Part shown: one piece after another, positions 1 through 64,000 of the stretch | How positions within the stretch are numbered: position 1 is the stretch's first letter | How the letters are laid out: every line of letters begins with the position of its first letter | Assembly: GCA_000091205.1 (NCBI GenBank) | Contig: AP006490.2 | Origin: Cyanidioschyzon merolae | Taxonomy: Eukaryota | DNA length: 64,000 nucleotides | Strand: one strand, 5' to 3' | Made by a program: the position numbers and the translations under genes | The notes under the pieces: generated by a model | Database searches by the model: none | Seen by the model: only the letters and a program-made list of their open reading frames with translations | Told to the model about the DNA's origin: nothing

Positions 1-1019
1 CAAAGGTCTCAGTACTGAGCGCCGCTCCGTAGAGGTCAGTCCGAATTCCCAGGGTTGCTTCTCCTCAACGATTTACTCGCTCAGATCCGCCTACGGGCTA
101 CGAACAAAGGAAAACCAGGAAGGCTCGCAGCGCTAACAAGCTTGCCGCCACAACAACGATAACAACAGGTACACGAAAAGCGTGCCTTCCTGAGCGAATC
201 CACAGAGGGCGCCCCCTGGGTTCCGCGCTAGCACAAGGCGGCGCTGTACGCGGTAATCCGTGGAACGCCTCCGGATGCAGGTATCCGTTGCGGAAGCTAG
301 GATTCCGGGTTCTTGCAAACGTTTCCTTGATCATGACAGGTTGATGCAACACGGGTTGACATTTCCAAAAAGCTAGTCATCGCTGCGCATACTCGGATCA
401 GGGTTCAGTGTGAGTGATCCGTCGACGAAAAACGATATGTTACCCGGCGTACTTTCGCTGAAACACGCAGCGGCTAAAGCGTGCGCTGGACTCGTGGCCC
501 CGGCAACATCCAGGTGTTAGCGCGTGGACTGTGCGCAACGTTGTTACAGCATATGGTTTTTCTCGTTCGCGGCTCCTTGGGATACCATCCGGAGGTGTGT
601 GGCTCCGCGAAAGTCGTGAGTTCATGGCGCCGGTTGGCGGACTCGATTCAAAAACAACGTGATGCGTCTTTGTCAGAATACAGTGGAAAGGGTCCACTTT
701 GCTCCATCATGCGTGCGCATTAAAGTTTGGGTCTCTTCCCATGGTCTTTTAGACCGGCGCTTTGGGGGTTCTCCTGCAACTGCTTCCTTTTCGTGGATCT
801 CGCATCCGGCATGAAAAACGCCGGTCTCTCTTGTCACTCCAGCTCTGTTGTCAGCCGTCCGAAGATTTTGATGACAGCGTTCAAGTCCCGACGCTGCCGC
901 TTGTGACTGTTGGCAACGCAGTTCATGCGCAGGTGATGGCTGCGATCTACGACTCGCTAACCATTTTCATCCATTTTGTACGGAGCCTGGGTGTGCCCTC
1001 TGCAACGGTAACGCTTGAC

Positions 1020-1280
1020 TTGGGCCGTACGTTTCCACACGCTCACCATGTCAGCTTATTCGATGGCTGCCCTGAGGCGCGTGAACGCTCGTTTCAATCC
1101 ACGGCACATACCCTTGACGGGTACAGAAAGCCTCCACAGATGCCCTGCTCGGTTTCCGCGCTCGGGGCCGTACGCGACGATAACCGGCTTCATCTGGAAG
1201 ATGCCCTCGATACGGACGCTGTCCTCTGCACACCTAGGCGCAAACTGCTCCATTCGACAGAGGTTTTGTGAAACGCGATG
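1020..1280. repeat. Diverged partial copy of the 1.34-kb dispersed repeat family (corresponds to ~29035-29170 of copy A)
   Basis: DNA and translated similarity of ~70% to the 1.34-kb repeat. Examples are ttcgatggc...cagcg/acggg tacagaa, and RHIPLTGTESLHRCPARFPRSGPY vs VRYVHWTGTEGSARCPVPLTQPVPY. A shorter echo of the same motif occurs at ~14400. Confidence 0.45.
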
Positions 1281-2310
1281 TTGACCATAATGATTCAGGT
1301 ACCGTACGGAGCACCCACACTGGAGAGGAAATAGAAAGATTTCGATCCGTTTAAGCTTGCGACTTGCAGTGCTGTAACGCACGATCCACTGGAAAGGATC
1401 GCTGCTGCGACTGGAGTCCGAGTATGGGACACTTTTCGGTGCACATAGTGGAGATGAGCAGCGCTCGGAGCATATCCGCTGAAGGGTATCATGCTGGTAT
1501 CGAATGCTGTACCGTTGTCTTCATAAATGGAGGATGATTTGCCTTTCGAAGGCAATCGCTTATTTGACTTAAAAATGTCCGTGAACTTTCGGCATGAGCC
1601 TGTGAAGAGACCTCCAAGAGGTGACCTCGATCGTAATCCACGGTAGTCCCCGGGTGAGGATTTCTGCGCCCCCGCGTACCCAGAAACACCAGGATCGAGA
1701 GCTTGATAACGCGTGATTCGGGTTTGCCGCTCGCAAGAAAAGGAGACGAATAGAGCCTGTTCGTATGTATTGGATAATGGTTTCGGTTATTTTAGGAACC
1801 TTGGTTCTAGGGATAGCGAATCATCCTCGATCCGTTGACGTTACGAATGCGAGCAACAAAGCGTCGAAGGAGCCACTCCCAAAACGAAGACCTAGAACCC
1901 CACCCGCCAACAACCAGGAATGAGTCCCAAGGCCCTTAATGCTGTACTTGCAAGTTCGAGGTTGTCCAATTGGAAAGTTTCGGACAATCTCCACCGCGGA
2001 TGAAATCGAGCACCTCAGGTTTCCGCGTTCATCTGGTACGAGTCTCGTCCAGAGACAGATCGCCACGAGACACCGTGATCGCGGTGGAGCGCGCACGCGC
2101 CCGACTGCTTCGCCTTGGCTGAAAAAGCGTTCTGCCCAATACCGGGTGCATCGCGATACTCGCTGTTGTTGAGGTTTCGTTCATAGCTCGCTCTGTGAAA
2201 CCAGCACGCTTCGGAGTATTTCCTCCGCGTAAACTGGAAAGGTTACACGTCGGTGTGCGGCTCTCTTGATAACAAGTGGTCCAGAAGGCGACCGTCTCAA
2301 GCCTGCAGGT

Positions 2311-2958
2311 ATGGACACAGCAATATCGCTCGCGGGAAAGGACTTTGTTCTAAGCGCAGCCGACGTGACAGCTGCACGCTCGATCGTGGTCATGAAGGAG
2401 GACCAGGACAAGATCCAAGAGCTGGATCGTTTTCGGCTTCTGAGCGCTGGCGGTGACCTCGGTGATGTGGCACAGTTCACCGAGTACATCCAGCGTAACG
2501 TGCACCTCTATGAGCTCCGAGCGGGAACGTCGCTGAGTACCCGCCAGATCGCCCATTTTATTCGTGGAGAGTTGGCGCGTGCCCTGCGCGAGCGTCCCTA
2601 CGAAATCAACCTGATCCTTGGAGGCTACGACCAGGGCGAAGGTACGTCACTATATTATATTGACTATTTAGGGAGCTTACACATGATGAAATACACAGCT
2701 CAAGGCTATGCAGCATATTTTGTGTTGAGCACGCTCGACAGACTCTATCGCCCGAACATGAACCTGGAGGAAGCGCTTGAGGTCTTACGTGCGTGCTTGG
2801 ATGAAATGGGTCGACGTTTTCTCTTAAAACAGCGCCACTTCATGGTCAAAATAGCGGATGAGCGTGGTGTACGCGTACTAGAAAATGCCTTCGTCGATGC
2901 ATCTGGAACGCCAACGTCGTCGGTGACAGGGGCGGCAGCGGCAGCCGCTACTTCTTGA
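2311..2958 (+). CDS. Proteasome subunit beta type-2 (beta-4, non-catalytic)
   Basis: ORF 2266..2958, with likely start at Met 2311 (MDTAISLAGKDFVL...). It aligns along its full length with PSMB2/Pre1-type beta subunits, e.g. FTEYIQRNVHLYELRAG and PYEINLILGGYDQGEG..LYYIDYLGSL. It has no Thr1 catalytic N-terminus. Confidence 0.85.
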   Translation: MDTAISLAGKDFVLSAADVTAARSIVVMKEDQDKIQELDRFRLLSAGGDLGDVAQFTEYIQRNVHLYELRAGTSLSTRQIAHFIRGELARALRERPYEINLILGGYDQGEGTSLYYIDYLGSLHMMKYTAQGYAAYFVLSTLDRLYRPNMNLEEALEVLRACLDEMGRRFLLKQRHFMVKIADERGVRVLENAFVDASGTPTSSVTGAAAAAATS

Positions 2959-3286
2959 ACGCTCGTGCAATATTTCTCCACATCCAGTCAGGGTGTACAG
3001 ACCAGCTGCATTGTGCTCGACGGGTGTACAAACAGACACGTGTACCTCGATAAATATTGCACAAATACCATTTTGAGCGATGAAAATATGCACTCACGAC
3101 AGCTGATTTGCTGGTGACGCATCATCTACCGGTGCCGAGTTCCATCGTGAACGCTGCCTGCACCTTTGCGCATATTCACAGATATTCTTTGATTTGGAAC
3201 CGTTTTCATGGACCTGGTACCAGTGCATAGTTGGAAGCTGACGACGCTCGCAGCGCCTCTTATACTTGGACAATGTGCAAACTTCC

Positions 3287-4993
3287 TCAATCCCAGAGCT
3301 TGATACTGCCGTCCGCGGAACAGGAAGCAAGCATCATCGAATGCGGATGGAATGCAACGCAGTAGACACGATCACTATGCGCATCGATCGTTTTCACTGC
3401 CTCTTGGGCGCTTGATTGCGAATCGTACAAAAAGATGCGACCGTTCGTACTCCCTGTTGCCGCAACGAGGCCAGAGGCTACGCTGCTGGCGTTCAAAACC
3501 CCGTCAAGCTGTTGACTCCGCTGCTGGGATGCAGGCGGTTGCCCGCTACCATCTATTGGAACATCACTGGCAGCGGCCAGTAACGTCCGCGACTCGTGAA
3601 CCACTGCGGTAGCGGCGCCGCTGACATCAGCGTCCGCTGCGTAGAGCGCAGGCATGCCGCTGGATGCTTTGGTGCTCGCAGGTGCCGCCAATGCTGCAGC
3701 GTCAACGATAGATGCACCCCGATCTGACGCGAAGCCGCGCTCATAGAGGCTGCACCGCAACGGCAATCGCCCAAGACGATGACCTCGATGCGTCTGGTAG
3801 AGCACGAGTTGCACGTCGTTGGTGTTGGTGTTCTCCTGGTGCGTACGCAGCGCTTTCACTTCGTACATTCGCAGGCAATCGTCGAAGGCATTCACTGCCA
3901 CGTATCTACCGGATGGTGATCGTTGGATATGCGCGACAGGGCTTGCCGCTTCATCGTTCAACTGACACGAGAGGGCCGTCTCCGGCCTTCGTAAATCAAA
4001 GGTATGCAAAAGCCCTTGCGAGTCCCCGATCATCAGAATATCATGCTCCAAGAACACCATCGAATTCACCATCCCTATGCCAGATGCAGAGGTCAGGACG
4101 CGGCTCATGGTTTGCTCGGGCCGGGCAGATACACCCGCAGCAGGCGAGCTCGGGCGCGAGCCGGTCACTTGGCTCATTTGTTGCACTCTTCGATCTAGTC
4201 GATAAACGAAACCGTTCGAAGTACCCGCATAGATACAATGGGCATCGTCAGGGTCGATGGCCAAACAGAGTACCAGGCCGCGAGGAAGGCTCCAGCTCTG
4301 GACGGCCTGTCGTCTGGCATCGCTCCCGTTCCCTTCGGTAGCGAATGCGGACCAGTCCCAGACACGAATACAATGATCAAAACCAGCTGAATACAGGTAG
4401 CGATTATCCTGCGTCCAGCAGAGGTCAACGACGTTCGCTGCATGCGCGTCTGCAACGGCCACAGCACAGCGCGGCGACTGGTCCACGCTCCAGACGCGTA
4501 CGGAGCGATCAAAGGAACCAGAGGCAAGGTACGACCCACAAGACGACCAGGATAGCGCATATACGGCTCCTTTGTGTCCGATAAGCTGGGAACGACAGCT
4601 CAGTGAACTTGAGCTTTGCCGTTCTCCACTCCGTCTCACTACGACCGGCAGCGATGCCGCTGGCGAAGCCGCTCTAGAGCCTGGTATAGACTCCGCTGCT
4701 CCGAGACCGGCCTCTGTTCGCTCGCTCAGCACTTGGAAGTCCGCGACAAACCGTGACGCTTCCGGCACATGAACGCCCTTCGAAGGATTGGGGCTAATAT
4801 CGTTGAGGGCAGAAGTTAGATCGAAAACCCCAGTCTCGCTAGCAGATCGTCGAAGGCTGAGTTCGAACACCGAGCGTCGCAGGTCTCGGTTCTCCTTCTC
4901 CAGTGCCTCTAGACGCTCCTGGAGAAGCTTTCGCTCTCTTGCGGCAATTTCCAACTGCTTTTTATAGAAAGCTTCTCCCTCGTGCTCCGTCAT
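3287..4993 (-). CDS. WD40-repeat protein with N-terminal coiled coil
   Basis: 568-aa ORF with an N-terminal heptad-rich segment (LEALEKENRDLRR). Multiple canonical WD repeats follow, e.g. GHKGAVYALSWSSCGSYLASGSFDRSVRVWSV and DGSIKLWD at the C-terminus. The specific family is not assignable by eye. Confidence 0.75.
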   Translation of the reverse strand: MTEHEGEAFYKKQLEIAARERKLLQERLEALEKENRDLRRSVFELSLRRSASETGVFDLTSALNDISPNPSKGVHVPEASRFVADFQVLSERTEAGLGAAESIPGSRAASPAASLPVVVRRSGERQSSSSLSCRSQLIGHKGAVYALSWSSCGSYLASGSFDRSVRVWSVDQSPRCAVAVADAHAANVVDLCWTQDNRYLYSAGFDHCIRVWDWSAFATEGNGSDARRQAVQSWSLPRGLVLCLAIDPDDAHCIYAGTSNGFVYRLDRRVQQMSQVTGSRPSSPAAGVSARPEQTMSRVLTSASGIGMVNSMVFLEHDILMIGDSQGLLHTFDLRRPETALSCQLNDEAASPVAHIQRSPSGRYVAVNAFDDCLRMYEVKALRTHQENTNTNDVQLVLYQTHRGHRLGRLPLRCSLYERGFASDRGASIVDAAALAAPASTKASSGMPALYAADADVSGAATAVVHESRTLLAAASDVPIDGSGQPPASQQRSQQLDGVLNASSVASGLVAATGSTNGRIFLYDSQSSAQEAVKTIDAHSDRVYCVAFHPHSMMLASCSADGSIKLWD

Positions 4994-6312
4994 TCGTTCG
5001 AATGTGTCCTGTTGGAGCAGAGCGCCTCAGAATCAATGCCAGAAGCATGGAATCTTGCGGTTTGTGTTCGAACGCTTCGCATCTCCGCGAACGATGCGGT
5101 GCCCGAACTGGTGCGAGGGATTCTCGGATTCTGTGCTCCGTAGCCGCACTAGCGTCAGTCGATGCCTATCTACCCAAAAGTACATCTTCCAATGGGGAAT
5201 ACTGTAAGTCTGAACACGGGTGTACGGATAGAGAGAGGGACAGGCCGCGATGCATGCCCGCGACTTGCAGATGGATCGGAAGCGGCAGTGAAACTTTGCC
5301 GCTTCGAAGGACACGGTTGCGATACACTCCCACGCGCTGCTCTTTCGTGGACATCGAACTTGGACGCCTGTAGCATTGGACCCAAACTGGAAACCCTGCT
5401 TCATCGCGAACGTATCATGGACGCTATCTGGATATGTATCGTTGTGAGCGCTTCCGGATTCGGGGACCCTGCAGTGTTTCATGGATTGCGCTCTGCTTTG
5501 GTTGATGGATCAGAGACGCTGGCCCCCGTGGTGGTACTCCCGTGTGTTTCCGTGATTTTTCGATGATATTGGATCGTTAAAGCTAATCAGAGATACTCAG
5601 GTCGGCGCTTGTTCTCGGCATTCAGGGAAGCGGTCTTCATTTTGCCCGAAACCTTGCAAGTTCCATGACCCAGCTGCGAGACTTCCCACTCGAGTATCGT
5701 GATTCGTAGAGTGTGCGCTGTAATGCCAATAGCGCTGCGGCATCGCCCTGGCTGCAGTGTTGCCTCCTTTTGCGTGTCAGGCTGTGCGCTAGCGCAGCAC
5801 GGCTGAGCGCGTGTACCGTCTGCCACCTCGAGACCGAAGCAGAGCGGCTGCCAACTCGCCGTGGCAGACGACCGTATTTCAGCCACTGTGGTTGATACCG
5901 CTGCACTCGATTCTTTTCGCATCTGCAGGGATAGAGAGCAGCATTGTGATGTCTCATGCTTGCGAAAACACGTAAAGCTTCACATTTATCAGCATCGGCA
6001 TTTCGAGTCCAAATGCTGCTGTCGCCGCAAAGGCAGCTACATGGCTGCTTGCATGAACCCATGAGCGATGTGCTATGCTTGAAATACCGGATGAGATGCG
6101 CTCCTCTTTCACGGTTGGAGCATGAAATGGTGCACCTGATGCATAAGACGCTGCGACGATGTGGATGGGGAAAGACAGGACGCGCGATGCTCCCACCACG
6201 GCCATGATTCGCAGCGGAACGGCCTCTCGATCCTAAAGATATCGAACATCGTGCATGAAACAGAAAATGTACCACGATCATGTAGGGTAAATTAATATCC
6301 ATCTGCAGTCGC

Positions 6313-7680
6313 TTGCCGGCCTTTTTTGACAAGCGCCCTGCAATCGGCTTCGGTTCCTCCTTGTGCATTTCGACCCGGAGAGTCTGTGCCGCACATTTAG
6401 GTAGCGTGAGCTCCTCGGGTTTCGTCTTCAGCACAGCACGTATCCCGGTTCAGATGTCGGCGTTAAATTCTCAGTTCACAAGCTCCATGCGTCTGTTGCC
6501 TCTGGTTGAACTCGTCTATGCAAGGATTCCTCTCAATGGTGCCCTCTGCGGCACCACAGTCTCGTTATCGTGCCGTCGGGCACGCCCCTCTTCTCGCACA
6601 GCGCTCCGCTTCGTCTTCTTCTTCGTGTTCGTCACCGGTTCTTCTTCGCTCGATGACAGGCGAGAAGATTTTTTTATGTTTTTCACGTCGAACTCGGCGA
6701 CGACGGCCCTCGAGGATGCTCGACTTCCATGCTCATAACCCCTGGATATTTTATTTCTTCAAATGAGCGCACCATATTATCCCGATAGATGAGGAAATTC
6801 CTGGAGGGAGAAGCATTTGCGGCGGAAAGAGGAACTGCGTCCCATTGTATCATCATGCTGAACACTTCACTGGTTTGCCCAGCAGTGCGATCGTTACGTT
6901 TTACGATTCAAAATACTCCTTAAACGGGGTTGAACCACAGACAGTACGAAGGAATGCAACCAGCTCTACCCAGATAGAATCAGGAAAACCTCTTGCGCAA
7001 AGGGAATGGTGAGATGCCACAGTGTCCAATAGAAGGACGTTGCCAGATCGGAAAGCGAACAGTCTTCATTGATTCGACGAAGTGGGTGCTGTTGTATGTG
7101 CCTTCTGAAGTTGCGAAACTGATGCCGCAAAATGAATCTGCTGTAGCTCGAACAGATGATGATTTCCTCGTTCTCTTCGAGTTCAATTGTATAAACAGAC
7201 GGGCTCCCTGCTCCGCGAATACTCATATACGATTCGACCGTTTTACCCGAAACAAGTCTCATGAACCAGAATAACAAACCGATCGCGACGGTCTATGATT
7301 GCTGTCTTTGCGATTTCGGTGGAAGATGGCCGTGAATGCATGAGCTCTTTTTTTTGCGACTGTATCCCAGTGTTTTCAGGATCACACGAACAAGCTATTG
7401 AGAATCGGAGGTGCCCGTGGTGGCAATTATCTTCGCTTTTGCTTTCCGTAAGGTGATGAACGGGTTGTTTTCTGCTATGGGCGGCAAGCACCCTTGAAAA
7501 CATCGCTTCTTGACCCGAAGCGCGTATATCTGTTTCCTTCTTTCCGTGTTCCTCAACCATCTGAGTATTGTGGCACAACTGACCTCAAGAATGAATACAC
7601 TACTTGCACTTTTCAGTAAAGAATAGATATCCCACAGGGAATTCTCCCACGACCGATACAATACATTGCATCGTAACGTC
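6313..7680 (-). mobile_element. Decayed Tc1/mariner-IS630-like DNA transposon, copy 1 (transposase remnant plus companion X module)
   Basis: Minus-strand frames carry three recognisable motifs. The HTH-like motif is ITLRKAKAKIIATTGTSDSQ. The first-D region is DRFVILVHETCFG. Further downstream is WQRPSIGHCGISPFPL. The ORF is broken by frameshifts. The X module at 6313-6740 (+) is homologous to the X modules at 32.05, 58.8 and 62.2 kb. Copy 1 is ~75-80% identical in DNA to copy 2. Confidence 0.5.
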
Positions 7681-9336
7681 GATCTGCGGCTGCACAGCGT
7701 TCGCGGGACCGGACCATCCCTGAGAGCCTCTTTCGCTGAGCGCTCGCTCGTTTCCAGCGAGTTCGTTGCAAGCGGCGATCGTTCATACCTTTATACTCGT
7801 GGGCGCTGCATCATGTTCGTAGCAGTGAGCCAGCTGTTTCCTGCTCGTCACCAGGGTGCTCCGCGCACCCTCCGCGGGGCCAACGGACGCAGCACCGACA
7901 CGTACCGTCGCACCGTAGGGCCGGCAGTGCCGAAGGATGCAGAGGGTGCGTACGAGTCGGCTTCTGGCCGGGTCTGTTGGCAACGATATAGCGCTTTAAG
8001 GGCGGCAGCTGACTCAGAGTCGTCTCCGAAGGACGCCTCCCAACGAGTACACTCTTCGCTTTCGAGTACCGGCAAGGGCGAGCACTCGAAGCATATGCGC
8101 CTGGAAACCAAAGTCGTGCATGCTGGAAGCCACCCTGAGGAGTACACAACCGATCCATACGGTCGGACTGTAGTGAATCCACCTGTGTACCACGCTTCTA
8201 CTGTGCTGTTTCCAAACGTAGCTGCTAAAGACTTTGCTAGCAAAGACTGGCCGTTTCGTGGTTTCTCCTACGGACGGCATGGGACGCCCACGCACTGGGC
8301 CCTGGAGGAGGCTTTTGCAGCACTCGAGGGTGGCGACAATGCCTGCTGTGTTAGCAGTGGGGTTGCAGCATGTAATGCAGCGCTCTTGGCGTTCCTGCGC
8401 TCCGGCGATCACATTCTGGTTGCGGACACCGTGTACGAACCGACGCGCCTGTTCTGCAACAGTTTTTTAGCACGATTCGGGGTGGAAACGACATACTACG
8501 ATCCCGCTGCTCCAGTTGAATCTTTGGAGCCACTTTTCAAACCAAAAGGTCGCACAAAGGTGGTTTTCGTGGAGTCACCCGGCTCGCTCTCGTTCGAGGT
8601 GCAGGATGTGCGGGCGGTGAGCGCACTCGCGCACGCTCATGGAGCGGTGGTCGTTATGGATAATACGTACGGACCAACGCTGTTCCAGCCTTTCGCGGCA
8701 GGTGTCGATGTAAGCTACAACGCAGCAACCAAGTACATCGGTGGTCATTCTGATTTAATGATGGGCCTGATCGCATGCTCCCGTGAAACGTACCGCAAAG
8801 TGAAACGATCGGTGATGGAGCTCGGATGCCCCCCAGGCCCTGATGACTGTTATCTGGCACTTCGTGGCCTGCGGACGCTCACAGTTCGTCTGAAACAGCA
8901 CGAACAGAACGGCCTTGTTGTTGCACGATGGCTGGAGACACGCCCTGAGGTTGCGCGTGTGATACATCCGCTGTTACCGAGCCATCCGCAGCACGACCTC
9001 TTCAAGCGTGATTTCCGGGGTGCGAACGGTTTATTTACCATACAGCTGCGTGACGTTTATTCGCAAAAGGCAGTGAACGCCTTTGTTGACTCACTGAAGC
9101 TCTTTGGTCTGGGCTTCAGCTGGGGCGGCTACGAGTCCCTGATCCTTCCGATCGACATCAACGCTGTCCGAACAGTGACGAAGTTTAAGTATGGTGATGG
9201 CTATGGGCCGACGCTGCGATTGCATGTCGGACTGGAGGATCCTCAAGATCTTTGCGCGGATCTCGCCCAAGGTTTTGCGGTGTTGGATGCGGTGGCCGGA
9301 CTCGCAGGTGAGGTTGCTCGTACGCCACCGCGCTGA
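7666..9336 (+). CDS. metC: Cystathionine beta-lyase, bacterial MetC-type, PLP-dependent Cys/Met-metabolism family, with ~140-aa N-terminal extension
   Basis: From Met 8095 (MRLETKVVHAG...) it aligns throughout with E. coli MetC: YGRHGTPTHWALEEAFAALEGG, ATKYIGGHSDLMMGLIA (the PLP-Lys region), SWGGYESLIL and RLHVGLED. The upstream 143 aa are Ser/Arg/Ala-rich and resemble a transit peptide. Alternative starts are Met 7813 and Met 8095. Confidence 0.85.
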   Translation: MHRNVDLRLHSVRGTGPSLRASFAERSLVSSEFVASGDRSYLYTRGRCIMFVAVSQLFPARHQGAPRTLRGANGRSTDTYRRTVGPAVPKDAEGAYESASGRVCWQRYSALRAAADSESSPKDASQRVHSSLSSTGKGEHSKHMRLETKVVHAGSHPEEYTTDPYGRTVVNPPVYHASTVLFPNVAAKDFASKDWPFRGFSYGRHGTPTHWALEEAFAALEGGDNACCVSSGVAACNAALLAFLRSGDHILVADTVYEPTRLFCNSFLARFGVETTYYDPAAPVESLEPLFKPKGRTKVVFVESPGSLSFEVQDVRAVSALAHAHGAVVVMDNTYGPTLFQPFAAGVDVSYNAATKYIGGHSDLMMGLIACSRETYRKVKRSVMELGCPPGPDDCYLALRGLRTLTVRLKQHEQNGLVVARWLETRPEVARVIHPLLPSHPQHDLFKRDFRGANGLFTIQLRDVYSQKAVNAFVDSLKLFGLGFSWGGYESLILPIDINAVRTVTKFKYGDGYGPTLRLHVGLEDPQDLCADLAQGFAVLDAVAGLAGEVARTPPR

Positions 9337-9919
9337 TGCCGATTTACCTTCCTCGCGTGTCCGGGAGCGTGAACAGGCACCGCTGCTGTTGAGCAACAGG
9401 TATCCGCTACCAAGTCGCAATACAGAGAGTCGTGATGAACGCCTCTTGGCGGCGCTCGTCGATAACCTGCCCACAGGGTGTGTGCGCGTCCGTTCGCAGC
9501 ACCGCTGCGAGATCGATGGCGCTGCACTTGCCGGCACTGGCGCACGTACCTACGATCCACGTTGCATACGATCCCGCATATCGGAACCTTAAAGCATGCT
9601 TTACGACATGAAGAAAAATTTTGCGCACAGCAAGACACTGTCCAGAACCTGCTGACCGCGAGCGTATCACGAACGAAACAGCATTCGCAACGACGTACTC
9701 ACCGCCTTAGACGATGTCACACGAAGCCAACTGTCTCCCGTAAGCGCATCATCACACCCAGTTCTACGTCAAAGTATCGCCGTTCTCGGCTGTCCGACTG
9801 ATCAGGGAAAACCTGCGTAGATGACGAGGCACACGGCGCATACTGTGCGGCAGGACGTGTCGCAGATAGCACCCCGTACATACCGAAACCCACCACATGG
9901 ATTGAAACGCTTTGACCAC

Positions 9920-10273
9920 TCACGGCCGTTCTTCTTTCTTTGGATGCGAGGTCCTCTGTTGTATTTCAATGACAGAGCTCGTGCGTATGCGACGGTGGCC
10001 ACCCGGAGTCCGAAAATGTTCCAGTTTGCCAGCGTCGCACCACCTCCGTATTGTTTTCGGACACACGGCGAATATTTCAGCCGCGCGCGCAACTGTTATA
10101 GAACCAGACTCTTTCAAATCATCTCCAAGCATAAGACCTGGAGAGGCACGGTTTTGGTCGTGAACGTGCCGCTCCATGCCAAGATGCCCGTCATTTTCGA
10201 CGGGTCCGCCGATGTAGAGTTCCGTCTCCTCCCCGTCCATTTTCAAGCCAGACCTATTCACGAAACAAGCCAC
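9920..10273 (-). CDS. Small ORF with excisionase/MerR-like HTH_17 DNA-binding motif (hypothetical)
   Basis: 117-aa ORF. Its C-terminal half, ITVARAAEIFAVCPKTIRRWCDAGKLEHFRTPGGHRRIRTSSV, matches the helix-turn-helix_17 consensus (LTV.EAA..LGVS..TI.R....G.LP....G..RRI....L). It has no other homology and may be a chance ORF in GC-rich DNA. Confidence 0.3.
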   Translation of the reverse strand: MACFVNRSGLKMDGEETELYIGGPVENDGHLGMERHVHDQNRASPGLMLGDDLKESGSITVARAAEIFAVCPKTIRRWCDAGKLEHFRTPGGHRRIRTSSVIEIQQRTSHPKKEERP

Positions 10274-11883
10274 TGAACTCCTGAAAGTTCTACTCGTAAT
10301 TGTATAGGGTTGCGGAGGCTACCCTGGCGAAAAAGACAAAAGTTGGTGCTCCCGACGTGGCTATATGGGTTGCCCGCGAGCGCTTTAAAACGTTGTTGGA
10401 GAACGACAAGCGCGAATAGAAGCTGGTTTAGCTAGGACAAAGTTGTACAGATGAGTACAATTCACTGCGAAACCGCTCTCGCGATCCATTTCGAATTGCG
10501 CACCTGCTGGTAATTTATGTCCAGAAAAGTTCGATTCGGAGGATGGAAGCGCGCGATTCAAGGCGCGTGTCACGCGTACGCAATTGATTCGTGACACACC
10601 GCGTGGCACGCCTGCCGATCGGCGCTGCAACGCTTGCGCCTCTGTCCGAGCGACGCGTCGAGCGTGGCACCGCATGTGTCCATCGTACGGAATCAGGAGT
10701 CAACCTGGACCCGACTGGCCCGATGCGGTATCGATGAGCGCCAAAACACACGGAGGACATTTGGGTCTCCTGGAGCGATAGGGTGCAGGTCGTATGAGCT
10801 ATGGGGATCGGCCATTTGGTCCTGGCGTGGCATCGATGGGTCAAAGCGGGTGCCGTCGGATACGCCAACGCTTCCTGTGAAATCGAGGATGCAGCCTCAG
10901 CCTGTTCGAGGACACTAACGTGTGCCGGCACGCTCGGTCAAGAATTGCTTCACGGAATAGAGACGCGATCGATCACGCAAGATTTCGGATTTCTCCATAG
11001 AGTCAAGATCATGTGTCAAACTGGGGTTCGGCCGGTTGCGAATGTCGCTACGACCAGCTCTGGAAGCGTTCAGTGTTCCTGTTTGAATTTGACGACGTTC
11101 CACAGAATCCAGATGTGTTGTTCGCTTGGGCGTTCTCGTTTCATCCAATGAAATACGCATTGCCGAGCCTGCCGCGTTTGTCTGCTGGGACGCTGGGTGC
11201 GCCCCGCCGTCACATTCGCCCTACTGGAATGGAACGGTGTTGCCGTACCATGACGGAAGCTGGCCCCAGAAGAGCCGCTTTTCAGCGTCAACCCAGTGCG
11301 TCGATTATCCGGTGTCGTCTGCGCCATAAGAAGCCAGAAATCCCGCTTCGTCCAGCAAGCGTCCGGATGGCGGCGCTTCTGTTGCTGCACAGACACAGCA
11401 CGTTCGCAAGTCCGCTCGGAACATCTTCTGGTACCGTGGATGCACGTCGATAACGTCATCAGGCGCGTACGCCAGGACACCTCCATACGCTGGTGCCGCG
11501 GACACGGCGACGATCCTGGTACGGCCTAGCAGTTAGCGCCGGACCAAGAGCTGCCTTCACGTCGTCACAGGCGTTGTTCAGGCGTATCGCGCTGGGCCGG
11601 GAACGCATGGAACTCACCCCATGGATTTCCCGTGCGATTCATGGAGCGGACGCTGCTCGGGCACCGGCATCGATGCGGGAATTTGCGAGAAAGAGAGACT
11701 GTCCAATACTGCCTATTGCTGGATATAATGGTCAGACACGGGCGCTGTGCTGCCGTCGCGGTACGTGAGGTCATCATGCGAAGATAGCAAACAGCGCCAA
11801 GTACTGCGGGCCTGCCCGGTCAATCTCCTGCCGTGTAAACCTGTCGTAACGGGAAACTGTGCTCATGCGCCAAGCAGGTTCGT

Positions 11884-13626
11884 ATGGAGCGCCTTCGAAA
11901 CCAAGTGGATACGTCCCTGACACGAACTGTTGCCCGATCCGTGGTTGTGGGCAATATTCTCACTGTGCTTCTGCTGGGTGTGCTGTACGCCAACTATCGC
12001 ATCTTCGAGGCCTACATTTCAAGTTTTCTTTTGGCGCTGCTTGCTGCGGAGGCGCTAGCTGAGAGCCGCGATCGACTCGTTCGCTGGCTCTCGACCTCTG
12101 AATCAGAAGCTGAAGGAAACGATGTGCAAAGGCCGCGGCGTTTGTGGCACTTCCTCCTCAACCAACTTGGCAAGTTGCAGCAGGCCGTTCGCGGAAAGCA
12201 CTGGTTTGTCTGGTTGCTCAGCGGCACGGCGTTGTTGTTGCTCACGGTACGTGTCCAGCACGGAGGTTTTCTGGTGTTCATCTGCCTTGCGGTGCTGGGA
12301 GGCTCCGCGCTGTGCACTTTGGCTGCTGCACGGTTTCTAGTTCGGCTCCGTTGGATACATGCACGGACTGCTGCAGCAACGTTACTGCTCGCCGCAGTGG
12401 TATCTCTCGTGTGCATTTTCGTGCTCATTTTCGTGACAGGTGTCGTCCAGGATCTCGTTGGCGCTGCTAGAGCGTTGGCGCGACTCGCCCAGGACGCAGC
12501 TACCTGGAATCGCATCGATCCGCAGGGTATCTTGGCGAAAGGCCTCGAGCAGCTCCAGACATTCCTTGCCGCCCATGTGGAGGTGGCGGAGCGCTTCGCT
12601 TTGCGCTTTCGTGATGTACTCAAGGATCTGGGATTCGATATGGAGAATACGGAGCGCTGGTGGGTCAAAAGCAGTGACCCGTCCTGGTGGCGGGACTTTC
12701 TCACGGGGGACTTGCACGCAAACGCAATGCTGCGGGAAACGACATCTCTGAGGGTGCCCAGCTGGCAGCAAGCACGCACTGTGGCCAAAAGGCTCTGGGA
12801 AGGTGCTCGGAAGAACGTCACACCTGGATCAATCGCACGACTTGGCAAGCATATTCGTTTGCACGCAAGTTCGGAACAGATTTACACTGGAGCCCGTCTC
12901 GTCATGATCCCGGTCATGCGACTAGCGCAGGCCTTTGGAATTTTGCTGACGTACAGCGACGGCACTGCAGCTTTTCTTGCTATGTTTTTCTTCCTGCTCC
13001 GACAACCCGGTTCAGTTGTACATGCACTGGTCCAATGGATCCCGTTCCAGAACACAGAGCGCAACCGGAAATTGGAGCAAACGCTGCGTACGGACCTGCA
13101 TCGCTTCGTGTGGAGTGCGCTGAGTCAACTGTATCTGCAATCGCTTTTTGCATGGTGCGTCTTCGTGACGTTCGGGTTGGAGCTAGAATTCCTGGTAGCG
13201 CTCTGCGTTGGTGTATCCGTGCTCATACCCGTACTGCCCGGGCCGCTTCTCTGGACGACACTGCTTGGCTTGCCCCAGGTGATGATGCGCACGTCTCTGG
13301 GTAGACTTTGGCGTTCGCATGCCGCCTTAGCCTTTGTCTGCATCAATCTGGTTGGGCAGAAAGTCTTGGTGCGTTTCTCGCGAAATGCTGACGACGAAGA
13401 CGCAGAGCAGGTGCAGCAACGTGCGGACGGTACCCTGACGCCCACGAACGGCCTGCTCACATTATCCGCTCTGTTGGGATGGCGGATCCTAGGTGGACTG
13501 CGCGGTGCACTGATCGCAAGTTGCTGCATCTTCCTGACATCGCTGCTCGTGCAATGTCTTGTAGATGATTCCTCCACCAGGGGATCTGAAAATAAGATAC
13601 CTCACCAAAGCGGAGGTGCGGCGTAG
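11884..13626 (+). CDS. Polytopic membrane protein, AI-2E/UPF0118 (TMEM245-like) transporter family, tentative
   Basis: 580-aa ORF with at least 8 hydrophobic segments. The motif LIPVLPGPLLWTTLLGLPQ resembles the conserved IPYIGP motif of AI-2E family transporters. The family call is tentative. Confidence 0.55.
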   Translation: MERLRNQVDTSLTRTVARSVVVGNILTVLLLGVLYANYRIFEAYISSFLLALLAAEALAESRDRLVRWLSTSESEAEGNDVQRPRRLWHFLLNQLGKLQQAVRGKHWFVWLLSGTALLLLTVRVQHGGFLVFICLAVLGGSALCTLAAARFLVRLRWIHARTAAATLLLAAVVSLVCIFVLIFVTGVVQDLVGAARALARLAQDAATWNRIDPQGILAKGLEQLQTFLAAHVEVAERFALRFRDVLKDLGFDMENTERWWVKSSDPSWWRDFLTGDLHANAMLRETTSLRVPSWQQARTVAKRLWEGARKNVTPGSIARLGKHIRLHASSEQIYTGARLVMIPVMRLAQAFGILLTYSDGTAAFLAMFFFLLRQPGSVVHALVQWIPFQNTERNRKLEQTLRTDLHRFVWSALSQLYLQSLFAWCVFVTFGLELEFLVALCVGVSVLIPVLPGPLLWTTLLGLPQVMMRTSLGRLWRSHAALAFVCINLVGQKVLVRFSRNADDEDAEQVQQRADGTLTPTNGLLTLSALLGWRILGGLRGALIASCCIFLTSLLVQCLVDDSSTRGSENKIPHQSGGAA

Positions 13627-14326
13627 GATGAACATTTCATCGTTGCATGCCGCGCAGGCGATGCGGCTTCTCGCGTCCTGTGAAATTTTCTTGCTAACCT
13701 GGATTCCCGCTGAGCAGCCGACGTTATGATGGTCAAGGCTCGCAGCAAGCTTACCAGCACTGGGACTTGTAGCGCGACCAAATGCAGCACCGTACTAAAT
13801 GGCAAAACAAGAGGCACGAGCATGTTTTGGGCACAGGGGTATGAGGCCAACGCCTCGAAGCTCTCACCAAGAACAACGCGATGTGCAGCGGACGATTCCA
13901 GTGCAAGCGATCGTTAATCGCGATGTAAAGGACATCAGACACATGTCAGACTGAAATAGAAGGGGTCGCACTGTGCGAACGCTGACCTACACTGCGCGCT
14001 TTCGGATCCTCCCCATTGCCATGAACATGACGCTTTGCGGGCATCTCTTGCGCCTGCCTCGTTTCGCTCTCTACGGGCTCGGTTACTCGTTGTGGTGATC
14101 CCTCCCGTCGCTCCAGTTTCGTTGTCAGCAGTCGGTGGAGGTCACTGGGAGCGTTCCAGCCCCGATATCGCGCATTCCCGCTGTTATCGGGGCGCTCCAT
14201 CCACAGGCGGAAGCTGCGATCCCTACATCGCTTGCCACTTTGATCTTCTTTGTAGGCAGCATCGGTGCGCGCTTCGCAGCGGTGACACTCGACTGTGGTC
14301 AGGTGTCGCTGTGTGTCCATAACACC

Positions 14327-14344
14327 CACACACACACACACACA
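14327..14344. repeat. (CA)9 microsatellite
   Basis: The run cacacacacacacacaca is read directly from the sequence. Confidence 0.9.
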
Positions 14345-15550
14345 TCCGTCTATGAGGACCGTTCTATAGCGCATGCTCGCTTAACTCCATCGCCCGGTAC
14401 ACGCCCTTGACGGTTCCAGAAAGCTCGGGTCGATGTTTCCGCCGGATACGCGACCGGTCCTGCATCCTGCGCGCAGAGACGCTTCTTTCGTGCGACTTGC
14501 TCGGCAAGTACGCTGTCCGCCGCACACGCAAGCGCACGCTATGCCCGTTTGATAGACGATTTGTGGGGCGCACTGTTGTACCCGACGAAACGAACCCCCG
14601 GGAAGGAAACGCTACGCTCGAGAACAGGTCGGGACATCCCGATCCGTCAACGCTCCCGTCGCACAAAGCGGCGACGCAAGCTCCTCTAGAACTGGTCGCT
14701 GCGCTGCCCAAAGTCCGAGCCCAACATCCACCTCCACGCAAACCGTGACACGAGAGCAGCTCCGAGCGTACTCCCCCAGAGGTATCGTGCTGCTGGAGCG
14801 TTCCGCTCGATCGATGAACACAGAAACCCGCGAATGCATTGTCTTTCGAACGGATTCGGGAGTATGGGGCGACAAGGTCAGTGAGTTTGCGGCTCGGTCT
14901 TGTGAGCCAGTCGTCGAGGAACTAGGTCGACGTTTTTCCTGGGCATCGCAGGTGCCCGGACCGCTGCGCCCACCAGTTGCCTTGAAGCGGACAGATCGAA
15001 ACCCTGAACCGTATTTGGTATGTGCATGCGACACATCGTATAACGGAAAGGAAGCACGGACACTTCTCCAGATGACGTGGATGGTCTATCGTCGTTGTTT
15101 TGTGAAGGCTTATGCGGGGACGTCGCGAATCGACATGACGATGGTGCGGTGACGGATTCCATCTGGGAAGAGTCGACGTTGCCGCTCCGAAACGTCGATC
15201 GAGCACCCTACAACCGGATATGCATCTGCGAGCCTTTCTGACTGGCACTTGAAATGGCGACGCTGTATACGCGAAACAGGCTCCGGAAACAAGTCATCGA
15301 AAGGAAGGAACCGAGCGAGCAGTTCAGGGTTGCGTTTCAGTCTGACGCCTTCCCAGATCCTGTTTGTGTGGACACGAACGATTACGAAACATGAACGCAT
15401 GCTCCATAGAAATGTTGTTGCATTTCCGTTTCTTTCCAGTCAAAAGAGCACATGTAAACGCGACTGATTGACAGAGCGTCTTTAAAATATGCGGATACAA
15501 AACCAACGTAACCTGGTCGAGAGCGCCGCGCTCTGCAGCCTGACACCCGC

Positions 15551-18500
15551 CTAGGCGCTGACGCGTGGGCCGTGCCCGGCACTACTAGCCGCCGAAGGCG
15601 TATGCTCGGGGTCTGCCGCTGAGGATGTGGCCAATTCTACATCCGACCGCATGTCTACGAGTCGCTCGTTGTTCTCCAGCAGCTGCGTGAGTTTCTCGGC
15701 CCACGCGATGCTGAGGCGTTGGAGCCGCGTCATATGCCGATGATGCACCGCAAGTACCCCGGTGGGTTGATCCCAACGGGCCGACAGCTCGCCCTGAACG
15801 ATCATCTTGCTCAGAATCGCATGAATGCGTCGAGGTTCCAATTCAAAGTGCTCGGCCAATTCTGTCTCTAGGGCAAACGTGTCACAGTATGGGGCATAGG
15901 CTAGTACGAACGCCTTGAGCGCAGCCTCCTTCAGCTGGGGCTGCAAACGACTCAAGCACGATGCATGACGGCCAGTCGGGGGCCCTTCGGTCTCAGCGGA
16001 TGACGCCGCCTGTGTTGCTTGTCCAGCCGCACTTTCCTGACTGGAAGCCGAATCACTCAGGCCAGGTTCAAGCTGGGCCCATACCTTGGCGCTCGCGAGC
16101 ACTTCATAGGCAGCACGCCAGTCACCCTGCAGCAGATGCTTGCTCGCCACTACAATGTGATCGCGGGTGTTCTCAGGTGGCCCCGATATCTGACCTCGGA
16201 GTGAGCCACGCATGAAATGCTGCCAAGCCCGCGAAACGCTTACTTGTCGCGCTTGTTGCTGTAGACTACTCAGTCCACTAGCTTGCGGCAGATTCTGATT
16301 CCACCCACTGGTGAACAATTCACCATGGGCTGAAGCATCGATCCGAGCGAGCCAGTCCGCGTTGCGAGCGGATACCGCAGCCATCAGTGGCACCTCGAGG
16401 AGCATCGCCGATGTCAAGTGAACAGCTTCAAGGAGTTCAGTCGAGATCTGCATGTGGAAAGGGACTTGTCGGCGTCGATCCGCGTCAGAGGCGTTACTGT
16501 TGACTGTCCCTGGTCCAGCTGGACGCGTCGGGGGTGCATGCTGAGCGAGCAGTTCTCGGATCCTCGACATGGATGTGGAGGCAGTTCCAGTACGCGGATC
16601 AAAGAACTGCGGAGGTGAACAGAGATCAGCGAGACAGGCATGGGTTTCGCCAATGAGACCACAGCGGAATGCACAAAGACCGAGCTGGGCCAGCGCCCTG
16701 TTGTACATGATCTGCAAGCCAATATCCTGCTGCTGAATGCTCTCCTGCAGATGCGTCATCAAGAAAAGGTCTCGGGCCCGAAAGAATTGATTCTCGATGG
16801 CGAGGTGGTACACATGCGCGAGCATTGTTTCCGCCTTGGCTCGTTCGTCGCCGTGGCGGTACACGAGGACCGTCAACTCCGTGAAAAGCGTTTCCAGGTC
16901 AGACCCTTCCGCTTCCTCAGCAGCTGGTTCCGTTGCACTCTTCAAGAGACGCATGCGCTGGTACATAGCGCTTGTCTGATAGTAAAGGTGCAGAATGCGA
17001 CGAGCTGCGACGCGCGCCGCTTGGCACGCATCCCCCACCTGTTCTTCATAGTAGTGCTGAACTCGTCGTGCGAAATCAAGCCAGCGAGGTTCGTCTCGCA
17101 GCCGTTCCACGTATTCTGTGGAGTGCGGATTCGATGCTTGGAAAGCACGGGTCAGTTCATCGTCCAAACGTTCGACAAGAGCCGCAAAATCCACCATCAC
17201 GTATTCGAGGGTTTCGGCTTCGGTCGACCCCAGAGCGCCGGATGCTGCTCCCAAGTCGCGGATCGCCGAGCGCACAACTTTGGGGTGTGACTTTGCGATC
17301 TGCAGTAACCTTTCCGCCGTGTTTGCAGCAGCCTGGTACATATCCCGGGGCATGACGCCGAGGGTATGCCCAAGATCGAACTGGGCGGCGATCATATGTA
17401 GCAGAACGCGCACGAGCTGTGCTGGCGTCTTTGCGGCCCGGGAAAGCCACTCCATTTGCCGTACTTGTTCGCGGCGATCCGTTCCTTTGCGTCCGCGAGC
17501 AGCAACAAGTTGTACGATGCGCTCTTCCACCTGCTCGGCGGTTAGATCCTCGGGTTTCTCCTCACGAGCCGGCGATGCGTATTTCCTGATGAATCCATCG
17601 GCGTCCTCGTCGGCACGGCTCTTGCGTCTCACCGCACGGGCGCGTCGCTCCTGTCGCCCGCGACGTCCCGATACGGAGGAATCGTCAGAACTTTCATCAC
17701 TTCTCGATAATGAAAGCGACGAGGATGATGAGGAGGAGGCGGATGACTCGCGTCGGAGCCAGCGAGCCGCTCTCGCACCGCGCACAGCCTCTGCAGGTTC
17801 CTCTGCTGCTAGGCTCTCTGACGATTCCTCACTTGAGCTTTCGTCCTCATCGGAGCTCGAAGTAGCCCAGGAAGACGATGCATCGGATTTGCTTTCGCTG
17901 TCGGTGTCACTGGCGGTGCCGGCCGACGACGATGAAGCTTCCGACGTACCGCGGGCAGTGCCAGCTGGACGCGATCCAACGAAGCTTGCTTTTCCCGATC
18001 TACGTTTGCGATCGAGAACTTCAGGTTCCAAGGTCTCGAGTTCGGGCGTTTCTGACTCGCCGGATGAGCTCGCACCCGCTTCACTCGATTCCCAGGGATC
18101 CGCGCCACTGGCTCTGTACTCGTTGATTGCTTCTTCGTACTCTCGGTTATTTTTGCGAAGGCGCTGCCGAGTCGTGTTCAGTGCCTTGGTATTCGTTTTG
18201 CTTAATTTCGGTTTCTCTGCGAGCGTTTTTGCGATCTCGTCCTCCAAAAGTACTAGCGCTTTCACATAGGGACGCGGCACAGGCGGACGCCCGCCTCTGG
18301 CAACGTCCGTGGACAGTGCCCGCTCCAAGCGTCGGTTTAGCTCGTCAAAATCTTGCTGCACGCTGGTCCAGTCGTTAATTTTGAGGTGATTTCGCAACTG
18401 CCGAAGCGAGTGCACAAGCGCCTCATACTTTTTCGTCTCCTTGGACTTTACGACTCGTCTTCCATCGCTGTCGGAGTCTGATTCGTCCTCATCCATGAGA

Positions 18501-18679
18501 AACCGGGCCCTGCTGAACCCTCCTCCCACGGTGGAACTCACTGCGCCGGTGGCACCTGTGACGCGAGCTGGCCCGGATCCGGCGCGCGGCACGACGTCCA
18601 CCGCATCGGAGAGCTCCCCCGAAGACGAGGAGGACTCCTCTTCGGAAGTGTCGCCGGTTGCAAAGAAGCGTGAAGTCAT
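15551..18679 (-). CDS. EIF3C: Eukaryotic translation initiation factor 3 subunit C (eIF3c/NIP1), PCI domain
   Basis: N-terminus [22 protein letters not shown] vs metazoan [34 protein letters not shown] matches [46 protein letters not shown] matches [33 protein letters not shown]. Acidic and Ser-rich stretches are also present. It is 1042 aa with no interruption. Confidence 0.92.
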   Translation of the reverse strand: [1042 protein letters not shown]

Positions 18680-19680
18680 ACTACTTGTCTAGTTGTTTCA
18701 AGTTGAACCAGAAGCTCAACAAGTCGGCCCGAACGTTCGCCTCGTGCCCGCGTGATCGAGACTCGCTTGAACCAAGGGTACTGAAGTTTTCAGGAAACGT
18801 GCTTAACAGCGGCCCCGCTTCAACCCTTCCGAGGCGCTGGAAGAGCGGCGGCCGCGCCAGGCTTCGCAGAAAAGCTGTACACAAACGGACATTCTTTGAA
18901 GCAACGCGTGCGCGCGCTCCACCGGCTACCACATCCTTTATGGAAACACGGAATGATCTTGGCAGTCTCTACGGTACGTTTACGGCATCAGATCGATGCA
19001 TCGATTTGTATGCTCGCTGAACCTGCGTGTCCTAGCAGACCTGAGAAGAGAAATCAGTGCCTCCACAGACGTCGGTGCGAATTACAAACTCCAAAGTTTT
19101 ATTTCTGTGAAGAATACTAGCCAGATTCCAGCTGCCTCTCTGGTACCGAGCACGTCAGGAACCGCACAATGCGACGCTGGATATGCGCCGCAGTCGCGCT
19201 TTCCCCGCAGAAACAAAACGATTATGCGGCGCCTTTGCGGGTGTCTGTTCAGGGCGTTGCCAACCCGAGCCACGGCCTGTCCAGTCCTCGGGCCGGGCTC
19301 TCTCAATCTGCGGAAGCAGACCGATTACCAGCGACGCGGAAAGAAGCAATGACAGGAACTCGGTCGCTAGAGCGTAGGCTGGGCGTCGAGCGCCCCTTTG
19401 GCGTCGTGGATTGGCTGCCCGGACCTCGCGGCAGTGCCAATCACCGAGAAGGCGCTCCGAGCCCTGGCGCGGCAGACACAAAAAGACCGGTCCGCAGCGC
19501 ATTCGACCGAAACACTAAGATATCGCAATCGTGAGTGTCTGCAGCCCAACACAGGGCGGTCGGCGAGTCAAGCCTCGATCCCCTCGGATAACCCTGATCT
19601 GAGGCCTGGCCTGCAGACCACGGAGACGCCCATGCCTATCGCGATGCAGCATATCCGATCATCGGACACGTTCGCGCGTA

Positions 19681-19957
19681 CCGAAGGCAGCGTTGATCCG
19701 TAGATCCAATGCTGTCCCAAACTGTCTAGATACGTTCTTGAAATCGCATCATCGTCCGCATTCTGCGTTCCGAAGGCAGCATCGATCCGTAGATCCAATG
19801 CCATCCCATAATGTCTAGATACGTCCCTGAAATCGCCATCACCAGTGGCATTCGTGCGTTCCATAGGCAGCGTTGATCCGTAGATCCAATGCTGTCGCAA
19901 AATGTTCAGACGCGTCCCTGAAATCGCCATCTCCAGCGGCATTCGCGCATCCGCATC
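19681..19957. repeat. Tandem repeat, ~90-bp unit x ~3
   Basis: Units begin at 19681, 19770 and 19861, as ccgaaggcagcgttgatccgtagatccaatgc... The array generates the repeated LGQHWIYGSTLP peptide in antisense ORF 19568..19990. Confidence 0.85.
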
Positions 19958-20321
19958 ATAGCCCAGGCGCCGTTGCACACACGCGCGCAACGCATCGTGC
20001 TGCGCAACCCTCCGGTGTGTGCATCACAGATCGGGGGGCACGCAGGAAGCGCGGGCGTCACATGTGACATCGAGGATGCGCGCTGGCTGCAGCTCCGTCT
20101 CGACGGCGGTGCCAGTGATCGCGGGCGTTCACTGCACCTGGACGCCGGTGTGCGGCGCGCGCGCCTCGCCAGCGCCGAAATGCGCCGTTCATAAAAATAT
20201 CTTCTAGGTCATTTCCAAGGCTTGTGTAGACTGGTGAGAAGCGCAGACTCTCGTCGACGCCGGAGGGTTCTGCCGTGACGTTTTGTTTGTATCTTGAGGA
20301 AGTATTTGCCAGGCACTGTAG

Positions 20322-23300
20322 ATGCCGAAGCTCCACCGTGTTCGAGCGGCTTGCGCTCTATGCAAGGAGAAGGAGGCGGTGGTCTACTGTTGCAGCCACG
20401 GCTGTGCGCTCTGTCTCACCTGCGATCGGAAGGAGCATAAAAGCGCTGTTGACTTTGGGACAAGACAGTTCAACACAAGGCGTAATGTGAGCGCAATGGA
20501 GGCAGTGGACTCCAATAAAGAAGGCTCGCGAGGAAAAATTACTGAGAAACTGCTTCGAGAAGGGCCGCCTTCTGCTTCGCAACTGGAACAGGCGAGTCGA
20601 CGTGCTGAGCGTCGAGCAGGAGCGTGTGCGCAGAAGCAACTGCAGTCCGATGTTGAAGTCGCGGCTCAGGTTGGGGCAACGGCTGAGAACAATTCAGGTT
20701 TACCGGGCGTGACGCGGGACTGCGTGGATGCTGCTTCCGTCGCGAAACGGTACCTAACCGACGGCCCGCAGGTGCACAGCGCACTGGAGAATAGCGGCCT
20801 GGATACTTGTCGCGCCGACGCGAGACCTGTGTTTCCTGTTATTGTGCCAGCTATCGGGGTCTCGGCTCTGACACAGCGGCCTTCGGAGAGCGTGCCAGAG
20901 CCTCAAGCAACGGAAACGAAGAACTGCGCTTTAGCCGAGAATCCGCTGTTTTTCAAGCCTGACTCGGAGCTGCCCTCTGGGGACTCACACTGGGCGAACC
21001 AGATTTATATTTCTAGTTCAGGATCGTCGAGTGTATCTGGTTCAGGTGAAACAGCAGAAAAGATCAGTGACTTTCGCGAGGGCGCGCCCTCGCTGGAGAC
21101 ACCACCTAACGAAGGACAATCCAGCTCTCAGTCGTCTACATTCAGGGACGGCCCCGGCCGGACGACAAGCTCATCGGATTTGCAAACTGCTGGTGTACTT
21201 CCATGTGCATCCGCAGATGTGCAAGCTCATGTGCGGCATCCGATTGTAGCGCCCGCTGTACTCATTCTTTGCGATTCCTGTGGCGCCATGCCGGCCGTCG
21301 CGTACTGCACAGAAAGGGCGCGTTTTCACTGTGAGCTTTGTATGAAATACGCACACGCATCGGGCTCTGCACCGGATGCACCACAGGAACTGCCTATGGC
21401 GTGGCAAGTGCAGTGCATGAAAAGTGGGAAAGCCGCCGATGCAGACATGAAGGGCGCCCACCGGCACGAGCAAGACCCATACGCCTCAAGTCGGAGTCGA
21501 TGCGGGGATTCTGGGGACAGCGGCAGTGCCGAGCGTGAACCCACAAGTGAATCACCCAGCGGCGGTGATCAGGGAACCTCTCATTCCGGCAATGGCGGCA
21601 GTAGAGAGCCGACATCATCGTCCCCGGCAGAGACGGCCGCTACGACGAAGCCACAGAATCTAGAGGGTCCAAGTACTACGGCAAAGAGTGCTCATTCGCA
21701 GCGAAAAACATATTCCGATCGAGGGCTCTCGCGATCTGTCGCTATGATGATGCTTTTGGATTGCTCTGTCGAGGTCCCGTCCCGCGGCTCCGAAGAGCTG
21801 TCTGCAGAGGGCGGCGATGATGCCTCAGCTGAAAGCATCAGTGAACAAACAGACGCCGAGAGCATGAGTCTCGGACACGAAAGCGCGCGATCCGGGGAAT
21901 TTCGCGCAGACCCCTGTACAGAGCCGACGCTCACCTCAACTGGTTTGCCCATCAAATGGGCAACCGCCATTTCCGAGGAGGATCTTGCTGCAGCCGCTGA
22001 GCGAGCCGTTCGCGTATTCGCCGCCTCGTCGAATAGCAACGGCACCCGAAGCACGAGCAGTAGACACGCAAGCAGCAATGACTTGTCTTCTGCAATCGTG
22101 CCCGGGACAGGTACCCATGATGTTGCCACAGCAGCTCCAGCGGTGCAATCTGAAGCAGCAGCAGAGGCGGCTCCGGCGCAGGTAACCGGTTTCGAACAGC
22201 CGCCTTTACCTGCCTGCTGCATCGATATAACGACCACCGATGCACGAAGAGCAATCTCTATCGCAAAGAATGAACCATTCATCATTGGACAGCGCTCGCG
22301 ACCGGCGTATGCGCCTTCGTCGCCTCTTGGACAGCAACCGACATCGCAGTCTACAGGGCGCCGAGGTGGTACCCATCAGCGCAGAACAGCGGATGCAAGT
22401 GAAGGTGCCAAGCGTGCGCTACCGCTCAAACATCAGGCAAACACAACTGCGAGCCGCTGGCGAAAAGGACGCGCCACCGGAAAGAACGTGGATATGCGCC
22501 CCGACGCCAATCATCCCGAAGAGGAACCGCTGGCACCACATTTAACTGGGTTGGATGTCTGGGGACCTCATCCGGAGACGATGGCGATCATCGACAGCAG
22601 CACGCTCGCTCAAGCTGAGACGGCCAGGGGGTTGCGCTCCAAGACAGGGGCGCCAAGGAGCGCGGAGCAAATGCGCGGCACCGCTCTCAAGGTCGAAGGC
22701 GCTGCCATCTGTGCGTCGAGCGCACGAGCCGCATGCTCAGCTGAAGGCCAGGCAGTGTCCGCACCGAGGATGCGTACCTCAGCGCGAGCTTTGGAATCCT
22801 CGACCAGAGTGGATAGTACGCCCCTGGTGCCTTGGCGTGATCTAGAGGTGCAGCAGGCACCGTCTCTCTCGAAACCGCAGGTCCCGGCTTACGTTGCGGC
22901 GTGGTCTGCCTCCCCGAGTCAGCCGAGTTTGGCGGACTTTGTGGAAGCACCTCTTGAATGCAGAAGAAGTATCTCAAAAGCGGCATCAGCGCAGGAGTTG
23001 CGAACGGCATCCGGTCGAGTACCCGATAGCCGGCATCGCTCTTCACGGGAAACCGCCCCGGGCCTAGCAACGCGAACTTCACGGGAAAGCGCTTCGCATC
23101 CTGCGAGTGCACAGACTGCACATCTCGTGGAAGAAGGAGCCACGAGCCGCGGTTGTCCGGCGGGTTTGGTTCATCTCGACGCTGGACCAAGAGGCGGGCA
23201 TGGTGTTGCCTCCATTGCAGTGGGGACGATCGACGGGAACCCAGCCAAACTCCGTGGCTTTGACGATGGCACCCCAGCAGCACGTCTGAGCCCACGTTCC

Positions 23301-24092
23301 GGGACACCGGTTGAAGGCTCGTTCAAGATGGCATCTGGTGCGGGTATTCCAGGTAGCGGATCCTCGCAGCAGGCCCGTTATCCGACCGTGTCGGGTTTGT
23401 CGCGTCGACGGGCAGAGTCAGCGCGCGCGAAAGTGGATCGCTGGCTGCTTGGCGCTACCCAGCCAGCGGGTGTGCGGCGCTGCGAGTCACCCTTTCGACA
23501 GCCACAGGCATCGTATCGCGAAGTGGATGTCTTGGATCGGGCAGCAGCTGGACCTGGAGTCATCGCGCAGCCGCAAGCGGATCAGGGCAACGAGGACACG
23601 CTCATGGACGACAGTGACCCGGCACTGGAAACAGGTCAACTGCGTAACCGCACTCGTGAACTCGACAAGAGCGCCGCAGCGGAGCCCGGTCAAGGCAGCG
23701 AGCTCGATTCAAAAGCCGAGGCGGATTTGGCCATGGTGGATATGCTCGTCCCAGATTTCAGCAAGTACGCGACGCCACTACCACATGGATTGATGTCACG
23801 AAGCACACCATCGAGCAGTAGTGGCAATGGTGAAACCTCCAGCACCGGTGGTGGCGATCTGGAACCGTCGCCGCTGGCTGCGAAACGCACCTTGCGTGTG
23901 GAAGTCGCGTCAGAGGAGGCTAGGCGGATGCATTCTCGGCTGCAACAACACAAGTCGTCAGGTATGCTGGTGCCACGAATGACTGCTTCCTGGTCGGCAG
24001 AAGTGAAGTCGGCGGCTCATCGACGCCACAGCCATGCGCATCTATCTTCGAAAGATGCGGAACAAAAGCATCCCGATGAAACATCAGCGTAG
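20322..24092 (+). CDS. B-box zinc-finger protein with very long low-complexity (Ser/Ala/Pro/Gly-rich) tail
   Basis: N-terminal CALCKEKEAVVYCCSHGCALCLTCDRKEH has the plant CONSTANS-type B-box spacing C-X2-C-X8-C-X7-C-X2-C-X4-H. A second B-box-like Cys cluster is ILCDSCGAMPAVAYCTERARFHCELC. The remainder of the 1256 aa is low complexity. Confidence 0.65.
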   Translation: MPKLHRVRAACALCKEKEAVVYCCSHGCALCLTCDRKEHKSAVDFGTRQFNTRRNVSAMEAVDSNKEGSRGKITEKLLREGPPSASQLEQASRRAERRAGACAQKQLQSDVEVAAQVGATAENNSGLPGVTRDCVDAASVAKRYLTDGPQVHSALENSGLDTCRADARPVFPVIVPAIGVSALTQRPSESVPEPQATETKNCALAENPLFFKPDSELPSGDSHWANQIYISSSGSSSVSGSGETAEKISDFREGAPSLETPPNEGQSSSQSSTFRDGPGRTTSSSDLQTAGVLPCASADVQAHVRHPIVAPAVLILCDSCGAMPAVAYCTERARFHCELCMKYAHASGSAPDAPQELPMAWQVQCMKSGKAADADMKGAHRHEQDPYASSRSRCGDSGDSGSAEREPTSESPSGGDQGTSHSGNGGSREPTSSSPAETAATTKPQNLEGPSTTAKSAHSQRKTYSDRGLSRSVAMMMLLDCSVEVPSRGSEELSAEGGDDASAESISEQTDAESMSLGHESARSGEFRADPCTEPTLTSTGLPIKWATAISEEDLAAAAERAVRVFAASSNSNGTRSTSSRHASSNDLSSAIVPGTGTHDVATAAPAVQSEAAAEAAPAQVTGFEQPPLPACCIDITTTDARRAISIAKNEPFIIGQRSRPAYAPSSPLGQQPTSQSTGRRGGTHQRRTADASEGAKRALPLKHQANTTASRWRKGRATGKNVDMRPDANHPEEEPLAPHLTGLDVWGPHPETMAIIDSSTLAQAETARGLRSKTGAPRSAEQMRGTALKVEGAAICASSARAACSAEGQAVSAPRMRTSARALESSTRVDSTPLVPWRDLEVQQAPSLSKPQVPAYVAAWSASPSQPSLADFVEAPLECRRSISKAASAQELRTASGRVPDSRHRSSRETAPGLATRTSRESASHPASAQTAHLVEEGATSRGCPAGLVHLDAGPRGGHGVASIAVGTIDGNPAKLRGFDDGTPAARLSPRSGTPVEGSFKMASGAGIPGSGSSQQARYPTVSGLSRRRAESARAKVDRWLLGATQPAGVRRCESPFRQPQASYREVDVLDRAAAGPGVIAQPQADQGNEDTLMDDSDPALETGQLRNRTRELDKSAAAEPGQGSELDSKAEADLAMVDMLVPDFSKYATPLPHGLMSRSTPSSSSGNGETSSTGGGDLEPSPLAAKRTLRVEVASEEARRMHSRLQQHKSSGMLVPRMTASWSAEVKSAAHRRHSHAHLSSKDAEQKHPDETSA

Positions 24093-24854
24093 GATCCTTG
24101 TCTTCCAATGAACATATCAAGTTTTTAGGAACAAACAACATGTAGCATCAAAACTGGGAATGTAAACTAGCGATAACGCAGCGGATGACAAAGTCGCGCG
24201 AGTCGTCGGTAACGGGCCCGTGCATCTTTGGCGAGTTACTGTGCACCTGGGACGTTTCCTGCAGGTGCTGTGCGTACTCCACGGACCGTCGCAGTTCTAT
24301 GCTCATGTTCGTGCTTGCCTTGTAAGCTATTGACGATGCAGAGCACTGTTCGGGGAAGCTCGAAGGAATGCAAAGGAAGGGCGGGTTTCCCGAAGCGTGC
24401 AATTAGGTATTATACGTGCACTACGCATCCAGCATCGGTAACCGGGGGAATCACAGCGAGAGACCGAGAGAAGAATGAATAGTGTACACGAGTTGGCAGC
24501 AGCTTGTCTTTGAAGTGTCTATGTAGTCTCTGTCGTATGCAAGCGCTGCCACCGAGTTGTGAGCTGGAGCTTAAACTTGCGAACTTGCCTATTGATGCTC
24601 AGTCGAAGCATTGGACTCGTTCAAAATTCTGCAGGTCTTCCCAGGAGCCACAGTGCTATTCTTGGGACTGTTTCCGTTTCTGGATATCTGGACCGCACTT
24701 GATCGTCGAGTGGTGTTCGTCTGGGCTATTGGTTTCAGCCCAGACCAGTCAGTCAGTCGTTTGCTCGTTGAACGCTATTCAGTATCGGGTAGTCGTTTTC
24801 ACGCTCTCCGAGGGATAAGGAGATTGCATCGGAACCGCGGAGCATTGTGCGTGT

Positions 24855-25837
24855 TTGGCTTCCGTACGTAAAGACGAGGAGGTGCAATGCGGCCTTGACG
24901 CAGAACCCGAGACGAACACCCGCTTGTCCCGGAATGCATTGACGCGTCGCCGCCGCATGACGGTGGTCGGAGTATCTTCAGCGCAGGTGCCGAAAAGCAT
25001 CAAACCGAAACCAAAGCCATATGCGCGGCAATACCGAGGGCGTCATGAACTAGACCCTCTCCGAATTGTACCCGTTTTAGCGCAGCTCATTCACAGAGAA
25101 AAGTGGGTGCTGATGGGAAGCATTCTCGGGATGCCACCTGAGGCGGACAACGGTTTCTTGGCAAAAGTCCTGCATCTGGAAGCGAGCTCGACAGCGATGT
25201 CGCAGCGAGAGCGGGAGCCGCTTCAGATCGTCAAAGCTCACGGGATTGCACTTGGTCTTGGACCGGTGGACGTCCTCTCCAAGACATGGTGGACGTGTGA
25301 TGCCCGTCCTGCTCGCGTGATGCGAATCGACGTATGCCTCATGAGAGCGCTCAAGAGCAAAGCGATTTTCTTCTGCGAATCCGAGCGCTCTAGCTTCCTC
25401 AAAAATGTATTCTTTATCTTTCCCGTGACTCAGGTCAAGGCACACTGTATCTCTAGAGACACTTGTTTCGTGTGCTGCAAGTCGTCCTCAGAGAACTACG
25501 GTTGGTTTCTGCGAGCAAGGATGCAGCATTCGAACAGCGTGCTGAAGCGCATAGCCGGAGATCGCTCAAGGCCGCTCCATCGCAGACAATGAACGGGAAA
25601 CAATTCTCAGGGTTCATGGAGACAGACGGACTAGCCATCAGTGTGGGTCTTGTGAAATTTTTGAAACCCATGTCCGAGTCGAGCCAGGGGCCTCATTTTC
25701 AACTGTTCACGTTAGAACAAGACAAAGACTTCGCAGTGAGCGCAGTTCCTCGACTCAAGGAAAGTACGACCGTCACCGAGTACCTGCATGGAAAGCAGAT
25801 GGAGCTCGTCTGCTCTGTAGTGGCATGGTACGATTGA
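24855..25837 (+). pseudogene. Unassigned ORF pair in two frames (245 aa and 124 aa), possibly one frameshifted or fast-evolving gene
   Basis: ORF 24855..25592 and the overlapping ORF 25463..25837 in a different frame. No recognisable domain. The call rests only on ORF length and intergenic position. Confidence 0.2.
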
Positions 25838-27130
25838 GAGTCGAGCATGATGGACGCAACGAGGCATACCAGCAAGTGGAGCGCAGGCTTCTGGACCCAT
25901 CTCCACGCTCCGGGCATCGTATCTCGCAGAGGGTTGTGTTTTGCACGCCTGATTCAGAGTGTACGTTAGCGTCCAAGTAGATCATCAAGACGAGGTTTCG
26001 CAGGAATCCTGGACATGGCTTTGGCATAGCCGACGGTTTCCGTTCTTCAAAAGCAAAAAGCGTGCAATACGCAACTTGTTGAATGCTTTCCAAACGGAAA
26101 AGACCGAAAAGTCGCATCGTTTGTTGGTAACTTGCGGCACCGCGCATGCTGTGACGCGCTTATACTGCACTGCCCTTCCCTGGTCGCGAGCCGATAACGA
26201 GTGCGGGAGTCGATGCTATGCGATTCCCATTGAAGCGTTACGGACAGCATGGATGGATCACGAGCAGGGGCGAACGCTGAAATCCGCCACACAAGAAAGC
26301 TACAAACAAATCCGAATGCACGAAACGGTGCACGATAAGCAGATCGAGCGTCGTATTGTGAGGCACTCCAAGATGAGCTGCTTCCTATAGCGCGATTCCG
26401 CTGGCACCCAGGCACACGAACACACTCTGAAACGGGAATGGAGCGCCCGGGTCATCATCTGGCAATGTATTGTGCTTGTGGAGCATCCAGCGGCTTTACG
26501 TCGAGCGAACTTTCCAGAAAATCGTTTCTTACTCATTCTGATCATCGTGCTGGAACGCGGAAGACTCCCGAGGAAAAAGTTTCGTGACAAGGAGGGAGCG
26601 CATTGGATTCACGTCTGGAGCAAGGCACTGGCATGGTATGCGTCAACAGTTCTGAAATGTTGGAGTGCCAAGAATATACACCGAGAATGGTTTGCCCAGG
26701 CAACTGATGAACGGCAACGGTGCTCCACGATGCGGTATGAGTCCGCAGTCGACGCTGCGAAGCGTGTAGCGCCCTGCGGCACCAAAAAGATCTTAGGCCG
26801 CGCGGAACACCGCTGCGATGCAGAAAACGAATCAGAGGAACTTTGCGATACAACCCTCTCTGGTATATTTGAAGAACGTTGGTCGAGCTTTCCGGAAGCG
26901 TGTCGTTACCGAGACCTAATACCGAGCTCGCCTGTTTACAGCAGACTCTAGTGGAGTGCACGAGGCTTGAACCATTTGCAATCGATTCATCGATCCAACA
27001 ACTTACAAAAACCGTCTGCTTCGGGGGTCTGAAGTCTCACGCGGGTTTATGAGCAGCGTCCATGCCACGGGCAGACGCTGATTCGAAGCATCGAACTCGC
27101 ATCAGAGCGCATCGGATGCAGTGACGACCG

Positions 27131-28237
27131 TCACGGCAGCATGACCTCGTTCTCTGCTCCGGGGGGAATGTTCTCGTCCGTTCCCGTAGAGGTGTCGGAA
27201 ACCATGATGTCTTCAGGCAACTGCAACGAGTCCTGGTGATCTCGGAGATTGCGGTTGTAGTTCCGTGCCGCGATGTCGCTGGCGTTGAGCACTGGCATCG
27301 CGCGAGGCGGAGCAACGGCCAGCGTCGCGCTTGCGTACAACGGGCGCACATCGTCGAAAAATGGATGGCGAAGTGCATCTGCTGCCGTTATTCGACGAGC
27401 TGGATCGAGCTGGAGCATTTCGGACAGAAGTTTGCATCCGCTTTCACCGAGATCGGGCAGTATCTGAATTAGTGGCCGTGGTTTCCATTGAGGGAAATCA
27501 TGCCAGTCGCGGAGCTCGACTACAGATGGCCAAGTCTGTTCGTTTGGCGTACCGAGAACCCGAAATATTGCAAGGAGCTGTTCAATCTCGCTTTCCCCGC
27601 AAAATAAAGATCGTCCCCGAATCATCTCTGCGAGTATGCAACCTACACTCCATATATCTACAGGCGTCGAGTAACAACGCGTCCCGAGAAGGATCTCCGG
27701 CGCCCGATACCACAAAGTCACAACCTCATGCGTGTACCTACCGACAGGAATACAAAAGGCACGCCCTAAACCGAAGTCTGCTAGCTTGATGGTACGATCT
27801 TGGTTTGTGACGAGTATATTCTGCGGTTTAAGATCGCGATGCATGATCCCGCGGAGATGACAGAACTGGAGCCCGAGCAACATTTGGTACGCAAAGCACT
27901 TGGCTTGCTGAAGGGGTAAGCCCTTGCCGCGCCCCCGGTGCCGATTCATATACTGCTTCAGGTCGCTCTCAGCGTATTCGAAAACGAGATACAGAAGCGG
28001 ACGTTTTCCGCGACTCTCGGCGTGGATAACGTCGATGAGCTTCACGATATTCTCGCAGTCTGACAGTGCTCGAAGGATGCTTACTTCCCGAAGCGTCGTA
28101 GCTGGAATGCCTTCATCATCATTCGAAAGCGTTGTTTTTTTCAGCGCCACAATTCGATTGGTCTGCAAGTCAAGCGCTTTGTAGACAGTGCCGTAGGTTC
28201 CCTGTCCCAGCACTTCCAGGCGTCGAAAGCGCTCCAT
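27131..28237 (-). CDS. Cyclin-dependent kinase, B-type-like (PATTLRE variant of the PSTAIRE helix)
   Basis: Kinase motifs present: GQGTYGTVYKA, HRDLKPQNIL, DFGLGRAF and GRYTHEVVTLWYRAPEILLG. The T-loop is identical to CDK1/2. The cyclin-binding helix EGIPATTLREVSIL resembles plant CDKB PPTALRE/PPTTLRE. Confidence 0.9.
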   Translation of the reverse strand: MERFRRLEVLGQGTYGTVYKALDLQTNRIVALKKTTLSNDDEGIPATTLREVSILRALSDCENIVKLIDVIHAESRGKRPLLYLVFEYAESDLKQYMNRHRGRGKGLPLQQAKCFAYQMLLGLQFCHLRGIMHRDLKPQNILVTNQDRTIKLADFGLGRAFCIPVGRYTHEVVTLWYRAPEILLGTRCYSTPVDIWSVGCILAEMIRGRSLFCGESEIEQLLAIFRVLGTPNEQTWPSVVELRDWHDFPQWKPRPLIQILPDLGESGCKLLSEMLQLDPARRITAADALRHPFFDDVRPLYASATLAVAPPRAMPVLNASDIAARNYNRNLRDHQDSLQLPEDIMVSDTSTGTDENIPPGAENEVMLP

Positions 28238-28646
28238 GGAGGACAGGAATCACTCGAGGCGCCTTGACGACGATTCGTGTATGCTCTCGAGCGTGCACAC
28301 ACGAACGACTACCCCAGGAGCCGCAGACGCTAACCAACTGATGACGACACGCACCGTAACGGCACCAGAAGCGCCGCTTCTGGGCAAACACACCGGGGAC
28401 GCACGCACGACGATGATGGCGACGCAACCGATCGCGCGTTTGAAATCCGCGCACAGCTGGCGTTTCGATAGCGGCGCTTGCGCGCATGGCGCCTGGGGCA
28501 CCAAGCACAACGCTGGGGTATGGACGCGATGACTGGGTGCCTCAGGACGCGATCTAGTTCAGGTGTTGCCTGGACTGGTTTATGATGTGGGATCGTTGGC
28601 TGAAAGTAGGGAATGCCTGGTGCGCAAACGCTATCGGAAAGGACAT

Positions 28647-29985
28647 CTATGCGAGAATAAAATGGAACGATGTCAGCTTCATGAATTCTGGTGTTCACGC
28701 GAACCCATAGGCCTGCTACCAGGATGATGAACACCGGCCGGTTGACGCTCATTCTGTCAATGCTTTCTGGTCTCCTGCATCGTATCTCCGATACGAAATA
28801 CGCTGGACTGCCGTCTCTCGCAAGTTACGCTGCCAGCAGTCGACGGGTATTCGTGGCGGCACGGGAGTCCCGATTTCGCTGCATGGGGCGGTTGTCAACG
28901 CTTTTCATCCAGAGTCGGAAGTTGCAATCAGCGTTTCTCTTGCCATTGGCATATTCCTTGGACACATCTCCGGTACGCCATCCGCAGCGTCGGCACTCGG
29001 CTGGCGTCAGACGTTCGGTGGAGTCCGCCAGAACGCCCCCTTCGATGGCCATCCTGTGGCTCGTCCATGCTTCCCTCAGCGTCCGGTACGTGCACTGGAC
29101 GGGTACAGAAGGCTCTGCTCGATGCCCAGTTCCGTTGACACAACCGGTGCCGTATCCCCTGATCACGCGCTCCTTCCACGCGATCCCGACGGTGAGTACC
29201 CTGCCTGCTGCATGAAACAGAGGATCTGTGGAACGCGGTGTTGTCTGTGGTGAAACAAGTACCAGAAGGACTATCCAGACTGGAGACGAAACCGAAAAGC
29301 TTCGCTGCGTCTATGCTCCCGCTGTACAAGCCGGTGACGCACGCTCCACACTGACACCGGTCGCTCCGACGACTACAGCCCGAGCCCAAGACCCGTTTCC
29401 ATGCAAACGCAAGTGACTGAGGCCCCTGGAAGCGCACCCCGCGAGCAGGCCCATGCTGGTGTGGAATGGCGTTCCATCTGTGGCCGCACTGAGCGTGTGG
29501 AGGATTCGTCCTTCCAATGGATTCGGTTCATTGGCGTTACAAGTGCAGTGAACATGCGGCATGAGCTTGTGGAGCATTCGTCATGCGACGGCGTTGCGTT
29601 CGTTTTCTTCGCATGGCTCCAGCGGCACTACTCTGGGGCGCCCGCGAGGTCTCTCGGGATCGAAAGATTGAAAAGCTCAAGAACGGGTGATTCGCGCACG
29701 CTACGGGCAAGCGGGGTAGAGGCATCGAGGCGTGCACGTATGGACTGGGTGATGGTATCGAAGGCTGATTCTGGGGAACGTTCACCGGCTGGGTTTCGAA
29801 TGATGTTGATTCTGGTGACGTAACGAAACCGGCGGTGGCGATGCGTCGAATGAGCCACACGGACACGGCATCAGAGAACTCTGAGACTACCTAGGAACGG
29901 GAGAGCCCTCATTGCTGTACTGGAATGTCGAGGCTGGGCATCTAGAAAGAGTCTCCGAACAAAACGTAGGGCTGGAGCAGAGCGA
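28647..29985 (+). repeat. 1.34-kb dispersed repeat, copy A (direct repeat partner at 40349-41692)
   Basis: About 1337 bp, ~98.8% identical to copy B with ~16 substitutions counted by eye. It begins ctatgcgagaataaaatgga and ends ...aaaacgtagggctggagcagagcg. Internal ORFs have no recognisable domains. Confidence 0.9.
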
Positions 29986-30478
29986 GCAGTGTAGTCTTTA
30001 ATTTTTATCTGATAATGTAAGCACGAATATTTCAATCCAAATCAGACCTCCAAGGTGCACTGGTTACCACTACAGAGCCGTCCCTTTGGAGTTAATGGTT
30101 CGTTCATACGATCCTGCGAATGCCGGGCCTGGAGTGTGTACCCCGCTGCAACAGAGCAGCCTTGCTCTACGCTTGTGCACTTGCGGTGCCGCCACGATGC
30201 ACCTGACGCATGGTCGGGTATTGTTCCCAGTTTATGCCCCGATAGTCTGCGTGTGCAGGTGTGCCAGCACGGAACGACGCACCGGAGAAACTCAGCTCTT
30301 TGGACAAACCGCTGGTATCGAGACTCGCCAGGCAATCTTCTATGGGATATGGTGCGGGTTCAGGGCGCGGGCCTTCCTATGTGTATATTGCGTGCGCGCC
30401 GCAGCGTTCCTGGATGTTGAATCCATTGGTGTCTGCGCTCGCGACACATCACATTGTTAGGCTAGTCGTTTCACTTTT

Positions 30479-30682
30479 GTGGCGTGTATTCGAATAAAGA
30501 CCGTTAGTTCAGACAGACGACGCTCAATCTTCAGAGTCATGTGCTTTCTCGTCCAGTGCGATAACTGCAAGAAATATACCTGGAAGGGTTGTGGGAACCA
30601 TATTCACAGTGTGAAGCAGCAGGCGGAACGCGAGGGGAAGCCTTGGTGTGAGTGCGCACCAGAACAGCGGCGTCCTCGCTGA
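30479..30682 (+). CDS. Small Cys-rich ORF (hypothetical)
   Basis: The motif CDNCKKYTWKGCGNHIHS...CEC is a CxxC...CGxH...CxC arrangement suggestive of a small zinc-binding protein. There is no confident family match. Confidence 0.15.
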   Translation: MACIRIKTVSSDRRRSIFRVMCFLVQCDNCKKYTWKGCGNHIHSVKQQAEREGKPWCECAPEQRRPR

Positions 30683-32049
30683 GTGCATTGAACTGGAGCG
30701 TTTCCCGCTGGTTGACGAAGTCGACAAGCTCGTGGGCAAGTGGTTCACATGCTGTTGCGAATCCCTGTTTGTGGACTGTGCGTTGTACCAGAGGCGATGC
30801 GTGCGGAACTCGCGTGAAGTTGAAGGTGTGAAGCGCTTTTTCCCTGTGCACGCAGGCGCTGTGCTCGTGAAGCGCTACTGCATTACATTTCTTCATACAG
30901 GCCAATGCATGACTTGGGGGTTTGCATCCAGGACTTTGGGATGTCGTCGGAGCTTGACGTGTTACGCGGCTGGTCGTGGCGGTTCCACAGCTGCGCACGG
31001 ATATCTATGGTTCCTGTCAGTTTCCCAGGCATCGGTTGTCTGTCAGCGTGAACCTGGCCATGGAGAACGACGAGCTTGGGCGGCAGCGCTTTTGGAGAGA
31101 CTTCATTGGCAGCTGTGACTGGATTTGGATGAATGGGCGGCAAAAGACAGCGATGCCAGGCGGTTACCAAGCTCATGCCGGAGTTTTTACAGAACATAAA
31201 ATCGGATATTGCTATATGTTGAAAAACTACTTTTGGAGCGAAGCGGGAGCTTTTCTTATGGATTTGGCTTCCTCAAGGAATGTCGCCGAAAGCTGCGAAG
31301 GCGTCTATCCTTGGACTTTGCTGTGAGGTATTTGAAGCTAACGCAGTTGGCCTCGTGATGCATCATTCCGCAGCGACCCGAACGTCATGATCTTCTCGCT
31401 TTTTGATCAGTTTTCTGGTCCGATCGAAGTCGGTCAAAGGTAAGAGGGAGAATCTTGCGCGAAATTCGCGGCCGGCTACTCGTGGCAAGTCTCCATAGAC
31501 AGCACCAAGCTTCCTTTCGAGTCTTGAGTTCGCCAAAGGCAAGCAGGCTGACTGAAAACGACTTGACAGTGCGAGTCGAGCTGCTCCGTGGTTTCATTTG
31601 AGGCGTCTGCATGAAAAACGACTAAAAAATGACATTCTTGATGGAGTTCGCATCATGGGTTCAGTTTGGGGAAACTCCCAGTCCCGATGTGCACATTCCA
31701 GCAAAGCATATCAGTCGTGGTCCAAGTCTTTTTATCCGTTTTTTTGATAAGGTTCGGAATTATGATCGACTCTGGAACAGAAGAGATTGTTGGTGCGGCG
31801 CACTAGTCCTCGCGACGGCCTAGAAACCTCACTGTGTCCGCTTTTTCTGATTTGGCACAGAGGGCATCGCTGGAAGCTTGCAAAGCAAGACTGTAATGAT
31901 CTTCTCCACGAATTCCATGCGATGAATGAAACAAAAAATTTCCCACGACCATAGAGGTTAAATGAATACCGACGTACAGATTTCTCCCAGCCTATTTCGA
32001 TCGGCCTCCTGCTATCGGCTACGGCTTCCCTCTGTACACTTCGAGTTTG

Positions 32050-33275
32050 AGAGGCAGCCCCAGAAAGTTGGATCGCGTCAGTTCCGCAGGTATCGTTTTC
32101 AGCACCGCACATCGTCTGATATTGATGGCGGCGCTCAAGTCTCGGTTCACGAACTCCATGCATGCTCTGCATCTGGCTGAACGCATCCATGAACGGATTC
32201 CTAGAACTCGTGTGCACTGTTCCATTTGCTGCTCTGTCAGCTCTCCGTGCTTTTCTATCGCCGAAGCGCTCGCTGGCTTCTCTCCAGCTCGACCTTATGG
32301 GGTGTGCGCCTCAGGTCATTCGTTCTTTTTTTCATGAATGCACTTGTTGATGACTTCAGATGAGCACCTTCACAGAGCGAGAAGGAGTTGCGGAGGGGAG
32401 ACGAGATGTCCTCCGTCCCTCGTGTGTCAAAGTATGCTGAAAGCTAAAGCGATTCTGCCAGTGCAGAGAACATTGCGTTTCACAATAGAAAATACTCCTT
32501 CGATGCGGTTGAAGCATGGCGAGTATATAGGAATCAAAAGCAGGTCCTCTCTCCGACAGAATCGGCAAAGGCTCCAACGCAAAGGAAATGATGAAATACC
32601 ACACTGTCCAATAGAAGAACGTTGCCAAACCTGCAGGGGAAAGTCTTTATAGAATCGACGTAGGGGTGCTGTTGTATGCGCCTTCCGGAGGAGCGAAACT
32701 GAGACCGCCAAACGAATCCTCTGCGTCTAAAACAGATGACGGTGTCGGTCTATTCGAGTTCGATCGTACATACAACACGCGCCTTATCCGCGAATACCCA
32801 AGTACGCTCTGACCCCATCGCGCGAAGCAAGTCTCATCGACCGAAAAAAACAAATCGACGTCCTTGTGCATCATACTCATCGTGACGTTCCAGGAACGCT
32901 GTCGTTCCGATGTCGGTGGAAACTGGCGCTGCTTGAACTATGATGCATCCTTTGCGACTGCATCTCAGTGATTTCAGGACCCCGCGAACAAGCTGGGGAG
33001 AAACAGAGGCGCCAGTGGTTGCTACGATCGTCGCTTTTGCTTTACGTGAGATGATCAACGGGTCGTTTTCCACCATTGACTACAAGCAGTCTTCGAGAAT
33101 ATCGGTTTCTGGCACGGAGCGCATATACTCGTTCGTTTCATTGTTCCATACTTATCTGAGTACTGTGGTATGACTGACCTCCAGGAGGAATGCAGTCCTC
33201 CTTGCTTTGTTCAGTAAAGAATGTATCTTAAAAGCAGTTCGTCTACGGTCCCTAGGATATATTGCATAGTGATTC
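32050..33275 (-). mobile_element. Decayed Tc1/mariner-IS630-like DNA transposon, copy 2 (best-preserved transposase remnant plus X module)
   Basis: Minus-strand frames carry the HTH SRKAKATIVATTGASVSPQLVRGVLKSL and the first DDE Asp region FFSVDETCFARWGQSVLGYSR. The second Asp region LIPIYSPCFNRIEGVFSIVKRNV is present with D mutated to C. Frameshifts and stops interrupt the ORF. The X module lies at 32050-32340 (+). Confidence 0.55.
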
Positions 33276-33819
33276 CCATCTGTTATACACTGCGAAAAGG
33301 CACTCGATTCCACGTAGCACATGTGAAACAGCATTGAGTTGAAAAACGATAACGAGTAGCTATGAACCAAATTGCATACTGGGGCACAGCCAGCGGAAGC
33401 TTTATGCGCCTGCGCGACTTTAGGACTCCACAGCGGCGCTCGAGTTGGATCCTCGAGCGTGAGCCTAGTTGAGGCTCCGGTGCCGTACAGGCTCGCAGCG
33501 TTACCCGGCCAAACAAGTACGCGAGCGGGAGCCGTGTCGTGTTCGCGGCATTGACTCGTAACCGACAAGAGCGTTGCCAATCAGGCGCTCGGGGGGACAC
33601 CTGCTGGCTCACCTACGTGCGCGTTCGAGACGCTGCCTCAAAAGTCGACTGTCGTACGAGACTTTCTGCGTCGCAAGGAATAGCTTTTGGGCCCTAGGGA
33701 CGCGCGGTCCGTGTCCGTTGCGCGCACTGTCGAAGCTTTCGCTCTTCGTGAGGAAGTTGCGTCTTTAGCGAGAACTTTCGATAAATAAATCATCCACGAC
33801 TTTGAAGCCTTAGAACGCT

Positions 33820-34677
33820 TTGTGGGTCGTTGAAAGGTCGATGTCGCCAGCTGATTCAGAACCAGCTTCCCGTACGGAGAACTTGGATCAGAGCCCGACG
33901 AACCCGTTGGGCACCTTCTCTAACGCCGCGAGCGACACTTCAAAGTCTCTGAACGAGAATCAACAGCGAAAACGGCCTGCTTCTGTCGCCGGCATCGTTC
34001 ACGTACGTCGAATTCCCCCGGGATTGAGTGTCGCTGAACTCAGACGCATTCTTGAAAGGTATGGACGCATAGGACGCGTGTACTTGCGCAAAGAGCAGGA
34101 AAGTGAGCGACGCGAACGCATCATGCGTGGCGGCAGTCGTCGTAGGATGGCGTTGGAAGCTTGGGTCGAGTTCCTGGATCAGCAGAGGGCCGAGCAGGTG
34201 GCGGCTTTACTGAACGCAACCCCCATGGACCCTCAGCGAAGAAGGAGCCGATTTCACGGGGATCTGTGGTGCATTGAATACATCCGTGACCTGCAGTGGC
34301 ACCATCTTTCGGACCAGATGGCAGCCATGCGAAGAGAGCGCGTCCTCCGCATCAAGAACGAGGTGCATGCCTCACGAAGGGAGCGCGATCACTGGCTCGA
34401 GCGTCTGCGCGAGGCTCATGTTGACGCGGCTATCCAGCAAAAACGGCAAAAACGATTACAGCGAAACCCAGGAGACTATCGCGCGAAGTCAAACGAGTCA
34501 CGCGAGCGTAGGATGCCACCGCAGCACCGTCCACGTGCACAGCGTGACATCGCACCGACCGAGCGTGGGGTGGAAGCGAGCAGCACCTCGCCGGCAGATT
34601 GCGAACCGTGCTTGTCAAGCAAGGAGCCTTCCGTTGAGCGGATCCTCAGACAGATCGCAAATCCGACCTATACGTAA
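33820..34677 (+). CDS. ESF2: ESF2/ABT1 family pre-rRNA processing protein (RRM-like)
   Basis: GIVHVRRIPPGLSVAELRRILERYGRIGRVYL, EAWVEFLDQQRAEQVAALLNATPMDP.RRRSRFHGDLWCIEYIRDLQWHHLSDQMA. These match the ABT1/Esf2 signatures GVVYLSRIPP...GRIYL...EGWVEFEDKRVAK...[26 protein letters not shown]. Confidence 0.85.
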   Translation: MWVVERSMSPADSEPASRTENLDQSPTNPLGTFSNAASDTSKSLNENQQRKRPASVAGIVHVRRIPPGLSVAELRRILERYGRIGRVYLRKEQESERRERIMRGGSRRRMALEAWVEFLDQQRAEQVAALLNATPMDPQRRRSRFHGDLWCIEYIRDLQWHHLSDQMAAMRRERVLRIKNEVHASRRERDHWLERLREAHVDAAIQQKRQKRLQRNPGDYRAKSNESRERRMPPQHRPRAQRDIAPTERGVEASSTSPADCEPCLSSKEPSVERILRQIANPTYT

Positions 34678-34833
34678 GTGGTGCACAAAAAATCCGTAGC
34701 ATGGTGCGATGCGAGCGAGCGCAGCACCCAGGAGATACAGCAGGCGAATGTGCCGGTATTCTCGCCCGGCATCCGCGTCCGGCAAGAATAAAAAACGAGC
34801 TCAAATCGGCCATGCACGCGAGATACTAGTCCT

Positions 34834-35907
34834 TCACCTTCCGAGCGCTCTGCGTAAGGCGAGTCCAAGTTCGGATGGCGTCTGGACAACATGGGCGCCT
34901 GCCTCTCGTAGAGCCTGCACTTTGCTAGTGGCAGTTCCGAGGCCGCCGCTCACAATTGCACCGGCGTGACCCATTCGTCGTCCCGGCGGTGCCGACAAAC
35001 CCGCAATAAACGACGCGACAGGCTTATGACTGGACTTTTCGCGGATAAATGCAGCAGCCTCTTCCTCGGCCTGCCCGCCAATTTCCCCAATCATCACGAT
35101 GCCGTCCGTGTTGTCGTCCTCAAAAAAGTACGACAGACAGTCGATGAAACTCGTTCCGTTGAAAGGGTCCCCGCCGATCCCAATACAGAGCGACTGTCCG
35201 AGCCCGGCAGCGGTCGTCTGTGCAACCGCCTCATACGTCAGCGTCCCCGAGCGAGAGACAACGCCGATTCGCCCTGGTTGCACAATCGACGTCGGCATGA
35301 TTCCCAGTTTGCAACGTGCACCTGGATGGAGAATACCCGGGCAATTCGGTCCCACGAGACGCGACATCTGTGTGCGTTCAAGCCGTCGCTTGATTCGCAC
35401 CATGTCCTGCTGGGGTATGCCCTCTGTAATTACGACAATAAGAGGAACTTGCGCGTCGATGGCTTCCTCGATTGCTGCTGCGGCGGCCGGCGGCGGGACA
35501 AAGACCACGCTCGCGTTGGCACCGGTCTCTCGCACCGCTTCCGCGACAGTTCCAAACACCGGAAGACCCAAGTGCTTGGTGCCCGCCTTTGAAGGTGAAA
35601 CGCCGCAAACGATCTTTGTACCGTAGGCTATTGCTTGTTCAGAGTGAAACGTACCGTGTTTGCCAGTGAAGCCCTGTACGAGAACCCGGGTCTCTGGGCT
35701 CACAAACGGGGACGGCTTCCCGCGGAAAACTTGTTCCGTGTTCTGTTTGGTCGATCGCGCCTGATGGGTTAAAGTCCGGTACACGGCCAAACCGGACACG
35801 GGAAGCTGCGCCCAGCGCCTGGTCCCGCGTTCGAGAAAACGCAACATGCTGCAAGGACTCTGACCGTAAACGCTGAGTTTCCCGTGAAGCAAACGTAAAG
35901 CGTGCAT
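34834..35907 (-). CDS. Succinyl-CoA ligase (ADP/GDP-forming) alpha subunit, mitochondrial precursor
   Basis: Full-length match to SCS-alpha: [58 protein letters not shown] and MGHAGAIV. The N-terminal ~55 aa are Arg-rich and resemble a presequence. Confidence 0.92.
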
Positions 35908-36980
35908 ATCCCGCTTCCTAACCGTTCCTACTTGACGAGTCGATAGCGCCTAGAGCAGTCTCTGCAATCGACGTATCCTGCAGCAGTTTTGAGGACGTTC
36001 AGTTGACGATAGCATCATCCCGTGAGCCAATGTGGTCTCGATGCGGCATGTCGCGCGCGCCCCCAGCCTGAAGCGTGCGCGCATCGCCGGCTATGCCCAG
36101 GCCGATGGGTACCAGGGTGCAGATCCTGCGGATCTGACAGTTGGAGGCGATGTCCATTTTATACCAAGTCAAACTCGATGCGTCTGTGGCACTGTCCATC
36201 GGTTGCTCCGTAGGTATGAAGTTCACTTTGTACCAATTCAAAATCGATGCTGGAGGGCACTGTCCATTTCGTTCACACTTGCGATCTGGTAACGCGGGAA
36301 ATCCGCGGCGGGGCTTTGGCGCATGCATGAACGTGCAGCTCCTCAGGGGGCGGGGGGTCACGAAATCGCGATGCTCGTGACGACTGCAGCCACGGCAAAC
36401 GCTCATATGTCAACGAGTCCTGGATGCACGATGAGCACTTGTTGATCAGCTGCACCTATTCCATTTGGACATATGAAACTTTCAATTCGTAGAAGCGCGT
36501 TTTGTGTTGTTCTGCACGCGACGCTGTCGGCGAGAGCGGGCAATTCGTTGTCTCGTTCTATGACGTGCAGCGCGCCGCTGTCCGCCGCGAGCTGTCCTAC
36601 CACCGAGAGCAGGATACCGAGGGCGCTGCTGCGATGAGGACGCTCGCTTTCCGGATCATGACGACGTTGCTCGGGGCGCCACGTCCCGCCCGTTCCATCT
36701 GCTGCTCCAAACGAGAACATCGCGTCTAGTCAGTTGGATGCGGTGTCTACATTCTACTGGTTCACGCTAGGGGTTCACGCTACAAAGAGGCGAGCGCAGA
36801 TTCGCCGCAGATTCGCCGCATCTCCAGCCGAACACTGCCTGCTCTCGTTCCAAAGCAGCCCTTATACCAGATCCGAGCGAAGCGTATAGTGGATCATTCA
36901 AACCAAAAGTTCGACATTTGCCAAGGCTGCTCTTTTCCAGCGCGTGCATGGGTCACCCCATCAGCGAAAGCCAGCGGCGC

Positions 36981-38072
36981 TCACGATGGTTTCGCAGCGC
37001 GCTGACGGCACCTCTCTACGAGTTCCCAGTGCAGCGGCGTTCGCTGGCGCTCAATGAACCATCCGTTTCGCCATCGATATTCCTTGAATCCAGCAACGAA
37101 ATCAGGGATTTTCTTCGAATAATCGAGCAGAGACTGCAAGAGCTGCCCCCGATCTAGTGCATGCTTGCCTTCAAGCCCGACCTCGCGTTCCGCGATTGGA
37201 GCGAGTTCGTCAACGAGTTGTCGGACGCGGTCAGGCTGCTTTTCTGCGATCTCACCGACAGGCATGCCGTTTTGACTTTCGCTCAATACCCCAAAGATGC
37301 AAATCCATAACAGTTTCTCTATCATGCGGCAGTCGAATTCCTGTTTATCTTCGAGTACCGTGCACTGGCAGCCGCAGCTGCGCACACGAGCCGCAAACGC
37401 AGCGGCCCAGGGGCCCCAGACCACCGTTCCACCGCCGTCTGCGGGCGGGTCTCCAACGCGAGGCACCGCAAAGAACACGAGTGCCTGCGTAGCGTGTTCC
37501 AGGTTGTGCTCAAGCAGAAAAGAACGTAACATGCCGTTCTGCAGAAAAACAAGGTCGCCACGACGCACTGGCGGACACTTGGCCACTACTTCCGCCAGGT
37601 CATCGTTGCGGGTGCAGACGTAAATGGGACCTTTTCTCCCGCCCTCGATGCTGTCCTGTCTTCGTAAGAGACGTACCGGAGCCAGCTCATCTCCTTTCGC
37701 GCTTGCCAGCAACGTTCCGATACGGCCAGCACCAACAACTGTAGCAAGCTCGCCCTCAAGACTTGCCCCCAGCGTCATGATACCCGGAGAGCGCTCGGTT
37801 CGGTGTCGTCGACAGCTGGGCGAATTCAAGCGAGTTCCGCCGCACAGCCAGCTAGTAGGAGCACAGCGGGTATGCTGATGTATCCAGACTCCCGCTGTCG
37901 AGCTAACGAAGCCCAGCATCCTAGTCACAAAGCGCACACCACCTTTTCCCAGCCTTCGACACAAGTCCAACAGCACGTCTTTGAACTGCGTGCGAGCCGC
38001 TCTGATGCCGAGGCGTGCACGCAGTGGGATCACGGACCGAGTCAGCGGTGCCTGATGCATCAGCGTACGCAC
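36981..38072 (-). CDS. Ketopantoate reductase-like (ApbA/PanE family) NAD(P)-binding oxidoreductase, with ~100-aa N-terminal extension
   Basis: Rossmann motif ATVVGAGRIGTLLA. GDLVFLQNGM matches the KPR .VLTLQNGLG. MIEKLLWICIFGVLSESQNGMPVGEI matches the KPR C-terminal-domain region LWEKLLVNAAINPLTALL.VPNGEL. The extension may be a transit peptide. An alternative start is Met ~37780 (MTLGASLEGELA). Confidence 0.55.
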   Translation of the reverse strand: MRTLMHQAPLTRSVIPLRARLGIRAARTQFKDVLLDLCRRLGKGGVRFVTRMLGFVSSTAGVWIHQHTRCAPTSWLCGGTRLNSPSCRRHRTERSPGIMTLGASLEGELATVVGAGRIGTLLASAKGDELAPVRLLRRQDSIEGGRKGPIYVCTRNDDLAEVVAKCPPVRRGDLVFLQNGMLRSFLLEHNLEHATQALVFFAVPRVGDPPADGGGTVVWGPWAAAFAARVRSCGCQCTVLEDKQEFDCRMIEKLLWICIFGVLSESQNGMPVGEIAEKQPDRVRQLVDELAPIAEREVGLEGKHALDRGQLLQSLLDYSKKIPDFVAGFKEYRWRNGWFIERQRTPLHWELVERCRQRAAKPS

Positions 38073-39690
38073 GTGCGCAGTTTTCCTTCATGGATAAAAC
38101 GTTTCCTTGGGCCAGCGTTCTCCGATTATGCGCATTTTTCTTTTCTTTTCGGGTTTTTTCAGTGCACTGTGAAGTGTCCGTCAAACCCCTGCTCCCAAGT
38201 TACATTAGCTATACACGCTGTCGCAGGTGCGCATACGAGCACGCACAGGCGCAAGGATGATAGGTTTATGACTGACATATATGGATATTATTGTAAGTGC
38301 GGATCTGACGCTTCCAGCACAGGTAGGTGCGCAAACGTAGCCGCCTGGCATGCACATCCAAGATGGGCATGGTATACAAATGGACCTTCGAGCAACCGCC
38401 GGCTTTCTGCAGCCCGCTGCGCCCTACTTTCACTGGCGCGTCGTTGCTGGCGCTGAACGGCATGATGCTGTCCGTTCGGACCCAGTGCAGACAAATGTTG
38501 TCGTGTTTCGCTACCGTGTCAAAGCGTCATTCATCTGGTTTTTCTTTGGCCGATATCTGTGCACTGGGGCTCGCTTATCGCCCCGATCCGCGACATGCAT
38601 ACGGTCGACGGCGTATGGTCATCGTGCAATGAGCTGCTATCCTCAGAATCCAGAGTAAGAATCGCGCTATCGGATATCCCTGGCTAACGTTTAAGACCCT
38701 GCGTCCAAAAACTGATTCTCGGAATATACGGTTCCTATCGCCATATTTGAGGTCCTGGATGGAAAAAGGCGCCACCTCGAAAAGCGCTGTGCGGGGCATC
38801 CGCACGACTGAACGCAAGATCCTGGACGAAGTAAAAGCTAAAGCTCCAGCGTTGCCTATGCATTAGGGAAGCCTTTTTGAAGAAAAACTAGCAACCATGT
38901 AGTACAGCAATCATAACGTACAACATACCTATGAAGATCCTTCATGATATCACAAAGCGACTGACACGGCGAATATGCGGAGGCGAGTATTGGTATACCT
39001 CTATCTACAATAACAAGTTTAGGCATTCGAACAGGTCGAGAGCAAGGCCCCCGCGTGCGTACTATACTGGGAGAACAAGCATGTATCGTTCACATGCGCG
39101 CCATGCACCACCGTGCAGAAGCGTTCTTCAAAAGTAAATCTTGATGAGACGAACCAGGGAATATTCCCGCCCGCCCAAATTTGCGATTTCAATCGACATC
39201 CAGAGAAGAACCCACCAGTTAACCGGAGATACCCTCAATTCCACAAATCCTAAACTTGACTTGCTTCCGGGGATCATGGTTCGTTGAAGCAATCCTCCGG
39301 ATGCCGGGCCCAAAGTACGTGCCGGCGACGCTGTCGAGGCCGCCATACGCACATAGGTCTGCTTTGTATACCCTGTTGAGGGACGGATCGCTTGGTGAAG
39401 CCCGTGCATTTTCCCGTCCGCTCGAAGCCGCAATGCATCGGCTCGGCTAGCTAGGTGCGTTGTTGCCGAAGTCAGGGAGGTGCAGCGGCCCGAGCAGTCT
39501 CCTGCTACGCAGCGATCACTTCTCAGTAACAGAGGCCTGGGCTCTTCAGGACATGTGCATGTGATGGTCAGCAGTGCCTCCGAACAATGAACCAACTGTT
39601 CCGTTGCTTCCATGAACCACAGAGTCTATCGGCTCGCACCAGTCGCCGCAGTGCGCTAACGAAGATGCATACCTGCAGAAGAGGCTCCCG

Positions 39691-40236
39691 CTACCTTTGG
39701 TCGAGTTCTGCTCGGTCAAAGCGCGGAACTGCACTGCGCAGTCGTCGCATGTTTTCCTCATGCTCCTTCAGCGCTGCCTGTATTGACCTACGGCGCTTGT
39801 CGTCTAAAACCGCATCAATGAGACGCATTTGATGATGCCCCTCAAACAAAAGCTCTGGTTGGTCCGTGACAGGATCACCAGACAGGCCGCCGGTAGTCCC
39901 GAGAAAAACCCGGCGGCCCCGTCCAAAGTCCCAGCAAGGTACGCGCACAGACCAACGCGGTGTCGGTGTTAGTTGTAAGCGGAAGTATGGGAAATCGCAC
40001 AGCTCAACACCGAAAGCGACCTCTGACGAGCCGTCTATCCTGGATACGCAGCTCAGCACCGCGTTGAAGAGCGAGTAGTACCGCAGTTTTCCCTCTGCGA
40101 TGAAAGCCGGCGACGGGTGCAGCTCAAACTTGAGCGTTGGGCCCTCCCGAACCGACATGACAGGCCTGCTTTTCTCAGTGACCTCTCTAAGCGCTTCAAG
40201 TGGACGCAACGTCTGCGTCGTTGCACAACAGAACAA
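39691..40236 (-). CDS. Hypothetical protein (181 aa), no recognisable domain
   Basis: Long ORF in otherwise unassigned 38.1-40.3 kb interval. The call rests only on length and position. Confidence 0.2.
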   Translation of the reverse strand: MFCCATTQTLRPLEALREVTEKSRPVMSVREGPTLKFELHPSPAFIAEGKLRYYSLFNAVLSCVSRIDGSSEVAFGVELCDFPYFRLQLTPTPRWSVRVPCWDFGRGRRVFLGTTGGLSGDPVTDQPELLFEGHHQMRLIDAVLDDKRRRSIQAALKEHEENMRRLRSAVPRFDRAELDQR

Positions 40237-40348
40237 GTGGCGAAACGGCGGCTACTGCAGCGGTCCATTCCGAACTGCAATTACTTCAACGCATAGCAGA
40301 CTAGAATGGAACGGGTCCGCTTAGGTGACCCGGGCGACGACATTTTAG

Positions 40349-41692
40349 ACCTATGCGAGAATAAAATGGAAAGATGTCAGCTTCATGAATTCTGGTGTTT
40401 ACGCGAACCCATAGGCCTGCTACCAGGATGATGAACACCGGCCGGTTGGCGCTCTTTCTGTCAATGCTTTCTGGTCTCCTGCATCGTATCTCCGATACGA
40501 AATACGCTGGACTGCCGTCTCTCGCAAGTTACGCTGCCAGCAGTCGACGGGTATTCGTGGCGGCACGGGAGTCCCGATTTCGCTGCATGGGGCGGTTGTC
40601 AACGCTTTTCATCCAGAGTCGGAAGTTGCAATCAGCGTTTCTCTTGCCATTGGCATATTCCTTGGACACATCCCCGGTACGCCATCCGCAGCGTCGGCAC
40701 TCGGCTGGCGTCAGACGTTCGGTGGAGTCCGCCAGAACGCCCCCTTCGATGGCCATCCTGTGGCTCGTCCACGCTTCCCTCAGCGTCCGGTACGTGCACT
40801 GGACGGGTACAGAAGGCTCTGCTCGATACCCAGTTCCGTTGACACAACCGGTGCCGCATCCTCTGATCACGCGCTCCTTCCACGCGATCCCGACGGTGAG
40901 TACCCTGCCTGCTGCGTGAAACAGAGGATCTGTGGAACGCGGTGTTGTCTGTGGTGAAACAAGTACCAGAAGGACTATCCAGACTGGAGACGAAACCGAA
41001 AAGCTTCGCTGCGTCTATGCTCCCGCTGTACAAGCCGGTGACGCACGCTCCACACTGACACCGGTCGCTCCGACGACTACAGCCCGAGCCCAGGACCCGT
41101 TTCCATGCAAACGCAAGTGGCTGAGGCCCCTGGAAGCGCACCCCGCGAGCAGCCCCATGCTGGTGTGGAATGGCGTTCCATCTGTGGCCGCACTGAGCGT
41201 GTGGAGGATTCGTCCTTCCAATGGATTCGGTTCATTGGCGTTACAAGTGCAGTGAACATGCGGCATGAGCTTGTGGAGCATCCGTCATGCGACGGCGTTG
41301 CGTTCGTTTTCTTCGCATGGCTCCAGCGGCACTACTCTGGGGCGCCCGCGAGGTCTCTCGGGATCGAAAGATCGAAAAGCTCAAGAACGGGTGATTCGCG
41401 CACGCTACGGGCAAGCGGGGTAGAGGCATCGAGGCGTGCACGTATGGACTGGGTGATGGCATCGAAGGCTGATTCTGGGGAACGTTCACCGGCTGGGTTT
41501 CGAATGATGTTGATTCTGGTGACGTAACGAAACCGGCGGTGGCGATGCGTCGAATGAGCCACACGGACACGGCATCAGAGAACTCTGAGACTACCTAGGA
41601 ACGGGAGAGCCCTCATTGCTGTACTGGAATGTCGAGGCTGGGCATCTAGAAAGAGTCTCCGAACAAAACGTAAGGCTGGAGCAGAGCGTGCA
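40349..41692 (+). repeat. 1.34-kb dispersed repeat, copy B (direct repeat partner of 28647-29985)
   Basis: Same orientation as copy A and ~98.8% identical. The identical ORF set is regenerated: the 174-aa, 169-aa, 140-aa, 113-aa and 109-aa ORFs appear in both copies in the track. Confidence 0.9.
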
Positions 41693-42504
41693 GTTCAGCG
41701 TTCCACGCGAATCTGACGCAAGTGTTTTTGCGGCCTTCTTCTGTGCGTTCGCTTGCATTATCCCTTGCGCCAAGACGATAGCGACTGTTGCAACGAATCC
41801 AAATATTTTTTCGATCGTCGAGTTGGCAACGAAATGCAGATCATAAGTGCCTACCAAAGCACCCTGCTGTAGAGCATGGAGTCTGCTGGATCGTGGACAG
41901 CGTCGAATCCAAGTCTGGCACTTGAGCAGCGCAGCATACGGACGGTGTTCGTTGGACACTGTCAAGAATTCACGTCCTGGGTATCGCAGCAAGATCAACC
42001 GCGCGTGTTTAGTTCAAACCCAAGAAAAGATGGGTCACTCGGTAAGCGATTCACGTCCTGTCATAATCGGAAGGCGCAGCTGCCGTGCTCGTCCCTTGTA
42101 CCTGTTTGACTGGTGCCGAGGGTTCGCATTCATGAACGCCTAACAAGGCTTCCAAAGGATTGCTGCAGGCCTCGTGGGTATCGGTGCTTGACTGAGAGCA
42201 TACGGGCTCCGTATCGAGTATTGTCTAGATGTTGAAGATTCGTGCACGTTCGGCACCAGAATCGTCCGATGTTTTTGGTTCGCATTGTACAGAAAACAGC
42301 ATACGTGGCATGGATACAGCCTAATTTGATGTTATCTGGTGCTCCAGTCGGCATGTCGTCTCTGTATCATCCGGCACAAGTCGAATTACTGAAGCAGGTT
42401 ACCCGGCAGCATGCTCTGTCACGGTTTCCGGTATCGCAACGTTCCCCGCAGTTTCTCTCGCGTCTGACGCACGCCCGGCACCAGGTTTTCAAGCATTTCA
42501 GTGC

Positions 42505-42533
42505 ATATATGTGTATGTATGTATGTATGTGTG
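42505..42533. repeat. (TGTA)n microsatellite
   Basis: The run tatgtgtatgtatgtatgtatgtgtg is read directly from the sequence. Confidence 0.85.
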
Positions 42534-44383
42534 AAGGCCTCTCGGTCAACGCATGGGCCTGCATATGGATCAGAGCGCTTCACCGAATGATCTGCCATGG
42601 GCACGAAACCCAAGGCATTTTTGGTCTGTGGCACCCAGCTCAGACCAGAATATCACTGGGGCACTTATGAACGCGATGTGTGGTTTCATTGCCCGTGCCA
42701 CTGGCTGCTCCAGAGTGCGTTCCGCAAATACGCTTTGTCCATCATCATTCGACAGTCTATTTGAAGACATCTCTCGTATAACTGCTGCCACAGGTGCGGT
42801 GGCTCGCGTCGTCATCATGCGCTCCCGAGGCACAAGTTTCGCCTCAGGACGCCTCGACGCAACCTGAAAAACGCTTACTGAGCATCCTGCAGAGTCGCTG
42901 GATCGCCCGAGTTGTCCGCTATCCAGGGGCAGCAATTTTCATGGAAAATCACCAGAGGCCTCAGCCGAGATACCATTGGCGTCTCTGGATGATTCCGTTA
43001 CAGGCCAACGTGAGTCAGTAAGAGAAACCTCACACTCAGCACGGCAACACGTCGCAGGCGCGCACTAGTCGCGGTAGCCAATGACATGTTCAATGAACAA
43101 TCATCCGAAAACTTCGCATCGCAAATCTCAAAGTTGTTTCAGATTTTCTGAGGTATCTACCAGCGAGCCCTGCTACCTCGTCATGCTCAGAATCGATAAG
43201 CAGCGCTTTTGTAGGCCATTCCACGTGCAAATCCAGGTCGTGCTGCCCGTTTCTGTTGTAGCCTCCTGAGCAACTGGCGCAACATGCGTCCTCTCTAACG
43301 ACCAGTGACACGCTTTCTGGACGACCTTTGCGCCAAAAACCTCATACCCGGTGTTCTACAAAACAACCCCGACACTAGTATACGAACAGAAGCGCCTGCA
43401 ACCCCGCTAGGCTCGCAGTATGCATACTAGCAAACATTGTTGCCAGTGATCGATGAGTATTGGAGCATACGGGAGCGCCCCTACATTCAGTTGCAGGAGC
43501 CTCGATACCATCCATGGTAGCATGCGCGGGAATCGCGAGAAGCAGCACAGTGTTCCGTGGCTTGCCTGCATCGCCCGTGAGCGTTCTTCTGCAGGTGCTG
43601 CATCCTACCGGCACCTCTGGAATTATACTGTTTTGGCTCCAGAAGCGCTGCAGCGATGCGTCCCGCAGCGACAAGACCATTTCAGAGCGTGCTCAGTTCA
43701 ACGAGGAGTGCATTAAACATGAGCGTCTCATCAGTCCACAGTGAAGATCCCGGTCTCCGTCGAGGATTCGTGCAAGCCGCGATGCGGTACTATGGACTGC
43801 CTCGCGCGATCTACGCCCAGCACGGGACCTCGTTGCTTTTTTGGAAATCGTGGACGTAAGAGGATTGTGTCAGGGATTCGAAACAAAGCCGTTCCGGGAC
43901 CGAGAGATTTGCAACGTTCCAAGCGCTGCAACTGGTGGATGTCACAAGCCTAGTGCACCGCAGACGCCACGCACCGTCGATGCTGTCGCTCCGAGCATCG
44001 CTGGCAAGTCATACAAGGAGCGACTCATCAGGATTCCATGGCCGTTCGTCACGTACGATACAACCATGCGATGCAGCGTCAGACCAGATGAAAAAGTGGT
44101 CACTGAGCCCACCGTCCGTATCGAGTCGCTCGCAGATACACCAGCAACACACAGCGGATCCGTCTGCATCCGGGCCGATATGAGCCCAGAGCATGCTCCA
44201 TGGCGTGAGCAAACCATTGAGGCACGCCGGATACCGCCCAGTTCACAGCACAGATGCGTCGCCTCAGGGGGCTTATCAGCTTTGGTCTCAAAGCACTGCA
44301 TCATCCTTTCAGCGTCGAATCGTTGGCTTGTCATCTTTGATGCCAGTGGACACTAGGCCATGCCTGTGCACCACAGCTAGCTT

Positions 44384-45211
44384 TTAATTATCTGCCATTC
44401 GGTATTCTTCAAGTTCCCGGTCGAGTTCCTCAGCACTCTTTGATGGAGCTTCCTGTCCACGAGGGCGCGTTGGTCGCCGCATTCGACGACGCCCACGTGC
44501 CTTCGTGGTGCGTTTCGCAGTTGAATCGTGTTTCTCGGACTCGAAACCCGGGGTCGCTGTCGACTCAGTCTCCATTTGCTGACCATCGCCAGCTGCCTGC
44601 ATTCGAAGTCTGCGTCGACGCCGTGCTCTGCGACGCTCCATCGTTTGGGTGCTCTCGAGCACACGAACAACGTCCCGCACACCGCCCTTGCCGGCGACAA
44701 TGCGCAGTCCGCCAACCGCCTCAGCAGTAGGTTTTGGCACCGGCGGAAGGCGCGCGCCCCGTTCCTTGAGCCGAAGCTTCCGTTTGGGTGTCATAGACGG
44801 TGGAACAGCCGACCTCTGCGTTTGAGGGTGCGCCCCGGACGTATTCAGCGCAGCCGCGGCACCCGAGCTTTCGATCTGCACCACAAGCGGCTGCCCGTCC
44901 AGCGTCAGCGAGTGAAACTGTTTCACCGCGCGCTCTGCTGTTTCCATATCCGCGTACTTGACAGTTGCGACGCCCTTGCTCTTACCCTCACGATCATGGC
45001 GAATGAACGCGGTAATAGTTGGACCAACCGAGTTAAAAAGGTCGGCAATATCTTGAGAAGTCACCGACGGGGCCAGGTTGCTCACGGAAACAACAACAGC
45101 TTTCGAGCCGGGTCGCTGACCGGCCTGAACAACCCTGCGACGCCTTTGGGCTTTTCGAATTCTCCCCTGGGCGACCGCCTTGGGAACTCGCGCTGTGTGA
45201 TCAACTTGCAT
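44384..45211 (-). CDS. Aly/REF-type RNA export adaptor (THO complex subunit 4-like), single RRM
   Basis: The RRM VVSVSNLAPSVTSQDIADLFNSVGPTITAFIRHDREGKSKGVATVKYADMETAERAVKQFHSLTLDGQPLVVQI aligns with the ALYREF RRM ([23 protein letters not shown]...[41 protein letters not shown]). It is flanked by Arg/Gly/Ala-rich N- and C-terminal boxes. Confidence 0.7.
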   Translation of the reverse strand: MQVDHTARVPKAVAQGRIRKAQRRRRVVQAGQRPGSKAVVVSVSNLAPSVTSQDIADLFNSVGPTITAFIRHDREGKSKGVATVKYADMETAERAVKQFHSLTLDGQPLVVQIESSGAAAALNTSGAHPQTQRSAVPPSMTPKRKLRLKERGARLPPVPKPTAEAVGGLRIVAGKGGVRDVVRVLESTQTMERRRARRRRRLRMQAAGDGQQMETESTATPGFESEKHDSTAKRTTKARGRRRMRRPTRPRGQEAPSKSAEELDRELEEYRMADN

Positions 45212-45396
45212 ACGTTAAGCAGAACGGTAAGCGCGCTCTGTGGCGTGTGGAAACAGCAAGGAGATGAAAGCTGCTCTGTGTAGCGCAAGAAAGCGTCGTT
45301 CAACGGTAACGTTCGCGCTAAACTCAGCGGCAACACGCCGGCGTGCCGCGCACTCCGGAACGCTGGGATTCATTTTTTTTTGAATGCGCGGGGCAG

Positions 45397-46376
45397 GGAG
45401 CATCCACGAAGCTGTATCCTGATGGATCCGTATGAGCGGGTGTTTGTGGAACTTGCTCGCCGTGGGGCGTATGGATGCTTTGGAACGTACCCCAGTGCAG
45501 CATATCTCTGTGTCTGTGTCACGTCCGTGACTAGGAGCATCCACGAAGCTGTATCCTGATGGATCCGTATAAGCGGGTGTTTGTGGAACTTGCTTGCCGT
45601 GGGGCGTATGGATGCTTTGGAACGTACCCCAGTGCGGCATATCTCTGTGTCTTTGTCACATCCGTGACTGGGAGCATCCACGAAGCTGTATCCTGATGGA
45701 TCCGTATGAGCGGGTGTTTGTGGAACTTGCTCGCCGTGGGGCGTATGGATGCTTTGGAACGTACCCCAGTGCGGCATATCTCTGTGTCTGTGTCACGTCC
45801 GTGACTGGGAGCATCCACGAAGCTGTATCCTGATGGATCCGTATAAGCGGGTGTTTGTGGAACTTGCTTGCCGTGGGGCGTATGGATGCTTTGGAACGTA
45901 CCCCAGTGCGGCATATCTCTGTGTCTGTGTCACGTCCGTGACTGGGAGCATCCACGAAGCTGTATCCTGATGGATCCATATGAGCGGGTGTTTGTGGAAC
46001 TTGCTCGCCGTGGGGCGTATGGATGCTTTGGAACGTACCCCAGTGCGGCATATCTCTGTGTCTTTGTCACATCCGTGACTGGGAGCATCCACGAAGCTGT
46101 ATCCTGATGGATCCGTATAAGCGGGTGTTTGTGGAACTTGCTCGCCGTGGGGCGTATGGATGCTTTGGAACGTACCCCAGTGCAGCATATCTCTGTGTCT
46201 TTGTCACATCCGTGACTGGGAGCATCCACGAAGCTGTATCCTGATGGATCCGTATGAGCGGGTGTTTGTGGAACTTGCTCGCCGTGGGGCGTATGGATGC
46301 TTTGGAACGTACCCCAGTGCGGCATATCTCTGTGTCTTTGTCACATCCGTGACTGGGAGCATCCACGAAGCTGCGT
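45397..46376. repeat. 137-bp tandem satellite, ~7.1 units, two alternating unit variants
   Basis: Unit starts (ggagcatccacgaagctg) at 45397, 45534, 45671, 45808, 45945, 46082, 46219 and 46356, a period of exactly 137 bp. Variants alternate, e.g. tgagcgggtgtttgtggaacttgctcgcc vs taagcgggtgtttgtggaacttgcttgcc, and gtctgtgtcacgtcc vs gtctttgtcacatcc. The array produces a ladder of artefactual ~131-aa ORFs on both strands. Confidence 0.92.
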
Positions 46377-46956
46377 CATGTTCGCGTGTGTATCGAGCGT
46401 ATCGCTGAGTGTGAGGTCGTTGTACACAAACGGAATCCGCAAGTAGCCTTCACATCAGCGGGTTCTCATCTCGAAGTCATCAACACTAGAATCCGCTTCC
46501 GGTCATAAACATCCACGACGTGCATGCACTGCATCAAGTTTCTGTATTTAGATCATGTTAAAGGTAGAGTCATCTGAAGAAAGTTACCTTCCGGGGAAAC
46601 CAAGTACATAGCGTATGATTCGGCAGCATGGAAGCGGTGACGCACGCTCGTCTCTTCATGAAGATGATGACGATCATTATCACCGTCGCTGTAGTGCTGG
46701 CGGTGCTCAGAGCATAGACACTGCAACATCAAGAATGTAGGCGGTAGACGCGGACTCCAGGAAAGCGCGTTTCGTTTGCTTCGACTTGGCTTCATCTTGA
46801 TGCACGCGCACCAGTATGAGGCGTTTTCCACGTCTGGATTCGCGAAAGCATCGTGCGTATCAAAACTGACGATATTCAAGCTGTTAAAACGCAATGGCTC
46901 TACAACACGAATTCCACGGATGTGCGAATGCTCTAACTTAGCAGCAATACGACCTG

Positions 46957-48096
46957 TTGGCAACGGTGCGTCCAGCCAAGCGGCCGCGGCTGCCGAGCGA
47001 CTCGACGGCGCCGCTGCGAAACGCAAGGCTACGCATCGACTTGTCGAGTCTACTAAGAGGTATGCATATGCAGGGGGCCTTTGTTGCTGCCGGGAAACCG
47101 CCTTTCAGGATTCACTTAGTGCACGAGAAGCAGCCAAAATTTTTGCACGGTGCTGGTGTGAGGTATAGCGCTCGATCAACTCGTTGGTATCGTTGGAGTC
47201 TACGGTGCACGAGTTCTGAATCGAGGACGACGAATACTGCTGCACCTACCGAGAAACTGGGGTTCATTGGCGGCACTGGGAACATGGGGTCGTCCATCAT
47301 CAAAGGACTCATTGAAGTGCAAGCACTTAGCCCACAGCACATCCTGTGTAGCGGTAGGGATGCTCAGAAGCTGGAACGCTTCTCAATTGAGACCGGTTGC
47401 ACCGCGATGACCGACCTTGCAACGCTCTGTGCCCAGTCGACGGCACTTTTTCTCTGTGTAAAGCCTGCTCAGTGTCAGGCAGTTCTGGAACGTATGGTAG
47501 CCGAAGCCGGCGAGAGTCTGAACGGTAAGCGTCTGATTTCGGTAGCAGCTGGGGTCCCGGTTTCGGCTCTGGAGCGACCACTGCGCGTTGAAGCCGTGGA
47601 ACAGTGCCGGTGCCGGGTACTCCGCTGCATGCCAAACGTGTTGGTTCGGCACGGCCTAGGTGCTATGGCCGTATCACGGGGAACGACTGCAACGGACGAG
47701 GATGTTTCATGGGCGCTGCAGTTGCTCGGGCGCCTGGGCCTGGTTGCCGAGCTCGAGGAGTCTCTCATGGACGCCACGGTGGCTGCCGCTGGAAGCTCAC
47801 CTGCATTTGCGTTTATCTTCATGGAAGCGCTGACGGATGCGGCGGTGAGAGAAGGTCTACCACGCCACATCGCACGCAGTTTTGTGGCGCAGACGCTTTG
47901 TGGTGCCGCCCAGATGGCTCTTCGGGATTCAGATGCTCACTTTGGAGAACTGCGTAACCGTGTCGAGTCACCGGGTGGCACCACAATCGCTGGCTCATGT
48001 GCATTGGAGGAGAACGGATTCCGCAAGGCCGTGATTGCCGCAGCAGCCGCTGCAGCTGCCAAGTCTCGCGCGTTCGCGGACCGCTTCTCCGCGTGA
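46957..48096 (+). CDS. proC: Pyrroline-5-carboxylate reductase (ProC/P5CR) with ~100-aa N-terminal extension
   Basis: Matching P5CR motifs are GFIGGTGNMGSSIIKGL, LFLCVKPAQCQAVL, ISVAAGVPVSALE, RCMPNVLVRHGLGAMAV, DATVAAAGSSPAFAFIFMEALTDAAVREGLPR and SPGGTTIAGSCALEENGFR. The upstream ~100 aa are basic and Ser-rich. Confidence 0.85.
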   Translation: MATVRPAKRPRLPSDSTAPLRNARLRIDLSSLLRGMHMQGAFVAAGKPPFRIHLVHEKQPKFLHGAGVRYSARSTRWYRWSLRCTSSESRTTNTAAPTEKLGFIGGTGNMGSSIIKGLIEVQALSPQHILCSGRDAQKLERFSIETGCTAMTDLATLCAQSTALFLCVKPAQCQAVLERMVAEAGESLNGKRLISVAAGVPVSALERPLRVEAVEQCRCRVLRCMPNVLVRHGLGAMAVSRGTTATDEDVSWALQLLGRLGLVAELEESLMDATVAAAGSSPAFAFIFMEALTDAAVREGLPRHIARSFVAQTLCGAAQMALRDSDAHFGELRNRVESPGGTTIAGSCALEENGFRKAVIAAAAAAAAKSRAFADRFSA

Positions 48097-49283
48097 TCCA
48101 CAGGGCGCCGTGTACGTATCGTGGACGAAAACCTTGCACACGCGCACTAGAGCCCCCTTCAGAGCGCGAGCCGCGTGCAAAGTCGCCGGCGTGGCGATGC
48201 CCTAGCACTGAAGTCCGATACACAACGAGGGACGGGCGCTCACCAGACAAACAGATAGCCAATGGTACATGCTTCGACACTGGACTTGAAGCACTGGACG
48301 CGATGCGTCTGCTTCTTTCATGCGTTTGCGAGACACGCACATCCGCACCTGTCTGTGAGCACAGAGACATCTTGCATGCAACAGCTGGAAGCTGCCGTCA
48401 CCGGGGCTCATGAATGGCTCTGCTCCACTGCCTTGATGTGAAGGTGCGACGACGAGTGAAGCACGCTTGTGGAATGGACGTGCGGTTGTTCTGCTCCCAT
48501 GAGCGTCTCAAGGAATCAGCGGTAGCCGAGTCGCCTGAATGGCCACCGTTTGCGCACTTCGGGGCTGTTCGCCACGAATGTCTGCAGTCGATGATCGCAA
48601 CGGTGCGCTTACGAATACGTATGCGTATCCCGAAACCACATGCCCTTTGCTCCAAGCTTCGAGAAACATGCAGGTATCGAACACATGATTTCCTCGGTCA
48701 TTCCGGGGCAATGCGAGGGCGATGTATGTATCAATGCCCCAAATCGATGCTTTCATCGACGGAGACGGTGGCACGAACGACCAAAAAATCCTAAACAAAG
48801 ACGCCACGGATCGCTCGATGACCTCGATGACGACTGGCAAGGCGAGACGCCTCAATGTTGTGCAGGCAACATGCCTGGGCTTCATCAGACGATGCGTCAC
48901 CCAGGCTGCGTCCGTGTTCAGCAACATGGCGTCCATACCGAGTTCTTTTCCAGGTGAACAGGATCCGGCACTTTCAATCCGTCCGTTCAAGTTATGCACA
49001 TGTGTACGCGGGATCTCTGAATTGCAAACAGGTCGCGGTAAGCGCTGCACCAGTACTTGCAGTGTGACGTCGAGCATCGTTTACGCATTTCCCCGTGCAT
49101 GCTTGCTGATTCATCTCCTCTGACGAACCAATGAATGAATGAATGCTTCTTTTTGAATCGATCATCATCGTCGTCGTCATCGATTGCAGCGAGCGAATGA
49201 CCAGCGAGGTCGTTCAGGGTAGCACTGAACGAGCAGCTGCGAATCCAGCAGCATTGGCGCACTTTCGTCATCAACGACACCTG

Positions 49284-50357
49284 TTATGATCGCGGCACTT
49301 TGGTAACTGTCGAAGGATGCATACCAGAGGCAAGCGCCTCCGACGATGCCGTACCCGTGACCGGCGCATTCTCCTCATAAATAGAGAGCGCTATGTTGTC
49401 AATCAAACGCGCTGAGCCGACGATAACGGCTGTTGATAGAATGGCTACCAGAAGCGTTTGCGGTAACAAAGTATCTGCCTGCAGATCCGGTGGCTGTGGC
49501 TCCAACGGATAGCCTCCACCGAGATCCCGCCATTCCTCTGCATCGGAGAGGCCAATGTACTGGACACAAACCGCTGACTCTGCCTTCAGCACATCTAAAG
49601 CGGCCGTAGCTGCCTCCCAAAGAGCTCCATAGGTTAGCGGTTGCCGCTGCTGCAAACGCCGCTTTCGATACTCCGTCCACAGGGCCTGACCCGCGCTCAG
49701 TGCTCGATACACGACCGCTGCTGTGGCCTGTTCCGCATCCGTTAGGTACTTGTTTCGACTGCTCATAGCGAGCCCGCTGGGTTCTCGGCAAGTCGGTCCG
49801 ATCCTAATGGAAACCGTCATATTCAAATCCTGCACCATTTGTCGCACGACACAGCACTGCTGGGCGTCCTTGGCCCCGAACCATGCGTCGTCCGGTTGCA
49901 CGATATGTAGCAGTTTACAAACAACGGTGGCAACGCCCAGAAAGAACGTCGGTCGAAAAGCGGCCTCACTACGCGGATGTTGACTAGGCCGCCCCGCAGG
50001 GACGTCGATCACTGTTTGTTCTGCAGACCCCCGGGGGTAGAGTTCCGCACTGTGCAGCGGAGCGAAGACTGCGTCCACCCCTAGCTTTTCGCAACGGGCA
50101 AGGTCCGCCTGCTCTGTGCGCGGGTACCGGTCCAGATCTTCACCAGCGGCAAACTGTAGAGGATTCACGAAAATCGTGACAAACGTAAAAGTACCCGATG
50201 ATTTGGCAGCGTTGATCAGGGACTCGTGTCCCTCGTGGAGCGCACCCATGGTCATCACAACTGCAACGCGTGGTGCACTGTTGCGGTTTCGTTGGAGGTC
50301 ATTTCGAAGCGCTCGCACCTCATGAACAGTGCGTAACACACGCATGATGGGAAACAC
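49284..50357 (-). CDS. panC: Pantoate--beta-alanine ligase (pantothenate synthetase, PanC)
   Basis: Matching PanC signatures are VVMTMGALHEGHESLI (PTMGxLHxGH), FVNPLQFAAGEDLDRYPR, GAKDAQQ and AMSSRNKYL. It is followed by a ~70-aa C-terminal extension. Confidence 0.85.
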   Translation of the reverse strand: MFPIMRVLRTVHEVRALRNDLQRNRNSAPRVAVVMTMGALHEGHESLINAAKSSGTFTFVTIFVNPLQFAAGEDLDRYPRTEQADLARCEKLGVDAVFAPLHSAELYPRGSAEQTVIDVPAGRPSQHPRSEAAFRPTFFLGVATVVCKLLHIVQPDDAWFGAKDAQQCCVVRQMVQDLNMTVSIRIGPTCREPSGLAMSSRNKYLTDAEQATAAVVYRALSAGQALWTEYRKRRLQQRQPLTYGALWEAATAALDVLKAESAVCVQYIGLSDAEEWRDLGGGYPLEPQPPDLQADTLLPQTLLVAILSTAVIVGSARLIDNIALSIYEENAPVTGTASSEALASGMHPSTVTKVPRS

Positions 50358-50710
50358 GCTCGCTCCTAATGCGTTCCGTTCTGGAAGTGGAACTCTGCGA
50401 CACGCTGGAGCCTGAACGCTACCAGGCTGTACGCTCGAGCGTCAGCAGCTGCACGTGCAGCGCCAAGAACGTCGCGTTACCCGGCAACCTAGACCAGGTC
50501 ACTGTCGTTTCCAATGGAGCACGCCAAGCTCAATTGTCACTTTCTTGACTCTTGAACACACATGCATACACTCGAACAGTGCAAGCGTCAAAAGTTCAGC
50601 GTCTCGAACGCAGCCGCATCGAGAAACGGGACCATTGCCCGCCACAAGGCCGCCATTCGCCGAATACACAACTTGTCATTCTGGTGAAGCGTCACCTCCT
50701 CTGAAACCAT
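50358..50710. promoter_or_regulatory. Short divergent intergenic region between PanC (-) and the YbeD-like gene (+); presumed bidirectional promoter
   Basis: Only ~350 bp separate the two divergently oriented start codons. The promoter role is inferred from geometry and no motif was identified. Confidence 0.3.
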
Positions 50711-51250
50711 ATGTTTGAACCACCGGCATACATTCCTGTGACTGCTGCTCGATCTGACTTATTTCGCAGCCCGCTTGTCAAGTCCGGTGCTTCTGCTTGT
50801 GGCACAGGACGGTTATACGTTGCCAGAGCGACCAGTAGCCTGAGGAGTTCAGGGCACCGGGCGCGCGTTCGACCACTGCATTGTTCCTCGGGACTGAGGA
50901 TGCTTCTGCGGGGGTTTCCCAACCCCGGAGCTTTCAACTCCGACGGAAAACGGCGAATTATTGAAGAACTTGTGCAGTTTCCCACAGAATTTGAGTTCAA
51001 AGTTGTTGGCCTGCGGCAGGGCGACTTTACCGATGACGTCGTGGGACTCGTTGCCGGTGCGCTGCAGCGCGCAGAAAACCTCGACGTTCGCAACACCACC
51101 AGCCGAGACGACCGCGTACGAATCACCAAGGTGAGAGATCGAGGCAAGTACCGCTCACTAACGATTGTTGCGTTCTGTGAGACCGGTGCTCAGGTATACA
51201 GCGTGTACGAGGCTTTAGAGCGCGACCCGCGAGTCCTGTTCAAATTCTGA
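50711..51250 (+). CDS. UPF0250/YbeD-like (DUF493) protein with ~85-aa N-terminal targeting-like extension
   Basis: The C-terminal 95 aa align with E. coli YbeD. ELVQFPTEFEFKVVGL matches ELLEFPTPFTYKVMG. RDRGKYRSLTIVAFCETGAQVYSVYEAL matches [34 protein letters not shown] matches IVRMVL. Confidence 0.7.
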   Translation: MFEPPAYIPVTAARSDLFRSPLVKSGASACGTGRLYVARATSSLRSSGHRARVRPLHCSSGLRMLLRGFPNPGAFNSDGKRRIIEELVQFPTEFEFKVVGLRQGDFTDDVVGLVAGALQRAENLDVRNTTSRDDRVRITKVRDRGKYRSLTIVAFCETGAQVYSVYEALERDPRVLFKF

Positions 51251-51972
51251 GCCATGTCCCTGGATGTGTGTACGTATGCTTGTTTGTGGCGCGCTTCCCG
51301 TGCTGCAACTCAGAAAGTTGCCAGAAGGCTTCGTGCAACCGAGTAACTTGCCAGATATGGTTGCGGCGAGCACAAGTGCGCTTATCTCGGAACGCTTATG
51401 GATGCATAGCTCTGTCACCAGCGCTCGTATTGCCGACCATGCGAAACCTCCAACCCAATGATATGCACGCGCTAGGACCGCAAAGAAAGACAGTCGATTG
51501 CGAGCATCAAAACAGATTCGATGGATGTTTTGCGGGAAGTATGTGCCATGGAAGAAGAGCGTTGCGTGCTTTTTCCCTGAGAATACGAATGACGGATGGC
51601 GGAGCAGCGCTATCGTTTCGTCGACGGCAGTTCCGTGGCTGTGGTGATGACGAAACGCTCCCGCATGCCGCCGGCAATATCGGCCGCTTTCAAGAGCGCT
51701 TCGAAAGATGCAAGCTGTTCAAGAGAGAGGCCATAGCAGCACGAAAGACATGCACTCCCTGGAAACCGGGCAGCAGGGCATTCGGGTTGATGATGTGCAA
51801 TGAACATGTGCCCTAGGAACGGCAGCATCGCACTGGTACTTGCAAACAACGCAGTAAAGCATTTGCGGGATCGTCATCAACCTTTGGTTCGGCGAGTTTG
51901 CCACCCAGCAAGCAGGGAGCATCCCCGCATCAAATCGTTCGCGTGAAAGTCGTGGCATCGATCGACATGATA

Positions 51973-51987
51973 TGTGTGTGTGTGTGA
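51973..51987. repeat. (TG)n microsatellite
   Basis: The run tgtgtgtgtgtgtg is read directly from the sequence. Confidence 0.85.
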
Positions 51988-52112
51988 GCGTCATTGCAAC
52001 ACCGTGCCGCTTCTAGATCTGAAACGAGGCCTGGTGCTGGCAAATGCCGTTCTCGGAGTGGAAGCGTCGGCACCGCTTCGAATAGGCCTCATGACGACAC
52101 GTACCAGAGCAC

Positions 52113-52943
52113 TCAGTAGGTTATGTCTCGGATCAAAACCGGTAAACGATGCACACGAGAGAAAACTCGGACAAAGTCGCTCAAGGACACATTCAGCTTG
52201 AGGTCTGTTGCACCTCCACCGAGCCAAAAGCAATCATCTCGACAGCACTTGAGCCATTTCTCGAGTACTGAGGCTACGAGTATCGGCATCGGTGTGCGCA
52301 TGCCCAGTGGCGTCACCGCATTATAGCCATAACCGGTGATTCGCTGGCATTGCTCTGCTGGTGCTACTTGATAGTGCACCTGGCTTCGAGGTGCAGGGCA
52401 AAGCTGGCAGAGCTCTGAGGAGCAGCGAACTGCCTGCGTTACTTTTTCAGTGTGCAGTCGAGCCGGGTACGGCAGAATGACGCAAACATATCGGGGAGCC
52501 GCTCCCGGGCCACTTGCCTCGTCATCAACGTTCGCCCGAGTATTTTCCAAGATCAATGACTTGCACAGGTGGTAGACAGTGGGTGCGGGCTCCAAGAACT
52601 GGCGCCGCTGTTCCAGCGTCCACGTGTAGTACGCTGCAGGGCAACGTCGGAAGAGGCAGCGTTCTAGTCCATATGCAGCAGCCAGTAATACGAGGCGCTG
52701 GGCAGCAACGCTTCCTTTACCAAGGACAGTTTCTACTCTGTTCAAAACCAGGGACGCTGTTTTGGCGTCTCGACCAGCGAGTGTATCTATTTTGGCTTGC
52801 AGCCGGAGCAGGGTGTCCCGCAAGTGCCCGAGACGCAGCTCCGCGCTCTCGTCAGAGACGCGGTTGGGTTCCTGCTGACCCAATGTTCCTAGATTCGCTC
52901 CAGCCTCAGCTTCAAGGGAATTATCTGCTTCCACTGAAGACAT
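52113..52943 (-). CDS. YbaK/ProX-type aminoacyl-tRNA deacylase domain protein with N-terminal extension
   Basis: The C-terminal half aligns with E. coli YbaK. YVCVILPYPARLHTEKVTQAV matches HLLVVLPGDHRLDLKALAKAL. ITGYGYNAVTPLG matches LTGYQVGGISPLG. FWLGGGATDLKLNVSLSDFVRVF matches VYVSGGKRGLDIELSPEDLLKLT. Confidence 0.65.
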   Translation of the reverse strand: MSSVEADNSLEAEAGANLGTLGQQEPNRVSDESAELRLGHLRDTLLRLQAKIDTLAGRDAKTASLVLNRVETVLGKGSVAAQRLVLLAAAYGLERCLFRRCPAAYYTWTLEQRRQFLEPAPTVYHLCKSLILENTRANVDDEASGPGAAPRYVCVILPYPARLHTEKVTQAVRCSSELCQLCPAPRSQVHYQVAPAEQCQRITGYGYNAVTPLGMRTPMPILVASVLEKWLKCCRDDCFWLGGGATDLKLNVSLSDFVRVFSRVHRLPVLIRDITY

Positions 52944-54315
52944 TTTCGGGCAACGTGCAAGTTTGGACCCAAACCTGGTGCGAGCTGAGCACCGTGCGGT
53001 GTGCCAGCCCAGACGGTTAGGGTAGCGTTGCCCCCATTTCCCAGTCGTGGCCCCATGGACAATGGACCAAGATCAATGAATCTCACCAGTCTACGATAAG
53101 TACGCAAATATTGTTCGTTGATGGAGGACTTCAACCTTGCCTCTACCGAAGATGCGATGAAACAAGTCCAGTTAGGGCGTTGGTCAAGGAATATATCGAC
53201 CAGAACCAATACATGTCAACAGGCTGCGATCCATACGCGAAAACTCCACGTTCGTGGGGTCGGTCGACCTTGTCTCTTCCGTGGACACCTGGATGTCACG
53301 ATACTTTCATAGCATGGTTTCCAGAGAGGCTCGCTCGGATCTCGGCAGACTCTCTTCGACCATCCGGTTACTGTGGACGTGTATGACACAAAAATACCGC
53401 TTCGAGTTTATGAGGACGCTGCCCGAGCACCTATCGATAGGAAACATGCAACCCTGACGCTTCCGCTGAAGCGAGCACGAAGCGCGGGACCCGTTAGACG
53501 ACAGGTCCGAGTCAATAGCTCGCTGGCTGCTATGCCTGCAAAGCGCTCTCGCCACACCAGAGCAGCCCATGGTCAACGATATCCGGGCGCGGACTTCGTG
53601 CCTGTACACGGGTCGTCATGAAGAACGGGTACGCTTTCGCTGTACCAGGGGAATATGCGACTCGAGAACGTCTCTACGTACAATGGCTCTGTTCGATGTG
53701 ACAGCCGCGGGCAGACTGCCGCTCAACCGGCATTCGGTCTCGACGTTTCAATACTTCGAAAGTGACCAGCAGGAGCCAAGTTCTACGCTCTGTGTCGGTA
53801 TCCGAGATGCGTCTGTCAGGGTCTGTCGGTATACGTCCACGTCCGCGGCGCATACACAACATCGAGTCTGTCCGGCACTGCCGCAGCGTACGCACTAGTC
53901 GACTGGAGCGCGCGCTCTACAACACGTTTCAGCGGGGCTTCCTCAGGTTCTTTACAAAACATACGATCCTGTCCGGGGGACGTTCCCCATACGATAACAG
54001 ACCATGAAAACACTCGTTTTCGGTCCAGTGCCTCCATTGTGACGGCAAATGGCACTCATCCCCGACGTCCCTGATAAGGCCCTCTCCTGTACCTGCATGG
54101 AACAGCAGGTGTCGTTCCATGTTGCAGCGAGGTGCATCTGCAAAAGCGCCCAGTTCGAACACCTTCATCGATGCTCGCGAGGACGCTTGCAAATCTTTTC
54201 ATCGCTTCGTCAGCGCTGTGGATGCAGAGCTCTGAACTCAGACAAGCGCGTCATACCGCGGTGATCGACGGAAAGTGCCTGCCAGCGCGACCGGGTCTGC
54301 GCTCCAGGCTCGACT

Positions 54316-57300
54316 TCAGGCCGGGGATGCTTTTTGCTCGGCCTGTTGGACCTGGCGCCTCTCCATAGCACTGTGTATTCGGGTCCTTGCGCGATACCAT
54401 ACCATGTCGGGCATGAGCGCAAGCACGAGCAACAGTCGCCATATGGGAGCCATCGGCGGATGCGCTGCTCTCGTACCGGGCGAGGTATACGGTATACCAC
54501 CAGACGCAGCGTCCTCAGCAACGGCTCCGGAAGCGACTCCATTTCCAGTTCTGTTCGGCGTCACCATTTTCGCAGACGCCTTGGTTCGCTCGTGATTTGA
54601 ATCCCGCTGACGCCAAGCACATGCTCGCAACAGCAGCAATGTGCAGAGTCGATTCACAAACGGATGATGGTGGGCATCGTAGGCGAGTGCTACCGTGGTG
54701 AACGCCGCAGTGAATCCGTCAAGTACGGACAGTTTCTTACGCCATGGATTCGAGTCGATCCGCCCGATGTACAAGGCAAAGAGGAGCAAGTAGATGACGA
54801 CGCGTCCGATAACCCACCAGATACCGCTGGCGAGGATCCAGGCCGACTCGCCAATATCCGTGAGGATAAACGCAAATACTCGCCGGCGGTATAATTGTGT
54901 CGCTACCATTCGGTTCAACATCCAGTAGCCCAGGGTGTTCTTCGTGATCGAAATGACACCCGTCGCGAGCCAGGTAAGCGCAATACCGAGTGCAATGACG
55001 CGCGAGCGACTCCAGGTGAGCAGGAAGAGCGAGCCCCCGATCACAATGGCCGTGAGCGCGAAACCCCAGAGCGTGCACCACGCCGACATGCCCACCACGA
55101 AGCTCACTCGATGCAACTTGTTTTTGTTGACCATGAATTCGCGGTCGACCAGGGAGTAACGACCGGACCGATACGCATGGTTCAGCTTGCGGTAATTCCC
55201 CGGCATCATGAAGCTCTCCGCCAGCGTCACCACGAGGCCAGCAACCGCACCAACCGAGAACGACACATAGACGACCCAGGGTGTCGGTGAGATGCGTGTG
55301 CCGCGTACCACCCAGCCGACATTCACAATGAAAGTCGCAAACCAAATGAGACCGGCAAACGAAGCGCAACTCAGAATGACCTGAAGAATTTGAGCAATCT
55401 GGATGCGAGCAGGAACCACTATACCCTCCTTTTCCAGTAAGCGACCGGTCCAAATTAAACGGTTCGACTCGCATGCGTAGAGAAACTTGCGCTTCGCATA
55501 TTGCAAAAAGTTTTCACGCGGTTGACCTAACTCGACAAAAACGGATAGATCACCGAGATCTTCAGCCCGACGCATCTTCTCATGCAAGCTGATCGCTTCA
55601 CGCATGAGCATGAGCGTCTTGCGTCGTCCCCAGGGGAGAAGTTGCTCGGATACCCGCTGGAAACGAGGCCTCCGGATCCACCTCGAACTCGAGCGAAACC
55701 ATGGAATTCGGGTCCGAAACAACGCCGATTGGACCATAGCCAGATATGCCTGATAGAATAGACAGATGCCCCCGAATATTGTGGTAACAATCATCAGCGC
55801 CGAATAGGGTCCCGAACGCAGGTCCGTACGCAGCCGCGAAAACTCGGAACTGCCCCAGTTGATGCGCACCAGGAACCAGGTGACGAAAAAAGGCACAAAC
55901 GTAGAAACTATCGTTACCCAAGCGGAGATTAGCGCGGACATGGGCGTCGACAGGCGGCAGTTCACCATGTTCAGCGGTACCAGAATGATGAGGCCCACGA
56001 TCACACTGAGCAACAGCGTCATGATCCACGAATAACCGACTCGTGCCATGACACAGACCGTTGAGCTACATTTCCACGCCAGGTCGACCACGTACAACAG
56101 CGCAATCCCGTACGTTACAACTGTTAGAATAAAGAAAAGAAAGACGAGCATGGTGTAGCTCAGGGAGCGCGCATCGTCCAGCACCATGTCGAGGACCTTC
56201 TGAGAGTCACGAACCATGCGCATACCCACATCCACGACTCGCTGGGCTTGCTTCCGGAGCTGCTTCGAGGTCGTCTGCGCGAAGCTCTTGCCACGGCTGC
56301 GCAGTCGATGCTCGTCGTTGTCGCTTTTCCGGTGCTGGGGTGTCGACGCGCCGCTTGAGACTGTCGAGCTCGGCTCTGGAGTCAGGGTCGATGCTTCGGG
56401 TGTCGGCTCCGCAGTTTCCGCATCGTGACACCCGCTATGAAAGTCTGTCATGGTGAGCAGCGTCTCTTCGCCGGGTACCAGCGCAACCGAGCCTCCGCTT
56501 TCGGCCACTTCGCGGATGATAGCCAGTTCTGATATGGGGATATCGCGTTCGAGTTCCACCCCGGTGAAAGCTTCAAAGGCTGCGTCGCAATCATCAAAGT
56601 ACGTCGCAGTTCCGACACCATCGCTCTCAGTGACGTAGAAACCGTCGGCTCCGCCTCGGCCGCCGTGAATGCTCGCCAGCTCAAAATAGTCTGCCACAAG
56701 CAGAGAACGAAATGTATCCAAGTCGCACTTGTCCGAGCCGATCTCTGCAAAAAGCAGGCCCACGAGTGGTATGAGGCTTTTCTCTCCAACACGGTACATG
56801 TAGGCGCGAAGCCGCTCTGGTGTGAGGACGGCATCCTCGTCGCCGCCCGCGAGTGCCTCGAACGCCAGTCGGATAGCGACATCAGGCACTTCGAGATCGT
56901 CGTTGATATCAAAGGTGTGCTCGATAGAGACACGGTTACGCATTCCGGAGGCGGCTGCTTGCATTCGTGAATGCCACAGAGAGCATCGCCATAGTTCGGG
57001 CCCGAATAGTTCCGCGGCAATCTCTGCCAAGTCGAGCTCGGGGTTCGTGGGTGGCATGGTCTCCGGTTCCGGGTGGCCAGTGCGCTCACCAGCGCACGCG
57101 TCGCCCTTGTTCGTCTGAGGAGCCGCCTCTTCGTCCTCAATCCTGCTACTCGCAACTGGGGATTGTGCACGCTGCGTAACCACGGTTGTGTCTAGAATCA
57201 GGGTTGAGTCGTGATTTGGCGGTGTTGTAGCGGCAGCTTGATCGCGCCAGGCTTCGAAACTGCGTTCAGACTCGAGGAGCTGGCAACGTTTTACCAGTTC

Positions 57301-57858
57301 AAACAGCGCCTCTGTGTCCGCAAACCGTAACAGATTTTCCTCTTCTTGATGCTGCTTTTCCAGTGCGAACGCTTTTATTCGGTAACGGCTTCGAAGAAAC
57401 CATGAGACGTCCTGCTCTGTGACGATACCGTCGTGTCGCTCCGAGGACTGCGTTGTTCGCATCAACGCTGCAGCATACAGTAGTTCTGCCAACGCTTGCT
57501 TGTAGCCGGTGGGCAGCTGGAAGTGCATCGGCGTACCGACGATGCGGAATAACCTCTGCCGCTCCGGAGGCGGGGCATCCGCAACGACCTTCGCTGACGG
57601 CTCGCCGTGCGAACGGTGCCAATGAAATGACATGGCCTGCGAAGCCACTGTAGTTGCACTGCGACGAATCGAAGAGGTGAGCCAGCTTGTCACACGCCGA
57701 TGTGAAGCCGCTTCCGAGCTCTTTCCACTCGAACTTGCGGTTTCCACTTGGTCTGGCATGATGACGTATACGGTGAGCAGCGCACACCGGGAACAAAAAC
57801 TACAGATCGATCGCGTACTGGTGGAAAAGAACGCATCACTCGCAACGTGTCCATTCAA
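54316..57858 (-). CDS. Large polytopic membrane protein (1180 aa): ~530-aa soluble N-terminal region followed by >=10 predicted TM segments; family unassigned
   Basis: Uninterrupted 3.5-kb ORF. Hydrophobic stretches include LVFLFFILTVVTYGIALLYVV, WIMTLLLSVIVGLIILVPL, FAGLIWFATFIVNVGWVV, VVGMSAWCTLWGFALTAIVIGGSLFLL and WILASGIWWVIGRVVIYLLLFALYIG. No family signature is recognisable by eye. Confidence 0.65.
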   Translation of the reverse strand: MNGHVASDAFFSTSTRSICSFCSRCALLTVYVIMPDQVETASSSGKSSEAASHRRVTSWLTSSIRRSATTVASQAMSFHWHRSHGEPSAKVVADAPPPERQRLFRIVGTPMHFQLPTGYKQALAELLYAAALMRTTQSSERHDGIVTEQDVSWFLRSRYRIKAFALEKQHQEEENLLRFADTEALFELVKRCQLLESERSFEAWRDQAAATTPPNHDSTLILDTTVVTQRAQSPVASSRIEDEEAAPQTNKGDACAGERTGHPEPETMPPTNPELDLAEIAAELFGPELWRCSLWHSRMQAAASGMRNRVSIEHTFDINDDLEVPDVAIRLAFEALAGGDEDAVLTPERLRAYMYRVGEKSLIPLVGLLFAEIGSDKCDLDTFRSLLVADYFELASIHGGRGGADGFYVTESDGVGTATYFDDCDAAFEAFTGVELERDIPISELAIIREVAESGGSVALVPGEETLLTMTDFHSGCHDAETAEPTPEASTLTPEPSSTVSSGASTPQHRKSDNDEHRLRSRGKSFAQTTSKQLRKQAQRVVDVGMRMVRDSQKVLDMVLDDARSLSYTMLVFLFFILTVVTYGIALLYVVDLAWKCSSTVCVMARVGYSWIMTLLLSVIVGLIILVPLNMVNCRLSTPMSALISAWVTIVSTFVPFFVTWFLVRINWGSSEFSRLRTDLRSGPYSALMIVTTIFGGICLFYQAYLAMVQSALFRTRIPWFRSSSRWIRRPRFQRVSEQLLPWGRRKTLMLMREAISLHEKMRRAEDLGDLSVFVELGQPRENFLQYAKRKFLYACESNRLIWTGRLLEKEGIVVPARIQIAQILQVILSCASFAGLIWFATFIVNVGWVVRGTRISPTPWVVYVSFSVGAVAGLVVTLAESFMMPGNYRKLNHAYRSGRYSLVDREFMVNKNKLHRVSFVVGMSAWCTLWGFALTAIVIGGSLFLLTWSRSRVIALGIALTWLATGVISITKNTLGYWMLNRMVATQLYRRRVFAFILTDIGESAWILASGIWWVIGRVVIYLLLFALYIGRIDSNPWRKKLSVLDGFTAAFTTVALAYDAHHHPFVNRLCTLLLLRACAWRQRDSNHERTKASAKMVTPNRTGNGVASGAVAEDAASGGIPYTSPGTRAAHPPMAPIWRLLLVLALMPDMVWYRARTRIHSAMERRQVQQAEQKASPA

Positions 57859-58789
57859 TACCAGAATTGTACAGATATATTCAGAAAAATTCGAAATTGT
57901 GTCCGTTCATCTTGCGCGCAGCGCAGCCGCTTCTTTTCCACAGCAGCGGCTACGGTCGCGCACCCCACGCTCCGGATGCGCCTACACGGTGTTTGGCGAA
58001 ACGGTGATCCGAGGCCATCGATCCTCGCCCGAATTCCAAGTTCCATCATCCATGCTGCTTCTCGGATATACTGATTACCTTATGGGTTCTATCCTTCGCC
58101 GAGTGCCTGCCTTGCTGCATCCGTGATAGCGCGTATGCCGCTGGTGCGGATGCATGACGGAGACTGTACGGCTTTGCCGTACCGCTGAGGGCGTCGACTC
58201 GAGGTGGGATTCCCCTCACACGGGGTCGGGATTCATGATCATGCTGGGAGCCTGCGGCAGTGCAAAGCGATATCCTAGAAGGCTACCACGATCAGGGCGG
58301 CGCCTAGACGCAGCATACCCGCTGCAAGTCTCAGAATCGGCTGCGTTACGGACAGGCTGCTCAGATCGCACTACAGCACCCGCTACCAAATGGGAACGTG
58401 AAGCACTGGCGTGGCAGGCTCGTCCGGCTCACGGGACCGCACCCCTTGAAGGTAAACTTTCGAAAATAGGGGAAGCGTTTCCCATTTTCTAACGTTTACC
58501 ATGCGGGTCGAACGAACTTGTTATATCGTTACTAGTAAGTTCTTAGTTTGTGGTCTTTGTTCTATATAGTGCGGTCGAGATGCGCACCTGCATTTCTGGT
58601 AGGCGTGAGATACGACGCGCATCTCGCCGTTGAAGGGGAACGCGATCCTGACCGTTAGCGTGCCGCTCTAACTTACAAGTTGGATCGACGTTGAAGTGAT
58701 TGCAAAGCATAGGCTTTCAATTCAATTGTATTTCAACCCTCAAGTGAGTGTATTCAAGTGCTTCTTCGCGGTTTATAGCAGACGCGTTC

Positions 58790-59300
58790 AAAGCGCGTTC
58801 GTTTTCGAATGTGAAAAAGAAAAGGTATAGACATGCAAGTCGAGGATTCTGGAGGCCCGATGTCGCCGGATTCGACAGCAAAAAACGAGAAAAAACCCGC
58901 ATCTCGCCTGCTGCCGGACGAAGGAGAGCATGTGACGTAGTAAAAAGAAGAAGGTAGATAGAAGAGAAAAGATGTTGCGTCGACGGGACGATGACGAGAG
59001 TGTAGTGGCACAGAGGGCACGCAGTTCAGGAACCCTTGCAATCGTGAGTTCCACCAGAGGCAATGAATGCATGGAGCTCGTGACCCAAGACTTTAACGCC
59101 GCCATCCAGACCAGACGAAATGTGGTGCTGAAGACGAGATCCGAGACGCTGAAGCGAGCCAGCTTCCTGGGAGCATCCTTCTGGGGTCGAAGTGTGCATG
59201 CAGAAATTGAAACTGATAGCAGGTCACGGGTCAAAATAGGCAGAGAGGCGTCTGCGGGTGGATGCGCTTTTACCCTCCATGGCCGTGAAACGTTGTTCGT
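58790..59300 (-). repeat. Solo copy of the X repeat module (companion of the Tc1-like element)
   Basis: VFSTTFRLVWMAALKSWVTSSMHSLPLVELTIARVP is homologous to VFSTARIPVQMSALNSQFTSSMRLLPLVELVYARIP at 6.4 kb and to IVFSTAHRLILMAALKSRFTNSMHALHLAERI at 32.1 kb. The terminal motif ggcgtctgcgggtg...ggccgtgaaacgttgttcgtttcgctga at 59225-59300 recurs at 62590-62660. Confidence 0.5.
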
Positions 59301-59854
59301 TTCGCTGAACGTGTTTGTCTGACAGAAGCCGTTTAGAATGTCCAGGGATCCCCGATTATGTGATGGATATCAGCAGTCGGGAAAGCGTTCATCGTCGCAC
59401 CTATATCCAAGTTCCTTTATCTCGATGTGGGTGATCTGCGCTGCTGCGGCTGTAGCTGGCAATCCAGCCGCAATCTATGGATTCGCGTGATGCATTCTGA
59501 CTGGGCATGTTGGCATTGTCACGAGGTCCAGCGCATAGAGCGTGTAAATGCGAATACAATGATCAAGTACGGACTGCCATTGGTGCAGAATTGTCTGGGG
59601 TAGAGATCGGTCTAGGTATTGTACATGGAGCAGGTAAACAGCGACCCAAGGATCAAGTATGAATTGGAACTCTTTACGGAAATGTCTGGGAGGAACTCCG
59701 TGACTCCTTTGCACTGTGGCTCTCTATCTCTCCAAGATTCAGGCCTTCGGAATGAAGGCATGCGTAAGGTGCTCGATTCTGTTCGGCTTCTCGGTCAGCG
59801 AGGAGAAGGTCTTACGACAAAGGCATCGCGATAGAGCCGCCTCTCGAGATGCGA

Positions 59855-60871
59855 TTACCCAGCCTCATGGGGACAAAGACCGCGGCCGTAGACGCTAGCC
59901 CTCCGTGTGATCCGCTCTAGCACGAACGGTTTGCAGTCCAAATCAACGATCGTATGATCGATCACAAAGCCTTGCTCGTCAATTCGGATGAGAATGGAAC
60001 AGTCGTTCGCAATGCACGCCAAGTTGTACAGTGCGTAAAACTGATCAGACCCGGGCTCCGATGCAGCGCTCAGTTCGATATGCGACCAGATGATCGACTG
60101 ATTCTGGACAAGCCAGATCGCTGCTCGTCTGTCAAGAGTCTTGCCCACGAACCAGCTTAGGCGCTCATCACGACTCGCTCCACTGCGTAGGCGTCTACCA
60201 AACGGCGTTGAAAGCAACCGTCTTCTTTCAAGCTCGAATAAACGCTTCACAAGCGCATGGTCACACGAGTGAAGTTGCTGAACGCGATGCACTCTGGCAA
60301 GCGCGGGCGATGTCTGGATAACGCGCGCCATCCAGTCCACTAGACTCGATCCGGCTCGAAAGCGCTGCATCGCTTCAGAGAGGCATTGCTCTCCGTGCAA
60401 CCAGTGCAGGCGGAGGAGTTTTCGCAGCTGTTGCGGGCCTTCGAGAAGTGAGCGCAGCGCGCTGCGGCAGAGGTCCAGATCATTTGCAAAGAGATCGCAG
60501 GCGCGATAGGAGAGACGCTCAAAGCTACCGCACCTCTTCGGTTTGATTTCGATAGTGAGAAAAGGAACTCGTTCGGCACCGTGATCGGAGACCGCCATTG
60601 GCGTCAGCAGATTCGGCTGGTACTCAGCGAAATCGTTCACTCGTTCTCTTCGTACGGCGAACGGTTCGAAGATACGTTCAACAGCGCGTCGAAGGGGCTC
60701 TGAGTCCAGAGAACGCTCCAGCCGCAACCGCAACACCAGCCTACTGTCCCTCGGCGACGTGAGAAGCAGAGCAGATGAGCCGCGAGCAAGCACTTTCCAG
60801 AGTTGCTCTCTTCTCTCAAGGTCTGCGTGAGCTTCTTCATAAGCGTTGCTTCCACGTTTCGAACCACTCAT
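59855..60871 (-). CDS. Inositol-pentakisphosphate 2-kinase-like (IPK1/IPPK family), tentative
   Basis: Contains FLTIEIKPKRCGSF, matching the EIKPK.GF box as I recall it for Ipk1. The C-terminal IVDLDCKPF matches the conserved (M/I)IDLD.KP box. The N-terminal GEG.AN.V glycine-rich motif is only weakly recognisable (LARGSSALLL). Confidence 0.5.
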   Translation of the reverse strand: MSGSKRGSNAYEEAHADLERREQLWKVLARGSSALLLTSPRDSRLVLRLRLERSLDSEPLRRAVERIFEPFAVRRERVNDFAEYQPNLLTPMAVSDHGAERVPFLTIEIKPKRCGSFERLSYRACDLFANDLDLCRSALRSLLEGPQQLRKLLRLHWLHGEQCLSEAMQRFRAGSSLVDWMARVIQTSPALARVHRVQQLHSCDHALVKRLFELERRRLLSTPFGRRLRSGASRDERLSWFVGKTLDRRAAIWLVQNQSIIWSHIELSAASEPGSDQFYALYNLACIANDCSILIRIDEQGFVIDHTIVDLDCKPFVLERITRRASVYGRGLCPHEAG

Positions 60872-61259
60872 GAGCGCGCGCCTTAATTATAGGCATACTT
60901 TTCGGCGCAAGGTGGTCCCGTTCGTTCTGGAGGCGCACTACTACTACTGCTGCTACTGCTGTTGCTATCTTTGAACGTTGTCTATTCCACTTCTAGAAGG
61001 GTGGACATGAACCTGTTCACGGCGGCTACCCTGCAGATCAACACCCCAGTCGTTGACGTCATTACCAAAGGTCGAATACGACAACGTACGGACAGTTTGG
61101 ATACAGCCGCGCTGCTCGCTTGGTTGCTTGGCGGCGACGCGTTGAGCAACGCAACCGGCCCTCGATGACGTTCTGCAGCGTGTTCCAGTCTTTCAACTCA
61201 AATTGGTTCATCCCCATTGTGGGGTATAGTAGGCGGTAGGCATCACGACGCAGTATAAC

Positions 61260-62660
61260 CATAGATTGTAGAAGAATTGCCTGTATGATCGATTCTGTAC
61301 CGAACAGTGAAAGGAAGATTGCATTCCTCCTTCAGTGCTGTCATACAACAGGATTCGGATGGTTGACGGGCACTGAAAGGAAGAAGTATTTACGCTCAAG
61401 GCCAAAAACAGATGCTCTCGAAGAATGCGTGCAATCAATTGAAGAAATCGATCCGTGGATCACTTTATGGAAAGCAAAAACGACTATTGTAGCCGCAAAG
61501 GGCGCTTCTGTTTCTGAACAGCTCGTTCCAGTGATCCAGAAAACACTGGGATACAGTCTCAAAAAAATATTTTAGTCGGCGAATGGCCATCTTCCACCGA
61601 TATCGCAACGACACCGCTCCTGGAACGTCGCTCTCGGTATGAATCACCGCCAACTCTGTTTGTTTCCCAGTCGATGAGACTTGCTTCGGATGAAACGAGC
61701 GGAGCTTATACGGGTATACGCGGAGCAGGGCACCCGTTACGTTTCCGATCAAGCTCGAGGAGATCGACGAAATCATCTCTTCTAGCTGTAGTGAATGCTT
61801 TTCGCGGCCTCGGTTTCTCTCGTAGAGAAGGCTCACACAGCGGCACCCTCTGCGTCGATTCATTGAGGACTTTTCCCTGACATCTGGTGACGTCCTTCTA
61901 TTGGGCAACGTGACATTCCACTGTTACTCTTGCGTTCCAGCTTTTGCCAGTTCTATCGGGGAGTAGAGCTGCTTTTCATGCCTCCGAAATCTCCGTAGTT
62001 CAGCCCCTTGTAGGAGTGTTTTCGATCGAGAATAGTAATGAACGCTCCATTGGCTGAATTGCTGAGCGTTCAGCACACGGTGACAAACCGGAGCACATGT
62101 GGTTTATCTTGCAAAAAGTCGTCCTCGCTCCGGAAAGACGCTCACCCAACAGCATAAACAAGTGCGTTCATTTGAACGGTTCAAAAATCTAGGGGAAAGA
62201 TATTGATATGAAATTCGAGGATCCTGGAACGCAGTCACCGGAGGTTGCCGAAAAAACGGAAAAATCCTCTTCTCATCCAGCATCGAGTGAAGAAGAACAA
62301 GTGTCGCAAGGAGGCGAAGCGGAGATATATTCGAGAAATGGTGTTTGACGGATGGGACCTTGACGAGACTTGAATGGCACGGAGGACACGAATTTGAGGA
62401 ATGAGTTCAACCGGCGGCAATAATCGCACTGGGTTCTGGAATCGTATCGTATACCTCGTCCTCAATCTCAGGAAATGTGCGGAGCTGAAAAAGAGACCTG
62501 CGTAGCTGACGCGATCCAACTTCATAGGATAACCTCTCAGGCTCGTAGCGTGCCTGCATAAACTGAAACCGAGAGCAGCTCATCGCTCAAGAAAGGCTCG
62601 GAGGTGTCTGCGGGTGTGTATATATTTATCCTCCGCGGTCGTGAAACGTTGTTCGTTTTA
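61260..62660 (+). mobile_element. Decayed Tc1/mariner-IS630-like DNA transposon, copy 3 (inverted relative to copies 1-2) plus X module
   Basis: Plus-strand HTH ITLWKAKTTIVAAKGASVSEQLVPVIQKTLGYSLKK is homologous to SRKAKATIVATTGASVSPQLVRGVLKSL in copy 2. The downstream SDETSGAYTGIRGAGHP resembles the first-Asp region. The X module lies inverted at 62235-62525, with the terminal motif at 62590-62660. This is the mirror-image arrangement of copies 1 and 2. Confidence 0.45.
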
Positions 62661-64000
62661 CTGATAACATATATATGCAGCGCCCAAGTTTCAAGGCATT
62701 TGCAACGAGGATGCAGGTTTCGATGGATGCGCATACAAGGCCGCGGCATCTTCGGAGATCGTGGATGGTGTACTGCCTGCTGCATGGTACAGAATCGATG
62801 AAGTTGATCCGAGTCTTGTGGATGTATGAATCATTTCCGCAGCCGAGAAGCGGGCATCGATTCCATCAAAGAAAATTCCGCATGCTGCCGATGCTGTACC
62901 CGAGTCAGATTAGAATGGAGCACTGTACTGCTCGTTATGATCAAGCCTTTTGTTTTTTGAACTAATTTGCGGGTACAGTCTTGACGTTCGAAGTGAATCA
63001 ACCGGGTTGAAGGATTCATGAGTAGTTTCAGGAGTCTCGATCGTCGTTGCCGGGCAGCCGCTTAGCCGCGTGGCTGCTGGTATTCGTTACGGCACCGGGA
63101 TCAAGGTGCATCGCGACGCCCACGAATTGAGGTTCGTAATATAGTCGACTCGTATACCGATGCATGCGTTCGAGCCGGCACTCTTCGCCTTTTCTAGCGT
63201 TCAGTACGCTCACGTCACGCATAGTTCGCGCCTTCGATCGTGCGGTTTCCCAGCAACAACACATGGGCGCAGCAGTTCGCGCTGCCCCACTGACGAGGAA
63301 GCGTACGCGCCGTCATCGCTTGAACGAATTGCTCAGAGGCACACACGCCGAGCATTCACTGCACTGGGCACCTGCAATACTCGATTCCACTCGAATGATG
63401 CATCGTCCATGCTTGTGCGCATCGACGCAACCGCACGCAACCGCACCCAGCAGCAGCAGCAGCAACAAAAACAACAACATAGTACATCTCACGGGATACG
63501 CTCGGGGAAGCTCCCGTCTCTTTCCTATAGACGGAAAAGGGTCGTGCACCAGGGCTCGCGTCATCGCGGCGATCATATGCCGTGGAGCGTGCGACACCGC
63601 GTTGCATGGACGCAGCTCAGCCGGATCGACTGTGTGTTTGCGTCATGGAGTTTCCTTGCTGCACGTGCTCCACCAGGGACAGCATCGCGATCCACAAATC
63701 CGCCAGTGAATGGAATAGTGTGTACGCTTGCGCGCCCAGCGGACGCGGGACTTGTTGCCCTGATCGCCCGCAGCAGGTCCGTGGTCGTAGCGTGCGATAC
63801 CAGTCGCGGGAGCGTGGGGGCGTATGCAGGCGAGCACGCTGTACCCGTTCGGATCCTGGAACCAAGGGATGAAGCGAGCGCCTACTCGCCGCAGCGCAGC
63901 GCTCGGTGCCTGACATGTGGTGGACGCGCACGGGAAGCGCCTCTCGGTAGTCACGCGTGACTGCTCCTGAGCCATGCCGCCGTTGTATGCAAACCAGATG

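Follow-up and report, generated by a model that had tools for sequence, protein, structure and literature searches.

Decayed Tc1/IS630-type transposons in Cyanidioschyzon merolae probably descend from an element that paired a transposase with Fanzor1

Three repeat copies, designated A, B and C, in a 64,000-nucleotide stretch of DNA (hereafter the window) are very probably pseudogenised copies of a DD34E Tc1/IS630-type (DDE_3) transposon, internally deleted from a two-gene ancestor that encoded a transposase and a Fanzor1 protein. Direct observation covers the homology of both modules, the order of the genes in intact relatives, both deletion junctions and the decayed state of the copies. The coordinates of the elements and their parts are collected in Table 1.

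The window is part of chromosome 8 of Cyanidioschyzon merolae 10D. Searching it against itself with BLAST recovered copies A at 6257-7645 (-), B at 31944-33276 (-) and C at 61239-62664 (+), with E values from 1e-76 to 1e-100, bearing out the three-copy family described in a first-pass annotation made from the letters alone. The three locations given there were right but the lengths were not, and the whole elements extend approximately to the bounds in Table 1. That annotation also put DNA identity between the copies at 75-80%, whereas self-BLAST gives pairwise identities of 66-70%, and 76% is reached only as the mean column identity of a three-way alignment of A, B and C. A fourth related copy, D, had been missed; in the self-BLAST it appears as a partial relative at about 58821-59308 (+) that matches only the 3' part of A, B and C. 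The similarity among A, B and C spans about 1.4 kb and includes the DDE domain, which rules out a low-complexity origin.

Copy A is flanked by a WD40 gene and a gene for a Cys/Met-metabolism PLP enzyme, and the interval holding copy B is bounded by a protein kinase gene and ESF2, just as had been annotated; each of these two copies lies between divergently transcribed genes. The same annotation called the genome otherwise poor in transposable elements, a description that needs qualifying given at least five Fanzor-related relics within the window and about 150 copies of the CMe-1A family genome-wide (PMC3627910).

Table 1. Coordinates of the elements in the window and of their parts; positions are those of the whole stretch.
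Feature	Position	Strand	Basis
Copy A, whole element, type II deletion derivative	6236..7791	-	Self-BLAST; extent from multi-copy comparison and candidate ends
Copy B, whole element, type I deletion derivative, best preserved	31919..33351	-	Self-BLAST and extent comparison
Copy C, whole element, type II	61187..62668	+	Self-BLAST and extent comparison
Copy D, CMe-1A-type element without transposase; Fanzor deletion as in A and C; Fanzor ATG at 58833	58015..59311	+	CMe-1A nt 90-969 (77.5% identity) and nt 2809-3104; stub against CMe-1 protein, tblastn E=4e-9
Copy A, candidate left terminal inverted repeat, TA just outside (7793-7792)	7762..7791	-	Matches the reverse complement of A's right tail; 16/300 shuffles reach the score; post hoc
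Copy A, 3' tail with right-end core (CTGTTTCATGCACGATGTTCGATATCTT), TA outside (6235-6234)	6236..6299	-	Tail conserved among copies; resembles L033 right-TIR core TGTTTCATTATTCA
Copy A, Fanzor1 relic; start codon and ~55 N-terminal codons joined to C-terminal ~90 codons; RuvC-III decayed to N*EFNADI	6300..6730	-	CMe-1A nt 871-1070 and 2840-3085; tblastn with CMe-1 aa 640-728, E=3.5e-12
Copy B, Fanzor1 relic; few start-proximal codons joined to aa 628-728 (CMEFVNRDLSAAINIRRC)	31971..32296	-	tblastn E=6.6e-25, 53% identity; CMe-1A nt 2737-3092
Copy C, Fanzor1 relic (N-terminal codons and aa 638-729) and 3' tail	62208..62668	+	CMe-1 tblastn E=6.5e-11; CMe-1A alignment
Copy B, leader, homologous to CMe-1A nt 786-860 (leader upstream of the CMe-1A Fanzor ATG)	33268..33351	-	Local alignment z=12, 0/200 shuffles
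Isolated CMe-1A 5' end (nt 4-106), 8 bp past D's right end, tail-to-head	59320..59422	+	blastn 77%, E=1.3e-15
Copy A, transposase pseudogene; start ATG at 7671; VHETCF, with the first Asp mutated; HSPs in three frames contain 7 stops	6751..7671	-	tblastn with intact P0001, E=1.7e-16
Copy B, transposase pseudogene; VDETCF, GNVLLLDSVVFHH, YSPCFNRIEGVF; one frameshift plus 4 stops in frame	32316..33267	-	tblastn with P0001, E=2.1e-26; with L033 transposase, E=4.5e-27
Copy C, transposase pseudogene; start codon changed to ACG; VDETCFG*; second Asp lost (LLLG)	61248..62189	+	tblastn with P0002, E=6.6e-20

Each window copy needs two or three frames to read through, and in-frame stops and frame changes interrupt every one of them, in agreement with the first-pass annotation. 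Single-frame translations gave only sub-threshold Pfam matches to DDE_3 (E=0.02-0.08), so the frames had to be stitched. A majority consensus of only 3-4 copies, stitched across frameshifts, matched DDE_3 with 53.2 bits (E=3.9e-14; the cutoff is 28.6 bits), covering positions 5-141 of the 146 in the profile, and stitched copy B alone reached 27.8 bits (E=2.6e-6). The profile search that had been proposed as a check on the annotation was significant over nearly the whole profile, contrary to the outcome that had been named as refuting it. A database search returned intact DDE_3 proteins of about 295 aa that are 35-44% identical to the stitched consensus, and intact transposases match each of the unstitched copies by tblastn at E=2e-16 to 2e-26 (individual values in Table 1). 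Together these matches support the assignment of A, B and C as dead copies of a Tc1/mariner-IS630-type DDE transposon, the class that had been proposed for them.

The motifs of the catalytic triad are all recognisable in the window: VDETCF carries the first catalytic Asp, GNVLLLDSV(V/A)FHH the second, and YSPWFNPIEGVF the catalytic Glu. The triad is complete in the consensus and in copy B, while the first Asp has become His in copy A and the second has become Gly in copy C, and the Glu region is also mutated in both. Every peptide quoted in the first-pass annotation was found in the frame given for it. However, the label of second Asp region had been attached to LIPIYSPCFNRIEGVF; its YSP..N.IE segment carries the third catalytic residue, Glu, which is intact in B. 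The second Asp and the Glu lie 34 residues apart (DD34E) in 5/5 intact relatives (P0001, P0002, P0003, P0006 and P0008). Nearer the N-terminus, the segment VSHTTVLRWL fits a helix-turn-helix by position and sequence, with profile scores that are sub-threshold on the stitched consensus (HTH_Tnp_Tc3_2, E=0.0019 and 18.8 bits against a cutoff of 31.5; HTH_33, E=0.023, likewise under the Pfam cutoff).

The reading of the copies as transposase stood, but what it had missed is that the last ~450 bp of each copy, its 3' third, is a Fanzor1 relic and not transposase, translating to a TnpB/Fanzor-like C-terminus that includes CMEFVNRDLSAAINIRRC. Our reference for this module was CMe-1A, a C. merolae Fanzor1 family of about 150 copies that are ~80% identical to a 3169-bp consensus, reported as the most abundant repeat of this extremophilic model alga's very compact genome and described as having 'no TIRs' and as being of unknown class (PMC3627910). 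The consensus DNA and the 734-aa CMe-1 protein were taken from the supplements of Bao and Jurka (PMC3627910). The CMe-1 protein matches the stubs of all four copies by tblastn (Table 1). In Pfam, the stubs gave weak matches to the TnpB zinc-ribbon domain (E=0.003-0.005), and that of copy B matched Cas12f1-like_TNB at E=0.0026, under the cutoff; neither CMe-1 nor its full-length relatives were recognised by Pfam at E<0.01. A stitched stub searched against PDB sequences returned a chance ribosomal-protein match as its sole result. Since the stub alone was uninformative against the PDB, a profile of full-length relatives was needed, and one built from CMe-1 and three such relatives matches the solved Fanzor1 structures of Parasitella (9cf0, 1e-14), Spizellomyces (8gkh, 1e-8) and Guillardia (9cer, 2e-5).

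About 80% of the Fanzor gene has been lost from the window copies. The surviving part of RuvC is its last segment, NRDFNAAINI (RuvC-III); the GxDPG and DEFRTS regions, at CMe-1 aa ~430 and ~603 and in invariant columns of the clade alignment, fall in the deleted part, and the complete RuvC domain (D...E...RD; motif of PMC3627910) is absent from the window stubs. As the stubs keep the RuvC-III segment only, no nuclease would be encodable from them, and the window, as read from its frames, holds Fanzor relics and not Fanzor genes.

The deletions are of two types. In type I (copy B and loci L017 and L019-22), a point a few codons past the Fanzor start is joined to CMe-1A nt ~2737. In type II (copies A, C and D and loci L011, L013-16, L018 and L023-26), CMe-1A nt ~1070 is joined to nt ~2840, so that the Fanzor start codon and ~55 codons are kept. 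Each type retains sequence that is absent from the other, suggesting that both arose from a longer form and that neither is derivable from the other. Both spared the last ~290-400 bp. Loci L017 and L018 are mosaic: their identity is 90% over the transposase part and falls to 70% over the stub, and recombination between subfamilies therefore complicates the argument for independent deletions.

Outside the window, a metagenome scan with the consensus yielded 16 environmental Cyanidiales loci, and in all 16 a decayed transposase is followed by ~300 bp and then by the Fanzor C-terminus only, beginning at aa 612 or 640. That the layout is the same in 16/16 loci suggests that transposase plus stub is an inherited architecture. 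Intact versions of both genes occur together in more distant sources. Three AT-rich Logan contigs, L007 among them, carry an intact transposase, then 34-46 bp, then an ORF of 603-620 aa that is a full-length CMe-1 homologue (E=7e-95 to 4e-76); L007 is a 52-kb contig on which the neighbouring genes are SNF2, ERCC4, RNase III and DNA-methylase genes. The transposase and Fanzor pair is also present in giant-virus bins of IMG/VR (L027, L028 and L030), the Fanzor of L030 being 38% identical to CMe-1. A search with CMe-1 returned, besides numerous Fanzor ORFs from Cyanidiales, two divergent full-length ORFs; these lie on L033 and L034, from JGI samples 3300008963 and 3300007033. In L033 a 301-aa DD34E transposase ORF with the same catalytic motifs and a 702-aa Fanzor are both open, and L034 has a frameshifted transposase and a 698-aa Fanzor. 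In 8/8 of these intact or near-intact relatives (L007, L009, L010, L027, L028, L030, L033 and L034), the transposase lies directly 5' of a full-length CMe-1-clade Fanzor, across an intergenic gap of 34-190 bp. Among Cyanidiales copies no transposase was found beside a full-length Fanzor, and a database search of 5.8 billion proteins returned no intact transposase from Cyanidiales. From the deletion junctions, together with L033, L034 and the viral relatives, we infer a full-length two-gene ancestor in Cyanidiales.

These comparisons leave little room for reading the copies as plain Tc1/mariner relics, as first annotated, with a Fanzor-like 3' piece that came from a separate insertion next to or nested in them. 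The single-frame zinc-ribbon matches are weak, and with CMe-1A so abundant in the genome (PMC3627910) a chance adjacency is conceivable. Yet the junction and its spacing are repeated in 3/3 window copies and 16/16 environmental ones, divergence between copies (~30% pairwise) is similar in the transposase and Fanzor modules, and the gene order is the same, with short gaps, in the eight relatives described above, so that we consider a chance neighbour very unlikely.

How A, B and C relate to CMe-1A can be read from the DNA alignments. The 77 bp upstream of the transposase ATG in copy B and in L019 are homologous to CMe-1A nt 786-862 (z=12 and 8.9, respectively; 0/200 shuffles), and similarity to CMe-1A sets in again past the transposase ORF, at nt ~855-871. 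With this shared leader and this resumption, CMe-1A looks like the A-C element without its transposase ORF, and L032 is a full-length CMe-1A copy in which the transposase is absent. Upstream of the leader, loci L013 and L019 have another ~1 kb in common, a segment with no coding signal and no CMe-1A similarity.

Against the CMe-1A consensus, the similarity of copies A-C is confined to the leader, nt ~855-1070 and/or nt 2737-3092. Lacking nt 1-785 and carrying a transposase gene instead, they appear to form a sister lineage of CMe-1A rather than to be members of it. By DNA similarity across its parts, only copy D belongs to CMe-1A: CMe-1A nt 90-969 lies upstream, where the transposase gene would sit, and on this alignment D is a CMe-1A deletion derivative with both genes lost. 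The two lineages have in common the leader (nt 786-862), the Fanzor start, the C-terminus and a similar age (~80% to consensus). CMe-1A differs in having no transposase and in a ~785-bp TE-N2_CMe-like 5' region that is missing from A-C, whereas A-C have the DDE_3 gene, only a stub of Fanzor, and an extreme 3' tail that is partly different.

The transposase ORF is a clean indel, between CMe-1A nt ~862 and ~855-871, and an indel is in itself directionless. A Fanzor-only CMe-1A could thus have been ancestral in Cyanidiales, with a DDE_3 transposase ORF inserted into its leader later; Fanzor elements, by the account of Bao and Jurka, are frequently chimeric (PMC3627910). We regard such a secondary capture as improbable, however, as the transposase-Fanzor order is kept in distant relatives whose two proteins are both homologous to the Cyanidiales ones, and as the right ends of the window copies have a core that matches the one in the TIRs of such two-gene elements. 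Given that the two-gene order is common to distant relatives, loss of the transposase, leading to CMe-1A, is the more likely direction.

That right-end core is recognisable in all of the window copies. Their shared tail ends in TTGTTTCATTCAT in copy B, or in variants of it, and matches the right-TIR core of L033 except for a 2-nt gap. In the two-gene relatives, the TIR cores match at 14/14 positions in L033 (TGAATAATGAAACA), 18/18 in L034 and 20/21 in L010, each with 0/1000 shuffles; the ends of L007 alone gave no significant TIR. Searches for a left TIR upstream of B, C and D were not significant, and an inverted-repeat scan of the window copies returned nothing convincing. Only in copy A does TA stand outside both candidate arms, and terminal inverted repeats and TA duplications in the window copies are at most suggested. 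In the intact relatives, the contigs stop where the elements do, so that no flanking sequence is visible. We also compared the CMe-1A 5' end with the 3' tails of the copies as a possible TIR; 7-10 of 500 shuffles at best reached the score, and the pairing is not claimed.

All Cyanidiales copies that we examined, in the window and in environmental data, carry both stops and frameshifts. Judged by their sequence, the window copies are all dead, inert fossils with nothing functional today. Copies A and B lie in divergent promoter intervals, and C and D are present at the same site in environmental strains that are 99.1% identical, observations that would suit a co-option of the relics as regulatory DNA. 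Even so, between 99%-identical strains the relics differ by 0.3-0.8% (too few differences to inform on constraint), as intergenic DNA does, against 0.1-0.2% for the neighbouring conserved gene, and intergenic space is where a compact genome tolerates insertions. Co-option therefore strikes us as extremely improbable.

Descent from the two-gene ancestor suggests the following course. The ancestor would have consisted of a left TIR, a short leader, a transposase of ~300 aa, a Fanzor1 of ~700 aa of the CMe-1 lineage and a right TIR. In the Cyanidiales lineage, internal deletions would have removed ~590 Fanzor codons, at least twice, and the resulting element of transposase and Fanzor 3' stub would then have amplified and afterwards died. 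CMe-1A would be the reciprocal derivative, in which the leader, the Fanzor gene and the 3' end were kept and the transposase ORF was removed. While the element was active, and by analogy with Tc1/mariner families, the N-terminal helix-turn-helix of the transposase would have bound the TIRs and the element would have been cut and pasted; Fanzor may have used a guide RNA derived from the 3' end of the element to cut DNA and so have aided the element's persistence, by analogy with characterised systems (PMC10432273, PMC10690162).

Retention of the 3' stub raises the question of a guide RNA. In Fanzor elements the omegaRNA arises by transcription of the 3' end region, where it can overlap the ORF; protein-less Fanzor ghost loci, in which the omegaRNA is present and the protein absent, are known in Spizellomyces punctatus (PMC10432273). 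Like these, the window stubs keep the Fanzor 3' end region without a nuclease ORF; unlike them, they are attached to a transposase gene, and no conserved structure was found in them. The stub might be, or have been, a functional ghost omegaRNA gene, the transposase-bearing element and CMe-1A being mutually dependent in trans, with CMe-1A copies supplying Fanzor protein and receiving transposase in return. Two different deletions both spared the 3' end, intact Fanzor ORFs persist in some CMe-1A copies (PMC3627910; P0047, 752 aa), and in L007 the segment past the Fanzor stop is GC-rich, at 49% against ~33%. The folding results do not bear this out. RNAalifold on 11 stubs gave -3.7 kcal/mol with no real covariation (decayed copies have low power), and single-sequence z-scores were -0.3 for the B stub, +1.3 for L007 and -1.95 for L010. 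No consensus structure emerged among 5 intact elements, which are too divergent in sequence to align, and Rfam returned no match. Moreover, the stubs are conserved no better than the transposase part, and the need for a right TIR, together with chance placement of the deletions, explains their retention equally well. We accordingly think a ghost omegaRNA gene unlikely. The broader proposal, that a two-gene transposon split in Cyanidiales into a lineage of transposase plus guide-RNA stub and a Fanzor-only CMe-1A lineage, complementary in trans, is just as doubtful; were it true, each lineage would have mobilised or protected the other, and the stubs would be transposase-linked ghost omegaRNA genes.

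As internally deleted two-gene transposons, the window copies have close parallels among known elements. PUl-1 of Pythium ultimum and PGv-1 of the Phaeocystis globosa virus are Mariner/Tc1 elements with Fanzor1 (Bao and Jurka 2013, PMC3627910), and like the window family they have a transposase followed by Fanzor1, enclosed by TIRs as in the intact relatives of that family; giant viruses are a further connection. Over its full length, the PUl-1 'Mariner' transposase is homologous to that of the window family (E=2e-25 to 8e-10), although at only ~25% identity and with 43 residues between the second Asp and the Glu, as counted from the published sequence, instead of 34. In contrast to PUl-1 and PGv-1, the window copies are dead and have lost most of the Fanzor gene. 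Tc1 of C. elegans and IS630 of Shigella sonnei share with the window family a DDE_3 domain and a putative N-terminal helix-turn-helix, and with its intact relatives short TIRs; the DD34E spacing is that of Tc1, IS630 being DD35E (PMC11544213). Unlike either, the window family has Fanzor1 as a second gene, and the TIR cores (TGAATAATGRAACAC) are not of the CAGTG type.

An association between Mariner/Tc1 elements and Fanzor1 is already known in general (PMC3627910, PMC10530073), but the link between CMe-1A and a Tc1/IS630-type transposase appears new within the literature that we searched. The window family is likely to have been the autonomous partner of CMe-1A, with a DD34E Tc1/IS630-type transposase set between CMe-1A's leader and 3' end, and a partner of this kind would place CMe-1A, hitherto without a class, among the Mariner/Tc1-Fanzor1 elements. 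The intact pair in giant-virus bins and in the environmental contig L033 makes viruses possible vectors of the two-gene unit. How a cut-and-paste transposase cooperates with an RNA-guided nuclease is an open question according to Saito et al. (PMC10432273), and the compact transposase and Fanzor pair of L033 would be suited to experiments on that cooperation.

Besides the CMe-1-type relics (CMe-1 being the 734-aa protein of CMe-1A, the published Fanzor1 repeat family of C. merolae), the window holds a second Fanzor1 pseudogene, which is of greater age and divergence. It matches residues ~150-687 of the database protein P0087 (E=1e-34, 31-45% identity), is broken by stops and frameshifts, and stands nearer to the Fanzor of L034, a contig on which a transposase precedes a full-length Fanzor, than to CMe-1. 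No transposase relic was found upstream of it.

Coordinates of features in the window and in environmental loci (L-numbers)
Feature	Position	Strand	Basis or detail
Fanzor1 pseudogene, additional to CMe-1-type relics	24917-26513	+	similarity to P0087
Isolated CMe-1A 5' end (nt 4-106), 100 bp	59320-59422	+	similarity to CMe-1A
1.34-kb repeat, two copies	28647-29990; 40351-41694		self-comparison of window
Tandem array, 137-bp unit, 7.1 copies	45396-46373		97% identity
Tandem array, 91-bp unit, 3 copies	19671-19945		83% identity
Mechanical ORF, 265 aa	5637-6434	-	through copy A Fanzor stub
Mechanical ORF, 161 aa	31732-32217	-	through copy B Fanzor stub
~1-kb block immediately upstream of leader	L013:94-1064; L019:4010-5000		sequence comparison
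Two-gene element	L033:1-3538		transposase ORF 53-958; Fanzor ORF 1146-3254; TIR core at each end

Other features lie near or within the relics. The isolated CMe-1A 5' end starts 8 bp past the right end of copy D, the transposase-less copy, in a tail-to-head layout. Two elements may have inserted side by side here, or the junction may have some other origin. The two mechanical ORFs running through the Fanzor stubs of the dead copies A and B gave no matches in a Pfam search, and any gene annotation placed on them is probably an artefact of the relics.

The two copies of the 1.34-kb repeat, which the first-pass annotation had mentioned, are 98.7% identical, and their ORFs likewise had no Pfam matches. 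Faint transposase-like tblastn matches occur at 29216-29320 and 40914-41024 (E=0.001-0.005), and ~230 bp at 29361-29589 are 67% like the 1-kb region upstream of the transposase of L013. That region, a non-coding block ending at the leader (the stretch before the transposase ATG), is shared with L019 at 72% identity, the deletion types of the two loci being different. Copies A-C lack this block, which is not related to CMe-1A nt 1-785; pieces weakly similar to it lie at 1149-1606, 14500-14566 and 63663-63754 of the window.

Judging from its sequence, the L033 element is apparently intact; its GC content is 47%, and its transposase ORF had been missed by the gene caller of the source data. L007, also a transposase-then-Fanzor contig, is itself AT-rich except for the ~150 bp from the Fanzor stop to the right end (L007:8779-8935; 49% GC against a background of ~33%). 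This segment would be the expected place for a guide RNA, and its predicted fold was no better than those of shuffled sequences. In L032, a full-length CMe-1A copy without transposase, a ~77-bp segment (CMe-1A nt 2117-2195) occurs three times in tandem within the Fanzor ORF (L032:4721-4950), and because of this tripling the protein P0047 has 752 residues instead of 734.

L017 and L018, decayed transposase-plus-stub loci, lie ~7 kb apart on one contig (Ga0078972_1000949). Their transposase parts are 90% identical, whereas their Fanzor stubs are only 70% identical, and their deletion types are unlike. With this pattern the pair is mosaic, which suggests that subfamilies have exchanged sequence by recombination or gene conversion.

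Follow-up and report, generated by a model that had tools for sequence, protein, structure and literature searches.

The 64-kb stretch of Cyanidioschyzon merolae DNA analysed here (the window), which comes from chromosome 8 of strain 10D, carries a block of 137-bp tandem repeats between two divergently transcribed genes. The question raised by this locus is whether the block is a genuine element with a task of its own, regulatory, structural or RNA-coding, or a passive product of tandem duplication. TRF places the array at 45396-46373 with 7.1 copies, 97% matches, 0% indels and a score of 1851, by a wide margin the strongest tandem array of the window; the same block was recovered as direct-repeat family D1 in a repeat search of the window. 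The exact 137-bp periodicity within a divergent intergenic region, described in the first-pass annotation, is confirmed by these values, and the coordinates given there (45397-46376) agree closely with those of TRF. Read in register, the array consists of seven full units and a 19-bp partial unit, after which the similarity ends abruptly. The elements of the locus are the following:

44384-45211, minus strand: gene of an Aly/REF-like single-RRM protein, 275 aa (open reading frame and Pfam RRM_1)
45212-45395: unique 184-bp spacer, from the Aly start codon to the array
45396-45532: unit 1, full 137-bp unit
45533-45669: unit 2, full 137-bp unit
45670-45806: unit 3, full 137-bp unit
45807-45943: unit 4, full 137-bp unit
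45944-46080: unit 5, full 137-bp unit
46081-46217: unit 6, full 137-bp unit
46218-46354: unit 7, full 137-bp unit
46355-46373: partial eighth unit, 19 bp
46374-47061: unique 688-bp spacer, from the array to the P5CR start codon
47062-48096, plus strand: gene of pyrroline-5-carboxylate reductase (P5CR), 344 aa as annotated (100% identity, Pfam)

The interval between the two start codons measures 1850 bp, and the array, with its 978 bp, takes up 53% of it; it had been described as filling most of a 1.7-kb interval. The gene to the right encodes a protein 100% identical to the P5CR of C. merolae 10D (BAM79808.1 / XP_005536094.1), with matches to Pfam P5CR_dimer and F420_oxidored. Its annotated start is the ATG at 47062, and the open frame reaches upstream to a TTG at 46957, the position from which the gene had first been counted. 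The protein to the left possesses an RRM (Pfam RRM_1, E=1.7e-15) and a weak, below-cutoff match to FoP_duplication, and structure chains of ALY/THOC4/REF2 are among the RRM proteins that its RRM matches, at about 5e-9. On the basis of these three matches, the label “Aly/REF-like” is reasonable for 44384-45211. The left array edge lies 185 bp from the Aly-like ATG, and the right edge 688 bp from the ATG of P5CR. The 184-bp spacer, which contains a T9 tract at 45373-45381 (14 bp from the array edge), presumably represents the Aly core promoter and 5' UTR, and the 688-bp spacer presumably the P5CR promoter and 5' UTR; GC content falls to 48% at 46300-46750.

The P5CR-side spacer shows two minor features. 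A weak match to Rfam sR28 at 46453-46516 on the minus strand (E=0.09; 17.3 bits, where the gathering score is 39) contains UGAUGA and CUGA motifs with a spacing too short for a typical C/D-box snoRNA, and is probably noise. A 157-aa open reading frame at 46553-47026, on the minus strand and thus antisense to the P5CR upstream region, has no Pfam match on record and occurs as a JGI gene call in several metagenome contigs (e.g. L012, 257-730); it is probably spurious.

The array has a GC content of 54-55%, equal to the genome average, with a plus strand rich in G and T. On both flanks, in-register as well as gapped similarity to the unit was no better than that of shuffled sequences, and the array edges are therefore sharp; the possibility of an older, decayed array extending into the flanks was rejected on the same comparison. 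Among the seven units of 10D, variation is confined to seven columns, and each unit represents a distinct haplotype (7/7). Strict alternation is seen in column 39 (G A G A G A G) and, over the first four units only, in column 63 with the same pattern; columns 121 and 128 change together (G/G or T/A) without alternation. The “two alternating variants” reported at first are thus found in column 39, but not in columns 121/128, nor in the array as a whole with its seven haplotypes. Units two positions apart differ on average at 2.4 positions and adjacent units at 3.83 (permutation P=0.035), a contrast reached by 3.5% of unit orderings. This contrast is a modest sign that the array has grown partly in two-unit steps. 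The proposed 274-bp higher-order structure probably overstates this signal, which derives mainly from one alternating column; the TRF output for the array contains no row with a period of 274 bp.

A separate observation concerns the kind of substitution. Across strains, five of the ten variable unit positions (columns 35, 63, 104, 128, 132) are CpG-to-TpG/CpA transitions, while CpG positions account for 14.6% of the unit's length (binomial P=0.009 for the excess); the observed/expected CpG ratio in the whole window is 1.14, i.e. CpG is not depleted. Local methylation of cytosines, or deamination driven by heat, could account for the excess of transitions within the unit.

The array is also present outside the reference strain. 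Twelve other samples, drawn from JGI and ENA metagenomes and from Logan assemblies of SRA runs, yielded contigs with 98.4-99.5% identity to the window; wherever such a contig reaches an array edge, its junction is that of 10D. The right junction, which reads ...CACGAAGCTG up to the boundary and CGTCATG beyond it, is identical in the contigs that reach it, e.g. L001, L004, L005 and L010-L014. Owing to these identical junctions, the array of 10D is not an assembly artefact. The majority of the matching contigs begin or end within the array, as would be expected of short reads at a tandem repeat. Two contigs (L004 and L005) cross the whole array with 2.1 units, a count that may result from collapse during short-read assembly, and another (L010) contains more than 2.4 units before it breaks, compared with 7.1 in 10D. 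The counts outside 10D reflect either copy-number polymorphism or assembly collapse. The polymorphic columns 1, 39, 63, 104 and 128 recur across strains in differing combinations, whereas the T121/A128 pair was found among the sampled strains in 10D only, in four of its seven units (2, 5, 6 and 7). Since this pair is restricted to 10D and yet occupies 4/7 units, unequal exchange or conversion would have carried it from unit to unit; together with the recurring variable columns, the pair forms the pattern that would be expected of exchange or conversion within the array. The array is older than the ~1% divergence among the sampled strains, and unit variants are common to them; it has accordingly persisted, and this would be consistent with weak selection.

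One of the metagenome contigs differs at the neighbouring gene. In L015 (JGI 3300052695, Ga0506597_000434), positions 1-254 are 254 non-matching bp that replace the sequence upstream of window position 47080, at the P5CR N-terminus, and the resulting P5CR variant has 349 aa. This replacement is either a structural variant at the 5' end of P5CR or the product of a chimeric contig.

The age of the array can be bounded from the other side by comparison with relatives. The divergent Aly/P5CR pair and its neighbours, pantoate ligase and DUF493, are syntenic in two of them: (i) Cyanidiococcus yangmingshanensis, whose P5CR is 59% identical and whose Aly/P5CR intergenic region has 692 bp; (ii) a JGI metagenome relative with a P5CR of 66% identity and an intergenic region of about 1320 bp. 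An Aly-like orthologue occupies the equivalent divergent position in L002 and in L003, the latter being the JGI relative. The syntenic intergenic region of both relatives is free of a tandem array, and neither BLAST at word size 7 nor an nhmmer profile revealed any similarity to the unit in either; a progenitor or orthologous copy of the unit was sought in the relatives by the same two methods and rejected. After subtraction of the array, the C. merolae interval has 872 bp, in line with the relatives. Because their intergenic regions contain neither the array nor anything similar to its unit, the array arose later than the separation from Cyanidiococcus, but earlier than the ~1% divergence of the sampled C. 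merolae-like strains.

A 22-mer from an invariant part of the unit matched four JGI metagenome contigs, each at the Aly/P5CR locus. A second locus was not found by this JGI metagenome scan, by protein searches with the array open reading frames, or by an nhmmer profile run over the window. The term “satellite”, used in the first-pass annotation, is too strong for seven copies at the one locus found. A viral origin was considered as well and discarded, the 22-mer having 0 matches in IMG/VR. A literature search found no published mention of the array.

Tandem arrays of this kind are not restricted to the Aly/P5CR locus. Apart from an 11-bp microrepeat, one other tandem repeat was detected in the window:

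19671-19945: second tandem array, 91 bp x 3.0, 83% identity

It likewise lies in a divergent intergenic region, between open reading frames at 15551-18679 (minus strand) and 20322-24092 (plus strand). Kinship between the two arrays was rejected, as the one word that the 91-bp array has in common with the 137-bp unit is the 8-mer GATCCGTA, an overlap within chance expectation, and the 91-bp array gives no nhmmer match. In the JGI relative L003, the 21-kb locus contains two tandem duplications (83 bp x1.8 at 11841-11993 and 68 bp x2.3 at 15835-15988), which are located in one convergent and one tandem intergenic region. Short intergenic tandem arrays thus seem to recur in Cyanidiophyceae genomes, and because those of L003 occupy convergent and tandem intergenic regions, such small arrays have no special link to divergent promoters. 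[quoted passage not shown]

The window also contains a dispersed direct repeat of 1.34 kb, at 28647-29990 and 40351-41694, whose copies are 98-99% identical and 11.7 kb apart. It has no convincing long open reading frame and is present in metagenome contigs too. An interspersed element family with 253 copies has been described in C. merolae (PMC1955436), and the 1.34-kb repeat may be a fragment of it.

The array is probably a lineage-specific, single-locus minisatellite of C. merolae, turning over by exchange or slippage and serving as a passive spacer. According to this explanation, a 137-bp piece of the intergenic region between the Aly/REF-like and P5CR genes would have undergone tandem duplication once the lineage had separated from Cyanidiococcus, and would then have expanded to at least seven copies in strain 10D. 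Its upkeep and reshuffling would proceed by unequal exchange between sister chromatids or homologues, by gene conversion or by replication slippage, sometimes in two-unit steps. The array would encode neither RNA nor protein. Its likeliest effect would be passive, the addition of about 1 kb between the promoters, for which relatives use some 0.7-0.9 kb, while both genes would retain their unique upstream DNA, 184 bp for Aly and 688 bp for P5CR. We infer both the origin by tandem duplication, with turnover by unequal recombination or slippage, and the lack of a dedicated function.

The strongest competitor, unlikely in our estimate, is a multimerised cis-regulatory module with candidate transcription factor sites in each unit, acting as a copy-number-tunable enhancer or silencer of Aly/REF, P5CR or both, modelled on the unstable repeats found in yeast promoters. 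The setting of the array is a divergent promoter region, and a distance of 185 bp from a start codon is the spot where a regulatory effect is most plausible. The array is present throughout the sampled strains, and short repeats and palindromes occur within its unit (AGCATCCA/TGGATGCT, ATGGATxC, GGATCC). However, once multiple testing is corrected for, no 8-mer of the unit is over-represented elsewhere in the window, and the variable sites are scattered over the unit without an obvious protected core. Moreover, relatives keep the same gene pair without a trace of the unit, and therefore the array is not an ancestral regulatory element.

A bolder version of this idea, which we consider improbable, would see in the array a regulatory module under selection, tunable through its copy number, or else a hotspot of recombination, within the bidirectional Aly/REF-P5CR promoter. 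At the same low level of confidence, a predicted factor would bind each 137-bp unit, and unequal exchange would tune expression between natural populations of C. merolae. Gain or loss of units would then adjust the mRNA-export adaptor, proline synthesis or both. C. merolae combines efficient homologous recombination with a newly described sexual cycle, so that, if this version were true, promoter-VNTR evolvability would become directly testable in a minimal eukaryote.

A role in chromatin, be it the phasing of nucleosomes, the separation of the two promoters by a barrier or insulator, or marking by Polycomb (H3K27me3) on account of its repetitiveness, is more doubtful still. The array does lie between two divergent genes, but its GC content does not depart from the genome average. 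The nucleosome core particle covers 147 bp. The 137-bp unit is shorter, one nucleosome per unit being impossible without overlap, and the array displays no 10-bp WW periodicity (P=0.70); the nucleosome phasing put forward in the first-pass annotation consequently finds no backing here. A literature search found no MNase data for C. merolae. As for Polycomb, roughly half of the repetitive elements annotated in C. merolae bear H3K27me3, but the genes targeted by this mark are stated not to lie near repetitive elements (PMC5405695).

The possibility of tandem small non-coding RNA genes, including a novel structured RNA or a small-RNA precursor, has only a slight chance of being correct. The length of 137 nt falls within the size range of small RNAs, and on the minus strand the unit folds slightly better than shuffled sequences (z=-1.67, with 9/200 shuffles as good), but the plus strand does not stand out (z=-0.83). 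A novel structured RNA was rejected, as neither strand folds in a way that sets it apart from shuffled sequences; the linked change at 121/128 is not compensatory, and the variable sites are too few for covariation. The Rfam scan, named in the first-pass annotation as a check, was run on the whole window and gave 0 matches at the gathering score; at E<=10 the array itself yielded only PVT1_3 noise of 11-12 bits, and ARAGORN detected 0 tRNA genes. An array of 5S rRNA, tRNA, snRNA, snoRNA or SL RNA was excluded by the lack of covariance-model and tRNA-detector matches, which bears out the earlier impression, gained by eye, that the unit resembles none of 5S rRNA, tRNA or snRNA. The unit is, furthermore, not conserved outside the species. 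C. merolae is reported to have no RNAi machinery (PMC11376382), and for this reason the suggested small-RNA source is unlikely.

A coding origin was likewise examined and rejected. The minus strand of the array carries a series of open reading frames:

45215-46366, minus strand: overlapping ladder of spurious open reading frames, 99-141 aa (open reading frame list)

Shorter frames of 73-82 aa cover the array on the plus strand. The minus-strand ladder, with one stop per three units, arises because 137 is not a multiple of 3, and the shortage of stop codons on this strand is not significant (P about 0.09). None of the array frames matches a Pfam family or domain. Homology beyond the locus was found neither in a word-indexed search of 5.8 billion proteins nor in a full HMMER scan of 1.84 billion representatives: both return gene calls at the array locus in metagenomes, plus P0138, another translated repeat in which 9/24 residues are matched many times over and which was set aside as noise. 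The warning that the ladder could be miscalled proved apt: the ladder includes minus-strand frames of 127-141 aa, and JGI pipelines called two of them as genes. Because no match in these protein searches comes from NCBI (0 entries), the array frames are missing from the reference annotation. A transposable element with internal repeats was also discarded, given that there are no inverted repeats flanking the array, no other copies found and no Pfam domains.

The last pair of alternatives, an assembly artefact or the centromere of chromosome 8, has a practically negligible probability: tandem repeats are classic sites of misassembly, but the seven distinct unit haplotypes permit unambiguous Sanger assembly, which makes a misassembly of 10D unlikely, and both junctions recur in 12 independent samples; a single small regional centromere is present on every C. 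merolae chromosome and recruits CENH3, but the GC content of the array does not correspond to that of centromeres. With reference to Kanesaki 2015, 10.1101/096016 describes the latter as 2-3 kb long and low in GC (48.4% versus 55%), with no other pattern.

In practical terms, the minisatellite reading makes the array a confirmed but ordinary feature, mostly of housekeeping value. It explains the breaks at this locus in short-read and metagenome assemblies of C. merolae-like genomes, as well as the 95-141-aa “proteins” without homologues that gene callers place there. It is a candidate VNTR marker for strain typing in C. merolae, and a stretch that needs care or avoidance in homologous-recombination constructs or promoter fragments of the neighbouring genes. 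What is known of RNA genes, centromeres and chromatin in C. merolae is unchanged by it. If copy number were to affect expression, the locus would be a handy system for the study of promoter VNTRs in a very simple eukaryote.

The array can finally be compared with known repeat systems. Satellite DNA in the strict sense extends over many kb to Mb at several heterochromatic or centromeric loci, and this class was rejected for an array of about 1 kb between housekeeping genes. The array resembles alpha satellite and its higher-order repeats in unit size (roughly 140-170 bp) and in a possible trace of a dimeric, 274-bp period. It differs in having seven copies and no second locus found, in its euchromatic, non-centromeric position between housekeeping genes, and in a dimer signal that stems mainly from one alternating column. 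Tandem small-RNA arrays (5S rDNA, spliced-leader RNA, snRNA/snoRNA) are likewise made of intergenic tandem units of ~100-150 bp; in contrast to them, the 137-bp array lacks a covariance-model match, a structure signal, conservation beyond the species and recognisable promoter boxes.

Unstable tandem repeats in yeast promoters were reportedly described by Vinces et al. in 2009. As in those promoters, a tandem repeat is present here in an intergenic region containing promoters, and a change in its length could alter spacing or expression. The yeast repeats are, however, mostly short, often AT-rich and nucleosome-excluding, whereas the unit of the present array is long and of average GC.

The closest likeness is to minisatellites or VNTRs, such as the human hypervariable and the yeast intergenic ones. 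The array is a head-to-tail block with sharp edges, its length of 978 bp lies within the conventional range of ~0.5-30 kb, and it was found at a single locus in the JGI metagenome 22-mer scan, the array-frame protein searches and the window. Like minisatellites, it contains interspersed variants with signs of exchange, which are reshuffled between strains, one of them spreading in a single lineage, and it has no coding or RNA function. The hallmark of VNTRs is copy-number polymorphism; the copy numbers available outside 10D come from short-read contigs, in which the repeat may have collapsed. The unit, at 137 bp, is just above the conventional ~10-100 bp, an excess that is a matter of naming and not of mechanism.
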